Of a DNA stretch of 64,000 nt, positions 1-64,000 are shown piece after piece. The number at the start of each line of letters is the position of its first letter. Position 1 is the first letter of the stretch. The stretch is from an uncultured Pseudomonadota bacterium. Lineage in GTDB: Bacteria; Desulfobacterota; Binatia; Binatales; Binataceae. The DNA lies in NCBI GenBank assembly GCA_963837035.1, contig CAWIMH010000035.1, forward strand, positions 341,770 through 405,769, read 5' to 3'. A model generated the notes under the pieces. It was given only the letters and a program-made list of their open reading frames with translations. It did not search any database and was not told where the DNA came from. Made by a program: the position numbers and the translations under genes.

Positions 1-668
1 CGACTTCACGTACCAGCCATGGCCAAGGCCGTAGGAAATGAGCGGCTGAAACTGCAGTTGGCTTTGAGGAGTCGCCACAGAATTCGTATATGCGAACGAG
101 ATGGGGTTCTGGAACAAAAAACCTACCATCAGGTGGGGGATGCCCCGGTAAGCGACGGCGGCTGCGGGTCCGGCTTGCCAGGCGTGCTTGCCCGCCTCGG
201 GAACTCTTCCAGTCGGGAATACAAACGTAGGCCCAATGCCCCAGCCAAACCCCGTCGTCTTCGGATCGGGCCAGTTGGAGACGAACAGATCGAGCAACTC
301 CATGTCGGTGAACTCGGTTATCGTTGAGCTACTACTCTGCGAAATAGCTAGGGTTTGTACCTTGAATGTTGGACGGATGATTTGCTTGAAGGGCAGGAAC
401 GAAAGTGGCTCCACCGGGAGCACCACCTTCAGGTTGACTTCGTTGGTTTGTGCGGGCGTTTTAAAATTCTCCGGCGTGTACTGATCCTGAAGTTTAAATT
501 GCGTCAGAATCGCGGTCGGATCGTCCACTTCCCGGGCCAACTGGTCTTCTTCGGTTTCGCTGACAACGGGATTGGCCACGAGGCCCTGGCCTCGCGCGCT
601 GTTCGTTAAAATCAGAAGGGCGAACACAGGTAGCGAGACCGCGAAGCATTTCGCGCTCAGCATTCGAA

Positions 669-1946
669 TTAAAATTTCCAGATAACATGCAGGGCCAGGA
701 AGTTAAGGTAATTCGTTGAGAAATGCCCCTGCAGTGTTCCAGCAAGCGGCCCGCGGCGATTACTAAACGGTCCCGGGCCCGCATCGAGGAATTCCCACGC
801 GGCGCCAGCCGTTACATTACGATTGACCTCATACTGGATGCCGGTGCCGTATCTCAGCTGGCGATCAAAAGGAAGGACGGCATTACGGTTCGCTTTGGAA
901 ACTGGCGAACTGTCATACGCAAATCCTGCCGACCACAGCCACTTCTCAGCTAACCGAAATTGCTGCCCAATCGCAATCTGCCAAGTGTTCGAAAAATGCA
1001 GATTTGCATCGACCGTGCGCTGAGTTTGCGCTGAGATTCCAACCGGGAACTCTCCGAACTCCGTCCAGTTTTGCCAGCCGACGTTACCCATCAGGCTGAA
1101 GTTGGGTAGGACCTCGTAGACCGCGCTCGCCATCACCTGCTGGGGTTCCGTTAGAGGGACATTAAATTGTGCCCCGCCGATTCGTTTGCTGATCGCGCCG
1201 AGGCCCGGACCGAGATGGGTGAGATGCGGTTTGAACCCAAACTTGTAATACTCGGGTGACTGGTAGGTGAGCCCAATGCGTAGTTTCGGAATCGGCCTGA
1301 GCAATATGCCGGCCCTGCCACCGAACGCTTCGTCCCACGACTCGAGCGAGTAGCCACCATCCCCCAGGCGCGGAAGAGCGTTATTAACCTTTGATTGAAA
1401 CGTCAAGCGTCCGACCGCAAAGCTGAAACCCGCGCCCACTGATAGCCAGTCGTTTACCTCAAAAGCAATTGAGGGGGCGATCTTGCCAGTGAAAAGTGCT
1501 GCGCGGGTTATGTAATAGCGTCCGACCCATTCTTTGCCGTAGTTTCCGGCAAGACCGTAATCTGAATAGAGCGCCACGCCGAGCCACAGCCGCTCGGAAA
1601 ATTTGTGGGCATAGAAGAACGCCCCTATGGGCATAAACACCCCGGCGTTGCCGCCGCCACTGCCCTTGGTTGTCGTTTGTGGGGCGACGTTGAAGTTAAC
1701 CGAGGGCAGGAGTGCACCTGAGGCCCACATCAGTTGCGAGCGATCGAGCAGTGTCATGCCGGCGGGATTGGCAGCCGCAGTCGATGCATCCGCGGCCATT
1801 GCGGCTCGTCCCGCGCTCGCGGTCCCAAGATCAGGCGCACCCGTTTCGTAAAGCTCGAGGGCGGCGCCTCGCGCGGGCGTAACGAATGCCACGAGGACCA
1901 GTGCTGCGAGACACGTAGCTTGGTGAATTTTAGATGCTAGGCGCAT
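669..1946 (-). CDS. FadL/TodX-family outer-membrane transporter for hydrophobic compounds (long-chain fatty acid transport protein-like)
   Basis: 474-aa ORF. The likely true start is the internal Met (MRLASK...), which is followed by a hydrophobic signal peptide ending ARG-AA. The protein is Gly/aromatic-rich in a beta-barrel-like pattern with a C-terminal aromatic residue, typical of the FadL/TodX family. Family assignment is from recall of sequence character; no search was run. Confidence 0.65.
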   Translation of the reverse strand: MRLASKIHQATCLAALVLVAFVTPARGAALELYETGAPDLGTASAGRAAMAADASTAAANPAGMTLLDRSQLMWASGALLPSVNFNVAPQTTTKGSGGGNAGVFMPIGAFFYAHKFSERLWLGVALYSDYGLAGNYGKEWVGRYYITRAALFTGKIAPSIAFEVNDWLSVGAGFSFAVGRLTFQSKVNNALPRLGDGGYSLESWDEAFGGRAGILLRPIPKLRIGLTYQSPEYYKFGFKPHLTHLGPGLGAISKRIGGAQFNVPLTEPQQVMASAVYEVLPNFSLMGNVGWQNWTEFGEFPVGISAQTQRTVDANLHFSNTWQIAIGQQFRLAEKWLWSAGFAYDSSPVSKANRNAVLPFDRQLRYGTGIQYEVNRNVTAGAAWEFLDAGPGPFSNRRGPLAGTLQGHFSTNYLNFLALHVIWKF

Positions 1947-2171
1947 GGTTGCTCCAATTGCTCTGGAAAACGTTAGCGCCGATCCTGCTCCCGTGTCGCC
2001 GATCAATGGACGCACTGCGAACGCCGCGACCATCGCCGCCAGCAGTGCACTGTATCGGTGCGGCGCAAAATGCCGATGGATCGCCGTGCGCATTTCTTCC
2101 AGAGGGTATCTTCGTTTCAGTGCCCGCTGTTTGACTTCCGATTTAGCCTGGTCCCGGATTGGTCGTCGAGC

Positions 2172-3035
2172 TCAGTCACCGAAAAGATTCCCTTTGATGA
2201 GTTTCGGGATAACCGGCGTGATTGCGAATTGCAGATTCCATTTCTGGCCGAACACGTCAGGATGAACCGGCATGTACTGTCCCTGGACCTGCAGTTTCAC
2301 GGGTAGGGGGCCAATTTTTATCACCTTGCTGACATTCAGACCGACTGGAAAAGTGATCATGTTGGCGCTTTTATTCGCGTACCAGTTGACAAGGATATTC
2401 GGGGAGGTTCCGATTCCCCATCCGTCACCGGGGAGGTAGACGAAGAAGTACTGAATGTTCATCTGGCTTGTGGTCTGCGAGCCAGGCCCACCGACCGAGA
2501 ACCACTGCTGTGGGAATACGCCTCCCAGCCATTTTTCGCCCAAATAGCCAAGCACTCCTCCCGGACCTATTTGCCACTTGTTCTGGCCCAAACGTGAATT
2601 GCTTGCAGTGGGAAAGATGAAACTGGGTCCGGCTCCCAGCAGCCAAGGGCCTGATAGCTTCGGACTTGGTGAGATCAGCGTTGCGAGGATAGTGTCCCCA
2701 AATCCGGTGACGCGATGAAGATTGCCGCTCTTGTTCACGTACGGTGTCGAATTCATCACTTGGAAGACGGGACGAGTGATCAGATTCCAATCGTCGGTCA
2801 ACGCAAGAGGCAGAACGGGCTGAAACTGGAGGTTAACAACATTGCGCTCCGGTTTATCGAGCCAATAGGTATTTTCCTGAAGTTGGAGCGCCCAGATGCT
2901 CGAAATCGGGTTCGAGAGTTCCTTATTGACCTCGTCAAGCGATTTGCCGTCGGCCGTCTGCGCCGCGGCACGGGTGACCATGAGGAGGCCAAACACTCCG
3001 ATCAGGGTAATCATCCGTGCGTATCGGTGATTCAT
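2172..3035 (-). CDS. secreted outer-membrane beta-barrel-like protein of unknown function (possibly MetA-pathway/transporter-like OMP)
   Basis: 287-aa ORF with an N-terminal signal peptide (MNHRYARMITLIGVFGLLMVTRAAAQ). It has alternating hydrophobic, Gly-rich strands and a C-terminal aromatic (F-G-D). It lies on the same strand as, and adjacent to, the FadL-like gene. Confidence 0.4.
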   Translation of the reverse strand: MNHRYARMITLIGVFGLLMVTRAAAQTADGKSLDEVNKELSNPISSIWALQLQENTYWLDKPERNVVNLQFQPVLPLALTDDWNLITRPVFQVMNSTPYVNKSGNLHRVTGFGDTILATLISPSPKLSGPWLLGAGPSFIFPTASNSRLGQNKWQIGPGGVLGYLGEKWLGGVFPQQWFSVGGPGSQTTSQMNIQYFFVYLPGDGWGIGTSPNILVNWYANKSANMITFPVGLNVSKVIKIGPLPVKLQVQGQYMPVHPDVFGQKWNLQFAITPVIPKLIKGNLFGD

Positions 3036-3174
3036 GAAACCCGCTCTGAAAATCGCACGCGGACATCGTCACTCCGCCGACGCAAACCGCTGACCGCCAA
3101 CTGCGTTGCGTTCAACAACCTCAAGCCATTGACTCGATGCCATAGTGCGAACAGGCCAACAGTGGGAAACCCGA

Positions 3175-4200
3175 TCAACCAGGACTTGGCACCACGCGAT
3201 AGTAGATGCCGTTCGCACCATATGCCGGTTGGAACCACGTATTACCGCATAAGTAGTAGGTTATGCCCCCGATGCTGGGTTGTGCACACCCCGTTTTCGG
3301 CACCGTTGGATAGATTGCTCCCATCGCATAAGCAGTGTTGACGGTGCCAGCGGTATAGCCGGAGTTGTAAGCACTCGCAGCGGCTGCATTGTTGTTCGCA
3401 TTGGCCACTGTCGCCCCAACGGCCGCCCCGGCAACCGCACCGACCGCCAGGCCAGCGGCTCCCGCGGTGCTCCATCCCCCGCAATTGGAGCAACTGCTGC
3501 CGTAGTAGTTCACGGTCGTAGGTGGATGATAGGTGCTATAGCTGCCGCCATAGTAGGCGCCGGAGCTGTTGTAAGTAGTTGAGGCGTAATGATTAGTGGT
3601 GTTATAGGTGTTCCCGCCGTACGCGGATGTCGTCGGATAAGAGCCATAATGGCCAGCGGAGGTTGTCGCACCATACCCAGTCTTGCCGTACGCAGACTGG
3701 CCGTATTGGTTGGTCGCACCCCATGTACCGCTTCCACCGGCTGCGGAACCTCCGTTGGCACCGTGAGCGTTCCACGAACCCGCTCCACCCGAGGCAGTGC
3801 CGCCATTTGAAGTATGACCGTTCCAAGAGCCTTCCCCGCCCGACGCAGAGCCACCGCTGGCGCCGTGGGCGTTCCACGATCCACTTCCGCCCGATGCAGT
3901 ACCGCCGTTGCCAGAATGACCGCTCCACGAGCCACTTCCGCCCGAAGCGGAGCCGCCATGTCCGCCGCTTCCGCTCCACGAGCCACCACCACCAGATGCT
4001 GATCCACCGCCGGCTCCATGACCGCTCCACGAACCTCCTCCGCCCGAGGCTGATCCTCCGTAGGTTCCAGAATGGTTCCAGGAACCGCCCCCGCCCGATG
4101 AAGAGCCGCCATAGCGGCTCGCGTGCGACCAAGCAGCCGCCGGCCCATTCGAGAGCGCCAAAATCAGGAGGCCAACAAAACCGATGAAGCTGATTTTCAT
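3175..4200 (-). CDS. secreted Gly/Ser-rich repeat protein with Trp/His-containing 17-aa tandem repeats and a glycine-zipper hydrophobic segment
   Basis: 341 aa. Signal peptide MKISFIGFVGLLILALSNGPAAA. It has about 7 tandem repeats of the form SW[NS][GA]H[GST]xxGG[ST]ASGG[GSAE]G, followed by a Tyr/Thr/Asn-rich low-complexity region. Next comes GLAVGAVAGAAVGATVA (glycine-zipper-like), then a C-terminal tail with 4 Cys. The overlapping antisense ORFs (3510-4148, 3602-4270, 3627-4187) are repeat artifacts. Confidence 0.55.
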   Translation of the reverse strand: MKISFIGFVGLLILALSNGPAAAWSHASRYGGSSSGGGGSWNHSGTYGGSASGGGGSWSGHGAGGGSASGGGGSWSGSGGHGGSASGGSGSWSGHSGNGGTASGGSGSWNAHGASGGSASGGEGSWNGHTSNGGTASGGAGSWNAHGANGGSAAGGSGTWGATNQYGQSAYGKTGYGATTSAGHYGSYPTTSAYGGNTYNTTNHYASTTYNSSGAYYGGSYSTYHPPTTVNYYGSSCSNCGGWSTAGAAGLAVGAVAGAAVGATVANANNNAAAASAYNSGYTAGTVNTAYAMGAIYPTVPKTGCAQPSIGGITYYLCGNTWFQPAYGANGIYYRVVPSPG

Positions 4201-4212
4201 AGCAACGTCTCC

Positions 4213-5076
4213 TTAAGGAGTCGTCGAATGCTTGGCTCTTGGTGGTCGCTTCATACCCTGTTGTAACCACGAATCGGGGCGTGCGAACGCGATTCGCTTT
4301 GCGGCCGCTGCTTGAGTAGAAGAGAAGGCGTCCGCCGGGATCTCAGGATCGATCTTCCAGTCCGAGAGATCCAACTGGTTGCGTAGCCGCGAAGGATCGT
4401 CTCGAAACACGGCGCGGAGCATCCGGGGCAGCTTGTCTTCGGTACCGATCCATATCTGCAGGAACACGTTGTCGTTGACATACGCGACCATATCCGTGGT
4501 CGTTCCGCCGACCACAACAGATTGACCGATGTAAAACGCGACCCTTAGCCCCTCGGTAAGATCCTTGTACGGATCGCTGACGATCACGTCGCTGAATGGA
4601 AAATATATCGCGGCGGAGTGGTCGGCTTCCTCCAAGGTAGCGTCGATTGTGGGCGGCGCGGGCGCGATCGCGGCTAGATTCTCGATCGGGGCAAAGGCAG
4701 TCATGGTCTTGCCGTCATAATAGAACTCGGAGCGAGGACCGTCGCCGACCGTGATAACGCGAAGCTTGTCGGGCCGCATCATGGTGACCTCCGATTTGGT
4801 CGTGTAGGCAAGTGGGGGACCGAGCCGGCTAGGATTCTCGTAAGTGACCACCGCCGTGAACTGCATCGAGTGCGCGGCTGCCAAACGGGCGCATGCAGTC
4901 TTGAGAATATCGAGCGCCTTGGGCTCCAGGCTGGGAGCCGCGTTTTTACTCGACTCTTTGGTATGCTTGGAAGCCTGCGGCGGCGCTGGTTGCGGCTGCT
5001 GGGCATTCGCGGGCGCGGTCAGAAAAATACTCAACGTCAGCACCAGCGCGCTTCCTATCAGCTTGGATCGGAACAT
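4213..5076 (-). CDS. periplasmic protein, DUF2092/LolA-fold-like
   Basis: The likely start is the internal Met (MFRSKLIGSALVLTLSIFLTAPANAQQ), giving a signal peptide. The rest resembles DUF2092-type periplasmic proteins that are often encoded near outer-membrane genes. Confidence 0.45.
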   Translation of the reverse strand: MFRSKLIGSALVLTLSIFLTAPANAQQPQPAPPQASKHTKESSKNAAPSLEPKALDILKTACARLAAAHSMQFTAVVTYENPSRLGPPLAYTTKSEVTMMRPDKLRVITVGDGPRSEFYYDGKTMTAFAPIENLAAIAPAPPTIDATLEEADHSAAIYFPFSDVIVSDPYKDLTEGLRVAFYIGQSVVVGGTTTDMVAYVNDNVFLQIWIGTEDKLPRMLRAVFRDDPSRLRNQLDLSDWKIDPEIPADAFSSTQAAAAKRIAFARPDSWLQQGMKRPPRAKHSTTP

Positions 5077-5123
5077 CACCGCGAACGATGATGAACCAAA
5101 TGGAAGCGCTTCTCCTGCGGTGG

Positions 5124-5414
5124 TCATGGGAGCAGCCCGCATTCAAACATTTTGTTGGCGATCGGCGCTGCCACTCGATCGATGAAGGCCGCCCGCATCT
5201 GCGGATCGTCGCGCAAGAGTTGAATGGCTTCCTGTTCTCTCGGTGAATGCGGCTGGCCCCGCCGCTGCCACAACTGCTCGCACGAGGAATTCTGGTATTT
5301 TTGGACGACCTGGTCGGCGATCCGATCCATCACCGGATGCTGCTGCGCGCTGGCTACGCCCCCGGAGCCAAGCAGTGCGGACACAAAGGCCAATACGTAA
5401 ATACGCTTGTTCAT
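5124..5414 (-). CDS. small secreted protein, unknown function
   Basis: The internal Met start gives MNKRIYVLAFVSALLGSGGVASAQQ, a signal peptide. The mature protein is about 70 aa with 2 Cys. It overlaps the downstream gene by 19 nt on the same strand. Confidence 0.35.
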   Translation of the reverse strand: MNKRIYVLAFVSALLGSGGVASAQQHPVMDRIADQVVQKYQNSSCEQLWQRRGQPHSPREQEAIQLLRDDPQMRAAFIDRVAAPIANKMFECGLLP

Positions 5415-5512
5415 AGATTTATCCTGCTCTCGATTAAAGGTGCTCTGCGGGAGCAGCGAGCGAGCCCACCGGAAGGCACCCACCGTTAATTTCATTTCTC
5501 TTACTGGTCTAT

Positions 5513-7138
5513 TTACTGGCCAGTCCCTTTGCTCGCCGCCTCCGCCTCCGCCATCTTTTTCGCCATCTCAGCTTTCAACGCGTCAAGGTTGAAACTAGCC
5601 CCCCGCTGCATCGGCGGGTAATCGAGGAAGGTCTTGATTTCTTTGGCCATCAACTGCTGGACGAACACAAAGCGCCAGAACTGGTACTTGAACCAATCGA
5701 AGTATTGCTGCGCACCGTCTTTCGTTCCATTGCCGGGCCAGCCCGTGCGCTCGAAGGGATCCAGGCGCAGGTTGGTGATGTAGGGCACGTCCGGATGGGT
5801 CTTATCCCCGAGCCAGCCATTGGGCTGGTCGATGAAACGGTACTTATAGTCGTCAATGCGCACCGCGCCGATTGTGCTTTCGCCGAGGTAGAAGATTTCG
5901 TGGCGCGCGGACGGCCCTTTGCCGGTGATCGCAGCCATCTGGTTATAGCCGTCCAGATGGTTCCTGTAGGTTCGGTCGCCGATCGTCTTACCCTTCAGCA
6001 ATTCCTGGGTGATGTTCGGATTGCCCGCCGCTGCCACGAAGGTCGGAAGCCAGTCGAGGCCGGAAAAGATGCCGTTCTGCACCGAGTCCGGGGGGACGTG
6101 GCCGGGCCAGCGAAGGAGCGTGGGAACGCGGAAACCGCCCTCGAGGACTGTTCCCTTGGATTGCGCAAACGGCGTCTGACCGCCATCGGGCCAGGTGAAA
6201 ACTTCCGTGCCGTTGTCAGTCGTGAAGACCACGATGGTGTTGTCGTCGACCCCCATGTCCTTGAGTTTCTTCATAACGAGGCCGACATCATCATCGATCT
6301 GGGCCATGCCGGCTTCCTCTTCCGACCAGCCATTCTCCGAGTTCCGCATCGCTTCGTATTTTGGGGAGAGATGCGTGACGATGTGCATGCGGGTCGGGTT
6401 GAGCCAGACGAAGAACGGTTTGCCGTCCTTTTGGGCCTTGTCCATAAACTTGATGGCGAGGTCGCGAATCTCGTCGTCCACGGTTTCCATCCGTTTCGGA
6501 TAGAGCGTGCCGGCATCCTCGATCTTCTGCTTGCCGATCCTGCCCCAGCGCGGCATCTCGGTGGGGTCATCCTTGTCAGTGGCCCAGCTATGAACCATGT
6601 TGCGCGGGCCGACGACATTCAACAGGTTCTGCGGATAGTTGGGGTGTGCCGGATCTTCCATCGCATCGAGGTGATACAAATAGCCGAAAAATTCGTCGAA
6701 GCCGTGGACGGTGGGCAGGAACTCATTGCGATCGCCAAGGTGATTCTTGCCGAACTGGCCCGTGGCATAGCCCATGGACTTAAGCACCGTGGCGATGGTC
6801 ACCGCTTCCGCCGGTATGCCGATCTTGGCACCAGCTTGGCCGACTGTGGTCATACCCGTGCGGATCGGGAGCTCGCCAGTGATGAAGTTCGCCCGACCCG
6901 CCGTACAGCTTGCCTCGGCGTAGTAGTCGGTGAACAGCATGCCCTCCTTGGCGATCTTGTCGAGGTTCGGCGTCCTGCCAGCCATCATGCCGCGATGATA
7001 GGCCCCGATATTCCACATGCCGATGTCGTCGCCCATGATCACGACGATGTTGGGTTTCTTCTCTTGCGCCTGCGCCCCGCGTGTGAGCGACAAACCGATG
7101 ATCGCGCAGATCGACAAGGCGACGCCGAAATGTCTCAT
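5513..7138 (-). CDS. arylsulfatase (type I sulfatase) with signal peptide
   Basis: Strong sulfatase hallmarks are present: KPNIVVIMGDDIG, the FGE-target motif S-C-T-A-G-R (the C-x-A-x-R variant of CxPxR) followed by ANFITG, GKNHLGD, and the C-terminal sulfatase domain. Starting at MRHFGVALSICAIIGLSLTRGAQA gives a signal peptide. The antisense 536-aa ORF (5705-7315) is rejected. Confidence 0.85.
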   Translation of the reverse strand: MRHFGVALSICAIIGLSLTRGAQAQEKKPNIVVIMGDDIGMWNIGAYHRGMMAGRTPNLDKIAKEGMLFTDYYAEASCTAGRANFITGELPIRTGMTTVGQAGAKIGIPAEAVTIATVLKSMGYATGQFGKNHLGDRNEFLPTVHGFDEFFGYLYHLDAMEDPAHPNYPQNLLNVVGPRNMVHSWATDKDDPTEMPRWGRIGKQKIEDAGTLYPKRMETVDDEIRDLAIKFMDKAQKDGKPFFVWLNPTRMHIVTHLSPKYEAMRNSENGWSEEEAGMAQIDDDVGLVMKKLKDMGVDDNTIVVFTTDNGTEVFTWPDGGQTPFAQSKGTVLEGGFRVPTLLRWPGHVPPDSVQNGIFSGLDWLPTFVAAAGNPNITQELLKGKTIGDRTYRNHLDGYNQMAAITGKGPSARHEIFYLGESTIGAVRIDDYKYRFIDQPNGWLGDKTHPDVPYITNLRLDPFERTGWPGNGTKDGAQQYFDWFKYQFWRFVFVQQLMAKEIKTFLDYPPMQRGASFNLDALKAEMAKKMAEAEAASKGTGQ

Positions 7139-7190
7139 TTTCCAACTAGGCATTGGAACTCGCCTCCCGGATTCAGTGTGTCCGCCTTTC

Positions 7191-7955
7191 TCAATTGGCG
7201 GCGGCTGCCGCGCTCTGCTGAACGCCAAAGCTCACCAGCTTTTGGTCGAGTCCATTGGCCCAGTAGTCGATGGCGTTTTCAGCATCACCCCACTGAAACA
7301 CGTCGACGTTCTTGATCGACGTGCCGCCAACTCGTTTGTCCGCCCAGGCCGCAAGCAATTGTCCGGAAACCGAATCGTTCAGCTTCCCGGCACCCTGCGC
7401 CGAACCTACGAATGCGTACGTGCCAGTCGCCGCCATCTTTATCGCACTGAGCACGCGGGCTTGTGGTACCACCACCGAAATGCTTCGCAGTACCGGGACG
7501 GCTGAGGTGGCGTCGGTCAAAGCGACGGAGAGTTTCATCACACCCGGACCAGGTTGATCCACGATCGTGAAGTTCTTCCCGAGATCCTTCACAAGGGTGC
7601 TGTACATATAGTTGCAAAGCGCCTGTTGATCAGCGGCGGAGACCTTGGAATCGTCCGCGGCCCAAAAAGTGACCGGAGCGATCATGATCTTGTTGTAGCT
7701 GGACCAGGTCACATTCGGGTTGACGTACCGGAGCATAGCCTTTTGGTCGGACCCTTCCGCAGGCGGCGTCATCAGAGAGTAGTCATTGCCGAGAAACCCG
7801 CTGGGCGCCGGCGGAGCCGGGGTTTCGCCTTGCGCTCGCTGGATAAGGTTCGGCTCGGGAGCCGCGGTTTGTGAACATCCGGCCAATAGGAATCCGGCAA
7901 GTAGAATAGGCACCAGACCGCTGGCAAACTTCATGCTTGCGATTTTGTGATTCAT
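7191..7955 (-). CDS. DUF3313-type lipoprotein
   Basis: Start at MNHKIASMKFASGLVPILLAGFLLAGC, giving a lipobox L-A-G-C. A GGAGG ribosome-binding site lies 5 nt upstream of this ATG. The size and composition fit the DUF3313 lipoprotein family. Confidence 0.5.
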   Translation of the reverse strand: MNHKIASMKFASGLVPILLAGFLLAGCSQTAAPEPNLIQRAQGETPAPPAPSGFLGNDYSLMTPPAEGSDQKAMLRYVNPNVTWSSYNKIMIAPVTFWAADDSKVSAADQQALCNYMYSTLVKDLGKNFTIVDQPGPGVMKLSVALTDATSAVPVLRSISVVVPQARVLSAIKMAATGTYAFVGSAQGAGKLNDSVSGQLLAAWADKRVGGTSIKNVDVFQWGDAENAIDYWANGLDQKLVSFGVQQSAAAAAN

Positions 7956-8047
7956 CTTCTCCTCCAATTGCTTTGTCTCTTTGATATTTAATTCTGAGGG
8001 CTTCTTTCGGACTATTCGGCTTTCGCGAGATCGGAACCTCGGTCAAA

Positions 8048-9445
8048 CTAAAGTTGTGGGCCTTCCTGGAGTGTCCAGCCATTCGCGGACAGCTGCTGGC
8101 GCGCGAGCGGTGTCATTTTGCCGGTGATCCAAAGAACGCGATGGTGCAAGGCCATCAACTCGGGAGCGGTCGCAAAACCTGCTATTCGCTGCGTCCACGA
8201 CACATAGTCGACGGGAGCCGGCATTATCGTCGCGCCATTCTGATCGCGCGCAACCAGCACACCGGGTACCCGAATCCTGGTAATCGGACTCCTCTGCCGG
8301 TTCCATTGGTCGAGCATGCTAAGTGACGTAACCATGAAACGCGCCTGGTACTCCGTCATCATGCTGCCCAGCGCAACCGCCGCAGCACGGCGTCCCGGAA
8401 TGTTGCCGAGAGCGTCGAGATCTCTGACCGCGGAAACCTGCAGACTCAACGGAATCGCGCTATTACTGATGAAAGAGGTGATCTCCTCCTGCGACAGCCC
8501 GATGTTCTTCAGTTTCTTCTGAACGAGAAGGATGAGGTCGGCTTTCGGTGTCTGATAGACGAGATCGTCGCTGAACTCGACGCCCGTGATGATCATCGAC
8601 GCGGGTACCGCCATCATTGCGACATCAACCGTCATACGAGCCGAGAACATCACCCACGCAACTTTGTTCAGCCTCTTGGTGAGAATCGGATCGGAAGTGT
8701 AGGGATCGACGTGTAACTTCCGAGCGAGGTCGCGACGGACCTGATCGTAGCCCAAGGCCGTTAGCGTAGCAGTGCCAGTCTCACCGGCGGCTTTTCCACT
8801 CCCGGGAGAACTCGTAGCCGCCGAGTAGATCTCTCCCGCCCCGAGACTCACCCGGCCAAACAATTCGCCGACTCCGCTGGGCAACCCGGTCACGGTGTCC
8901 ATCGGATGTCTTACCATGTTTGCAGCGTCTGTTACCGGGCGCTCGGCACTCGAGGCCAGCGCTTTGGCGAATACGCCGGTCTCACTAATGTTTTCCAACT
9001 GCGCGATCGCTGGTATCTCGGACAGGCGTATCTTCAGCATATCGAGACTTTCGATGTAGTAGGTGCCGGCGTCGCCGCGAAATACCGATGCGTCGGCTAC
9101 TATGGTGTATTGGCCCATCGCACCGTTGGTCGCCACTTGTTGCCCCACCTGATAGCCGGGACCGGATTGTATGTCCGGCGACAGAAGTTGACTAAGGTCC
9201 ACAATCGGCGGTTCCTCGAATTGACCGGTGGTTGCCCAACCCGAGGGCGGCTGAGCCGGTTGCGGTGCAACACTCTCGCCCTGAGCTGCGCCGGACGGTG
9301 GCGGCGCCGGATTACCGGTCTGTGCTTGCGCCATTTGAGGCGTCGCGGGTGCGGACGATTGGGCGCACCCCGCCAGCAGTAATCCGGCGATCAAAAAAGC
9401 CCGTGTTGCGATCCATCCTTTCAGACACCTCGAACTGAGACCCAT
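8048..9445 (-). CDS. lipoprotein, unknown function (465 aa)
   Basis: MGLSSRCLKGWIATRAFLIAGLLLAGC gives a lipobox. It is followed by a Pro/Ala/Gln-rich linker and then a globular domain. It is the first gene of the minus-strand cluster that ends with the FadL-like gene. Confidence 0.5.
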   Translation of the reverse strand: MGLSSRCLKGWIATRAFLIAGLLLAGCAQSSAPATPQMAQAQTGNPAPPPSGAAQGESVAPQPAQPPSGWATTGQFEEPPIVDLSQLLSPDIQSGPGYQVGQQVATNGAMGQYTIVADASVFRGDAGTYYIESLDMLKIRLSEIPAIAQLENISETGVFAKALASSAERPVTDAANMVRHPMDTVTGLPSGVGELFGRVSLGAGEIYSAATSSPGSGKAAGETGTATLTALGYDQVRRDLARKLHVDPYTSDPILTKRLNKVAWVMFSARMTVDVAMMAVPASMIITGVEFSDDLVYQTPKADLILLVQKKLKNIGLSQEEITSFISNSAIPLSLQVSAVRDLDALGNIPGRRAAAVALGSMMTEYQARFMVTSLSMLDQWNRQRSPITRIRVPGVLVARDQNGATIMPAPVDYVSWTQRIAGFATAPELMALHHRVLWITGKMTPLARQQLSANGWTLQEGPQL

Positions 9446-9602
9446 ATGTTCCTCGAAATTTTGTCGTTCGATGTGCGCGGCCGTGCGAGTGCTGCCGCGT
9501 CAACCACCGAGTTCGCCCGCGGTGCGATTAACTCAAAGCCGCGCCGGCGTCTCCACTTCGTCTTTGCGCGAGTATGATTTATCGTTTTTGACAGTGAGGG
9601 AT

Positions 9603-9620
9603 ATTGTACGTTGGTACAAT
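9603..9620. promoter_or_regulatory. 18-bp palindromic candidate operator ATTGTACgTTGGTACAAT in the divergent intergenic region
   Basis: A perfect 7-bp inverted repeat, ATTGTAC/GTACAAT, around a 4-nt spacer. It lies about 160 nt upstream of the lipoprotein-sulfatase operon (minus strand) and 90 nt upstream of the receiver gene (plus strand). A 17/18-identical copy occurs at 17933-17950. Confidence 0.4.
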
Positions 9621-9709
9621 GGCTGAATGATCGCGCATCGCGCAGAATGTATACCAGTCAATGATGCGAATGATTTGAGAACCTTCACTCGCGGAGCAGG
9701 TATCGTTAG

Positions 9710-10096
9710 TTGTGGGAAAAGTCGACGGCCACAGTAATTGTGGTAGATGACGACGTATCCATCCGCCGCGCCCTGGGACGTCAGTTGCAGATTCTGGGCT
9801 TCGACGTATTGGTCTTTCAGAGCGCGGAAGAGCTGCTGGTCTCCGAGCTACCTATTAATAACACTTGCCTACTGTTGGACGTCTATATGCCGGGAATGAG
9901 CGGGATTGAGCTCTGCCAGAGTTTGGTGGCGTCAGGACGGCACTTGCCGACGATCCTGATGAGCGGCCGTGACGACGAGGCAACGAGAGAAATCATGCGC
10001 CAAGCAAAACCGATCGCCGGCTTATTCAAGCCATTCGATCAGAAAACCCTGCTACAAGCGATCCGAAGGGCATTGCGCAATTTGCGAAAGAGCTGA
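9710..10096 (+). CDS. stand-alone response-regulator receiver protein (CheY-like)
   Basis: 128 aa. It has the VVDDD acidic pocket, the LLLDVYMPGMSG phospho-acceptor region and a conserved K near the C-terminus. There is no output domain. Confidence 0.75.
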   Translation: MWEKSTATVIVVDDDVSIRRALGRQLQILGFDVLVFQSAEELLVSELPINNTCLLLDVYMPGMSGIELCQSLVASGRHLPTILMSGRDDEATREIMRQAKPIAGLFKPFDQKTLLQAIRRALRNLRKS

Positions 10097-10237
10097 GCGG
10101 CGGGAAGCCCGCTCACGCCAAGCAACCGAGTCTTTTTGAAATTTTGATTATTCTTGAGTTTGCTCCAAGGCACCCATTGCGCGGCGGTAGCATCGATACG
10201 ACTTTGGCGATAATCTTCGCCATCAGAAAGGGGGCGT

Positions 10238-11675
10238 ATGATGTCCACGGCCCCGCATTCCGCGGGCCAATCCCGGCCTGTTGCTGGGTATTGCCAACTG
10301 GCCGGGTACACGCATTCTCTGATGCGACCAGCAACAGCTGCAAAACTGACCCCACCACTTCTCCGTGCTCGAAGCTTGCGTGGAATCCGTCCACGGCGCG
10401 AAATTGAGCGCTTCGAATTGCTGTTGGACGAATTGTCGGCGGTGATGACCCGGACTCCTGCCGATGCGAGTCGACGGCGAAATCGAAACCTGGCTGGGCA
10501 AGATTTGCCAGGCCTTGGGGTTGGATCGCAGCGGCATCTATGAGCGTGATTCGCCGCTCGATCCCGTGCGCACTACGCATACCTGGAAGCGGCCAAATAT
10601 TCCTCCATTTCCTCGGGATTTCGATCCGGAGAAGTATCTAAAGACGACTACCGACTGGGTTATGGCGGGTAATCAGATTGTGTTCTCGTCGCCGAGCGGA
10701 ATTCCGGCCGAGCTGGCAGGATGCAAGACGCTTCGTCGAGCGATATCGGCCCCAAGGCTTCCGCCGTCATTCCGATGTGGGCCGGAAATCGAGTGATCGG
10801 CGCGGCGAGCTTTGGCAAGTTCCGCGCAGCGCGGGAATGGCCGCCAAAACTCCTCGAACAACTCACTCTCGCGGTCAGGCTCTTCGGCAGCGCGATTGAA
10901 CGCAAGCAGGCAGAGGCGGAGCGCCGCGCAACTCTTGCGCAGCTGCGGACCGCGTCGCGTCGCAACATGATGAGCGAACTCGTCGCCTCACTTTCACATG
11001 AAATCAACCAGCCTCTGGGTGCGATCCTGAGCAACCTGGGAGGTCTCGCGCGGTTGCTCTCGCGGAAAAATCCGGAACCCGCGATGGCCCTTGCTGCGGT
11101 CAACAACGCGATTGAGGATACCAAACGGGCTGCTGAAATCATTCGACGAATCCGTTTCATGTTCAAGGCTCATCCTGAACACAAAACAGCAGTCAGTATT
11201 GGCGCGTTGGCTGACGAAGTGGTGAACTTGATCGCTAGCGAGGCAGCGCTCCGTAAAGTTGAAGTGCTCCTGGAAGTTTCGCCCGCCGTCAAGCGCGTAA
11301 TCGGAGATCGCATTCAGCTGCAGCAATGCTTACTGAATCTGCTCATGAATGGCTTTCGACGCGATCACCGAGAGCAAGTCCGACCAGCGCGAGATAACGA
11401 TCAAAATCGCCCCGGAGAAGCCCGGATGGGTCGGCTTCAGCGTGAGCGATACCGGTGGTGGCATCGACCCTTCGGTCGCCGACCGACTATTCGAACCGTT
11501 TGTTACAACCAAAAGCAATGGTATGGGATTGGGCTTGCTCGTGACCCGATCGATCGTCGAGAATCACGGCGGCAAGATCTGGGCGACGCCGAATCCCGAT
11601 GGCGGAACCACGTTCACCTTCACGCTTCCTTTGGTGCAAAGAAAGCAAGCCAGCGCATCGAAGCGCGGCAATTGA
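10238..11675 (+). pseudogene. sensor histidine kinase (GAF-like, HisKA, HATPase_c) interrupted by at least 3 frameshifts
   Basis: Three overlapping ORFs in different frames read as one protein: an N-terminal region, a GAF-like region (IPMWAGNRVIGAASFGKF), HisKA (LSHEINQPL), and HATPase_c split at LLNLLMNG|AFDAITES. The HATPase_c split is explained by one extra g (aatggcttt versus expected aatgctttc). Confidence 0.6.
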
Positions 11676-11686
11676 CGGCCTGCCGG

Positions 11687-12330
11687 TTAATTTGACCCGC
11701 CTTGAGCGAATCGCGTGGGCGTGGAATTCTCAAGGATTCCAGACATGCGGACGAGACCGGCGAGCGAGTCGGCCTTCATTTTGATCATTACGCGTTCGCG
11801 ATGTGCCTTAACCGTACGCTCCGTGGTTCCCAACTCGGCTCCCACCTGCTTGTTCAACAGACCCCTCGTGATTAGAGCGAAGACTTCGCGTTCGCGAGGG
11901 GTAAGCGCATCCAAGCGACTTTCGAGCTCGATCCGCTGGGCATGCTCGGCACGCCGCTTACGCGATTAGTTCGGCGCCACGAATTATCGAACTCACGAAA
12001 GCTTCTTCGTCGAGCGGCTTTTCAAGAAAATCCACCGCGCCCTTTCTCATCGCATGCATTCCGAGCGACAGATCGCCGTGGCCGCTGATGAACACGATTG
12101 ATGCGAATGGAACCGTGCGGTACAGCTTCGCCTGAAGCTGCAACCCGTTCATTCTCGGCAGAAAATTGTCCACCACGATACAATCAAAGGCGCTTGCGTC
12201 AGTGACATTGAGAAATTCTTCAGCAGAGTCTATGTGGGGCGACCTGAAAGCCTGCAGCACCGAGCTGGAAGACCAACGCTTGCGCGCAACCGCTCGTCGT
12301 CTTCAACGAGCGCCACCTTGATGGCCTCGT
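11687..12330 (-). pseudogene. FixJ/NarL-type response regulator (receiver plus LuxR-type HTH) with 2 frameshifts
   Basis: The receiver N-terminus (IKVALVEDDERLRASV), the receiver core (DCIVVDNFLPRMNGLQL...SGHGD...KGAVDFLEKP) and the LuxR HTH ([12 protein letters not shown]...[19 protein letters not shown]) lie in three different frames. Removing one base near 11958 restores ...[27 protein letters not shown]. Confidence 0.6.
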
Positions 12331-12840
12331 TGGTCGCGCGAGCGTTAGCATCCTGGACGATTCTTTTTCCCGCCGCGTCGAAATCGAACAGGTGTGTTTG
12401 CAGTGACGCATCGGCACCGCCCCCCGAGACATTCGCCGCTGCGAGAGTTGGCAAAACTATAGCCATCGCTCACGGAATCGAGCAAATGGACCTTGGTTCT
12501 CTGCGGCACAAATTTGGACTCCGGTACAAAGGCTCGCACATAGGATGTCGGCATATCGTGGCCTGATTGCATGCTTGGCGCGATGGGACAGATCTCGATA
12601 CTTCTTCGCTGTGACTGTTATACCAGTGGATTTCGAAAATCATTTTTCAAGAGCTGACCGTTGAGCAAGAAGAAAAGGCCCCGGAGCGAGCAGCCGACCT
12701 CCAGTGGAAACAGACGGAAACCGGAGCTGATGCAACGGCCCGGGTGCTACGACAGGCGCATCCTGAACTCCGGATCCTCGCTTGGCTGTTCCCCGTAGCG
12801 ATGCTCGATCATCCTGGCCGTCGCACTCTCGGGACGATCG

Positions 12841-15108
12841 ATGCGTGAGCCCATTCGTCCCGTAATTGCTTCGAAACAATCCCCCGTCCTTAGAGCGAAG
12901 TTCGTGGGATCCGCTGACTGCGCGACCTGTCACGAGCGCGAGAATTCCCTATGGCGTGGCTCGCATCATCAATTGGCGATGCAACCTGCTGCGAATTCCA
13001 CGGTCTTGGGCGATTTCAACAACGCGAGCTTCAGCAACGATGGGATCACTTCAACCTTTTTTCGAAGGGACTCCAAGTTCATGGTCCGCACCGACGGTCC
13101 CGACGGAGCCCTTCAGGGATTACGAAATCAAGTACACGTTTGGCGTCTCACCACTGCAGCAATATCTGATCGCCATGCCGGGCGGACGCTTGCAGGCGCT
13201 AGGAATCGCATGGGACAGCCGCCGGCGCGAGCACGGTGGTCAGCGTTGGTTCTTTCTCTATCCAGGCCAGAGAATCTCGTTTTTACATCCGTTGCACTGG
13301 ACCGGTATCGATCAGACCTGGAACTTCATGTGTGCGGACTGCCATTCGACCAACGTGCGCAAGAACTACGAACCGCGGACGCGTACTTATGCCACCAGCT
13401 ATGCCGAGATCGACGTAGCCTGCGAGGCTTGTCACGGTCCCGGATCGAATCACGACTCGTGGGCGCGGAAGCAAGGCGATTGGCGAAACTTTCGAGATCC
13501 AACCACGGACTGACTATCGCGCTTGACGAACGCAACGGAGTGTCGTGGCCGGTCGACTCCGCCGGCAACACCGTCCACCGTAGCAGGCCGCGCGAATCTG
13601 AACGGGAAATCCAGATGTGCGCGCGATGCCATTCGCGTCGCGGTGAGATTTACGAAGAATACGTCCACGGCCAACCTGTCGGCGACGACTATCGCGTCGC
13701 GCTGCTCGATCAAGACCTCTATTTTCCTGACGGCCAGATCAAGGGAGAAGTTTATGAATACGGCTCATTCGTCCAGAGCAGGATGTTCCATGCTGGGGTA
13801 ACCTGCAGCGATTGCCACGAACCACATAGCCTCAAACTCCGAGCCGATGGCAATAATGTCTGTCTGCAATGCCATTCCGCTCCAAAGTACGATTCAGCGA
13901 AGCATCACTTCCACCAAAAGGGGATCGCCCGGCGCGCAATGCGTCGAATGTCATATGCCGACGCGGACCTACATGGTCATTGATGCGCGACATGATCACA
14001 GCCTCCGCATTCCTCGTCCCGACCTGTCAGTGAAGCTCGGTACGCCCAACGCGTGCACCAATTGCCACAAGGATAAGTCCGCCCAATGGGCCTCGGATTC
14101 CGTGGACAAATGGTACGGGGGCGTACCAGTCGGCTTTCAGCATTTCGCTGTGGCGCTTGACTCGGGAATCCAGCAGGCGCCGGGTGCCCGGCAATCGCTC
14201 ACCGACCTCCTCGCCGATCGCGATCAGCCTGCAATCGCCCGCGCCACCGCCCTTTCAATGCTCGCCGCCTACGCTCCTTATCCGGCCGATGCTACCGTTC
14301 GCGCCGGAATCACGGACGCTTCGCCACTCGTTAGACGTGCCGCCGCTCGAGCGCTTTCGAACTCCGACCTCGCCACCGGCGCATCGATTCTGGCGCCGCT
14401 TCTGAGCGATCCATGCGCTCGGTTCGAATAGAACTTGCCGAGGTGCTCGCCGGCGTGTCTGCGGACATGCTCCCCACCAACGTCGCACAGTCGTTGGATC
14501 GCGCTACAGATGAGTACATCGCCGCTCAGGAATTGAACACCGATCGACCCGAAGCACATATGAATCTGGGGTTGCTCTACGCGCGGGAAAAGCACCTAGA
14601 CCAGGCCGAGGCGGAGCTCAAAAGCGCGTTGTCACTCGACCCAGCTTTTGCACCCGCGGCGGTCAACCTCGCCGACCTTTATCGCGCGCAGAACCGGGAT
14701 GCTGAAGGTGAACAGATCCTCGATGATGCTATCAATCGTTCGCCCAACGACGGGTCACTGCAACACGCGCTCGGTCTGTTGATGGTGCGCCAGAAGCAGG
14801 GCCGAAAAGCTTTAGCTCTATTCGCTGCCGCCGCACAACTCGATCCCGCGAACGCGAGATACGCATATGTATACGCAGTCGCTCTGAATGACACCGGCCA
14901 GACCAGCACTGCAATTGAAACACTCGAGCGCAATCTCAAACTGCATCCTTATGATCGCGATTCACTCACCGCACTGGTTAGCCTTTGCGATCGGGTTGGC
15001 AAATCACTGGAGGCGCTCAGCTATGCCCAACGCCTCTATGAACTTGATCCGGAGGACTTGCAAGTGCGGCAGATGCTCAAAGCGCTGAACGGCCAGATTC
15101 ACAACTGA
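12841..15108 (+). pseudogene. multiheme cytochrome c domain fused to C-terminal TPR repeats, at least 4 frameshifts
   Basis: Several CxxCH heme motifs are present (CATCH, CADCH, CEACH, CARCH, CSDCH, CLQCH, CVECH, CTNCH). They are spread over 3 frames (ORFs 12841-13983, 12866-13513, 13847-14431). These are followed by TPR repeats in ORF 14413-15108. The architecture matches the cytochrome-c-family-plus-TPR proteins common in Acidobacteria and Deltaproteobacteria. Confidence 0.55.
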
Positions 15109-15167
15109 TCGCACCGTATGCATCGAACGAATTCGCAGTCGGTCTGACCAGGTCCGCGGAGGACGCT

Positions 15168-15743
15168 TCAACTCCGCCCGTTCCCTACGGTAATGTTCGA
15201 GTGGCGCCCCGAAACACCGCCAGTTTTGGGGGCTCCGAAAAAGAGTCTCCATAGCTCCCCCTCGCCCATGCGCCCGCTGATCTCGAACAACGCGAAGTAT
15301 AGTGCAAACACTAGAGTGATTCCCAAGACCCAAGCGAGAAGTCGATACATATTCGCCTGGGCAATCACGTATTGTGCCGCCGCGTCGAAATTATGCACCT
15401 TATGTCTGGCTTCCAGAAGTCGTTCCAAAATGCCCAGCAACAGTGTGATAGCGCCATAAATCAGGGCCTTAACTGCGACTGCGACAATCCGGCGATAGTG
15501 CTCAAGGTGGCGGGCGAGCGGCGTCTCATCGAGTATAAGCACCGCTTTTGCGGCAAACAGAGCTCCGATCACAGCCTTGGGAAATGCCGTTACCTCGATG
15601 GAGAAGGTTGCAAGGACCAGCCTTATGATCCAAAGCAAGAGCAGGAAGCCGACCAGGAAAAATACAAATACCGGCCAAGCCGCAACGAACTCACGGTAGA
15701 GCCATCTGCCGACCGCGCGAATTGTGCGCAGGACACTGTCCAA
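15168..15743 (-). CDS. integral membrane protein, unknown function
   Basis: 191 aa with about 4 predicted TM helices. It lies immediately downstream of, and co-oriented with, sulfatase paralog 2. Confidence 0.4.
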   Translation of the reverse strand: MDSVLRTIRAVGRWLYREFVAAWPVFVFFLVGFLLLLWIIRLVLATFSIEVTAFPKAVIGALFAAKAVLILDETPLARHLEHYRRIVAVAVKALIYGAITLLLGILERLLEARHKVHNFDAAAQYVIAQANMYRLLAWVLGITLVFALYFALFEISGRMGEGELWRLFFGAPKTGGVSGRHSNITVGNGRS

Positions 15744-15777
15744 CGTGTTTCCTCTTAATGCGCGACTAAAACCGCCG

Positions 15778-17280
15778 CTAGTGGCTACCGCCCTGCTGTT
15801 GAAGCTTTTCCATCACCTGGTCGATGGTAAAGCTGGCTGCTTTCTGGCGCGGCGGGTACTCCACGAACGTCTTCAGAAAATTTGCCACGAGGCTCTGGGC
15901 GGGCAGAAACATGTAGATGTGATTGATTACCCAATCCCAATAGGTATTCGAAGTAATATCTGCGCGCTCGTACGGGTCCGTGCGCAGATTGAAAAGCTTT
16001 GGAAACCGTAAGGGCACAAGTGGCTCCTGCCAGATTTGCAGCGTGCCTGGTACCCGCTGCTCCATGAAAATTAACTTCCAATTGTCATAGCGCAAGGCCA
16101 TCAGGTCGCCATCATCGGAGAAGTAGAAGTATTCGATGCGCGGACTTGTTTCCTTGCCCCTGAAGTGCGGCAGATAATTGTAACCGTCGAGATGCACCTT
16201 AAAACTCTTCTTGCCCGCCTGATGCCCCTTTAGCAGTTTCTCCTTGATACCGGGCTCGCCCGCGGCAGCCAGCAGAGTGGGGAGCCAGTCCAGATGACTG
16301 ATTATTTCGTTCGATACGGTTCCGGGTTTGATTACACCCGGCCAGCGGACCATGCATGGCACGCGAAATGCGCCTTCCCAGTTGGAATTTTTCTCGTTCC
16401 GGAAGGGTGTCATTCCGGCGTCTGGCCAGGAGTTCATGTGCGGACCGTTGTCAGTGCTGTACATGACGACGGTGTTGTCGGCGATGCCGAGGTCATCGAG
16501 CTTTTTGAGGAGTTTGCCGACGATCTGGTCGTGCTCGATCATGACGTCATGATATTCGGACTGCCAGCGACCCGCCTGGCCCACGATTTCGGGCTTGGCG
16601 TGGGTGCGGAAGTGCATATGGGAGGTGTTGAACCAAACGAAGAAGGGCAGGTTCGCTTTCACCTGCCGCTCGACAAAATCCTCAGTTTTAGCGATGACCT
16701 CGTCGTCGATCGTGCGCATCCGTTCTTTGCCCAGAGGGCCTGTGTCGACAATCAACTGAGTTCCGTCGGGATTGGCCTTGCAGTCAAGCACACCGCGCGG
16801 GCCGAAGTTTTTCTTGAAGTTGGGATAGTCGGAGGCGGGCGGATAGTCGGGGAGCTCCGGCTCCTCCATAGCGTTAAGGTGATAGAGGAAGCCGAAGAAC
16901 TCGTCGAAGCCGTGGCTGGTCGGCAGGAATTCGTCCCTGTCTCCGAAATGGTTCTTGCCGAACTGCCCGGTAGCGTAGCCAAGCGGCTTGAGCAATTCAG
17001 CGATGGTCGGATCCTCCGGGCGCAGACCCAGGTCAGCTCCGGGCACTCCGACCTTGCTTAATCCAGTCCGAAAGACGCTCTGACCGGTAATGAACGCCGA
17101 TCGGCCAGCGGTGCAACTTTGCTCGCCGTAGCTGTCGGTGAACAGGATCCCCTCCGTCGCGACTCGATCGATATTTGGCGTCCGATAGCCCATCATCCCT
17201 TTCGTGAAGATGCTGAGGTTCGCGGTGCCGATGTCGTCACCCCAGATGATCAGAATGTTCGGGTTTTTGTTCGCCGCCAT
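15778..17280 (-). CDS. arylsulfatase paralog (type I sulfatase) lacking a signal peptide
   Basis: It has NPNILIIWGDDIG, SCTAGRSAFITG (the same C-x-A-x-R variant), GKNHFGD and a sulfatase C-terminal domain. It is about 60% identical by eye to the 5513-7138 sulfatase over the N-terminal 140 aa. Neither possible start (MKWYLARETQ... at 17376 or MAANKNP at 17280) gives a hydrophobic signal peptide. Confidence 0.8.
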   Translation of the reverse strand: MAANKNPNILIIWGDDIGTANLSIFTKGMMGYRTPNIDRVATEGILFTDSYGEQSCTAGRSAFITGQSVFRTGLSKVGVPGADLGLRPEDPTIAELLKPLGYATGQFGKNHFGDRDEFLPTSHGFDEFFGFLYHLNAMEEPELPDYPPASDYPNFKKNFGPRGVLDCKANPDGTQLIVDTGPLGKERMRTIDDEVIAKTEDFVERQVKANLPFFVWFNTSHMHFRTHAKPEIVGQAGRWQSEYHDVMIEHDQIVGKLLKKLDDLGIADNTVVMYSTDNGPHMNSWPDAGMTPFRNEKNSNWEGAFRVPCMVRWPGVIKPGTVSNEIISHLDWLPTLLAAAGEPGIKEKLLKGHQAGKKSFKVHLDGYNYLPHFRGKETSPRIEYFYFSDDGDLMALRYDNWKLIFMEQRVPGTLQIWQEPLVPLRFPKLFNLRTDPYERADITSNTYWDWVINHIYMFLPAQSLVANFLKTFVEYPPRQKAASFTIDQVMEKLQQQGGSH

Positions 17281-17372
17281 TGCCTTTCCCTTTTTTAGAA
17301 GCCTTTTCGGCTTGCATTGATCAAGATTGTTAAAATTCGAGGCGGATTGTGTTTCCCTTGCAAGATACCACT

Positions 17373-17762
17373 TCAATTACAGCCGTGACTGTTTGCGGTC
17401 TTGTAACAATTTTTGCCGCTGGGGCTCTTATATACGCCCTTGCCATTCTTGGTCTTGGCTTCTCCTCCCGCGCTCGTGTGCATCGTAATAACTCCATACT
17501 GATTCTTCTGTGAATGCCAAGCGTTGCCAGTATTGCGGTTATATACCCCGGCTTGTTCCCCGTTGTTGCACTCGACGCGGCCATATGCGGTTGTGTAGCA
17601 ACTAGCAAACGCGTCGGTAGAAAACAGCACCACTGTGAATATTCGCAGAGCGATTCTTTTTACTATCCTATGCCGAGATTTTCGATTTGGATCTCGAGTC
17701 AGCCTGCGCTGCAGCGAGGTTTTCAAAACACAAACAAACGTGGTCGTCAGAGGCACACACAA
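17373..17762 (-). CDS. small secreted Cys-containing protein (about 76-aa mature), unknown function
   Basis: The ORF ends 1 nt before the sulfatase-2 ORF. The internal segment KRIALRIFTVVLFSTDAFA|S looks like a signal peptide. The mature part has Cys pairs at both termini (CYTTAYGRVEC ... CYKTANSHGC). The true start is uncertain; a TTG or GTG start is possible. Confidence 0.35.
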   Translation of the reverse strand: MCVPLTTTFVCVLKTSLQRRLTRDPNRKSRHRIVKRIALRIFTVVLFSTDAFASCYTTAYGRVECNNGEQAGVYNRNTGNAWHSQKNQYGVITMHTSAGGEAKTKNGKGVYKSPSGKNCYKTANSHGCN

Positions 17763-17932
17763 CTTTTGCTGATAGCCTTCATCTAAAAACTTCAGTTGGA
17801 GGTAGCCGGCGATCGTCGGTGACCTATTTTCTGCATGGTCGCTTCGTGGTCCGAGCTAGCGCCAGCGAATGGTTCGGTAGGTACGCTGCTGCGCCCTGCT
17901 CCGAGACTGCTCCATTCGTATCAGCAATAACT

Positions 17933-17950
17933 ATTGTACCTTGGTACAAT
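17933..17950. promoter_or_regulatory. second copy of palindromic candidate operator ATTGTACcTTGGTACAAT (extended 9-bp arms TATTGTACC/GGTACAATA)
   Basis: 17/18 identical to the site at 9603-9620. It lies about 170 nt upstream of the minus-strand Cys-peptide/sulfatase-2 module. Confidence 0.4.
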
Positions 17951-18370
17951 AGGGGGCTTTGGTTGACCTGACTAAGCTAAACTCGCGATTCGGTAGGCAG
18001 AAGCCATCGGTGTGAGCGTGAATCATGCAGCGGCGGGTTGCCGACGGAAGCATCCGTCAACAATCGGGACTGCTCGGGCAGAGTACGGACCGCGGCGTCT
18101 CTTGGCTGTCGCACCTTTCGTTGCGCCCGGTTCTCTAGATCATGCGCCGCACCAAAACCGCTCGTCCGACCAGTTTGCAAGCATCCACGCGTGAGCCCAA
18201 TAGTTCGCTGCGCGCATCTTGAGCGAGTTTCGGCCGACCTTCGCTGATTTTGTTGATGTTTTTATTTTGCAAGCCCGCGCTTCATCGGTTTCCGTCAAAC
18301 TTATTAATCCGAATCTGAAGATTGCTGCGCGTAGCGGTAATATGAGCGAACCACCCTCTGGAAGGGCGGC

Positions 18371-18483
18371 GGTGGTTTATGCCATGCGGTGGTTTATGCC
18401 ATGCGGTGGTTTATGCCATGCGGTGGTTTATGCCATGCGGTGGTTTATGCCATGCGGTGGTTTATGCCATGCGGTGGTTTATG
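18371..18483. repeat. 17-bp tandem repeat (GGTGGTTTATGCCATGC) x about 6.6, perfect copies
   Basis: Read directly from the sequence. The unit length is not a multiple of 3. The overlapping 213-aa ORF (18219-18860) with the repeated peptide AVVYAMRWFMPCGGLCH is a repeat artifact. Confidence 0.9.
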
Positions 18484-19166
18484 GAAGACCTGGATCGTCC
18501 GCATCACCGGCTGGTGGCAAATCCAAGTCGGGCCGGTCGGCTATGCGAAGGACCTCCATCAGCGCTTTGAACGGCTCAATGAATAGCGGCAGCGGTTTCG
18601 GTCCAGGTCGAGGTGCAACCCTGACCTCGCCCGACTTGTACCCGTTGATCGCGGCTTTATGGGCGAGAACGCCAACCGCGGCTCGGGTGCTTTGCGGGTC
18701 GCGCAGCATTTCCGCGGAAAGCGCAGTCGGCTGGTTGAGATTGCGAAAGCGTCCGTCCGGGTTTCGCTTCGACATGACCATTACTCGGCTGGAGTTTTGG
18801 CCCCTTTTCCACGGCACTCCTAGTACAGTATACAGAATTATACGGTGTTACGCAATCTAGTTTGGAGAAAACCTCACCTCTCGCGCCAAGAGGGGCGCCG
18901 ACCAAGACCATAATGGTGGCGGGGCTTTTAGTCTCAAGAAATGTCCACTTCAACGGCAGGGGGCAGTTCAGATTTGTTGGGGCGGCAGCCAATACGCTGG
19001 TGGTGCTCGCGTTGATGCGTAGTCTGAAGCAGCCGACGCGACCGATACCACCTAGTGCCTACAAACCTTCCCTACTCAGGGAAGCGAAGATTAGCGCGCC
19101 TGCCAACATTGACCTGCCTACTACTACACAGACAAAACAACAATAACGTCTGTTTACAATCACCCG

Positions 19167-21233
19167 TTACTTGACGAGACCCGTGAATCCTGCAACAAAC
19201 AATGTCGTCAGGATCCAACCAAGACCGATCTCAACCCAAAGCCAGAAACGGAGAGCGCGGCCCCATCCGCCGATATTGGGATTAGGTAGCCACGAGTCTT
19301 TTTGGTGAATATTGATTATCGGCAAAAAAGTGTCGAGTGAGTATGCAAGCGAATTAAATGATTGATAGTATGGTGGTAGGCGTCTTTCGGGTGTGAAGGA
19401 CGAATACGCGTCAGCGGAACAAGGCGAGACAAACCCACACTTGTATCCGCATCGGAAGAGCAGAGCCCCGATCGCTACGACTACCAAACTCCACGGCAGT
19501 GCCCACCAGGGTTCGTAACCATAACGGATAGTTAGCCAAGAAATAAAAAGCCTACAGCGCTCCCACACGCCCAGTTTCACTAGGTTCCAGCGAGAGTTTT
19601 GCAATCCGATGAGGACTTGATATGCCCCTTCGCCCGCTTTCCGCAAGGTTTCTGCCAGTTGGTTGTAGGGTTCGGGTGCGAACTTCGGCTGCTGCAAGGC
19701 AAGCCACGCTAAGCGACTTTTAGCGTCAATAGGACCGCCGGAAATTCGATCATAGGAGAACCCATCTAGATCGAGCTGACCTGGTTTGGGCCAGCTGCTT
19801 TGATCGTCAGCCAGAGAACCGACAGAAGCATCGTTCAGATCGAGCTGCAGCACTGTTCCTTCTTTCGCCTTGATATTTTGCCAGGAGAAAATCCCTTTTA
19901 CTGTGGTTCGCTCGATACTAAGACCACTAAGTGACCGGCCTCCGAACTCCACGTTACTAATAGTTAAATCGTGACTCACAATGGCATCGTTTGCCGTTAA
20001 AACACCGAGCACATAAAGGCCTCCACCCAAGAGCATGCTTTTATCCGTGAAGATTCCGCTCGCCTCCAGGTCACGAATAGTGCCTCCCAGAATAAATAAC
20101 CCGCCACCGAGGTGCGCTCCCGCGAGTCTCATCAGTCCGTCCGTGACTGATAATCCGGTCAGCTGAACGTCTCCCCCTGTCTTGCTATTGTCGAAGTCGA
20201 ACGCTTCACCATCCTTTGGTGAGCTTTTTATAACCATCTGGTTCGCGTATAAACCAAGAGCTATATTGGCGCCAACAAAATGGATCTCGCCTTCGGCGTG
20301 AAAACCATTCAGAAAGACACTTCCTTCGACTTTGGCTCTATCGCCGATTAACGCGTAGTGATGGGGATTCTTGATTGTGCCTTCTTTTATACCTAGCTCG
20401 CCGCCAATTGTTGCGCCGATCAAGGAAATGTAACCGTCCGCGCGGATGCCAGCGAGCCTAATATTTCCCCCAACTTTCGCGCTTTCTAGCATTAACACGA
20501 GCGAATCTACTTGACGTGATTTCGCGCCGCTACGAATCGTTGCACCCATACCCTCAACGTTCCCATTGATCTCTGCAAGTTGAAGGTCCACTACGTCATC
20601 ACTTCGGAATCCTTCATCGAGAAAAAGGCTACCGCGAACCTTTAATCCCTGCGCCGCGATGCCGTTAACCCTACTACCCTTAAGATCGAGAACGTCAACT
20701 TGAGCCCATGGCATCATAATTTGATCGTCGAAATAGGAGTGGCGGATCCCTATGGAAAAAGGGAGGTTCGCAAAATTGAGCAGCAGATTTCCCGTGATTC
20801 GCGCATAGATGAGTCGTATTCCGACCGGGTCAACGCGAGACGCTGCTTTGGGATCGAGCGCGAGCCAGCGAATCAATGAAGCTCGAACCGTGCGGTCCTT
20901 AGGCCAGGTGCCGCCAGTTTCAACGTTATTGAGCGGATCGGAATTGGCTTCGCTTGCTTCACAATGAGCGATGCTTTCGCCTCCATTGACACTTTGGAGC
21001 GCGACTGATTCCAGTAGTCTTACTTCACATTTGGTTAGGTCTCGAAAGCCTGCTCGCCTAGCAAGCGTGATCAACGCGCTCCTTTCTGCTGAATCATCCG
21101 CCCTAGCCAGCCAGGCAGGAAAAAGTGACCGACCTGTTACAAGGAGCACGACCAATATTGTCGCGTAGACCGTGATTCGATGCAGCGATATGTATTCGCT
21201 ATGTTTCAGCATGACCCGAAAGATACGGGGCAA
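19167..21233 (-). CDS. large membrane protein: N-terminal TM anchor, central beta-solenoid-like Gly/Leu repeat region, C-terminal multi-TM domain, unknown function
   Basis: 688 aa. An N-terminal hydrophobic helix (ITVYATILVVLLVTG) is followed by many degenerate repeats of the type G..L.L.G..I.G.L. and a hydrophobic C-terminal region (WALPWSLVVVAIGALLF ... WLWVEIGLGWILTTLFVAGF). The local GC content is lower than the surroundings. Confidence 0.5.
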   Translation of the reverse strand: MPRIFRVMLKHSEYISLHRITVYATILVVLLVTGRSLFPAWLARADDSAERSALITLARRAGFRDLTKCEVRLLESVALQSVNGGESIAHCEASEANSDPLNNVETGGTWPKDRTVRASLIRWLALDPKAASRVDPVGIRLIYARITGNLLLNFANLPFSIGIRHSYFDDQIMMPWAQVDVLDLKGSRVNGIAAQGLKVRGSLFLDEGFRSDDVVDLQLAEINGNVEGMGATIRSGAKSRQVDSLVLMLESAKVGGNIRLAGIRADGYISLIGATIGGELGIKEGTIKNPHHYALIGDRAKVEGSVFLNGFHAEGEIHFVGANIALGLYANQMVIKSSPKDGEAFDFDNSKTGGDVQLTGLSVTDGLMRLAGAHLGGGLFILGGTIRDLEASGIFTDKSMLLGGGLYVLGVLTANDAIVSHDLTISNVEFGGRSLSGLSIERTTVKGIFSWQNIKAKEGTVLQLDLNDASVGSLADDQSSWPKPGQLDLDGFSYDRISGGPIDAKSRLAWLALQQPKFAPEPYNQLAETLRKAGEGAYQVLIGLQNSRWNLVKLGVWERCRLFISWLTIRYGYEPWWALPWSLVVVAIGALLFRCGYKCGFVSPCSADAYSSFTPERRLPPYYQSFNSLAYSLDTFLPIINIHQKDSWLPNPNIGGWGRALRFWLWVEIGLGWILTTLFVAGFTGLVK

Positions 21234-21342
21234 AATCGTATCCTAGCAAGTCCTGACTCGACGCGTCCGCATGCTGGCGTGCTTATGTGGTTTGATAGCA
21301 GTGAACAGAGCGTGGTACCTTGCGGTCTATCCGCTCTCATTG

Positions 21343-22812
21343 ATGGAGACACGCATGGCGGCAAGTACGTCAAGCAGCGGTTCGCTTTCGAAATCGGCAC
21401 TGGTGCGTGCGCGGCTGAAGCATCCGGTGATCGATTCGGACGGCCATACGGTCGAGTTTCAGCCCGCGCTGCGCGATTATATTCGGCAGGTCGCCGGGCC
21501 AGATCTGGCCGGACGCTACCGGACTCGACGGCGCCAACTGGTACCGGATGAGTTGGGATCAGCGGCGCGCGGAGCGGCCGCTGCGCCCGCCCTGGTGGGC
21601 GCTGCCGACGAAGAACACGCTCGACCGCGCCACCGCCACCTTTCCGAAACTCCTGCACGAGCGCCTCGACCAGACCGGAATCGACTTCGCCGTGCTCTAT
21701 CCGACGGCCGGCCTGGGCGCGCCGCATATCCGCGAGGACGAGTTGCGGCGGGCCACCTGCCGCGCCTTCAACACTTCCACGCCGATATCTTCCGCGAATA
21801 TTCTGACCGGCTGACGCCGGCCGCGGTCATCCCGATGCATACGCCGCAGGAGGCCATCGAAGAACTCGAATATCGCGGTGAAGACGCTCGGGCTCAAGGT
21901 CATCATGATGGCGGGGCACGTGCGCCGTCCGGTTCCCGCCGTCGCCGCGGAGCATGCCGCATCCAACTCGCTATGCCTACTGGCTCGACCTGTTCGCGCT
22001 CGACAGCGAATACGACTACGACCCGGTGTGGGCCAAATGTATCGAGCTCGGCGTCGCGCCAAGTTTCCATTCGTCGGGCATGGGCTGGGGCAGCCGTACT
22101 TCGATTTCGAACTACATGTTCAATCACATCGGCCATTTCGCCTCGGCCGGTGAGGCGCTCTGCAAGGCGATGTTTTTCGGCGGCGTCACGCGGCGCTTTC
22201 CGCAACTCCGATGCGCTTTTCTGGAATGCGGGGTCGGATGGGCGGCCAGTCTCTATCGCCGACATGATTGGCCATTGGCAAAAACGCAACGGCAAGGCGA
22301 TGGAGAACTACAATCCCGCCAATCTCGACCGCAAGCTGTTCCAGGATCTTGCGCGCCGTTACGGCGGCAAGCTGGTCACCGACAAGCTCGACGGCCATGG
22401 CGAGGGCTGGGGCATCGGCGGCACCGACGAGGACCCGAACGCGCTCGACGACTGGTCGCGATGCGGAATCGAAAAGGCCGAGGATATCCGCGACTTGTTC
22501 GTGCCCAACTTCTACTTCGGATGCGAGGCCGACGATCCGATCAACGCCATGGCGTTCGACACGCGCAAGCTTCCGTTCGGCGCGAAGCTCAATGCCATCT
22601 TCAGTTCCGATATCGGCCATTGGGACGTGCCCGATATGACCGAGGTGACCGAGGAAGCATACGAGATGGTCGAGCACGGACTTATCAGCGAAGATGACTT
22701 CCGCGATTTCGTCTTCGCAAATCCCGCCCGTCTCTGGACGAGCATGAATCCCGACTTCTTCATCGGTACCGTGGTCGAAGGGGAGGTGAAGAGTCTTCTC
22801 GAGGGCCGCTGA
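21343..22812 (+). pseudogene. amidohydrolase-2 family protein (metal-dependent hydrolase) with at least 4 frameshifts
   Basis: The N-terminal part (VIDSDGHTVEF) and the C-terminal part (GSDIGHWDVPDMTEVTEEAYEMVEHGLISEDDFRDFVFANPARLW) are in one frame. Middle segments are in ORFs 21548-21814, 21878-22153 and 21954-22697 in other frames, and together they reconstruct one continuous amidohydrolase. Confidence 0.5.
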
Positions 22813-23022
22813 TTCTAACCCCCGAACGATCGCCACGGAACAAGCGCGTAGCTTGTAAGGTTTACCGCGACTTCCCTGGAGCCTAGAAGGAGTTCGAATC
22901 CACCTCACCTTGCACTCGACATGGTACAAGACCCGATTCTCCGGCGCCTGAGGTAACGCTTCATGAGGCTGGTCAAAATCGTCGAAGCGCGTGCCGGCCA
23001 CGAGCTATTTGGAATTATGGGC

Positions 23023-23484
23023 CTATCGCCCTTTGACGTGCCGGCCGTGTGACAATTTCGCCGCCATTGCCTTCGGTTTGACCGTGAGGACCGGGCATGC
23101 TGCTTCCCGCACGACGCGTTCGGCAACGCTACCTAGAACTAAACGACTCAGTCCCTTTCGTCCATGCGTCGCCATTACGATTAGGCTGGCTCGCATCCGC
23201 TTCGCGACTCGCAGAATTTCGCTGCTAGGATCACCCATCGCCACGTCGACCTCGTAACGCACCTTCCCGTGGATCCAGCGTTGAGCAAGCTTCTCAAGCT
23301 TGGCGCGCGCTGCGGCATCCATTTGCTCAAACGGCAGTGCTACCTCAGGCCCTGGAGGCATGCCAACGACGTGAAGCAGGTAGAGAGTCGCCTTGCGTTC
23401 CTGAGCGAGTTCGGTAGCGAGCCGCAGTGCCAGAAGTGAGTTCTGGTCGAAATCGACTGGACAGAGAATTTTGTCGAAGATGGG
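23023..23484 (-). CDS. universal stress protein (UspA family)
   Basis: Start at MPIFDKILCPVDFD. It has the typical UspA motifs (ATLYLLHVV..., ATHGRKGLSRLVLGSVAERVVREAACPVLTV). Confidence 0.7.
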   Translation of the reverse strand, partial: PIFDKILCPVDFDQNSLLALRLATELAQERKATLYLLHVVGMPPGPEVALPFEQMDAAARAKLEKLAQRWIHGKVRYEVDVAMGDPSSEILRVAKRMRASLIVMATHGRKGLSRLVLGSVAERVVREAACPVLTVKPKAMAAKLSHGRHVKGR

Positions 23485-23555
23485 CATCTGGTTTTCTTTC
23501 GCCAACTCTTTCGCAATGAATTTTTGCGGCAAGCGGTGTGCTGTTTGGTCGTGAG

Positions 23556-23975
23556 CTAACCGATGGCACCGAGTAAAAAGCCGATAATCAATCCGGCGAG
23601 GACATAGGCAGTGAAACCGACGTAGGCGAAGTCGCGCTTGTTGATAAACAGCGCGAGGCAGAACATGACGCGCGCGAGTGGCACCAAAGCGAGGAGAAAG
23701 AGTCCAACCGTCAACATGGCGTGTGGTTCACCGGCGAGGAGATTAGACCAGATGAGCGCGAAGCTCTCACGACCTATCAGATGGCCGAGTTGAACCTGCC
23801 GATAGCGGTCTACGAAATGGCTCGGCGTAGTAGTCGCGGTTAGTATCAGCCCGGTAATTAGTACGGTCATCGCAACAATGACTATGCTGCGAAGCAGGAC
23901 CGGCGTCCAAAGACGCAGGATACGATCCTCGTCTGCATTCGCAGAGGCACGTACGATTTTTGACAAATCCGCCAT
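23556..23975 (-). CDS. DUF1634-family membrane protein
   Basis: 139 aa with 3-4 TM helices. It lies immediately downstream of the TauE/SafE gene, which is the usual gene-neighbourhood partner of DUF1634. Confidence 0.5.
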   Translation of the reverse strand: MADLSKIVRASANADEDRILRLWTPVLLRSIVIVAMTVLITGLILTATTTPSHFVDRYRQVQLGHLIGRESFALIWSNLLAGEPHAMLTVGLFLLALVPLARVMFCLALFINKRDFAYVGFTAYVLAGLIIGFLLGAIG

Positions 23976-23978
23976 TTT

Positions 23979-24806
23979 TCAGATTCCGCTAAGCGCTCGC
24001 CAGCCCATCTCCAACGCGATCAAGATTAGAATTGCGACGAAGGCTATCCGCAGGTGCTGGACCCTGAGCAGCGGGAGAACGCGGCTGCCGGCGAGCGCCC
24101 CCACCGTCACCCCGACCGCGACCGGTGCCGCGATCGTCGTTGAGACGTCGCCGCGGGACAGGAAGACGAGCGCACCTGCGCCGGCGGTGACACCAATCAT
24201 AAAGTTGCTCGTGGCGCTGGAGACCTTTAGCGGGATGTGCATCACCTGGTCCATGGCGATCACTTTGAGTGCGCCCGACCCGATTCCCAGCAGCCCCGAC
24301 ATCACCCCCGCAATCAGCATAAGGACTCCGCCGTAGCGTAGATTAGTAACTTCGTAATGCTGCAACCGTCCTGATTCATCCGGGATCTCGCCCGCCAAGC
24401 GCAGCTTGCGAGCTAGTACTCCGCCCTCAGCCAGGAGCGTCTCGTCATGCTTCATCAGCGAGAAATATGCGGACTGGAGCATCATCAGAGCGAAAAGCCC
24501 TTCGAGCACATACGTAGGCACCCGTCCGGCCAGATATGCGCCCACGATCGCGCCGGTTACAGTCGCGCATTCGAGCACCATCGCCACCTTGAGATTGGTC
24601 CAGCCGTCACGGACAAAGGCGACACTGGCGCCGGCGCTGGTCGCAACGACCGAGATTAGGCTGGCACCGACAGCGATGCGCATCGGTATCTTAGCTAAAA
24701 CGATTAGTGCCGGCACGATGAACACGCCTCCACCGAGACCGGAGATAGCCCCGACGAAGCCCGCGCCGATAGCAAGTAGTAGTAACCCGGAGAGGATCTC
24801 AATCAT
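23979..24806 (-). CDS. TSUP (TauE/SafE) family sulfite/anion exporter
   Basis: 275 aa with 7-8 TM helices and duplicated Gly-rich motifs (GLGGGVFIVP and GIGSGALKV), characteristic of TauE/SafE. Confidence 0.75.
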   Translation of the reverse strand: MIEILSGLLLLAIGAGFVGAISGLGGGVFIVPALIVLAKIPMRIAVGASLISVVATSAGASVAFVRDGWTNLKVAMVLECATVTGAIVGAYLAGRVPTYVLEGLFALMMLQSAYFSLMKHDETLLAEGGVLARKLRLAGEIPDESGRLQHYEVTNLRYGGVLMLIAGVMSGLLGIGSGALKVIAMDQVMHIPLKVSSATSNFMIGVTAGAGALVFLSRGDVSTTIAAPVAVGVTVGALAGSRVLPLLRVQHLRIAFVAILILIALEMGWRALSGI

Positions 24807-24853
24807 TTCTTATGACCCCGCGAATCGACTCCGGGTCGTGACCGTCGTGAGAA

Positions 24854-25243
24854 TCAACCTCGAATCCCCGCTTTGAGCGCGCCGACCTGCGCTTCGAGCC
24901 GGTCACGCAGCCGCGAACAAATCAGGTCGCAAAGCTCGAGAACCATCTCATCCGCAATCGAGTAATAGACCGTGGTGCCTTGCTGCCGGCGTTTCACCAA
25001 GCCCGCATCCTGGAGAATCTTCAAATGCTTACTGACGTTGGGTTGCGTCGATTCCACCCGTTCGGCGAGCGCCGAAACGCTTCGTTCACCGCCTTCGAGA
25101 TCCTGCAAGATACGTAACCGCAAGGGTTCGCCCATTGCCCGAAAACGCGCGGCAACCAACTCAAGCGCTTCCCGTGTCATCGTTGGGCGCCGTCGTCGCG
25201 AACCGCGTCGAACAGGCGCCTGAATGCTTGCATCCATATCCAT
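24854..25243 (-). CDS. ArsR/SmtB-family transcriptional regulator
   Basis: It has the winged-HTH signature LRLRILQDLEGGERSVSALAERVESTQPNVSKHLKILQDAGLV. The start may be the internal Met (MTREALELV...). Confidence 0.7.
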   Translation of the reverse strand: MDMDASIQAPVRRGSRRRRPTMTREALELVAARFRAMGEPLRLRILQDLEGGERSVSALAERVESTQPNVSKHLKILQDAGLVKRRQQGTTVYYSIADEMVLELCDLICSRLRDRLEAQVGALKAGIRG

Positions 25244-26038
25244 TTACTTATATTCACATGTAGGTAGAGTCAAGTCGCAATTACGGCTCAGCCTCAGGTC
25301 TGTTGCCGCATTTGAACAAAGTGCTCGGACAGATCCTTGATTCCCTGCTGGGCATTGCTGCCTGAGCCCTAGGACTTGATCGTTTTCATCTTACCTTCGC
25401 TCAAGGTTGCTGTTCGCATTTTCAATCTGAACTGCAACCATCGCGTTCGTGTACGTTATTCTCGCCCTTAGCTGGTGTTGAGGAATCAATTTTGAAACGA
25501 GCGCACTAGCGAAACCGTGTCTTAAGCGCGCTAAAAGGCCCTGCATGCGTTTGTAAGCCGGAGTAGGCAACTCAATATCGGTTCGCTTTTGAAAGCAGTC
25601 TCAGCGCGCTTACACCCATCTAAAACGCGGCCTCATTTTCTAATGGGCGATAATCGTGCCTCGCTACAAATGCAGCTGCGGAGATTCTTACCGAGAGACA
25701 AGGCCGCCCTTGACATGGCTCGCGGGTTTTGTGAATTTCTTTATAGGTTCGTCCGTTCCCGTGCGAACCATCTCTCCCTCGCATCGGCTCTAATCTGAGA
25801 CCGAATTCATTCGGGAGGATGACTCATCTTCATAAATCGTTCTTGCGAGAATCATTTTCGAGATCATCTAGCGCAGACGAGTAATCGGGGGGTGGTTCCG
25901 AAGCTGCGCTCAAGAGCCCGAAGAGGTGAACCGAGACCTTCGCGAGAACTTGCAAGTAATGTCACCAGTTTAGCGGAAATTGCTGCGGCGTCAGGGCAGC
26001 AGCGGTAATGAAGAAGCTAACTTGGAAGGAGGCGCACT

Positions 26039-26314
26039 ATGATCACCTTTACCAAAGCGGCGACGGACTTTTTGAAGGTCCTGAAAGACGCGGAAGGTGC
26101 GGCGGAGGATAGCGGAATACGGATTCAAAGGGAGGCCGATGCATCGGGCGTTGCGGTCGGCTTCGCGGTCAGTGATGAACCGGATTTTGATGATGAGGAA
26201 ATCGAGCAGGACGGACTTCGCATCTTTCTAGAGGATGTGCTCGTAGACCCGCTCGACGGGCGCACACTCGACGTTCTTGATGTCGATGGGGAACCGGCAC
26301 TTGTCTTGCGCTAG
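26039..26314 (+). CDS. acidic IscA/HesB-fold-like protein lacking the cluster-ligating cysteines
   Basis: 91 aa: MITFTKAATDFLKVLK...GIRIQ...GVAVGFAVSDEP...GLRIFLEDVLVDPLDGRTLDVLDVDGEPALVL. This matches the spacing of IscA/HesB proteins but contains no Cys. A good RBS (GGAAGGAGG) lies upstream. Confidence 0.35.
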   Translation: MITFTKAATDFLKVLKDAEGAAEDSGIRIQREADASGVAVGFAVSDEPDFDDEEIEQDGLRIFLEDVLVDPLDGRTLDVLDVDGEPALVLR

Positions 26315-26467
26315 TTCACGTCCGGTCCCACGCGAGTAAGTCGGCGGAATTATGCGCGGCGGATGGTGGTGACTCTGGTGCGCCCCGACGTGGCCGGGGT
26401 CGCCACCATTGCGCTCTAGCGCTCGACGACCTGTCGAGAACACTAAAACGAAACACGAGGTCCCGAT

Positions 26468-26893
26468 ATGCGTTTTTCAACCGCAAGGTTTGAGGTGTTT
26501 GCTACGACGCTCGCTCTAATCTTGGCCTTCCAGGTCTCTCCACGCATAGCGTTCGCCCAGGAAGGAGATGGAGGTCGAAGCAGCGGTGGGGATTCGGCTG
26601 CTCCCGCGGTCGTGAGTCCCAAGACGATCGATGATGCCACGCTAGAGCGGACGGCTAAGGCATTTGTGAAGGTCAGACAAATAGTAGAAATAGAAAAGCA
26701 AGATATCGGCAAAGCGACCACTGATGCCGCGAAGCAGCAAATTGCACAGAGGGCAGAATCCCAAAAGATTGCCGCCGTAGAAGCCGAGGGCGTGCACCCG
26801 CAGCAATACAATCAAGTCATAGAGCTGGCCAAGGTCGACAGCACCTTCGATCGAAAGTTCATGTCCTACGTCGATAAGGTGAAGAACTCATGA
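26468..26893 (+). CDS. DUF4168-family periplasmic protein
   Basis: Signal peptide MRFSTARFEVFATTLALILAFQVSPRIAFAQ. Repeated helical TLERTAKAFVKVRQI-like segments are typical of DUF4168. Confidence 0.45.
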   Translation: MRFSTARFEVFATTLALILAFQVSPRIAFAQEGDGGRSSGGDSAAPAVVSPKTIDDATLERTAKAFVKVRQIVEIEKQDIGKATTDAAKQQIAQRAESQKIAAVEAEGVHPQQYNQVIELAKVDSTFDRKFMSYVDKVKNS

Positions 26894-27379
26894 AACTGAG
26901 ATTGATCTTAACTTTGTCCTGTCGCTGGCAATGGCCGAACCGGAATCTCTGTTACTCCCCCGACAGGGATAGACGGTAGCCAGGGACGCCGGCCCGCTGT
27001 CGGAGGCGGGTCGGCGTCATAAGTTCGGACTCCACATGAAAAAGTGCCTCCGCTGACAAGACGATGTCTAGGACAGCAAAGAGGGCTTGGCGTGAAAGAT
27101 GAGGTGAGGAAAGGCTGATGTTTTAGGCACGGCACGTGGTAAGTTTGTTCAGTGTGTGAGCGACCTTACGTATGGCTGTTGCTGTTTATGTGGATTGCTG
27201 CGTCGAACCATCCTAGCTGCTCGAACAGGAAGCCCGCGAGCGCCAGCCGGGTAATTTGGCTTAGCCGTGGACAAGCGCTAGCCGATCCTGTCTTTTCACA
27301 GCGAATTGGTCGGGATGATAACGAGGTCACTAGGTTGCGCTGAGCCCAACGGTGACCCTCCTGCTGTCTTATTCCCGCC

Positions 27380-28192
27380 ATGGTTAGAGGCAATGCGATG
27401 CGGTACGACGATACCCTCCCACCAGCCAAGATGGCCTCGAGGGATGATGCGATCACCAGGGAGCGAGCAAGATCGGTCTTCCCGCGACTATCATCCGGCA
27501 CGCCGCCGATTTCGCATCATAAGGAACATCACCGCACTCAACGGACAGGGTGGCTGCGAGCAGCGGTATTGGGTGCGAACGACGGCATAGTTTCGACAGC
27601 AAGCCTGTTGATTGGTGTCGCCGCAGCACACGCGAGCCACCGCGGCATAATGGTTGCGGGGGTTTCCGGCCTCATCGCGGGCGCCATGGCGATGGCGGCT
27701 GGTGAGTATGTCTCGGTGAGCTCACAGGCAGATACTGAACGAGCCGATCTGGCGATTGAAAGCAAAGGCCTCGAAGATGATGGAGAAGCCGAGCGCGAGG
27801 AGCTGGCTGCAATTTACGTAAAACGCGGGCTGGAGGCTGGACTCGCCAGGGAAGTTGCCGAGCAGCTCATGGCCCGTGACGCGCTAGCCGCGCATGCCCG
27901 CGACGAGCTCGGTATCAGCGAGGCTCTCAAGGCGCGGCCACTTCAAGCCGCCCTGGCGTCGGCGGCATGTTTCACGGTTGGGGCCGCAATACCGTTGCTA
28001 ACCGCGGTCGTCGTTGGTCACGCAAGCCTGATTCCCTCCCTCGGAGCAGTTTCCCTGGCATGTCTGGCACTGCTTGGTGGATTGGCTGCACGCGTAGGTG
28101 GGGCACCCGTGACCGTCGGCGCGGCACGCGTTCTGTTATGGGGTGCCCTAGCGATGGGGCTGACTGCTGGCGTTGGGTCTTTGTTCGGCTAG
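27380..28192 (+). CDS. VIT1/CCC1-family Fe/Mn transporter
   Basis: It has GANDGIVSTASLLIGVA and MAAGEYVSVSSQ motifs, a central cytoplasmic acidic loop and 5 TM helices. Confidence 0.75.
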   Translation: MVRGNAMRYDDTLPPAKMASRDDAITRERARSVFPRLSSGTPPISHHKEHHRTQRTGWLRAAVLGANDGIVSTASLLIGVAAAHASHRGIMVAGVSGLIAGAMAMAAGEYVSVSSQADTERADLAIESKGLEDDGEAEREELAAIYVKRGLEAGLAREVAEQLMARDALAAHARDELGISEALKARPLQAALASAACFTVGAAIPLLTAVVVGHASLIPSLGAVSLACLALLGGLAARVGGAPVTVGAARVLLWGALAMGLTAGVGSLFG

Positions 28193-28357
28193 CCTGGCCG
28201 GTCGAGGTGAGGCTCGGGGAAACTCGCCCACGTCACGAGGCAATTCGAGCCACTCGCCACCATCAAAAGACTAGGCGCAACCGTCCGGATCACTCCGCCT
28301 CGAACCCTCCGGCGCTGCTTTAGGTGCCCGCTGTTCTTCCTGGAGTAGCATCACGCA

Positions 28358-28954
28358 ATGGCTGACATCGAGCCGAGATACGAATTTCGGGTCTGGGGCG
28401 AAAGCCTGGTGGAGCTCAAAGAGAAGTTTGAGCGCCGGGCCACACCGGTCAAAGCGGTGAGCAGGGAGACCTATTTCATTCCTCGGGGGACCGACAGATG
28501 CAATGCCAAGATTCGTGCAGGTTCAATCGATATCAAGATCCTGCTTGCCGAGCACCGTGGACTCGAACAATGGAAACCGGTTCTGAAAGAGGCCTTTCCG
28601 CTCGATCGAACAGTTATCGCCACTCAAATCTTGCCGAGACTGGACATCCGGTCACCACATCTTTCTAAGGCACGGTACGAGAAGGATGAATTTCTAAACG
28701 AGGTCATTGGGCCGGAGCTTGAAATCGTAATCGTGGAGCTTTCCAAAGTGCGCTTTCGATTCAGCCTCCTGACCTGCCTGGCCGAGTTCACCGTGGTTCG
28801 GTTCAATGACATGACGCGCGAAACGGTGGCGGTCGAATCGGCCGATCCTGATGAGTTGCTGCGGCTAATCCATGAAATCGGACTCGATGGTGCGGAGAAC
28901 GTCAGTTATGTTCGCTACATCAAACGCATGCTTGGCATCGGGAAGAACCCTTGA
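28358..28954 (+). CDS. hypothetical protein, possibly a degenerate CYTH-like domain
   Basis: The N-terminal YEFRVWGE aligns with the CYTH ExExK strand, but the Lys is replaced. Later strands (ETYFIP, AKIRAG, IKIL) resemble the CYTH beta-barrel. It lies directly upstream of a canonical CYTH gene. Confidence 0.3.
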   Translation: MADIEPRYEFRVWGESLVELKEKFERRATPVKAVSRETYFIPRGTDRCNAKIRAGSIDIKILLAEHRGLEQWKPVLKEAFPLDRTVIATQILPRLDIRSPHLSKARYEKDEFLNEVIGPELEIVIVELSKVRFRFSLLTCLAEFTVVRFNDMTRETVAVESADPDELLRLIHEIGLDGAENVSYVRYIKRMLGIGKNP

Positions 28955-28997
28955 ACTCGTCGGCTCGGTCGTCCTCAGCCAAATGGTAGGAATCCGG

Positions 28998-29465
28998 ATG
29001 GCCAAAGAAATCGAACGCAAGTTTCTGGTGAAGGGCGACTCCTGGCGCAGCCTGGCCAAAGGCAAACGCTACCGTCAGGGCTACCTCAGCACGGTCAAGG
29101 AACGCACAGTGCGCGTTCGTACTGCTGGCGACAAAGGCTACATCACAGTCAAGGGGATCACAGTCGGCGCGACCAGGTCCGAGTACGAATATGAGATCCC
29201 GTTGGCCGACGCGAACGAGATGCTAGATCAACTGTGCGAACACCCGCTGATCGAGAAAACGCGCTACCGCATCCCAACGGTAGGGGATCTTACGTGGGAA
29301 GTTGACGAATTTGAACGCGAGAACCGCGGCTTGATTACCGCCGAGATCGAGCTAACTGACGAGAATCAGCCGGTTCCACTCCCCGCTTGGATCGGAGAAG
29401 AAGTTACAGGTGATCCGCGCTACTTCAACTCGAACCTGGTAGCACACCCCTTTTCACAGTGGTGA
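28998..29465 (+). CDS. CYTH-domain protein (CyaB/thiamine-triphosphatase-like triphosphate tunnel enzyme)
   Basis: The start MAKEIERKFLV contains the canonical ExExK motif. It also has RVRTAGDKGYITVKG and TAEIELTDE. The ORF-track start at 28872 is a non-ATG upstream extension. Confidence 0.7.
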   Translation: MAKEIERKFLVKGDSWRSLAKGKRYRQGYLSTVKERTVRVRTAGDKGYITVKGITVGATRSEYEYEIPLADANEMLDQLCEHPLIEKTRYRIPTVGDLTWEVDEFERENRGLITAEIELTDENQPVPLPAWIGEEVTGDPRYFNSNLVAHPFSQW

Positions 29466-29727
29466 CACAACGAAAGGCAAAACTAATAACTATCACTGTT
29501 GTCAACTCACGAAGTAAATTGCAATTAAGCTTGGCTCGTCCGCGCGAGGCTTACGCACTGTGATGTAATCTTCGCGCTCCGCGTCCGGCCGCAAGCTGGC
29601 GATTTTCAGCGAGCAGGAACGCTGGCGCAGTGCCGAGGCGGCATCGAAGGTGATCGTTATGCCACAGTTGAGCCACAGTCGGAGTTGAGAGATCTGAAGC
29701 GAAGGAGCGAAAAACCTCTGATTTTAT

Positions 29728-29788
29728 TGGTGCCGAGGGCGGGACTTGAACCCGCATGTCCTTTCGGACGGTGGATTTTGAGTCCACC
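29728..29788 (-). other. 61-nt 3' fragment of tRNA-Leu(CAA), from the anticodon stem to CCA; displaced att-site copy
   Basis: It is nearly identical to the 3' part of the intact tRNA at 43525-43611 across the anticodon arm, T-arm and acceptor 3' strand. It differs in the variable arm. The 5' half (D-arm and acceptor 5' strand) is absent. Confidence 0.7.
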
Positions 29789-30000
29789 GAAAACCGAGGA
29801 CAGCTACAACCAGTTACATAAATCCGTTACGAAATCAGCCTTTTCCGCTACGGCCTATGTCATGGTTTGTATCCCTTTGTCGCTGGCACCTGCACAGAAC
29901 CTGTACATCAACATAATTTTTGGCCTGCGTAAGGAAACACAGTCACCACAATCACCACAGTCACCAATCCGGCGTCGCGCTCTTTTGGCTCGCTTCTTGC

Positions 30001-31236
30001 TTACAATGGTCTTTGGATTGGATATAGAATCCACTGCGCGCAAAAAAAGCCTTGAGTTGCAAGGCTTTTTCGGCTTCTGTGCGGGAATTGTGCGGCCGGA
30101 CGAACGGGGCCGGAAGCGACGATGAGCTTTGGGACCGCTTTTGCGACGTGGTGATTGTGGGCTTGAGTTTGGTGATTGTGCGGTTGGTCGGCCGGGTCTC
30201 TGAGATAGGCGTCGCGTCGCGCGGCTGCAGCGAGAAGGTCGGCTTCGCTCACGATGTTGTACCCATCGAACACGCTGCGCGTTTTGTGCCCAGAGAAGGA
30301 CATGGCCACGCGCTCAGGGACGCCGGCGCGCGTCAGGTTGCGGATCGCGGTGCGACGAAAGTCGTGAACGAGTAGCTTGCCGAGCCCCGCGTTGCCGCAG
30401 GCTGTGTCCCAGGATCCCTGAAGTCTTTGATTGGTTTGCCGCTGACGTTGAAGACAAAGGGGCAATCGAGACGTCGGTTGGCCTGGGCGCGCTCAATCAG
30501 TTCGGCGAGTTCACCTGTCAGCGGCAGTATGCGGCCGTCCTTGGTCTTGCTCACCTCGGGCCGAAGCCGTATGACACCGCCAGCGAGGTCGACATCGCAC
30601 CATTCCAGGCTCTTTGCTTCGCCCACGCGCCAACCTGACAAAGTACAAAAACGCGATGGGGTCGCGCAGGTGCTCGGGTAGCGCCTCGCGCAGAGCAACG
30701 AAGTCAGCATGCTCGAGAAATCCTTGCCTCACGTTGCTCTCTTCTAACATCTGGATATGCGGCGCCCGCGACAGGCGCTCGCCATCGATGGCTATCTGAA
30801 ACATCCGCTTCAGCGCGGCGAGTTCGCGATTGATCGTGGCATTCGCGGCCCCTTTCCCCCTCGCGTCTTTCTTCTGGCGTTGGGCTATGTACGCGACGAC
30901 CCGGTCTGTTGTTATATCGACGGCGCGATCGAGGCCGAAGAACCTGCTGAGTTGCTTGATGCTGGCGTTGGCTCGCCGCAGCGATCGCAAGCCATTGACT
31001 AGATAATCGTTCCGGAAGCCATCGGCGAGGTCCTCGAATTTCAGCCGCTCTTCAACGGGCCCAGGAACTTGGCGCCGCGGCTACCGGTCTCGCGCGTTCG
31101 CTTGGTGAGCAGCTCGGCGCGCGACGGTTTCGGACTCGCTCTCGGAGGATTCGCGGAACTCGCGCCCGCGGTGGGAATAGCGAATCCAGTAGATCGTACC
31201 GCGCAGATAAACGGCGCCTGAACCGCGCTTACTCAT
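30001..31236 (-). pseudogene. tyrosine recombinase/phage integrase with at least 4 frameshifts
   Basis: Three frames carry the parts. The N-terminus is MSKRGSGAVYLRGTIYWIRYSHRGREF. The core-binding domain is in ORF 30511-30990. The catalytic domain is in ORFs 30333-30710 and 30001-30465, including the [14 protein letters not shown] tyrosine region. The real stop is probably near 30180, and the downstream ORF extension is read-through. Confidence 0.65.
30042..30071. terminator. bidirectional rho-independent terminator-like hairpin (A-run, AGCCTTG stem, TTTTT run)
   Basis: caaaaaaaGCCTTGagttgCAAGGCttttt: a 7-bp stem flanked by an A-tract and a T-tract. It lies between the tRNA fragment and the integrase gene. 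Confidence 0.45.
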
Positions 31237-31751
31237 TGTATCTTCCTTTTGCGGAGGGACTGCTTAAATAGGCCGAACTCGAGACGTTCGAGATCCGGAT
31301 TTATTGGCTGCGATACCGCGCCGGCGGGCATCGTCTACGATTTGTTTTGAGTTCCCTGCCACCAATAGGGGGAATCCGAAAGCGCCTGGGCCTTTCGTCG
31401 TTTCGATACTGGCCGCTTCTTCGTAACCGTCAGGTGTCAGATGTATCTCGGCGTCGTTTGTGTCGACGTCCCGCGGCGAGAACACCAGCGCCAGGTCACG
31501 TTTGTGGAGGCGATGGGGCTGCCCTCGAAACGATAGAGATTGATGTTCGCGTAGCGTGCGGTCGTGCTCTTGAAATACCAAGTCGAGTGGCCGGCCAGGC
31601 TGCGGGCCGAGGCAGGCCAAAGAACTCGGCTTTCACCTGCCAATAGAATAGAGGGTAGGGCTGAGAGTCGAGCGCGGCGCGCAGCATCCACTCTTGCAAA
31701 GTCGACATTTTGCCCCCCACTCGTCGATTATAAACATATGACCGCATCATT

Positions 31752-31964
31752 GTGCAACACTTCTGCACTATGATGCACGCACAGGATGCGCGGGATGAAA
31801 CGCGTTTATCAACGGACGCGGTTTTGCGCCGTATTCGTAGGCATAGGTCGACGCTGTCGCGCTGGGTCCAGGACGGCCGCTTTCCGCGCCCGATCCGCTA
31901 CGGGGGCCGTCTGGTTTGGCGAGCCGCGGACGTTCAAGCCTGGCTCGAGAAGAGGCCGGTGTGA
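31752..31964 (+). CDS. AlpA-family phage transcriptional regulator / excisionase-like DNA-binding protein
   Basis: DAVLRRIRRHRSTLSRWVQDGRFPRPIRYGGRLVWRAADVQAWLEKRP is the AlpA (prophage CP4-57 regulatory) signature. It is divergent from the integrase. Confidence 0.65.
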   Translation: MQHFCTMMHAQDARDETRLSTDAVLRRIRRHRSTLSRWVQDGRFPRPIRYGGRLVWRAADVQAWLEKRPV

Positions 31965-32272
31965 TCACGCTCGACGCCATTGTTGCGGGCGCCGATTTGA
32001 CCTCGCTCTCGCGGGACGAGGCCATAGCGCTTCTGCACGCGCTCGCAGCGGCACAAGCACGCGTCGCTGGAGTGCTGGCGGAGTCAACGGGTAAGGGCGC
32101 GGTCGAAGATTGTTCGCTCGGTATCGACGAAGCTGCGCACGTCCTCGGCGAAAGCCGGGATTGGCTCTACAGGCGGACCAAGAGATTGCCTTTCCTGGTC
32201 CGCCTCGACGGGCATCTGCGGTTCAGCGCAGCCGGCATCCAAAAGTTCATCGCAGCACGGACGGGGCGATGA
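31961..32272 (+). CDS. excisionase-family helix-turn-helix DNA-binding protein
   Basis: The C-terminal IDEAAHVLGESRDWLYRRTKRLPFLVRLDGHLRFSAAGIQKFI matches the excisionase-family DNA-binding domain. A GTG start overlaps the AlpA stop, so the start is uncertain. Confidence 0.4.
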   Translation: MITLDAIVAGADLTSLSRDEAIALLHALAAAQARVAGVLAESTGKGAVEDCSLGIDEAAHVLGESRDWLYRRTKRLPFLVRLDGHLRFSAAGIQKFIAARTGR

Positions 32273-32276
32273 CAGA

Positions 32277-33604
32277 GTGGTGAGACTACGGCCCGTGCCG
32301 CGCAAACGGACGATCGCTGCGGCGAAGGGCACTCTTCCACAGATGGTCGATCGCGCCGAGCTCGTCCTTGCCGAGGAATACGAACGTTGGCGCATATTTC
32401 AGTCCAACGATCTGCTGTTTCGCGTGACCACCCTCACCAAAGACGAAGTCGAAGGAGATACGTGGATTCGCCGCCAGCCTGGCTCGGTGGTCGTGTGGCC
32501 ACTAACGCCCGTCATGCTCGACGACGTCCTGTCGCAGGCTATCAATCTGGATCGACAAGAAGATTCGCGACATTGATGTTCCTTCTACGCGTATCGGAGA
32601 TCTTGCTCTCGCGCGCAGGCCTATGGCCGCATCTGCCGCACTTGCGCGGGGTCATCACAGCGCCAACCATGCGACCCAACGGGACCATTTTTTCGACCCC
32701 GGGTTTCGACGACAAACGGGGTTGTTCTTGGTCGATACTGGAACTGCCTGGCTACCGTTACCCGAGCCCTCGCACGAAGCAGCAAAAATCGCGCTCGCGA
32801 CGCTCTACAAGCCGTTCGCCGAATTCCGTTCACGAATCTGGCCGGCGCTAGCGTGCCGATCAGCGCCATTTTAACCGGATTGCAGCGCCGGCAGCTGCCG
32901 ACCGCGCCGGCGCACGCGTTCGACGGTTCTACACAAGGGGCTGGGAAGTCACTACAGGCAAAAGTCATTGGGATAGTCCTTACCGGAACTGAGCCGCCAT
33001 CAATGACCACAGGAAAAGATGACGTGGAGTTTCAAAAGAAACTGACCGCCACGCTCATAGAGGGCGATCCCGTCCCATTTTTTGACAACGTGACCCGTCG
33101 TATCGATTCGGATGCCTTAGCAACAGTGCTCACACAAGAAACTCACCGCGACCGAATTCTTGGGCTCAGCAAACGAGCCACGGTGTCCACGAATGCACTG
33201 TTTCTGTTCAGCGGGAACGATCTCGAACTGTCAGGGGACAATCCGTCGCGCTTCATCGTGTCCCGTATCGAGCCTGCGTGCGAGCGGCCCGAGGAGCGCG
33301 ACAGCTTCATCCAGATCTCATTCAATATGCACACGACCATCGCGCCGAATTGGTGCGCTCAGCACTGACTATCTTGCGGAGCTACCACCATGCGGGACAG
33401 CCCTCGCAAGGTGTGAAGCCGTTTGGCCGCTTCGAAGAATGGTCCAAGCAAATTCGTGAAGCGTTAATCTGGGCCGGCGCGCCCGATCCCGTTTTGACCC
33501 GCGAAGATGTCATCGAAGTCGACTCGAAGCGGGAGAATGCCGCATTGAACCTGTTTCGTGCCTGGAACCGAGCGGTAGTCGGTCCGATAAAGCTAGGGAA
33601 CTGA
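32277..33604 (+). pseudogene. phage/plasmid primase-helicase (P4-type, Walker A GxxGAGKS) with several frameshifts
   Basis: Fragments in ORFs 32277-32576, 32387-32851, 32623-32874, 32853-33368 and 33278-33604 reconstruct a primase C-terminal/D5-like NTPase. A Walker A motif FDGSTQGAGKS is present. Confidence 0.45.
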
Positions 33605-33960
33605 TCAAGGCCAGCAGTCAATTCCGGCCTGAAGGAAGCTTTGCTTGAGGTGGCTCCCGAGAAGAACGATCCAGACCGCGTTAGTTCGTACCGCCTCGGT
33701 GCCTGGGCTCGAACGCACCGCGGAAAAGTATTGGATAACTACAAATTAGAGCGCAAGAAGGACGAACACGCCGGATTCGCGACCTGGCAGGTAATCAGAA
33801 TCGCAACTGTCACAAAGGAAGGATGAAATGACCGAAGAACTCGAGCAAATCGAACACACTCACGATGTAGGTATCTCGTACAACCCTGAGAGCCGCAAAA
33901 TCAAGGGGATCACAGGGCGCGGAAGAGGCCGTCGACGACACGCTAAGAGCGATCGCGCCG

Positions 33961-34980
33961 ATGCGCGCCGAGCTGATAGCGGCGTTGCGCATCCGGCAAG
34001 GCCTCGGGGCATCTGAGACGGTGACGAAAGAAGTAAGCGCGACCTCAGTGCCGCCTTTGGCGGTTCAGCGCGAAAATTACAAGCGCTGGTACACGGCCAG
34101 AGCACCTACTATCACCAACACCGAACAGCTGGATTTGATGCTCGCACAGGCCCTCGAAGAGGGCGACGAAATCATCCCAGATTTTGCGCATTCCTTCGGC
34201 GTCAAAAAGCCAATGGGACTCTCATCGCCGTCGATCGCAAGGGCCGGGTCATCCCACCAGCGGGTTGAGAAACAGAAGGCCGCCTCGCGCGCCAACGCCA
34301 GCGGCCCGGAAAACAAAGGAGTGGTGATGGACACGCAGACGCTAGTCTCAGACCCGGGAATGTCAAACCGCCGCCGATCCGGCCGTGCCGGGGCCCCTCG
34401 CGCACCAGGTTGGGTGTGGCGCTACCTGGAAATGGACTTCTCAATCCCGCGGTCGGAATGGTCCCGCTGCCTATGTGATTTGACCTGTCCCCGCTGCGGC
34501 CTGCCGTTCGGCAACGCACTCGCGCGCGAATCGGTGCGCGTTCCCCACTCGACGGATTCTCCCTGCCGCTTCCCTTATGCTGGTTGCGGTCTATGCGCGC
34601 TCTGCGCTCTCGACGATCAATTTTCGAAAAACACTGCGCTGATCATCGGCAAGATCGTGCGGGTCGGCCTTCCTTGTGCACACGTCTGGGCGAAAATGGC
34701 GATAGCGACCTACGGGCGCGAGATGTTCGCGGTCCGCGATGACGATCGATACGGAGGAGCCCGCGATTTCTGCGTCTTCCTCAACTACCCATTGCTAGTC
34801 AGCTACGCGACCGACTTCTTGTGGTGCAACCCGTTGCTGATCGGGCTCATCCGGACGGGTCGCGCGACCGTCCGATTGGTAGCCGAAACGCTTCTTTCCA
34901 TCACTCGCCCGATCGTGGACCAGCAGCTCGAGCGCCATGAGTGGCGTGAGAACCGGCGGCGCCGGAGGATCGCTGCGTGA
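33961..34980 (+). CDS. hypothetical Cys-rich protein (island cargo)
   Basis: 339-aa ORF with CxxC pairs (CPRCG, CGLCALC). No family was recognised. Confidence 0.3.
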   Translation: MRAELIAALRIRQGLGASETVTKEVSATSVPPLAVQRENYKRWYTARAPTITNTEQLDLMLAQALEEGDEIIPDFAHSFGVKKPMGLSSPSIARAGSSHQRVEKQKAASRANASGPENKGVVMDTQTLVSDPGMSNRRRSGRAGAPRAPGWVWRYLEMDFSIPRSEWSRCLCDLTCPRCGLPFGNALARESVRVPHSTDSPCRFPYAGCGLCALCALDDQFSKNTALIIGKIVRVGLPCAHVWAKMAIATYGREMFAVRDDDRYGGARDFCVFLNYPLLVSYATDFLWCNPLLIGLIRTGRATVRLVAETLLSITRPIVDQQLERHEWRENRRRRRIAA

Positions 34981-35327
34981 GCCACAGCCGCGCCCGCACC
35001 ATCCGCCGCCTGGCCGCTCGCGAGGCAGCCAAAGCAAAGCAGGTCCGTCAATCGCCGCAGGCGCCGGCGACGCTGTGGCCGGGGAAAATCATAGTGGTCG
35101 CTGTCGGACTATCGTTGACGGTCGCCGCCGGAATCGGCATCCAGGGAGCCGCGGCCGAACCGCTGAAGCCGCATCGGACCTGTGCCATCCGTGTAGGCCC
35201 GTACTGCTGCCCGGGCTGCGACAGAATCATCGCCTCGACACCAGGGGGTACAGAGTTTCGCGAAGAAATCGAAGACGGCGACGGACAGGTCCTGGCGACG
35301 GCTATCAATGCGCTGCCAACAGACTGA
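34977..35327 (+). CDS. small membrane protein, unknown function
   Basis: 116 aa with one TM helix (IIVVAVGLSLTVAAGIGI) and a CCPGC motif. The start overlaps the previous stop (ATGA). Confidence 0.3.
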   Translation: MSHSRARTIRRLAAREAAKAKQVRQSPQAPATLWPGKIIVVAVGLSLTVAAGIGIQGAAAEPLKPHRTCAIRVGPYCCPGCDRIIASTPGGTEFREEIEDGDGQVLATAINALPTD

Positions 35328-35393
35328 CATGGCACGCCTAAAGCAGAAAAAGTATCGAAACGTGATCGAAATCGATTAGAAAATCCGCCGAAA

Positions 35394-37579
35394 TTGACCC
35401 CCGCAGCATCGGCCGCGATCGAGCGGTTCGAGGCGATGGCTGAAAAGCTGCGCCAGGCGGTAGAGAGGTTTTTGAGCAAGTCGACGGGTTGCCGTTTGCG
35501 GTCGCGGATCGGGCGGTCGTCGACCGAAGCTTTCGTCGAATCGCGACCGTCGAAGAAGGCTCGGTGGGCAGACTGGCGCGCGGCCTCGCCGCCTTGCAAA
35601 AGCTCAGAGACGACCTGGTCGCTGCAGATTCAGAGGCTGGAGCAGAGGCGTGGCTGAAATTTTCCTGCTCTCAATTCTGCTCAAGGTCAAGGACACCGCG
35701 CAGGCGGTCAGCGAGATCAATCGCGTCCAGCATGCCGTCGTTTCCATGGAGCGCAAGGCAACCGAGACGTCCGCTTCGTCGCTCGCACTCAGGGGTGCCA
35801 TTTATGCTGGCGCCGCTGGAACCATCGCGGCTTCATTGTATGGATTGGTCGAGCCGGCCATTGAGGCGCAAGCATCCCTGGCGCACGTAGCCACCGCTAT
35901 GAACGATGGTGCTCAACAAGCTCAACACCTCGCGGAAGTCCAGAAGTTCACCGAAGAAACCAGCGCCAAAAGCGTCGTCACCGAAGAAGAACTGGCCTCG
36001 GCCTACTACATCGCGCGAAGCAACAACATCGCCCACGCCGCGGCGCTGCAGGCAGTTCAAGCCGCTACGAATCTGGTCACGGGAACGACGAAGGACGCGG
36101 CCGCGGCACAAGCGGCGCTCGAGCCGACGACGCGAACGCTGACGGTACTTTATTCGAACTTTGGCGGCAGTATCTCGGTCTACGCGGATCAGCTCGCGAA
36201 ACTGCAAAGTGCATATTCCTTTCGCGACATCGGCGAGGTCACCAATGCGCTCTCGTATGCCGCGCCAGTCGCGAAAAATGCCGGGATGCGGTGTCGCAGA
36301 TGGCCACCGCCTTGGCGCTGATTAGTCAGTCGGGAAAATATTGGCCGAGGCAGGAACGAGTTTCGAGGAGTTCGTCACAAAATTAGGTTCCGACCGAAAG
36401 CTGCAAGGCTTCATCGCGCGGACCGCCCAGGGCGGCATCGATCTGCAGCAGACGTTGCTGCGCCTGCGCGCGACGTTCGGGGATATACCCAAAGCCGAGC
36501 TCGGCCTGCGGCTCGGGCAGTTTGGATTCAGCGAGCGCAGCGCGGGCGGCATCGCGGAATTAATGGACAAGATGAACGAGTGGCAGAGCATCCAGAAGGA
36601 CCTGCAGAACTCGTCAGGTGAAGCGGCGCGGCTCGCCGCGCTGCGGATGAGCGCGACCGACGAGCAACTGACCGTACTAAATAACAACTTCAGGAATCTG
36701 CGCGAGTCTCTAGGCGCGGCGCTACTGCCGGCGATACAGGCGATCATCCCGCAGTTCGTGTCCCTGATTCAGCGTGCAACAGAATTTGCCAAGGCTCACC
36801 AGGGGCTGGCGCGCGTCGCTCTCACAATCGCGGCCATCGCGGCCGGCGCGCTTGCCCTGGGCGCGGTGTTGTCGTTTGCGGCCGCCGGCTTCGTGGGACT
36901 CGGGGGTGCCATAAGTGGGCTGTTCTCCGCAATCATGTTCATCTCCCGACTCGGTTTGGTCACACAAGCCTGGGCCGCCGCGCAGTGGCTGGTGAACGCC
37001 GCGATGGCGGCAAATCCAGTTGGCGCGGTGATTGTCGGTATCGCCGCACTGATCGCCATCGGCTACGCGGTGTACGAACATTTCGGCGCGCTCAAGGAAT
37101 TCTTCAAAAGCTGGGGCCCCGCGATCGCCGGCTTTATCGTCGCCCCGTTCGCGATGATCCCGCTCGAGATCATCAAGCATCTCGGCCAGATCAAGGACGC
37201 GGCCAAAAATATAGCGCATGGCATCGCAAGCTATTTCGTGGGCCACAGCCCCATACCCGAAGGTCCCTTGCACGAAATGGACCTCGCCCGCGAGATCTCG
37301 CGTTCGATGGCGCCCAGCCAGATAGTGGCAGCTGCTCGCCGCGCGGCCGCCGCAGTAGCGCTCTCGATGCCACTGCTAATGTCGCCTGGCGCAGCGGTGG
37401 CGTCGGCCACGCCGGCGAGCACCGGGGCACCGGTCGTGAATATCCATCAGGAATTTCATTTGTCTGGCGGGACCCCGGCCGACAAGAAGGCGTTACAGAA
37501 GGCGATCGAAGAGTCAGGCCACGAACTCGTGCGCACAATCAACCGAGAACTCGCCAAGCGCGAGCGGAGGAGCTTCTAG
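35394..37579 (+). pseudogene. phage tail tape measure protein with frameshifts
   Basis: A long Ala/Gln-rich helical protein with an internal hydrophobic block (ALTIAAIAAGALALGAVLSFAAAGFVGLGGAISGLFSAIMFI). It is split across ORFs 35394-35657, 35489-35890, 35650-36321 and 36341-37579. Confidence 0.5.
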
Positions 37580-37582
37580 CAA

Positions 37583-37951
37583 ATGAGTCTTTTTTCTCTC
37601 GATATAGAACGAGCGCCCGACTGGCATTTCATCGGCGCCGAGATCGTCGCCCCGACCGCTGGCCAGGTGATGGTAACCTCCCCAGGTTTGATCATGGCCT
37701 CGTCGATCGGAATCTTGGCCGCCGCGCGCCTGGCGGGAGACGACAGCGTACCCACCTTCGAGCTCGTCCATCGCGATGCCGCTAACAGCGTCGATATCGA
37801 TACCACATACGCTGATGCTGCTACGGCCGCCGCCGGCAGTTGGATGAGGATCTTCCTCATCAAATCGAAGGACCTGATCGTATTGCGCGCGAAGACCGCG
37901 GGGACGGTATTGAAAATTTATCAGGCCGAACTTTTTCTTTGGAGAATCTGA
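37583..37951 (+). CDS. hypothetical phage-region protein
   Basis: 122-aa ORF directly after the tape measure gene. It is possibly a distal tail component (position-based guess). Confidence 0.3.
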   Translation: MSLFSLDIERAPDWHFIGAEIVAPTAGQVMVTSPGLIMASSIGILAAARLAGDDSVPTFELVHRDAANSVDIDTTYADAATAAAGSWMRIFLIKSKDLIVLRAKTAGTVLKIYQAELFLWRI

Positions 37952-38578
37952 TGGACCTTACTCAATTCACGGACATCCTCGACGCCGCGGAACTCGATCC
38001 GCGGCCGCGCTGGACGCAAACCGTCCAAGCCATCCTCGACCGGGAATTTGCCCACGTCCCAGCCGATCTCGCGACGGCGTTCGCCCAATCGCGCCTGGCT
38101 GCCCGCCTCACGCCTTCGCACCGCCCTCGAGCAAGGCCGTATCGCGGATGGCGAGAAATACCTGGGCGACTTCGCGCTCGATCTGCGTCGGCTCGTCCAG
38201 GCTGAGCGCCAGCCCCCGTATGGACGATTGGTCCCGGTCTCGGCTGAGAGCCAACTTGAGAAGTTCAAAGAAGTGCTCTACCGCCATGCCTGGCGTGGGC
38301 CCGACCTCTCTGAGTTGCGCTCGATGATTCCTGACAACACCAAGATCGCCGGCATCACGTTCTGGGCGATCACGCTCGAGGGCGGCCGCACGATCACGCG
38401 CGACCAGGTCCGCCAAAACTCAAAGCCAATCTCGTGGTCGAACAAGCAGGGCTCATGGGAAAGTCAGTTCGTCAGCGACGCCACAATCCGCGAGCTTGAA
38501 ACCGCCGCCACGAGAGTTCCGACCCCTGTCGGAAGCGATTCCAGAAATTTGGACTACCCCAACGGCGTCAGGCCGTAA
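37951..38578 (+). pseudogene. hypothetical phage-region protein, one frameshift
   Basis: ORFs 37840/37951 and 38048-38578 join across a frame change near 38100. Confidence 0.3.
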
Positions 38579-38589
38579 GGACAATTCAC

Positions 38590-39056
38590 ATGCTGAACGA
38601 GGAAGAAAAGGATTCCGCCAACTTGACCGCAGAACAAAAAAGATCTGCACACAGATGCAGGTCAGCGAAAAAGAACTCGCCGCGGCTCGAGCCCGGCGGA
38701 CGGCCAATGGGTACAAGCCGTCCCGGGACCTCTACGAAAACTACAGGAAGACCGCGAGCAGCGCTGCGCACCAACAGGAAGTCAGCGTGCGCGACGAAGA
38801 CGCCGGCGACGGCGACGTCGAGCACAGCTATGGCGACGATTTTTCGAATCCGGATACCGAAGCGTGCTACGAATCCATTGGTAAGGCGATGGATGCCGAG
38901 GATTCCGAGCGCCGGGATTACCATTTGAGAGCGGCCAGGGCCTCTCTCGATCGTCACTTTTCGCGACTCCCGGGTGCCTACACGGAGGTCGGATCGACGT
39001 TCCTTAAGCTGCCATACAGCGGTCGCTCAATTGCGATTTTGAGCTTTCGCCGATGA
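38590..39056 (+). pseudogene. hypothetical acidic phage-region protein, frameshifted
   Basis: MLNEEEKDS... (ORF 38590) continues in the frame of ORF 38496-39056. Confidence 0.25.
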
Positions 39057-39423
39057 AGACCTTCGCCGGGACGCAGCGCATCTTGTCCGTGCGTCCCTTC
39101 CGGCCGGGTCGAGGCTTCCATGCTGCCAAAACCCGGTTTGCGTCCGGCAAGAAGCTCCCAGCCCAAGCCACGAAGAGCCAGGCGAAGGCTGGGAGCAACC
39201 AACTCTGAAGTGACCGCCGAAGAAGAAATCGTGCTTCTCGAAACCATCGCTATCGCGCTCGCGGCCAATGAGATCGGCTTCGACCTGGTCCTCTTCATCA
39301 TCGGCCAGGTGCGCAACCGTATTTGTTCATTGTGCGGGGAGGACCGGGCTCGCTCACCTCGGACCCGCACTACGCCACGAACAGAGGCACGACTTCATCG
39401 ATCTCAATCTGTCGAGGAATTGA

Positions 39424-39807
39424 ATGCTACCGACCACCACAAAACCGGCAAACCGCAAGCAGTATAAGCGCGATATGCAGGTGCGCGCGGCCATCCGCCG
39501 GCTACGCAGCCTCGCCGGTCATCTCGAGGATCGCCGCTACCTACCCTTGCTCAGATCTTTTTGCGAGATCAGCCTCTTGATCGAGAAGTCCTATTCGCAC
39601 TTGCGCGACGAGTCCCTGATCAGCGCCGAGACCGGCGAAATTCGGGGCAGCGTCGACGTGTTGAGAAGGCTCATGGACACCCAACGCGGCCTGGCCCGCG
39701 AGCTCGGCCTTTCCCCGACCATATCGGCGAACCTGTTCCCGAAGCTGACCAAGCCCACCATCGACCTGGAAGCGGTCCGTGCCGAGTACAACGACACGCA
39801 GGAATAA
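39424..39807 (+). CDS. phage terminase small subunit (P27-family-like)
   Basis: 127 aa lying immediately upstream of, and overlapping, the terminase large subunit. LRRLMDTQRGLARELGLSPTISANL resembles P27-family TerS. Confidence 0.5.
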   Translation: MLPTTTKPANRKQYKRDMQVRAAIRRLRSLAGHLEDRRYLPLLRSFCEISLLIEKSYSHLRDESLISAETGEIRGSVDVLRRLMDTQRGLARELGLSPTISANLFPKLTKPTIDLEAVRAEYNDTQE

Positions 39808-41305
39808 CGCGCTCGTCGCTTTCGCCGAGAACGCGCTCGGCGTCAACCTGAACCACCATCAGCGGCGGATGCTCGAGGCCATCATGCGAGCGAGACGCAC
39901 CGCCATCGCGTCCTGCCATGCCACGGGGAAGAGCTTCGTCCTGGCATGTGCCGCCCTCGGCTTTGCCGCCCTTCATCGCGATAGCCGGGTCCTCATCGTC
40001 ACCCCCGGGTGGTTAATGAATCGTGCGGTGATCTGGACCGAGATTCACTCGCTGCTCGCGCGCGCGAAGCACCGCTTGCCCATCGTTTCGTCGACGCAAA
40101 CGGAAATCCGGTTGGGTCCGAAGAATCTCGTCATCGGATTATCGGCGGCGGACGCCGGCCGACTGCAGGGTCATCACAGCGAACATCTTTTGCTGATCGT
40201 CGACGAAACCGCAGCGCTCGACCCGACCTTCTGGCCCGCGATCGAAGGCGTGCTCGCCTCGGGCAATTCCCGCTTGCTCATAGCCGGCAACCCGACCACG
40301 ACCACGGGCGTCTTTTACGATGCCTTCGCCCGCAACCGATCCGCGTGGGAATGCCTGCAAACCGGCGCGTTCGATACCGAAAATTTGGAAGGCGTCACGC
40401 TCGAGCAGTTGCTCGCGATGACCGAGGACGGCTCGACACGAACCCGCGGCCGTACCTGGTGACGCGCCGGTGGGTCCGCGAGCGCTATGCGGAATGGTTC
40501 AACGGGTCACCCGAGAATTCGCCGCTGTGGCAGTCCCGGGTGCTCGGCCAGTTTCCGACGTCGTCGAGCAACGCCCTGGTACCGCTATCGGCTCTCGAGC
40601 ATGCTCGGCGGCCGGCCGAGGACCACGCCGAGCGTATCGTCATCGGCGTCGATCCGGCCGGACCTGGCCGGGACCTCACCGCCTGTGTAGCCATCGCCGG
40701 CGGCGCCATCGTCGAGATAGCGACGTTTTCCGATGCGGATGCACGTGGGCCGGTGGTCGCCTTCATCAACCGCCACCGCGACCGCCTGCGCCTCGTCCAG
40801 GTCGATTCTGGGGGCATCGGCTGGTACTTGGCCGAACACTTGCGGACCCTCGGCATCGGGACCCAGGGACTCAATGCTGCGAGTTCGGCCACGGACAAGG
40901 AGCGCTATACCAACTTGAAGGCCGAGCGATATTTCGCCCTAAGGCAACGCTTCCAGCAAGGCGAAATCTCGGGGCTCGACGACTCGACCCTCGGCGAACT
41001 CGCGAGCATTTCCTACCTCGTTGACCCGCACGGAAAGATCCAGATTCGAAGACAAAGCTTCCGTTCGATCCGCGCTCGGTCATAGTCCTGACAGGTCCGA
41101 GGCCCTCATGCTGGCTGCCGGCGAGTCCTACGAGCCCATCGCGTACCGCGCAGCGCCGGACTTTCGACCGAGCATCTCCGGATGGTCATCGTCACCTCGA
41201 GGCCGCGACCTCTCGCCGTCGGCGATCGAAGCCGGCCAGCCCAAGGTACGGCAACTTGGCGACCTCGCGCGATTCAAAAGCCGGCGAGACTGGCGAGGGT
41301 TCTGA
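39779..41305 (+). pseudogene. phage terminase large subunit (ATPase plus nuclease) with at least 2 frameshifts
   Basis: It has Walker A CHATGKS and Walker B LLIVDETA. The nuclease domain shows IGVDPAGPGRDLTAC. The C-terminal SPDRSEALMLA motif is in a third frame (ORF 41021-41305). Frame changes are near 40440 and 41030. Confidence 0.65.
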
Positions 41306-41306
41306 T

Positions 41307-41546
41307 ATGGCCTGGTCCTTCTCCGAAACCGACAACGACTTGCCCTTTGCCCAGTGCCCTGACTGTGGGCGCCGCTTTCCCTGTTCCGTGGCTAACTGCA
41401 GATATGACGACGCGACAACTTGCGTGATCGAAACCCTCGAGAACGGCAACCGCCGCGTGCTTTTGCCGTCCCAAATCACCCAACACCGACGCGACGAACT
41501 GAGCGCTCAAGCAGCCGCGGCACGGCGCCGGCGAGGGCCGGCATGA
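41307..41546 (+). CDS. small Cys4 zinc-ribbon-like protein
   Basis: MAWSFSETDNDLPFAQCPDCGRRFPCSVANCRYDD... contains CPDC and CSVANC. Confidence 0.3.
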   Translation: MAWSFSETDNDLPFAQCPDCGRRFPCSVANCRYDDATTCVIETLENGNRRVLLPSQITQHRRDELSAQAAAARRRRGPA

Positions 41547-41791
41547 AGCTGTCCTGCGACATATACGAATACGAACACGGCGCCGGCGCCCCCGTCGGCC
41601 TGCTCGCGTGCGAAACGTGCGGGCGCCTGCAAAACAATGATTGTTTTTTGGTCGAATGTCGTCGCAGGTGGGTCCGGGTCCGCTCAGCGCGGCATTGGCG
41701 CACGATCATCAAGCTGGCCGACCTCGGGCTCGCTCGACGCGAGAAAAGCGCTACGCCGCCTTCGACCGCGACTTCGACGCGATCCGGCTGA
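41543..41791 (+). CDS. hypothetical small Cys-containing protein
   Basis: MKLSCDIYEYEHGAGAPVGLLACETCGRLQNNDC... The start overlaps the previous stop. Confidence 0.25.
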   Translation: MKLSCDIYEYEHGAGAPVGLLACETCGRLQNNDCFLVECRRRWVRVRSARHWRTIIKLADLGLARREKSATPPSTATSTRSG

Positions 41792-42193
41792 GGACCTTGT
41801 CGGGCCGCTGCTCCGTCCGCGCCAGGCGCAGCCCACGCCGTACGACCGGGAACTGCTCCATCACCCGACCGAGGTCGATCAAGTGCGAGACCAACTCGTC
41901 GCTGGGTGTCGTAATTCGCCGCACCCCAGGGCCGCTTGCCCAAGGTCCGTAAGATCGGGTTGACGATTCAGCAGCTCTTCTTTTTCAGCACCTTCTCACT
42001 GTCCATTTCGTTCCTCCCTGTTGATAACTTTCCCCGGCAATTCGGGGCGTGCCATAACGCGAACCACCCGATGGCGTCAAACACATCTCACGCGTTCTCA
42101 CGCATACACAGTGACAGCCATAGCACCATGGCTATAGACTATCAACACGAACAGCCATGGTGGCACGCCTCGCGTGGGTATAATGGTCAGGCA

Positions 42194-42370
42194 ATGGATA
42201 CGAGAGAGGCGGGCCGGAAGGGCGCCCGTAAGCGTTGGGCCAAGGCCACCCAGGCCGAGAAGTCAGCGAGCGCGGCCCGCGCCGGCCGCGCCTACTGGGC
42301 CCGGCTCAGCCCCGAGCAGCGCAGCGCCGAGATGAAGCGCAGGGCACGGAAGCGAAAAAAGAAGAGGTGA
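42194..42370 (+). CDS. small highly basic protein (KGG/stress-induced-like), unknown function
   Basis: MDTREAGRKGARKRWAKATQAEKSASAARAGRAYWARLSPEQRSAEMKRRARKRKKKR. The start is the internal Met of ORF 41936-42370. Confidence 0.3.
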   Translation: MDTREAGRKGARKRWAKATQAEKSASAARAGRAYWARLSPEQRSAEMKRRARKRKKKR

Positions 42371-43524
42371 GAACCATCATGGATACACAGTTCGATTTCG
42401 CGACGTTTACCGGATCGCTTAAGGACATCTATCACCTGCCGATATCATCCTCGCGATTCGCCGCAAAAAGGCTGAGGCGCTGAGTATTGCCGATGGTCGT
42501 TCAAACCATCGTGGACGAAGAGACAAAGCGGCAGTGCTTAAAGCGCAGATTTCAAATCTTCAATTCTGGATCGAAACGCATACCCGCCCTTCAAGTATGA
42601 GCGACGCCGACACCCGCCTTTGCGTGCCAATAATCGAAAAGTTCTATCCGGAAACATCGCTCGCAGATTGACGGACGCTCAGTCGGCGTGTAGCCTAACG
42701 ATCACGCGGTTCCCGACGAAACAATACAAAACCACACCTTACGCAACAACGTCAGCGGACAATCTGCAAGGTGTTTCTTTGGCGGATTCGGCGGCTATGC
42801 CAAAATCGCCAAAATCAGCGTACCGCGCACCCAAGGCCCCTCCAACCAGAGGGGCCTTTTTTTGGTCAGCGGGCGATGGTCGCCGAGTCGGTAAGGGAAC
42901 GACGGTCCCGGCTGCGGATGCGGGAACAGCGCGCCGAGGCGGCGAACTCGCGATGGCACAAGCCGAAATGCGAACAGGACAACGTGTCCCGCCCGCATAA
43001 GACCGAAACTAGCCGGGCCGAGGTGGCCCGCGAAACCGACCTGCCCGAGCGCAAGCTGCGCTACGCGGCCCGAAGTCAGGATCGTCGGCCCCCGGCTCAG
43101 GGATATCCGACCAGCTTCTGAGCCACAACTGGGGTGAGCACACCGTGTGCGTTACTGGCCGCCTTCAAGAGCTTCCGCACAAGCTGATCGCTGTCATACG
43201 CGACCAGGGCCTCGACGTTCTGGTTCAGCACATTCTTGTCGATCGGGCTCAGACGCTTGTAGTCGCCCCCTTCGCGAGCAGCGTGACGATTGTCAGCACT
43301 ATGTCTTCAAGGGCTTGGTCCATCGTTCGCGCCTCACTTCTTTGGTGATTGTGGTGACTCTGGTGACCCTGTTTCACCCACGGCCCAAATATACGCAAAA
43401 ACACACCCCGAAAATCGCCTACCGCACAAAACCTGTACAATTCACCCGATCCGGCCGCTTTCGCCCACTCACCCGTCCTTACCCCGTAACGCTGTAACCT
43501 ATTGATTCTATTGGCTTATATGTA

Positions 43525-43611
43525 TGGTGCCGAGGGGCGGGACTTGAACCCGCATGTGGTTTCCCACGGTGGATTTTGAGTCCACTGCGTCTGCCGTTTC
43601 GCCACCTCGGC
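43525..43611 (-). tRNA. tRNA-Leu (anticodon CAA), class II with a long variable arm; CCA encoded
   Basis: On the minus strand the gene reads gccgaggtggcgaaacggcagacgcagtggaCTCAAAAtccaccgtgggaaaccacatgcgggttcaagtcccgcccctcggcacca. The anticodon loop is ctCAAaa and the T-loop is TTCAAGT. The G-run at 43533-43536 has one more G than canonical T-stem/acceptor geometry allows. Confidence 0.8.
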
Positions 43612-43708
43612 ATGCTCTAGAGTCAAGAAGATACCGTACTTCTACGCAGGGATGAAGCCGATCGGGCGCAGTTGAGTTCGTTGTCCAGCAGGGAGGGGGC
43701 TCGCGCTT

Positions 43709-44652
43709 TTGACCAGAGCGAGTAGTCTGGCGATTATTCTGACCGTTGCCGGTGCGATGGGTTTTGCAGGCGCTCTGATCGCAAAGCACTGGCTTCCACA
43801 CCGGGACCACGGGCCGTCTACTATATCGGCTTCGCCGCGCAGCTCAGCCGCGCCGCCATCGTCGATCGCCACTTCCTCTGCTGCCCCTTTCGAAGTCGGC
43901 GTCAATTATAGACTGGTCGTTGCGGCCAACAGGGCACGCGAATTCCTAGTCTATGTTCCTTCAAGTCTCAATCGCCACGTAACGGCTCCACTGGTTATCA
44001 TGCTCCATGGGCAGGGAATGTCGAACGGTGAGGTGATCGGCCGACCCGCTGGGACCGGCTGGCCGATGTCAACGGATTCATCGCCGCCTTCCCGCAAGGC
44101 TACAAGGGGAACTGGGATGACGGACATTTCTCGCGCAGCGAAGTGGACGTCGAATTCATCGGCGCCATGATCGACGCCATCTCCAAAGCGGCCCAGATCG
44201 ACCCTCGAAGAATTTTTGTAACCGGTTATTCGATGGGCGCGTCGATGGCCTACCGTCTCGGAGCCGAACTTTCGGACAGAATTGCCGCCATCGCACCCGA
44301 TTCCGGGCAGCTATGGCTGCCCCCTCAGCATCTCAAGAAGCCGGTTTCGCTGATGTACATGATCGGGACTGCTGACTACGTAAACCCAATTGGGGGAGGC
44401 AATGGACGCCCCCCGGCAGAGAAAACCTTGAGTTTGTGGCGTACGATGCTGCGATGCCCCGGCGCTAGCCGTGCGGTGGAGGCATTTGCGGGACCCGGAG
44501 TTAAGGCAATAGCCTGGGCCCCGTGCGACGGAGACACCGCCGTTGCCCTGTACCAGATCGACAGGCTAGGTCACTATTGGGCCGATGCCATCGGATGGTT
44601 TCGACGCCACCGCGGCGATCTGGTGGTTCTTTTCGCATCATCCAAAAGCTGA
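43709..44652 (+). pseudogene. secreted PHB-depolymerase-type esterase (LpqC-like alpha/beta hydrolase), one frameshift
   Basis: It has an N-terminal TM/signal segment, LVIMLHGQG and GYSMGASMA (GxSxG). The frame changes near 44040, between GEVIGR and the DVNGFIAAFPQGYKGNWDDGHF segment. Confidence 0.55.
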
Positions 44653-45680
44653 ATAGCCATCGACGGGAACAACGACCTCGGCCGACTTTAGCAACGCGCG
44701 CGATTTGATCAGGGGTTGTGGGCTGGCAGCACAAACTCAGGAAGCGGCGCTGCAGTCGGCTACAGCGCCAAAGCTATCGGCATGTGCGGCACGCTTAATC
44801 TTTCAATTGCTAATAGATGATTAAAATTGAATATTAAATGATAGAATTGCTAAATCAACTCTTCGTCTATTATACCCTCTTTAGTTATAAGTTGCCAATT
44901 CCTCCAAACTCTTAACAGCGCGCGTCATCCTTCTGTCGAATCAGGTCTGGCTCAAGACTGATTGATGGAGATATCAGTTTCTCCCGCGCGCTCTTTGCGA
45001 ACTAATTCCACCTGTTAACACTTCTCATCAATAATTTACGTTGAATATACTTTTGTACTAGTATTAAACATTGCATAGTGTCAAATTTCTCTTTCGAGCT
45101 GCTGTAAGGACCATTGCAAAGGGGGCGCTATGGAATTTCTTACCCGCAGGTTCGTGACGGCACGCGAATGGCAAAAAGGTCAGGCCACGTTGGCCAAGTG
45201 CGCAATGATACTGGCTGCGGTCGCAATCGCCGTCGAGGTGTTCGTGACCTACGAGGTGCTGTCTTCCCCGCTGCCCCATTTATGATGCATCAGGGCCAAC
45301 GCACTGCGTGGCTACCGGCGCCTGGCAGCATTGAGCGGATAGCTTCCGAGCAGATCGAGCATCTCGCGCGCAGCGCATGCCTCGGCCTTGAACTCCGCCA
45401 CTGTTCGCGCAGTTATCGTCGGCTTCGCAGATTCACATTTACATTCTGCTAAGCAAATCGTTCGCGCATACGGTCCGCCGCCCTTAAAGCCAGCCGCATC
45501 CCATCTGCTCACCACCCGTGCACGTGCCCACGTGCTACCTGACTCCTCTATCTCCCAACCCTACTCTTGTACTGATATATCCTGTTTTCTCAAAGCTTTA
45601 GCAGCTTTTAATAAGGTTTTGCGCTAAATCCATCTTAATAATAGTCTTTGGTGGTCTAAACCACTCAAGGGGAGATATAG

Positions 45681-46196
45681 ATGAAACTAAGGATGGGTCG
45701 CGCTGTCAGTTTGCTTTCGGTGAGCCTCTCTGGGGCTCTTCTTTTGTCGGTGGCCAGCACTCCGAAAGCTTTCGCTCAATCCCAAGAGGTCTACGCGTGC
45801 ATAGGACGTTATGGGCATGTGACGATGGTGTCCAAGCCCAAATGCCCTTCAAAGAAGGCGGTCCTCTACAGCTTCGCCGGTGTCGGCGGGCCCGGCCAGG
45901 TCGGACCGATGGGTCCCGCGGGGCCTCAAGGTCCAGCTGGACCAGGGTTCTTGATAGCGAACGCTGGAATTGCGTCGAAACGGGCGAAACCGCGGAGGGA
46001 CTTTCCGCGGTGTTTGCGTGGCCTCTTAGAGGGAATAAGAGAGGCCAAGAATGAGCCTTCACCACGCAGGTTCTATTTAGACGGCACCGGCGAACGCTCA
46101 GCGTTCGTCGCGACCGCTGCCCGTTCTCATTATCCGCGCGACTCCAGAGGAGTGCAGCCGGCCAGACGTTGGCTCTCTCGCACGAGATGCGGCTGA
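45681..46196 (+). CDS. secreted protein with a short collagen-like Gly-Pro-X tract, probably truncated or degraded after residue 100
   Basis: It has a signal peptide and GGPGQVGPMGPAGPQGPAGPG. The downstream sequence looks non-coding and overlaps an AraC fragment on the opposite strand. Confidence 0.3.
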   Translation: MKLRMGRAVSLLSVSLSGALLLSVASTPKAFAQSQEVYACIGRYGHVTMVSKPKCPSKKAVLYSFAGVGGPGQVGPMGPAGPQGPAGPGFLIANAGIASKRAKPRRDFPRCLRGLLEGIREAKNEPSPRRFYLDGTGERSAFVATAARSHYPRDSRGVQPARRWLSRTRCG

Positions 46197-46351
46197 TCCG
46201 AAAACCCCGCTTCTGCCGCAAGGATTGCAGTAGACGCTGGCGATAAGCGTACCAGGCGGAGGAAGCGCTGACAGCGTAGGATGCGATCCAGCGTTTTCGG
46301 ACCGTACCCGAAGCTCTCATCGAAACGCCGCCGGAGAGTTCTCTCGCTCAT
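46130..46351 (-). pseudogene. AraC/XylS-family HTH domain fragment (5'-truncated)
   Basis: SERTLRRRFDESFGYGPKTLDRILRCQRFLRLVRLSPASTAILAAEAGFSDQPHLVRESQRLAGCTP is the second HTH of the AraC C-terminal domain. An in-frame stop lies 20 codons upstream, and no ligand-binding domain is present. Confidence 0.55.
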
Positions 46352-46465
46352 GGCGAGAGCGCACCCAAGCCATGGAACAAGAGCAATTCCGATTAACGGC
46401 TAAGATTGAATAGTTTGAAAACCTGATTTACCTGAGACGCCCGAGCCATCCGAGACATTCGGCGA

Positions 46466-47610
46466 TCATTTCAGGCCGGCCTTGCGCAGGTCCTTATCAA
46501 TCCGCTCGTTAAACGCTGGGTCCTTGTAATATCCCTTCTCTGGTGGTCGTAAGGCAAACTGCGGATTGATTCGCATGGCCTCGGCGGCTTCAGCTCGGGC
46601 CTCCCGGTCGTGCCCCGACTCCTCGTCGGCAAAAGCCAGGTTTGTGTGGCCGAATAAATTGTTCGGGTATTCTGCTATATATCGCTTTAGAGCAGACGCC
46701 GCGTCCTGATAGCGTCCCATTCCTTCGTAGGTGATTCCAAGCCACAGTGCATAGAAGCTCGGGTGGGCCGGGTCGAGGCGCGCGGCCTCTTGGACAGCGC
46801 GAAGCGCCTCTTCATGCCTTCCAGAGAGGTTCAGCGCTTCCGACAGAACCACATAGCCTTCAGCGTAACTGGGGTTGATCGCAACTGCGCGCTGCGCGTC
46901 GGCTACCGCCTGGTCAAATCGTCGCTGCGCCCAATCATTGTGCGCAAGGAGAGCATGGGCATCGCTGTTGGAGTCATCCAGGGCAAGCGCCTTCTGCGCC
47001 AGTTGGTAGGAGCGTTCAAAGTCCGCCTGAGGATTGTCACTCCATTGGTTTAGCGCCGCATTGCTATAGGTCCACGCTACCAAGGCGTAAGCCTGGGCAA
47101 ATTTCGGATCCAGTTCGATGGCTTTCTCGGCCCATTGCCGCGCTTCCGCGTTATCCTCCTTCGTTATGCCCTGGCGCCACAGGGCCTCAACGGCTCGGAG
47201 GATATCGTCATAGGCCTCGACGTTGTCGGTTGGGCGCGAAGCCGTCCAATGGGGCATATTCAAATCGTGCAGTCTGAAAATCTCACCGAGCGTCGCGACT
47301 ACGCCATGGACGATTTCGTCTTGCAGAGCAAAGATGTCGGTAAGCGGACGGTCGTAGCTGTGCGTCCACATTTCCCTTCCGGTACCTGCATCGACCAACT
47401 CAATGTAGATGCGGACCCGGTCGGCGGACTTTTGCACACTACCCTCCAACACATACCTAATGCCTAGTTCCTTAGCGACTTCCTGCTCCTTAATAGCCTT
47501 GCCCTTGTAGGCAAAGCTGGAGTTGCGAGCGATAACAAAGAGACCGGGAAGCCGGGAGAGGTCGCTGATAAGCTGGTCCGCAATGCCGTCAGCGAAATAC
47601 TCCTGCTGTT
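46466..47610 (-). pseudogene. adenylate/guanylate cyclase-TPR protein, C-terminal part (disrupted by IS21 insertion)
   Basis: Reading upstream of the annotated Met gives ...QQEYFADGIADQLISDLSRLPGLFVIARNSSFAYKGKAIKEQEVAKELGIRYVLEGSVQK, followed by TPR repeats. This is the conserved region downstream of the TM segment in class III cyclase-TPR proteins. Confidence 0.65.
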
Positions 47611-47767
47611 TGCAACGCTTTAAAACTGAGCCACTTTACCGGCGTAAAAGTGAGCCACCCTGGGTTGGTTCTTTCCTCAGTCCCTTTTTGAGATTTTAAC
47701 CGTCTGGTCCTTTCCTCCGTGCGCGTTAGGTGTGGCGCGCCAGCGCGTACCTTGCGCGCAAGCGATA

Positions 47768-48565
47768 CTAATGCGCTTCACTATCGTCGGCATGTGTATC
47801 CTTCTTGGCGCCGCCGGCGGCTCTGATTGCTCGCTGGCTGCGAAAGGAATCGCCGCGAGTTGTCAGGATATGGGCGTGATGGCTGAGGCGATCGAGCAAC
47901 GCCGTTGTGAGCTTTTCATCGCCGAACACCTTGACCCACTCCGAGAACGCCAGATTGGTGGTGATGATGGTCGAGCGGCGTTCGTAGCGCTGGGCAAGCA
48001 GATTGAAGAGCAGCTCGCCGCCGGTGCGCTCGAAAGGCACGAACCCCAGTTCATCCACGATTAACAGCGCGACTTTCTGATACCGCTGTTGCAAGGCGGT
48101 CAGCCGCCGCTCGTCGCGCGCCTCAACCAGACTCTGCACCAGATCCGCTGCGCGGGCGAAGTGAACTCGCAGCCGCCGGCGCGTGGCTTCCACTCCGAGC
48201 GCGATCGCGAGATGAGTCTTGCCGGTGCCGATCGGACCGGCCAGGATTGCGTCCTCGGCGCGTCCGATGAACTCGCCGCTCGCCAGCTCCATGAGCTTTG
48301 GCCGTGACACGCCCTTGAGCACCGCCCAGTCGAGCTGGTCGAAGGTCTTGATATCGGGAAAGCGCGCTTCGCGCAGCAGGCGGCGCGCGGTGCTTTGATG
48401 CCGATTGGTGATCTCGGCTTCTAGCAGCTCGCGCAGCAGGTCTTCGTAAGCCCAGCCACCGTCGCGGGCGCGCCGGCAGAGCCCCGGATAATCCCGCACC
48501 ACCGCCGCGAGCTTGAGTTCGTGGCAGTACTCCTGGATGACCGCCTCGCAGGCCGCGTTACTCAT
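47768..48565 (-). CDS. istB: IS21-family helper ATPase IstB
   Basis: Walker A GPIGTGKTHLA, Walker B LLIVDELG, and the IstB C-terminal motifs are present. The start at MSNAAC overlaps the istA end. Confidence 0.8.
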   Translation of the reverse strand: MSNAACEAVIQEYCHELKLAAVVRDYPGLCRRARDGGWAYEDLLRELLEAEITNRHQSTARRLLREARFPDIKTFDQLDWAVLKGVSRPKLMELASGEFIGRAEDAILAGPIGTGKTHLAIALGVEATRRRLRVHFARAADLVQSLVEARDERRLTALQQRYQKVALLIVDELGFVPFERTGGELLFNLLAQRYERRSTIITTNLAFSEWVKVFGDEKLTTALLDRLSHHAHILTTRGDSFRSQRAIRAAGGAKKDTHADDSEAH

Positions 48566-50038
48566 GGACGGCTCCTTCGGCGAGCAGCAGATGATCGTAA
48601 TCAGACGCGCGTCCGGCTTCGACCACGTAGGCGGCGAGCGCATCGGGAACCGCGACGTTCTCGAGCTTCGGTCCGGGAACGGGGAGATCGAGCACGTCGA
48701 TACGGTGCTGGTTGATCGCCGCTTCCAGCGCCAGGCGCACCCGATCTTCGCCGTGTTCGCAGACCACGCCGAGCAGCCGCGCCACCACTCGCGCTGCTTC
48801 CAATTCGCCGTGCGTGCCGCACAACAGTCTCCACAGTCCGCTCCACGGTGCGCCCAACTCCGCGATCAACTCCGGCGCCACTTGGCGCACCGCGTGCGGC
48901 TTGCGCGCCAGCTCGGGAAGATAATGACGATAGCGGACCTGGCGCGTTCCAAACCGCGCTCGCGGATGCGTCACGCTCTCGCCCATGCAGGTGATGCGGA
49001 CGTCGTCCACGCCGAGGTACGCGGTCGCATCAAGCCGCGCCCAGCGCGACGGCACCGAGTACCAGGCCCGTTCGATCCTGACCATCGCGCGCGAGCTGAT
49101 CTCGACCGGGATTGGCTTGCGCACCTCGAAGCTCGTAGCGGGTGCCGGCAGCAGTTGCACACGTTCCTCCGCCCACAGCTCACTGGCGGACCTTCCAGCA
49201 CGGTGCCGCGCGGGGAACGCGGCGTCGAGTTCGGCGAGCAGCTGGCGCGAGATTGCTTCCAGGCTGTCGCCGCGCGGAATCGGAGTGAGATGCTCAGCCG
49301 GATCGCCTTACCGCGGCTTTCCACTCCGCCCTTGTCGTGCCCTTCGCCGATGCGGGCGAAGTCCGGCTCGAACAGATAGTGGCTGACCAGCGCCAGGAAC
49401 CGGCCCGTGAGTTCGCGCCGCGCACCGACAATCTTGCGCACTGCGGCCGCGAGATTATCGTATACGCAGCGCCGCGCGACTCCGCCCAGGTGGGCAAACG
49501 CCCGCACGTGGCCGTCGAGAAAGGCGAGCTGATCGCAGCGATCGTAGAGCCAGGCGAACTCGCGGCCCGAGTACATCAGCCGCAACAGGAACTCCCAGGC
49601 TTTGCGCCGTTCGCCGCCGACTTCCACCACCACCTCGAAGAAATCGATCTGCGCTTCGCCCGGGCGATTAACCAGTGGCACGTAGACCTCGGCTCGTTGC
49701 CGCCGCCGCTCGCGCCAATAGTCACCCACCAATGTCCTGCCGACCTGATAGCCTTCCGCCTTGAGCTGACGATAAAGCCGCATCGCGGTAATCCGTTGCT
49801 TGCCGGTGGTCCGCGGCTCCCACTCCGCCACCAGCTCCTCCAGCCGCGGCTGCACCGCCTCCCATACCGGCCGCTCCCGCTGTCGCCGCGAACTTCTGAC
49901 CGGCTCGGGCTGATCGAGGTACTTGGCTACCGTGTTGCGGCTTAAGCCGAGTTCACGCGCCACGCGCCGGATGCTCCGTCCCTCGTTCAGCACCTTGTGT
50001 CGCAGTACATGCACTTGATCCATCTTCAGCATCCCCAT
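48558..50038 (-). pseudogene. istA: IS21-family transposase IstA, one frameshift (homopolymer cc to c near 49300)
   Basis: The N-terminal HTH and DDE region are in ORF 48971-50038 (HDKGGVES...). The C-terminal region is in ORF 48558-49160. Inserting one C restores ...RLSHLTPIPRGDSLEAISRQLLAELD.... Confidence 0.7.
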
Positions 50039-50123
50039 CCTCCGGCTTCCAGCCGGAGTCTACGGCTCGGGGTGGCTCACTTTTACAGCGGTAAATGGAT
50101 CAGTTCTTTAGCGGCATATCCAC

Positions 50124-50877
50124 CTGTTGTGGGTCGCTGCTCAGGTTGGCAAAGGGCAACACGGCGATGGAAGGCTTATCGGGCAATGGCAGGGTTGTCC
50201 TGCGGCTGAATGGACGCATGAGTATGCGGTGGCTTGAGCGAGAGATTTTGAACTAACAGGATTGTCCCAATGATGATCGCGATTCCGGTCAACGACAGAA
50301 CGCCACCACGCCAATACCGGCGTGGAATTTCGAGCGTCTCTCGGCGCGCGGGCGTAATCCCTACTGGCGACACCCGAAACACACGCACCGCTTCGGCAAT
50401 ATTCTTAACGTGTTGCTCGCCGAGATCTTCGAAGTTGAGTTGCAGTTTATTCCTTATGTTTTCATGAACAGTCCGGGAGATGCAGATACCGCCTGGCTCC
50501 GCTAAGCTCTCCAGCCTCGCGGCGACGTTTACGCCCTCCCCATAAATCTGCTCGTCCTCGAACATCACGTCGCCGAGGTTGACGCCGATGCGGAAATGCA
50601 TGCAGCGATGCGGCGGAAGTTTCGCATTCTCAACCTTTAGCGCGGTCTGAACCTCGACGGCACAATTCACCGCCTCGACCACGCTGGCGAACTCAGCGAG
50701 GACGCTGTCGCCAGCAGAGTTTACGAAACGCCCATGGTGCTGTTCGATACTCGAATCGATCAACTTGCGATAGGACCTAAGCGTGCGCAGAGTTGCCTCT
50801 TCGTCGTCCCCCATGAGGCGGCTATAGCCGAACACGTCGGCGCAGAGTATGGCGGCGAGCTTGCGTTCCACACCCAC
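50124..50877 (-). pseudogene. adenylate/guanylate cyclase-TPR protein, N-terminal class III cyclase domain plus TM helix (upstream part of the IS21-disrupted gene)
   Basis: The cyclase catalytic domain shows ILCADVFGYSRLMGDDEEATLRTLR...FRIGVNLGDV...GEGVNVAARLE, followed by a TM helix. Beyond the stop, a frame shifted by one reads DKPSIAVLPFANLSSDPQQ. This is the conserved motif that continues as QEYFADG on the other side of the IS. Confidence 0.65.
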
Positions 50878-51229
50878 CTCGACTGAGAGAATCCTCCTGC
50901 CCAGGGTAGACTGCTGTCAATCCAGTCCCAGCCAGCGGCAACAGAGGTACAATAGGGATGCAGAAGGGTTGCACCTTGACGTCAAGTGCTGACGGTGCTA
51001 CATACAGGCGAATTCTGCATGCCTCACTGACCGAAGAGTGGTGGGAAGCTCTTTGGTGCCATCATTGGCTGTGACGGCCCGCTTTTAGCGCAAAACGCGT
51101 CTCAGAGGGGGAATGCGATGTTCGGGGGTCGGCGGTCGGCTAGTCAGCCGATGCTGACGACCATATTTTTCGCTGGAGTGAAATTGCTGCTAGCCCGCGC
51201 GACCTACTCGCGGGAAAAGGGAGTTAGCA

Positions 51230-52891
51230 ATGGGCACGAGCGGGAAGCCGAACAAAGCGGTGAAGCTCTATCGTTTCACTTTCGAAGTCCTCCTCGGGTT
51301 GGCGTCTATCTGTATAGTCGCGCTGGCGGCGGCACCAATCGCCTCCGCGGACCACCCGCCGATTGCTGTCACTGAAAGCGGACTCGTAATTGGCACCACG
51401 GCGAATGGCATAAACGAGTTTCTCGGCATCCCATACGCCGCGCCCCCGATGGGACCTCTGCGCTGGATGCCACCGAAGCCTTATGGGCTGTTTCACGGAT
51501 TTGTCCTCCAGGCGACTCAATTCGGTAGTGAGTGCACGCAACCTGGACCGTTTGGCAGCGAAAACTGCTTGTTCCTGAACGTCTATAGACCGCAGCCGCA
51601 GTTTGGCGGCGGCCCGCCGCGGAGTCTGCCGGTGATGGTCTGGATTCATGGCGGCAGCCTTACGAGTGGAGGCGGTGACTTTTATGATCCGACGCCACTG
51701 GTACAAAAAGGAGTGATCGTCGTCACCATCAATTACCGCCTGGGATATCTTGGCTTCTTCGCCCAATCGGCGCTTGACGCTGAGGGCCATCTCGCCGGTA
51801 ACTACGGGTTGATGGATCAGCAATTCGCGCTCCGTTGGGTTCAGAAAAATATCGTGGGCTTTGGCGGCGATCCGAATCGAGTAACGGTATTCGGTCAATC
51901 CGCAGGCGGATATAGCATCTATGCCCAGCTCGCTTCTCCCACCGCGTCGCATCTGTTTCGCGGTGCGATAGTGGAGAGCGGATCGTTTGATCAATTTCAG
52001 GACTACTTTGATTTCATTGTTCCGCTGGCAACGGGCGAATCCACCGGTACCGCATTCGTACCAGCGGGGGACAGCGTAGCTGCAGGCTTCGGATGTTCAG
52101 GCAGTCCCGGGGAAACCTCCAAGTGTCTGCGCGATTTGTCCGCGCCGGCGCTGGTAGCGATACAAGCCGGCATTCTGTATCCGTTCGTGGATGGAACACT
52201 GCTCACTCAGACACCCGGCGAGGCGTTTGCCAGCGGTCAATTCAACCGCGTGCCGGTGATCCACGGCACCAATCATGACGAATGGCGTCTGTAGGTGGCT
52301 GGAGAATACGATTTTGGGGTCGGACCGCTGACTGACGACGAATATCCGGCTGCGGTGTCAGCACTGTTTTTCGGGCAACCCGAGAGCTTCATACAATCGT
52401 TGATCAATACCGAATATCCGTTGAGCGACTACCCGCCGCCTCCGGGTGTCGTGAGCGCGCCACTGGCCCTAGGCGCACTCGGCACGGACGTCATTTTCGC
52501 GTGTACCGCGCGCAATGCAGATCTGTTGTTGTCGCAGTACGTGCCGACCTATGCGTATGAATTCAATGATGAAAATGCGCCGCCGGCGCAGTCCTCTGTG
52601 CCAGGGTTAACGTTTCCGCTTGGCGCGTATCACACGGCTGAATTTCCATACCTTTTCAATTTTCCCTTAGATGTTTTATCTCCAGCGCAAATCGAGCTCT
52701 CGGATACGATGATCGGATATTGGACACAGTTCGCGAAAACCGGGAATCCTAACTCGGCGGGTGCGACTAGGTGGTCCAAGTACAATGCGGGGGGCTCGCT
52801 CGAATCGCTAGTGCCCCCGACGCCAATGCCGGAGTCGGATGCGAGTTTTGACAAGGATCACAAGTGTTCGGGCTTCTGGAACACGTTCTAA
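51230..52891 (+). pseudogene. carboxylesterase type B (para-nitrobenzyl-esterase-like) interrupted by an in-frame TAG at 52292-52294
   Basis: It has a signal peptide, an oxyanion-hole HGGS motif, and the active-site motif GQSAGG. The two ORFs 51230-52294 and 52295-52891 are in the same frame and separated only by TAG (...NHDEWRL*VAGEYDFGV...). Confidence 0.65.
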
Positions 52892-53108
52892 TGCTGAACT
52901 GTCGCGAGGTGAGTGAGGGGATTCCTACGATAGTCGTCCCCTCCTGAAAACCCTCCGTGGACAGCGTTTTTTCGGACCGTACCCGAAACTCTCATCGAAA
53001 ACGCCGCCGGAGAGTTCTCTCGCTCATGGCGAGAGCGCACCCAGAGTCCAGCCATTTGACCGCGGCACACGACGCGTTGCTGCTGGCCGATCTATGGGAA
53101 ATCGGCCC

Positions 53109-55517
53109 TCAAGGGATACCTCTGCCCTGCAGGCGAACAGTTTGCGGCTGGTTAATCGCATCGCTCTGGATCGTCAGCAAGTCAATCTGCGTGCCGACGG
53201 AAGTAGGTTGGAACTCCAGCACGATGCGGCAACGTCCTCGCTTGCTTAATCTCGCACCAGCGGTGCAAGTCGTCTTGTTTGGATCGATGAGAAACTGCGC
53301 GGTAGTCGTGGCGATGCCGCCGATCGTCAACGATCCATTTTTCCCCGGATTCGCCACTTCGACCACCTTGGCCGTACTCAACTTTCCCAATCTGTGTGGG
53401 CCGAACCGAATGAGCCTCGGCGTCACGATCATTGGTCCTGAGGGCGCAGGCAATGGACTGGGTGCGGGCGTGGGCGTCGCGGCCGGGGTGGGGGACGCAG
53501 GTGTTGTACTTGGCGCCGGCGTGCCGGTCGGAGTGGATGTAGGTGTTCTACTCGGGACCGGAGGCGTCGGACTGGCAATAGGCGTAGGCGTACCGGGAAC
53601 GGGAGTCGACTTGACGGTCGGAACGGGCGTAGTTGTCGTGGTGGGAGAAGGCGTCGGCGTGGGCGTCGGAATCAACCCCGCGCCCAACGCATACCCGCGC
53701 ACAAAGTTCGCCATATCGGCTGTCCCCCAACCGGTACTCTGGTCATATCCTTGCTGGGCGGGGAAACCGGAGACGCCGTTGAAGCTATTGCCGCCGCTGG
53801 TTACGTCACGCAGGCCCGAGCTCGAGACACTGGCAAGCGCCCCGAGTCTATAAATTTCCGGGTTCATATCGCCGAGGCGCGGATTCGCACAGCCGTCGCA
53901 TGTAGGGTCCCTCCCGGTCTGCGCGACGAGCCTCGACAAGCCCGCCCACATCGGGGCGGCGATACTCGTGCCTCCGATAGTCCACAGGATGGGATTGCCA
54001 CCCGAGTCATCGCCGAAAATGAACCCGGGCGCATTTGGGCTGGCCCCGTATGCGATATCGGGAACGTCTCGGGAAGCGTCGTTTGGCGTTGTGCCTTGCT
54101 GATAGGAAGGCTTGGGGAAGACCTGACTCTTGCCGCCGCCAGTTGCTCCCGAGCCGTCGTCCCATGCGCTCTCTGCCACAAAGCCCAGGTCGTTGCCGTT
54201 GGCATCGTAGTTAGGTGTGAACTCGGTGCCGCCTACCGCCGTTACATTCGGGTCCGCCGCAGCCTCGCTGACGTTTCGGCTGGTTCCGGGCACGCAAGCG
54301 GTTCCGTCGTGATTGAGCATCAGCCCCGCAGCACCGTTATCGCCTGACGCTACAAAGACCGACTGACCCTGTGCCGCGGCTTGCGCCAACCAGGGGTCAA
54401 GCGCCTCGATGTAGTAGGAATTCGGAGCACCGCAAGCGCCGAAGCTTATGCTGATGGCCCCGCAGGCGTCGTCGTCAACCGCTCGCCCGATCGCGCGGAG
54501 AATCGGATCCCCCGAAGTGGCGATATAGACCATGATGCCCGCACCCGGCGCGACCGCATGTCCCCACTCGATGTCCAGCAGCGCCTCCTCCTCTAGGGTA
54601 TCGCCGTTTCGAGGGGGGCTCGGGTCAAGCAAAATGCGCGTGATTTCGGGAGCCGGCAGAGAAAACGCCGTATCGAACAGGGTTACTGCCGCGTCGAGAT
54701 AGTCGGACTCCTCGATAAACGCGATCCCGCACTCAACCTGAGGAACCGGTCCGGGGACCGGAGCAGGGCCGCCGTTTCCGTCGATTCCGGCGCTCAACAG
54801 CGGAGTTTCGTCGTAGAACGTATAAAGGTCCGGCGGACCGAATGCTTCCCCAACGATACGCGACGCGGGTTCGCTTGCAGTAGTATCGCCCGAGACCGCG
54901 GCGAGTCTCGTGCTCTGAACCGGCTGGCGATGGGCCGATGACGAACGAAGTCCAAGTGGAAACCAGCGATGGAGATTGTCGAGTCCGTCGATCCAAGCAA
55001 TCAAACCGTCGAATTGCGCTGGAATTCTAACCTCGCTCGAATTTGCAAAGAGCGACGCATCCTGCGACCCGGCGATGCTGATCGAAAATGCATTTTCGAC
55101 CTGTGCCACCGAGCCGGCCGCTTCAATTGTGCGTGGATTCGCGGAATTAATCTGAAAGCCTTGGGCGGCCAGCCATTTGCGGACTGCCATGACTTCAGCT
55201 GGCGTTCGACCGAAACGCGCATTGAAACGCGAGGGAGTGAGCCACCGATGATACTGAGCCGCCGCCGGGTCCTGCAGTTCCGACAGTAGCCTCGTCAGAC
55301 CTTGGCGGTCGCGTAAAGCGAAGGTGATACGGAGATTCAGCTGTAAATCCGCTGGAGCGTGCCAGGTCAGTGCATCGGCTCCCAGCGGACGGCTGCCGGG
55401 GAGCACTATCGTCTGCGCCGAAGACTCGCGCGGCAACAGACTGGAAACGATCAGCAACAATCCGAAACCGAGGGCCTTCAGCAAGTATCGTCGCTCTTTT
55501 TGTTCCGAGCGCGGCAT
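53109..55517 (-). CDS. secreted sedolisin/kumamolisin-type serine protease (S53) with Pro/Thr-rich linker and C-terminal Ig-like domain
   Basis: The start is at [35 protein letters not shown], a signal peptide. It has a pro-kumamolisin activation domain and a subtilase-fold catalytic domain. A PT-rich linker of about 75 aa follows ([18 protein letters not shown]...). The C-terminal beta-rich domain is about 110 aa. Confidence 0.7.
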
Positions 55518-55863
55518 GCGGCGGGCCTCCCTCCATCGATCCGGACGATCGTTGTTTCCTACAGGGGGGAACATAACTTGATGTTCAGAAATATGACAAA
55601 TCGTTGACCGTACTTGTCCACAAGTTTCTCGTTCTCGGAGTGAGCGGCGTTGACTCGTCGAGTTCACGTCGATCCACTTCAGGGCATGCAAGTATGCTAG
55701 CGCGGTGCGGCGTGCTTGAATGGTGCCCGCTGCCCGCGCTCCTGAATCGAGCAATCTAATAAAACCTGCGAATCAGTAGGATTGTCGGCCGGCTGGCATC
55801 GCCATCGCTCGGAGAGTTTTTTTGAACCCACTCGGAACGCGATTTCTACGGAGATAATGGTTT

Positions 55864-56805
55864 ATGAATGACACCGACGGCCTTCGCTATACCAGAATTC
55901 CGCTCAACAACGGCGCCGACGAGATTCCAGCACTCGGCTTTGGCACGCTGATTCCTGACCCGCTCGCGACAAAAGAGGCAACCAGGGTTGCCTTGGAGGC
56001 GGGCTTTTGTCAATTCGATACCGCCGAGCGCTACCGAAATGAAGAACAGGTCGGCGAAGCGATGCGAGGGATATTCCAGGAGGGCAAGGTCAAGCGGGAG
56101 GATGTTTTTATCTGTTCCAAGCTGTGGAACACCAATCATCGTCCCGAACGGGTCAGACCCGCCTTCGAGGCAAGCCGCAGAAGACTGCAGCTGGACTATG
56201 TCGATTTATACTGCATCCATACCCCATTCGCTTTCAAACCCGGGGACGAGCAAGACCCGCGAGATGAGAACGGCAAAGTTATTTATGATGTCGCGACGAC
56301 TCTGACGGATACATGGAAGGCTTTGGAGAGCCTCGTGGACGAAGGCCGCTGCAAGGCTATTGGATTGTCGAACGTCAGTCTGGGACAGCTGAAAGAGGTG
56401 TTCGAAAGCGCACGGGTAAAGCCTGCTGTGCTCCAAGTCGAATCCCACCCATATCTCCCCGAATTGGAACTGCTCGACTATTGCAAGAAGAATGGAATCG
56501 TGATGCAGGCCTTCGCGGCGTTGGGTCATGGTATGGAACCGAGGCTACTCGACGATCCGGTCATCACCACTATCGCCAAGCGCGTCCGCAAAACCAGCGC
56601 CCAAGTCCTGCTGGCTTGGGCTGTACAACGCCTTACGGCGCCTTTAACCACATCTACAAAGACGCGTAACATCAAGGAAAATTTCGATATCTCAACTCTT
56701 CCCGATGAAGCCATGAAGGAAATCAGCGAAGGGATTAGCACGCGAGTCAGGCTCAATTCGGTTGTGCGGACGGGCATCCCCGGGTTCATTCCCAGGGGAA
56801 CATGA
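55864..56805 (+). CDS. aldo/keto reductase family oxidoreductase
   Basis: It has the AKR motifs ALGFGT, FDTAERY, CSKLW, LDYVDLYCIHTP, and IGLSN. Confidence 0.8.
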   Translation: MNDTDGLRYTRIPLNNGADEIPALGFGTLIPDPLATKEATRVALEAGFCQFDTAERYRNEEQVGEAMRGIFQEGKVKREDVFICSKLWNTNHRPERVRPAFEASRRRLQLDYVDLYCIHTPFAFKPGDEQDPRDENGKVIYDVATTLTDTWKALESLVDEGRCKAIGLSNVSLGQLKEVFESARVKPAVLQVESHPYLPELELLDYCKKNGIVMQAFAALGHGMEPRLLDDPVITTIAKRVRKTSAQVLLAWAVQRLTAPLTTSTKTRNIKENFDISTLPDEAMKEISEGISTRVRLNSVVRTGIPGFIPRGT

Positions 56806-57019
56806 ACGTCCAAACCGAGATTCCCCGGATTGATCGCCAGAAAAATGTCCGTATTCATCTCGATTTGATTGCAACTCCACGCTATCCAGGGCGGCCATCT
56901 GTCTCGTGCGCCCGCCTGCGTATCGGGGCCTGACCCGTTTGTAATCCGCCGCGCATTGATCCAATTCTTCATCGGGTCGGCCGCGATGCTGGCCCGAACG
57001 CGCTCAAATTGGAGGGAAA

Positions 57020-57796
57020 ATGGCTCAAGGAAGAATCGCGGATCGGGTGGCAATCGTAACGGGGGGCGGTTCCGGGATAGGGAAGGCGACCGCTGAGTTA
57101 TTCGCCCAGGAAGGCGCCAGGGTAGTTATCGGAGACCTGCCGGGCGGGGACGGAGAACAAGTCGCGAAATCGATTGACGGCACATTCGTGGCGACCGATG
57201 TGAGCGACCCCAAGGCGGTACAAAGCCTGGATCGCGCCGCGTGCGACAAGTTCGGCGGAATCGACATCATGTTCAACAATGCGGGTATCGGTATCGTCGC
57301 GCCGTTACTCGACACCTCCGAGGAAGTCTACTCGAAGACGATTCGTGTCGACCTCGACGGTGTTTACTGGGGACTCAAGTTCGGGGGCCAGGTAATGGTC
57401 CAACAGAAGCGCGGCGCAATCGTGAACACCGCATCGCTCGCGGGTCTCCGCGGCAGTGTCGGATTATCGGCCTACAATGCCGCCAAGCACGGAGTGGTCG
57501 GACTGACACGCAACGCGGCGCTGGAATTCGCGCATGCGGGTGTCCGCGTAAATTGCATATGCCCCGGGATCATCGATACGCCTCTGGTCGCGCGGGCGTT
57601 CGGCGCCACCGAGGAAATCCGTGAGACGATGCATCGGTTCCATCCGCTGGGCCGGATGGGCAAGCCGATCGAAATTGCTCGCTGCGTGCTGTTTCTCGCC
57701 TCCGACGACGCTTCGTTCGTGACCGGGCACGCCCTCGTGATCGACGGTGGAATAGCTGCGGGCACGGGAAGCACCAGCGGGATCACGGACAACTAA
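57020..57796 (+). CDS. short-chain dehydrogenase/reductase (SDR)
   Basis: It has TGGGSGIGKA (the cofactor-binding motif), NNAG, and a YNAAK catalytic Tyr-Lys. Confidence 0.8.
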   Translation: MAQGRIADRVAIVTGGGSGIGKATAELFAQEGARVVIGDLPGGDGEQVAKSIDGTFVATDVSDPKAVQSLDRAACDKFGGIDIMFNNAGIGIVAPLLDTSEEVYSKTIRVDLDGVYWGLKFGGQVMVQQKRGAIVNTASLAGLRGSVGLSAYNAAKHGVVGLTRNAALEFAHAGVRVNCICPGIIDTPLVARAFGATEEIRETMHRFHPLGRMGKPIEIARCVLFLASDDASFVTGHALVIDGGIAAGTGSTSGITDN

Positions 57797-57873
57797 GAGA
57801 AGACGGCCGGATCGGGGTGCGTCCATTCCCGTCGTCGAATGGAGGACGCCCCGCGACCGGTGACCGGTTGACG

Positions 57874-58362
57874 ATGGTGGTTATCATCATGGGGGTTGCG
57901 GGCAGCGGCAAGACCACGGTCGGGCAACTGCTCGCGCACAGCCTGGGCTGGCAATTCCTCGACGCCGACGAGCTTCATCCGCCCGGTAGTCGCGAGAAAA
58001 TGCACAACGGGATCGCCCTCACGGACGAGGACCGCAGGCCCTGGCTTGAGGCCGTTCGTGGCCTGATCGAGCAATACCTCAGGAGCCGAGCAGCCAGCGC
58101 CGTGATCGCATGCTCGGCGCTTAAGCGACGGTACCGCGATCTGCTGGTCGTGAATCCGCAGGAGGTACGCATCGTTTACCTCAAGGGAGAGCGAGCGCTT
58201 ATAGAAGCACGGTTGGCGAAGCGCAGCGGTCATTTTTTCGACCGGCGACTGATTGCGAGCCAGTTCGAGGCGTTGGAGGAGCCCAGCAACGCGATCGTCG
58301 AGGAGGTTTCGCGCGAACCGGAAACGATTGTCGAGTCGATCCGAGCGAAGCTGGAGCCGTGA
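57874..58362 (+). CDS. gluconokinase (GntK-like P-loop kinase)
   Basis: MVVIIMGVAGSGKTTVGQLLAHSLGWQFLDADELHP matches gluconate kinase/shikimate kinase-like enzymes. The upstream in-frame extension of ORF 57817 is probably not translated. Confidence 0.65.
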   Translation: MVVIIMGVAGSGKTTVGQLLAHSLGWQFLDADELHPPGSREKMHNGIALTDEDRRPWLEAVRGLIEQYLRSRAASAVIACSALKRRYRDLLVVNPQEVRIVYLKGERALIEARLAKRSGHFFDRRLIASQFEALEEPSNAIVEEVSREPETIVESIRAKLEP

Positions 58363-58473
58363 ATTTTTGCGTCACCGGCGCCAGCCATTTGAGTCGGAAT
58401 CCCGTTTTTCGCTCCCCGCAGAATGGATTGCCGTAATCTGGCCGTGCCTCGACATAGAGTCAAAGCTTCCGCC

Positions 58474-58722
58474 CTACTGAACGTCATCGGTGGTGGGAGA
58501 CGGCTGCACGTCTATCGGAGACGGCTGCGCGTCCGGTTCTTGGGTCACACCTTGCGGCGGCATTCCCGGCAATTGGCCGGTCTTCTCGTACTCGTAACCT
58601 TCGTACCCAAGGGAACCAAGCATCAGCGCGGGACATCCCGAGAGGCCAAGAGCGAGCACCGCCAGCGCGACCACTCCCAGCCATCGTGGTGAGCAAGTCT
58701 TCCTGAGCCGCATATCCCTCAT
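58474..58722 (-). CDS. small lipoprotein, unknown function
   Basis: MRDMRLRKTCSPRWLGVVALAVLALGLSGC gives a lipobox LSGC. A Pro/Gln-rich tail follows. Confidence 0.35.
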   Translation of the reverse strand: MRDMRLRKTCSPRWLGVVALAVLALGLSGCPALMLGSLGYEGYEYEKTGQLPGMPPQGVTQEPDAQPSPIDVQPSPTTDDVQ

Positions 58723-59268
58723 CGCTGCGCTGAGCCGCTATCAGAACAAGTACGCCAATCCTCGGGGAAGGTATCAGACTGTACATGGGGGTCACGTGAA
58801 CCAGGTCATTTGCATTTGGCCCCCCATGAGGAACTGACGGTTTGTGGCGATGGGTTTGGTGGGGGACATCAACCCCCGGCTACCGCGCCGCTTTTTACTA
58901 GCCTATCTAAATCATGGTGGACGCCCACGCGTGTTGCGCCTTAGACGTATTACAAAAGGTCGGGTACAAAAGGAGGCCAGCAAGCGAGACGCGCATCGTG
59001 CAAGCCTTACTAATACTCCTGGGCGCAATTGTGTCGCTGCTGCTCACTGGCTTCGTGGAGTGGATGAAGAAGCCGAGTTTGTCGCTTGAGATAGAGGCCC
59101 CACCGTTACCGGAATAGCAATATCCCCCAACCGCCCGCATTGGATGTGACGGCGAATGGCGCTGGCTAGTGTAAAACGCACGGTTAGATAGACGCCGGCC
59201 CGATAGGCTCGCCGACTCGATTCCGCGGAGGCCCAACAGGCCGGTCAAAGAGACGGATCCCAGTACAG

Positions 59269-60141
59269 CTACTTTTCGGCGAAGAACGTGAGCAACTGTT
59301 CGAGGAGGTAGTCCGCGCGCTCCTCTACGATCCAGTGGCCCGCGCGTTCGACCACTCCACCGCGGACGTTTTCGGCGAGTTCCCTCATCGCACGCAACGG
59401 AGCCTGGCCGAAACCGCGCTCACCGCCGAGTGCCAACACCGGCATCTTTAGCTTGGTTTTGGCATTTTCCTTGTTGTGCTCGATGTCGTCGAAGATCGCG
59501 CGATAATATTCGAAACCCGCGCGCATCCCGCCGGGCGCCGAGTAGCATCTCGTGTATTCGTCGATCTCCGCTTCGGTGATTGCGGTGGGATTGTAAGCCG
59601 CAACCCGATAGAACCACGAGAGATAGGTGCGCTCGCGACCGTTTACGAGCGCCTCAGGCAAATCGCGAACGCTATGGAAGGCGAGGTGCCAGATGCCTCC
59701 GCGCCGGGTTACCTGCGGGATTTTCTCCCATCCTTCCCCGGGAATTGTCACGTCGAGGATAACGAGCTTGCGGACATCCTGGGGGTGCGCGCAAGCGTAA
59801 GCGTAGGCTACCGGACCGCCCCAGTCATGACCGACCAGGAAAATCTTCTCGAAGCCGAGTTTGCGCACTAGCTGGTATATATCGGCGGCGACCGTGCGCT
59901 TGTCATAACCGGCGGTAGGTTTCGAGGAATCGCCGAGACCCCGCATATCAGGCGCAATCACCGTATAGCGCTCGGCTAGCGCAGGCATGATGCGACGCCA
60001 TTCGTACCAGGTCTGGGGCCATCCATGCAGCAAAACTACCGGATCGCCTTTCCCGCAAGTGACATAGTGCAGACGCACCTGGTCGAGCAGGATCGTGGAA
60101 TGAACGAACTTCGAATCGTCAATTGCTATGGAATTCGCCAT
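59269..60141 (-). CDS. alpha/beta hydrolase (epoxide hydrolase/haloalkane dehalogenase-like)
   Basis: It has the motifs LLHGWPQTWYEW and VGHDWGG (the nucleophile elbow), plus a C-terminal His region. The start is MANSIAIDD, just downstream of the GST stop. Confidence 0.75.
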   Translation of the reverse strand: MANSIAIDDSKFVHSTILLDQVRLHYVTCGKGDPVVLLHGWPQTWYEWRRIMPALAERYTVIAPDMRGLGDSSKPTAGYDKRTVAADIYQLVRKLGFEKIFLVGHDWGGPVAYAYACAHPQDVRKLVILDVTIPGEGWEKIPQVTRRGGIWHLAFHSVRDLPEALVNGRERTYLSWFYRVAAYNPTAITEAEIDEYTRCYSAPGGMRAGFEYYRAIFDDIEHNKENAKTKLKMPVLALGGERGFGQAPLRAMRELAENVRGGVVERAGHWIVEERADYLLEQLLTFFAEK

Positions 60142-60145
60142 TGTT

Positions 60146-60925
60146 CTACAGATCAATCGGTAATTCGAGATAGTCGTTGTAAATAAAGTCGCGATGGGCG
60201 AGGAGTTGCGGAGTCATCGCCTGCATCACGACCGCATCGGTACAGGTATACATGCGGCGGTATCCCTGCGGCATCGGGCACTGCTCCTGGGGCAGCGGCT
60301 GAACCAGCGCGGCGAATGCTGCCCAGTAGATGTCCAGCGCCGACAAGCGCTTGCCGACGAGAAAACGGCTGCCCTTCGCATGCTGTGAGGCAAGCTGGTT
60401 TGCCAACGCCCTCAGGATTTCAGCAACGCGCGCAGGAGCGGCTTCGGCGGCATCGGATGCATATCCGTATTTGTTGCTCATGAAGGCCAGCCCCTTTTTG
60501 GCTGCATCCGCAGCCTTCGGGTCTCCCAGCGTGGCATGAAACAGCATCAGGCGCCGAGCCCATCCGAAGCCATTTTCCCCACACAGCTCGTTGCTTAACC
60601 CGAACATCAGCATACGTTCATCGATAGCCGATGGAATCAACGGCGGCTCAGGCGCGATCCGCTCAGCCAGGTAGAGCTGGTCGATCCAGAGACTGCGCGG
60701 GCGTTCATCGTTGTAAACGAAAGCCGGAGCGGTCGTTTGCGCGGTCCATTTTAACAAGGGCAGATTCTGACCACCGACCTCCTGCCGCACCTTGGTGTAG
60801 GGAATTTTTTTGACGTGCAAAATGCCTTTGGCGGCCTCACTCCAGGGTCCGGGAACGCCGGGTGACAGGACGACGCGGAGTCCCGGAATCTTAAGTGCTT
60901 CTTCAACTTCGACGTATGCGGCCAT
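60146..60925 (-). CDS. glutathione S-transferase-like protein
   Basis: 259 aa with a thioredoxin-like N-terminal domain and a helical C-terminal domain. Assignment is by overall resemblance only. Confidence 0.55.
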   Translation of the reverse strand: MAAYVEVEEALKIPGLRVVLSPGVPGPWSEAAKGILHVKKIPYTKVRQEVGGQNLPLLKWTAQTTAPAFVYNDERPRSLWIDQLYLAERIAPEPPLIPSAIDERMLMFGLSNELCGENGFGWARRLMLFHATLGDPKAADAAKKGLAFMSNKYGYASDAAEAAPARVAEILRALANQLASQHAKGSRFLVGKRLSALDIYWAAFAALVQPLPQEQCPMPQGYRRMYTCTDAVVMQAMTPQLLAHRDFIYNDYLELPIDL

Positions 60926-61182
60926 CTTTGGTCTCTCCTGCCTCGACGAATGGCTCGTGAGCTAATTCCTCAGGCGAACGCTGTCGTGCCCGTTTTAGTG
61001 GATAATAAGATTTTCCGCCAGCAATCGCGGGCTTCGGAAGGCTGACGCCACGCGAATCCAGACTGCGATTGAGCCTCAAAGCTTGTAATAGATGCCCATT
61101 AATGCTAAATTGACTTTAAGCTACGTTAGTTGATGATGTTGGCTCACTAATGTAGCCTATTTTCCAAGGAGCTGAGGCATCG

Positions 61183-62619
61183 GTGCAAAGAAAACTTGTC
61201 GCGAATTCCGGATTTATTTCAATTGCCGCGCTGATTGGAGCTTTTGCTCTCAACGCGAGCATTGCAGCCGCAGGATGCGTGGGAGGATTCGAAGTCGGGC
61301 CCGTTGACGTTCAGGCGATGCCAGGGGTCGCGGCGAGTTCGGACGCTGCGGCAACCGTAGTCTCCTCCAAGCGCCCTCAGATAGGCGACGTACTGATTGC
61401 CGGAGGCGTTGGTGCGACAGGCCAGGCGATCGGCAGTGCGCAGTTGTACAGCGCGTCGGCCGGGACTTTTGTGAGCACGCCGGGAATGGGAATCGCCCGC
61501 GCTGCGCATCAGGCGGTGATGTTCTCCGCCCAGCACGAGGTGCTGGTCGTTGGCGGCTTCAAGGGCAAGGCCAAACCGACCGTTTCTTCCATAGCGTTGC
61601 GCTTCACGACGCAGGCGACGGGCAAAGTTTTCCATACTGACAAAGGCACCTTTGGAACCTTTGGACCAGTCAAGAGCAAGATGCGAAGTAGCAATTCGGA
61701 CGATGACCGCTCCTTCTTCCCGGCGGTGGAATTGCAAACGGGATTGGGTTTTTTGCCGGGCGGGCTGTGCAACGGCGACCTCCGCCCGACCGCGTTTACA
61801 TTTGATTCGAGCCTCAACACATTTCAGTTGGTGGCGAACCCTCTCCTGGCGAGACGCGCCTTCCATACGGCGACGCTGCTTAATAACGGCCGTGTGCTAA
61901 TCACTGGCGGAATCGTGGATTTTGCCGGAGATACTACAAATACGGCGGAGATCTTCGATCCGATCCTCGGGACCTTCACGGCGACGGGAAACATGATCAA
62001 TTCGCGCGCCGGTCACACTGCGACGCTTCTGGCGAGCGGCAAGGTGCTGATCACCGGAGGCGCAACGGGGGTGGCTTCAAGTTCGTCGTCGGGTACGCTT
62101 ACTGCCCTAAATACGACGGAGATCTTCGATCCAACCGCGAACTCGGGGGTCGGAGCCTTTGCGGCCGGCCCGACTATGGGTGCAGCACGTTGGGAGCATA
62201 CCGCAACCTTGCTTGGCGACGGCAGCACGGTGTTGATCGCAGGTGGATTTAACGGGGTCGCGTCCTGGAGCCTGGCACCGTTCGGTAAGTTGGCGGGAGA
62301 CGTCGGTTCATGGATGCCGACTTCGGGTGCGATCGGGAATACCGCGGAGGTCTTCGATCCCACCGCGAATGCGGGGGCGGGCGGCTTCACCCCCACCGCG
62401 ACAAGCATGAACGCGGCGCGTTTCGGACATACCGCGACGTTGTTGGCGACGGCGCCGAATACCGGCGACGTGTTAATCGTGGGCGGTTTCGGCGGAGCGA
62501 ATCCCGGTGCCCCGTTGAACACGGTCGAACTCTATAGTCCGCTGAGCGGCGGGAGTTTTACGCCGACCACGAGTCTCAAGGCCGCCCGTGCGTGGCATAC
62601 GGCCACGCTGATTCAATAA
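61183..62619 (+). CDS. secreted Kelch/galactose-oxidase-like beta-propeller protein
   Basis: It has a signal peptide (MQRKLVANSGFISIAALIGAFALNASIAAAG). At least 6 repeats of the form HTATLLxxGxVLIxGG are present. Confidence 0.6.
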   Translation: MQRKLVANSGFISIAALIGAFALNASIAAAGCVGGFEVGPVDVQAMPGVAASSDAAATVVSSKRPQIGDVLIAGGVGATGQAIGSAQLYSASAGTFVSTPGMGIARAAHQAVMFSAQHEVLVVGGFKGKAKPTVSSIALRFTTQATGKVFHTDKGTFGTFGPVKSKMRSSNSDDDRSFFPAVELQTGLGFLPGGLCNGDLRPTAFTFDSSLNTFQLVANPLLARRAFHTATLLNNGRVLITGGIVDFAGDTTNTAEIFDPILGTFTATGNMINSRAGHTATLLASGKVLITGGATGVASSSSSGTLTALNTTEIFDPTANSGVGAFAAGPTMGAARWEHTATLLGDGSTVLIAGGFNGVASWSLAPFGKLAGDVGSWMPTSGAIGNTAEVFDPTANAGAGGFTPTATSMNAARFGHTATLLATAPNTGDVLIVGGFGGANPGAPLNTVELYSPLSGGSFTPTTSLKAARAWHTATLIQ

Positions 62620-62645
62620 AATTCGTTGACGGAAACTGACTAGTC

Positions 62646-62684
62646 GTACGCGGCGCCCGCGGATTTGTCCGGGGCGCCGCGTAC
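62646..62684. terminator. bidirectional terminator hairpin between convergent genes (13-bp perfect stem GTACGCGGCGCCC, 13-nt loop)
   Basis: gtacgcggcgccc-gcggatttgtccg-gggcgccgcgtac lies between the Kelch stop (62619) and the phosphoketolase stop (62687). Confidence 0.55.
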
Positions 62685-62686
62685 GT

Positions 62687-64000
62687 TCAATACGGCCACC
62701 TCCAGTCGGTGATTTCGGGTTTGTCGATGCCGTTCGCGGTCGCGTAGTCAAGGTTCTCGCAAATCTGATCCTTGAGCCAATCCTTGAGGTGGGCGCCTTT
62801 CTCCTGCAGAGTCGCGACCCGGTCGATCACGTCGATCGCCAACGTGAAGCGGTCGGTCTGATTGTGGATCGCCAGTTGTAGTGGAGTGTTGATGCTGCCG
62901 AATTCCTTGTAGCCGCGTACATGCAGATTTTCATGATTGGCCCGGCGGTAGGCCAGCTTGTGAACCAGCCAAGGATAGCCATGAAAGTTGAAAATGACCG
63001 GCTTGTCGACGGTAAAGAGGCTATCGAAGTCGCGATCACTGAGACCGTGCGGATGCTCCGTGTCGGGCTGCATCTTGAAGAGGTCCACTACGTTGACGAA
63101 GCGAATCTTCAAAGTGGGAAAGCCTTCGCGAAGTAGGGCAACTGCAGCCAGCGCCTCTTGCGTAGCCACGTCTCCAGCACTGGCGACGACGACGTCGGGC
63201 GAAGCACCCTGATCGGTACTAGCCCAGGACCATAATCCGATTCCTTTGGTGCAATGTTTGACCGCCGAATCGATATCGAGGAACTGCAGGTGCGGCTGTT
63301 TATCGGCGACGATAATGTTGACGTAATCGGTGCTACGCAGGCAATGGTCGGCCACACTCAACAAGCAATTGGCGTCGGGGGGCAGATAGATGCGCGTGAC
63401 CATGGGGCTTTTATTCGTCACGACATCGATGAAGCCGGGGTCCTGATGTGTGAAGCCATTATGATCCTGACGCCAGACGGTGGAGCTGATGAGAATGTTG
63501 AGCGAGGAAATCGGAGCCCGCCAGGAGACCTCAGAGTGGGCTTTCTCGAGCCATTTCGCGTGCTGACCCACCATCGAGTCGATTATGTGGGCAAAAGCCT
63601 CGTAAGTGTTGAAGAAGACGTGCCGACCGGTAAGCAGATAGCCTTCCATCCAGCCCTCGAGCGTATGCTCGCTCAGCATCTCCATTACACGGCCATCGGG
63701 AGCGAGGTCGCCGCCGTCAGCATCTTCAGGCCGAAGCTCCGCAAGCCACGTCTTGGGGGTCGCCTCGTAGATGGCGTTCAGACGGTTGGAAGCGGTCTCG
63801 TCCGGACCGAAGACCCGGAAGTTGTCCATGTTCTCGCGCATTACATCGCGCAGAAACTGACCGAGGATGTAGGTATTCTGCCCCTCTGATTGACCGGGCC
63901 GATCGACGGCCGCGGCGTAGTCACGGAATTCCGGCAGGCGCAGCGGTTCGCGGAGCAGGCCGCCGTTCGCATGAGGATTTGCACTGATCCGCCGGTTGCC
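62687..64000 (-). CDS. xfp: phosphoketolase (xylulose-5-P/fructose-6-P phosphoketolase), C-terminal about 435 aa; the N-terminus lies beyond the window end
   Basis: Upstream of the annotated Met, the frame stays open to position 64000 and reads ...[66 protein letters not shown].... Within the window the C-terminal domain ends ...[14 protein letters not shown]. Confidence 0.8.

Follow-up and report, generated by a model that had tools for sequence, protein, structure and literature searches.

An insertion sequence (IS) of the IS21 family, 2516 bp in length (47607..50122, minus strand), interrupts a class III cyclase-TM-TolB-like-TPR gene of an uncultured soil bacterium within the 64,000-nt window, i.e., the whole stretch of DNA that was analyzed. 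The most convincing reading, and a very probable one, is that a single gene was split by insertion of this element. The initial annotation, made from the sequence alone, had likewise placed an IS21-family element within a class III cyclase-TPR gene. In agreement with this, the transposition proteins passed the NCBIfam cut-offs for IS21, and the repaired host protein was full-length with respect to its homologues. The locus is a pseudogene in early decay and constitutes a routine case, not a new kind of system, while the element, itself unnamed, belongs to a known IS family.

The split cyclase gene and its homologues

The 5′ part of the gene (50176..50877, minus strand) encodes the cyclase domain and one TM helix, as had been proposed. 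This ORF matched Guanylate_cyc (PF00211) over residues 9–159 (E=2.8e-12, 47 bits vs. a gathering cut-off of 21.9), and ended after the hydrophobic stretch GGVLSLTGIAIIIGTILLV; its alignment with intact homologues covered their first 230 residues. Translation probably begins at the second GTG, which would give VERKL.... Inspection by eye identified candidates for the metal-binding, transition-state and substrate-specifying residues of class III cyclases, with one Asp each in CADVFGYS and AGDSVLAEF and both an Asn and an Arg in GVNVAARLE. In all 13 aligned sequences, Asn takes the place of the Lys that normally precedes xxGD.

The ORF ends at a premature TAA that results from a frameshift located at 50184..50193 (minus-sense CCTGCCATTG). 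The rest of the 5′ part (50128..50183, minus strand) lies in the shifted frame and encodes (L)PLPDKPSIAVLPFANLSSDP(Q), with which the TolB-like periplasmic domain begins, such that the sequence one frame over from the cyclase ORF reads ...LPLPDKPSIAVLPFANLSSDPQQ up to the IS. Beyond the element, the frame picks up at ...QEYFADGIADQLISDL. This 3′ part (46466..47601, minus strand) comprises the remaining TolB-like domain (EYFADGIADQLISDL...) followed by TPR repeats, detected with Pfam, up to the stop at 46466, and aligned with residues ~255–625 of intact homologues.

That the frame shifts between the TM helix and DKPSIAVLPF can be read straight from the sequence. The initial annotation had registered this shift, but it did not recognize it as a separate frameshift lesion of the host gene, which is located 57 nt upstream of the insertion and is independent of the IS. 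Homologues carry CCx GCx CTG CCx YTx at this site, and when one CTGCC unit was put back, ...QDNPALPLPDKPS... was obtained together with a 631-codon ORF without internal stop. The lesion is best explained by the loss of one CTGCC unit through 5-nt slippage.

We compared the repaired 631-aa protein with 12 intact homologues (615–630 aa), which aligned over 100% of its length with 64–70% identity. Removal of the IS restored a frame that aligned end to end with these proteins of ~625 aa, so that the junction can be rebuilt at codon level, as previously suggested. Further, no gap was observed at DPQQEYF against any of the 12 homologues when the junction was built with a 5-bp duplication. The conserved motif is thus recovered across the element, but the spacing in the homologues indicated DPQQEYFADG as the correct junction and not DPQQQEYF; the earlier reconstruction had one Q too many because the IS boundaries and the duplication were misplaced.

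Class III cyclase-TM-TolB-like-TPR proteins from Candidatus Binataceae and related MAGs share the domain order and the length of ~625 aa, and carry PSIAVLPFxNLSxDPxQEYFxDG directly after the TM helix, as is also the case here. These homologues are single intact proteins, in contrast with the IS-split and frameshifted gene described here. In JGI, they are labeled ‘adenylate cyclase’ or ‘TolB-like protein/class 3 adenylate cyclase/TadD’.

The cyclase-TolB-TPR family is vast, as at least 8000 matches were obtained at E≤1e-20, and its paralogues often share a contig; the homologues found are therefore paralogues and not orthologues. At least one intact paralogue (P0005) is encoded on the same 662-kb contig. 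No true orthologue was found, the best homologue being 70% identical. An exact-pattern scan of metagenome contigs did not return an orthologous empty site either: the junction 23-mer GACCCACAACAGGAGTATTTCGC was uninterrupted solely in a related TolB-like gene (L004), where it reads DPQQEYFADG, and this gene, with 77% identity over 49 nt, is only distantly paralogous. Since neither an orthologue nor an empty-site allele was found, we infer the pre-insertion sequence rather than observe it.

Ends of the element and target-site duplication

The ends of the element were fixed by blastn comparison with eight other full copies from Binataceae-type MAGs (L001, L003, L008, L010, L011, L015, L017 and L028; 86.6–95.5% identity), with which homology stops exactly at 47607 and 50122. 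In the istA-to-istB orientation, the element reads 5′-TGGATATGCCGC...GTTGCAAACA-3′. Its termini thus match those of the eight relatives, and the tips TGGATATG.../...GCAAACA are kept in the nine copies, giving ends of the type TG...CA. The GC content also contrasts, with 0.65–0.69 within the IS vs. ~0.57 outside.

Terminal inverted repeats of ~53 bp at the istA end (50070..50122, minus strand) and of ~54 bp at the istB end (47607..47660, plus strand) were identified. Imperfect repeats had indeed been described previously, but with a length of ~40 bp, which is too short. Each end contains two internal 12-nt repeats, 23–24 nt apart, namely AGAACTGATCCA and AAAAGTGAGCCA with a spacing of 23 nt at the istA end, and AAAACTGAGCCA and AAAAGTGAGCCA with a spacing of 24 nt at the istB end. 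A 17-mer was present exactly twice in the window, inverted and with one occurrence per IS end, vs. 0.11 expected by chance.

Target duplications across the IS21 family comprise 4–8 bp in the ISfinder descriptions. Here, the element is flanked by a 5-bp target-site duplication consisting of CCTGT on the istA-end side (50123..50127, plus strand) and CCTGC on the istB-end side (47602..47606, plus strand), i.e., a match of 4/5, with the mismatch at 50127 vs. 47606. This duplication was perfect in seven of the nine copies, and L001 also matched at four of five positions (CCTGG/CCTGT). An empty site would be expected to read ...GACCCACAACAGG followed immediately by AGTATTTCGC.... The first three copies had raised the option of a GTGG... 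terminus and a duplication of just 4 bp; this was rejected, as 5 bp with a TGG terminus fits seven of the nine copies perfectly.

The initial annotation had delimited the IS at 47611–50123, with a 5-bp CTGTT duplication and ...DPQQQEYFADG at the junction. CTGTT does stand at 47606–47610 and 50124–50128, and excision based on it likewise keeps the frame. However, TGTT (47607–47610) belongs to the IS, because all eight other copies end ...GTTGCAAACA, and the repeat is a coincidence formed by one flank base and the first four IS bases. With the corrected ends instead, both inverted repeats align and TG is present at either tip, while the CTGTT version would contain one residue more than 12/12 aligned homologues at an otherwise gap-free motif. 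The earlier boundaries, which were off by 4 nt and 1 nt, are ruled out by the comparison of IS copies, leaving next to no credence for that exact version. A short repeat found where an IS is presumed to end may be fortuitous, and it is multi-copy comparison that fixes the ends.

The istA and istB genes and their relatives

The istA transposase gene (48558..50032, minus strand) encodes an HTH, a DDE core and a Mu-transposase C-terminal-type domain, and is frameshifted. The istB gene (47768..48565, minus strand), which encodes the AAA+ helper ATPase, is intact (265 aa) and overlaps the istA stop in ATGAGTAA. Frame-repaired IstA reached 218.7 bits with NF033546, the NCBIfam curated IS21 model (cut-off 160), and shared 93% identity with P0121, an intact 491-aa protein that scored 221.1 bits with the same model. 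IstB matched PF01695 (E=1.7e-72) and NF038214 (271.6 bits vs. a cut-off of 200). The Pfam rve model was not significant on this IstA subgroup, where only HTH models and PF22483 matched. In a phmmer alignment, QIDFF, VYDNL and GGVES corresponded to D124, D187 and E233 of IS5376 IstA (8Q4D), which are its catalytic residues (PMC10122671).

Similar to IS21 and IS5376, the element has a size of ~2.5 kb and carries consecutive istA (HTH and DDE transposase) and istB (AAA+ helper) genes that overlap at ATGA. It further resembles IS5376 in its 5′-TG...CA-3′ ends, in the two repeated sites per end and in the 5-bp duplication; IS5376 has IstA-type sites in an L1/L2 and R1/R2 arrangement at its ends and generates a target duplication of 5 bp (PMC10122671). 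The alignment with IS5376 IstA (PDB 8B4H/8Q4D; E=4e-22) covered only the N-terminal 300 residues, and the IstA described here is distant from characterized IS21-family members. A tblastn search on plasmids for a named IS relative returned IstA matches of at most 40% identity, among which only the distant ISAlsp1 carried an ISfinder name. Relatives with at least 80% amino acid identity were seen mainly in soil MAGs of Binataceae or ‘uncultured delta proteobacterium’, and occasionally in Acidobacteriota and Hyphomicrobiales MAGs.

Unlike intact IS21-family elements, the copy analyzed here is defective. A 1-nt deletion in istA was found between 49296 and 49295 (CGGCT-GAGC vs. CGGCTCGAGC in relatives), eight codons past the catalytic Glu; the missing base, located against L001 and L003, is a single C (CTCGAG to CT-GAG). 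A homopolymer frameshift had been reported in this gene, and while the frameshift is real, its context, CGGCT(C)GAGC, is not a homopolymer. Since this deletion truncates the transposase just past the DDE core, the copy is presumably non-autonomous and would depend on IstA provided in trans for any movement.

Origin and consequences of the lesions

Based on this anatomy, the element most likely inserted itself within the coding region for a ~630-aa protein, comprising a cytoplasmic class III cyclase domain, one TM helix, a periplasmic TolB-like domain and TPR repeats, by the usual IS21 route of DDE cut-and-paste/strand transfer, in which IstA would act at the terminal CA-3′ ends and IstB would deliver the target. 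A staggered cut would yield the 5-bp duplication at codons Q-Q-E of the DPQQEYFADG motif, and the insertion parts the catalytic and membrane portion from what is presumed to be the periplasmic sensor. Besides the insertion, three small lesions are present, namely the substitution in one copy of the duplication, the 1-nt deletion in istA and the frameshift in the host gene. The anatomy of the locus, the IS ends, the duplication, the family membership and the restored frame are directly demonstrated, and the order of events and the loss of function of the host gene are inferences.

Signs of decay were also present in the vicinity. Nearby broken genes included a COesterase gene with an in-frame TAG (52292–52294), a split hydrolase gene and an AraC fragment, and a degraded, fragmented prophage is located 4 kb away. 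To gauge the background frameshift rate, neighboring ORF pairs from other parts of the window were scanned with Pfam, most of which gave no match and thus no information. The insertion had been regarded as clean and recent-looking, a view at odds with the mismatch in the duplication, the istA frameshift, the independent host frameshift and the flanking pseudogenes. In light of these further lesions, the broken neighbors and the degraded prophage, the insertion, although real, cannot be called clean, nor is it demonstrably recent.

An alternative that we consider unlikely, albeit with some weight, is that the insertion is real and the small lesions are long-read base-calling or consensus errors, in which case the IS copy would be intact and the event possibly very recent. 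The two indels and the mismatch in the duplication could have arisen in this manner, as the window derives from a 662,208-bp contig, typical of long-read MAGs, and close IS copies derive from ‘MFD...bin’ MAGs with Flye-style contig names. In addition, among the nine MAG copies of this IS, seven have a broken istA, with the break at another position in every case, a high share that fits either real decay or assembly error. However, neither indel lies in a homopolymer, and the lesion in the host gene best fits a 5-nt loss, which is atypical of consensus errors. Moreover, the duplication mismatch and the TAG nonsense codon in the neighboring gene are substitutions, and long intact ORFs of 881, 688 and 571 aa are also present nearby. 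A systematic error at a methylated CTCGAG motif was considered as the cause of the istA deletion and discarded: CTCGAG is not depleted in the window (30 observed vs. 26.6 expected), which makes a motif-linked error unlikely. The small lesions are probably of biological origin rather than assembly errors.

It is highly improbable that the locus is an assembly chimera, with a multi-copy IS collapsed or misplaced between two unrelated contig ends. IS elements often break or mis-join metagenome assemblies, and many contigs with this IS are just ~2.5–3 kb long, but a random mis-join is disfavored because the flanks form complementary halves of a single gene, share orientation and frame, join into a full-length homologue-like ORF and agree at four of the five positions of the expected 5-bp duplication (chance ~0.016). 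Two naturally separate genes (cyclase-TM and TolB-TPR) whose intervening spacer received the IS are scarcely conceivable: although the cyclase ORF has its own stop (50176–50178) upstream of the IS, this stop is reached only after the frame change, the conserved LPLPDKPSIAVLPFANLSSDPQQ of the other frame continues without a break as far as the IS, on whose far side EYFADG takes it up again, and all close homologues are single proteins of ~625 aa.

With regard to the insertional split of a single gene, a loss of cAMP/cGMP signaling may have followed, although the ORF for the catalytic domain and the TM helix is still intact and the intact paralogue P0005 exists. We regard it as quite improbable that the intact membrane-anchored 233-aa cyclase domain, which the insertion and the nearby frameshift have deprived of the periplasmic TolB-like/TPR sensor, is still expressed and acts in a deregulated manner. 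If this were true, IS-mediated domain uncoupling would be one route by which members of this greatly expanded paralogue family are rewired, and not simply killed.

The finding carries little weight beyond annotation. It provides the exact ends, the duplication length and the end-repeat structure of an IS21-family lineage that has no name and occurs in multiple copies in Binataceae-type soil MAGs, data that could aid IS annotation and MAG curation, and it documents one birth-and-death event in the very large cyclase-TolB-TPR paralogue family.

Anatomy of the split cyclase gene and its IS21-family element

The cyclase half of the host gene (50877-50176, minus strand, 233 aa; class III catalytic domain, PF00211, E=2.8e-12) terminates just past the hydrophobic helix GGVLSLTGIAIIIGTILLV, and the next frame continues ...LPLPDKPSIAVLPFANLSSDPQQ before running directly into foreign DNA. 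The TPR half, also on the minus strand, is read in the frame ...QEYFADGIADQLISDL... and extends over 380 codons, TPR repeats included, until it stops at 46466. The halves are separated by an istA-like gene broken across two frames, with HTH matches and PF22483 on its C-terminal part, and an intact istB (PF01695, E=1.7e-72), bounded by inverted repeats at both ends. GC content was 0.65-0.69 within the element vs. about 0.57 over the remaining window.

The IS21-family assignment made in the initial annotation was confirmed by curated NCBIfam models, on which frame-repaired IstA scored 218.7 bits (NF033546, 'IS21 family transposase'; cut-off 160) and IstB 271.6 bits (NF038214, 'IS21-like element helper ATPase IstB'; cut-off 200), as well as by the architecture of the ends. 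The closest solved structure was IS5376 IstA (8B4H/8Q4D; E about 1e-22 to 1e-24), from which the IstA of the element is nevertheless distant; its QIDFF, VYDNL and GGVES align to D124, D187 and E233, the catalytic triad of IS5376 IstA (PMC10122671). Identity to any plasmid-borne relative in PLSDB did not exceed 40%. The element is an unnamed IS21-family member, in agreement with the family in every feature that could be tested.

Other copies were gathered from contigs fetched after an IstA protein search and by a genome scan. Repaired IstA retrieved intact proteins of about 491 aa, up to 93% identical, and eight other full-length copies, 86.6-95.5% identical to the window copy, were found in MAGs labelled Candidatus Binataceae or 'uncultured delta proteobacterium MFD...' (contigs L001, L003, L008, L010, L011, L015, L017 and L028). 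Those of L011 and L017, both from MAG MFD05705.bin.2.88, were 98.6% identical to each other. In two further contigs, L005 and L006, IS homology breaks off at IS position 2078, within istB; in L006 it picks up again about 2.1 kb further on, a gap which suggests that a second element may be nested in the IS.

Element ends, target duplication and junction

In all eight other copies, homology ended at identical bases (5'-TGGA(T/G)ATGCCGC ... GTTGCAAACA-3'), which sets the window element at 47607-50122 (2516 bp; istA and istB on the minus strand). Each end spans about 53-54 bp, rather than the 40 bp or so first attributed to the inverted repeats, starts with TG and carries the motif A(A/G)AA(C/G)TGA(G/T)CCA twice, 23-24 nt apart. 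Exactly two occurrences of a 17-mer of the inverted repeat were counted in the 64-kb window, in inverted orientation at the element ends (0.11 expected by chance). This architecture agrees with that of prototypical IS21, characterized by two repeats per inverted repeat (L1/L2, R1/R2), a terminal 3' CA and 5-bp direct repeats (PMC10122671).

With these ends, the target duplication is CCTGC (47602-47606) and CCTGT (50123-50127), with one mismatch, and not the CTGTT originally proposed. On one side, CTGTT is made up of C47606 from the flank and the four IS bases that follow it and, on the other, of flank bases 50124-50128, the resemblance being coincidental. The 5-bp duplication is perfect in seven of the nine copies (CCCCG, GGACT, AAGAA, GGGTC, GCCCC, GCTTG, TGCTG) and matches at four of five positions in L001 (CCTGG/CCTGT) and in the window.

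Excision of the IS and one duplication copy yields GAC CCA CAA CAG GAG TAT TTC, i.e., DPQQEYF. The version based on CTGTT gives DPQQQEYF, and in 12 homologues the alignment has a one-residue gap precisely opposite the extra Q; therefore, the corrected junction fits the family gap-free, and the earlier codon-level reconstruction was right about one restored gene but wrong about this residue. Further, one public metagenome contig (L004) contains the 23-mer across the corrected junction without interruption, and there it encodes ...IAVLPLANLSGDPQQEYFADG.... Together, the gap-free fit and the uninterrupted 23-mer indicate that the two halves belong to a single gene. L004 was rejected as an empty-site allele, as this contig carries a distant paralogue.

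The reconstructed protein can be aligned over its entire length with the 12 intact homologues (615-630 aa, 64-70% identity, 100% coverage), and an intact paralogue (P0005; 626 aa, 69% identity) is encoded on the same contig as the window. No true orthologue was found by protein homologue search or by scanning metagenome contigs with the junction 23-mer. Neither termini foreign to the family nor an orthologue with another domain junction, named initially as contrary evidence, was encountered. The cyclase-TolB-TPR family is very large (at least 8000 matches) and previously annotated. NSAGD is present in all 13 aligned members (window 50700-50720, cyclase domain residues 53-57), its Asn occupying the place of the substrate-specifying Lys before xxGD that is usual in class III adenylate cyclases; nucleotide specificity may differ from canonical ATP. 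The family also shows local expansion: contig L085 (JGI Ga0679444_0023520; 7.9 kb) carries two 627-aa paralogues 1.6 kb apart, separated by a DUF1329 gene, and the homologues P0012 and P0018 likewise share one 81-kb contig.

Lesions and age of the insertion

Compared to L001 and L003, the window istA is without one C in CGGCT(C)GAGC, between 49296 and 49295, so that the frameshift noted initially is present, although not in a homopolymer. The shift falls 8 codons past the catalytic Glu and the C-terminal half is lost; the window copy therefore cannot encode a full-length transposase. An intact istA (about 491 aa) was present in just two of the nine full copies, L001 and L011. The remaining copies carry frameshifts at differing positions, that of L003 differing from that of the window.

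In the host gene, the cyclase frame is offset by one from the DKPSIAVLPF frame, and the frame must change somewhere between QPQ and LPD. Here, the sequence in two homologous genes is CCx GCx CTG CCx (C/T)Tx CCG, whereas the window reads CCTG and then CCATTGCCC. Putting CTGCC back gives ...QDNPALPLPDKPS..., of the same length as in all homologues, within a 631-codon ORF without internal stop. Provided that the Ala codon was GCC, CTGCC would correspond to a single repeat of a CTGCC-CTGCC tandem, and we infer a probable 5-nt slippage. A 1-nt insertion would be a simpler event, but with it a conserved, gap-free stretch would lose two residues.

It is unlikely that at least the indels are assembly artefacts. 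The 662,208-bp source contig suggests a long-read MAG, in which indel errors are possible; however, both indels lie outside homopolymers, the host-gene lesion is consistent with a 5-nt loss, CTCGAG, the motif affected in istA, shows no depletion over the window (30 occurrences vs. 26.6 expected), and two nearby lesions are substitutions. Whether or not the indels are real, the 'clean, recent-looking' insertion initially described is not established. Nor is the inactivation ancient, because the repaired gene is otherwise stop-free and resembles its paralogues.

Genomic surroundings and consequences

The divergently oriented carboxylesterase gene (51230-52891, plus strand; PF00135) contains an in-frame TAG at 52292-52294 (...HDEWRL*VAGEY...), its halves matching consecutive parts of the Pfam profile. 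On the other side are an AraC-type regulator remnant (46130-46351, minus strand; C-terminal HTH_18 only, 73 aa) and an alpha/beta-hydrolase-like gene (43709-44652, plus strand) that is split between two overlapping frames (43709-44170 and 44143-44652). A degraded prophage (about 32-43.5 kb, 32000-43611; GC 0.61-0.64 vs. 0.57 background) adjoins tRNA-Leu(CAA) (43525-43611, minus strand) and includes fragments of a primase/polymerase (32577-33368) and, by a weak match, a terminase-large gene (39985-41085), as well as a tape-measure gene split between different frames (35650-36321 and 36341-37579; phrog_28 positions 238-419 and 440-769). With these broken neighbours and prophage fragments, the insertion thus sits in a region with abundant decayed and mobile DNA.

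Ordinary IS21 transposition is the best-supported account of the insertion. By this route (reviewed in PMC10122671 and PMC11208146), IstA tetramers would bring the two IS ends into synapsis, IstB would provide the target, and the target would be cut with a 5-bp stagger, here at codons Q-Q-E at the start of the predicted periplasmic TolB-like domain. The outcome is two parts: a cyclase-plus-TM part that keeps its own start, and a sensor part left without a promoter. The gene is split, as first described, but a loss of its signalling function is something we only infer, the catalytic ORF being intact and paralogues being present in the same genome. No departure from known biology is involved, and the useful product is the corrected anatomy of the insertion.
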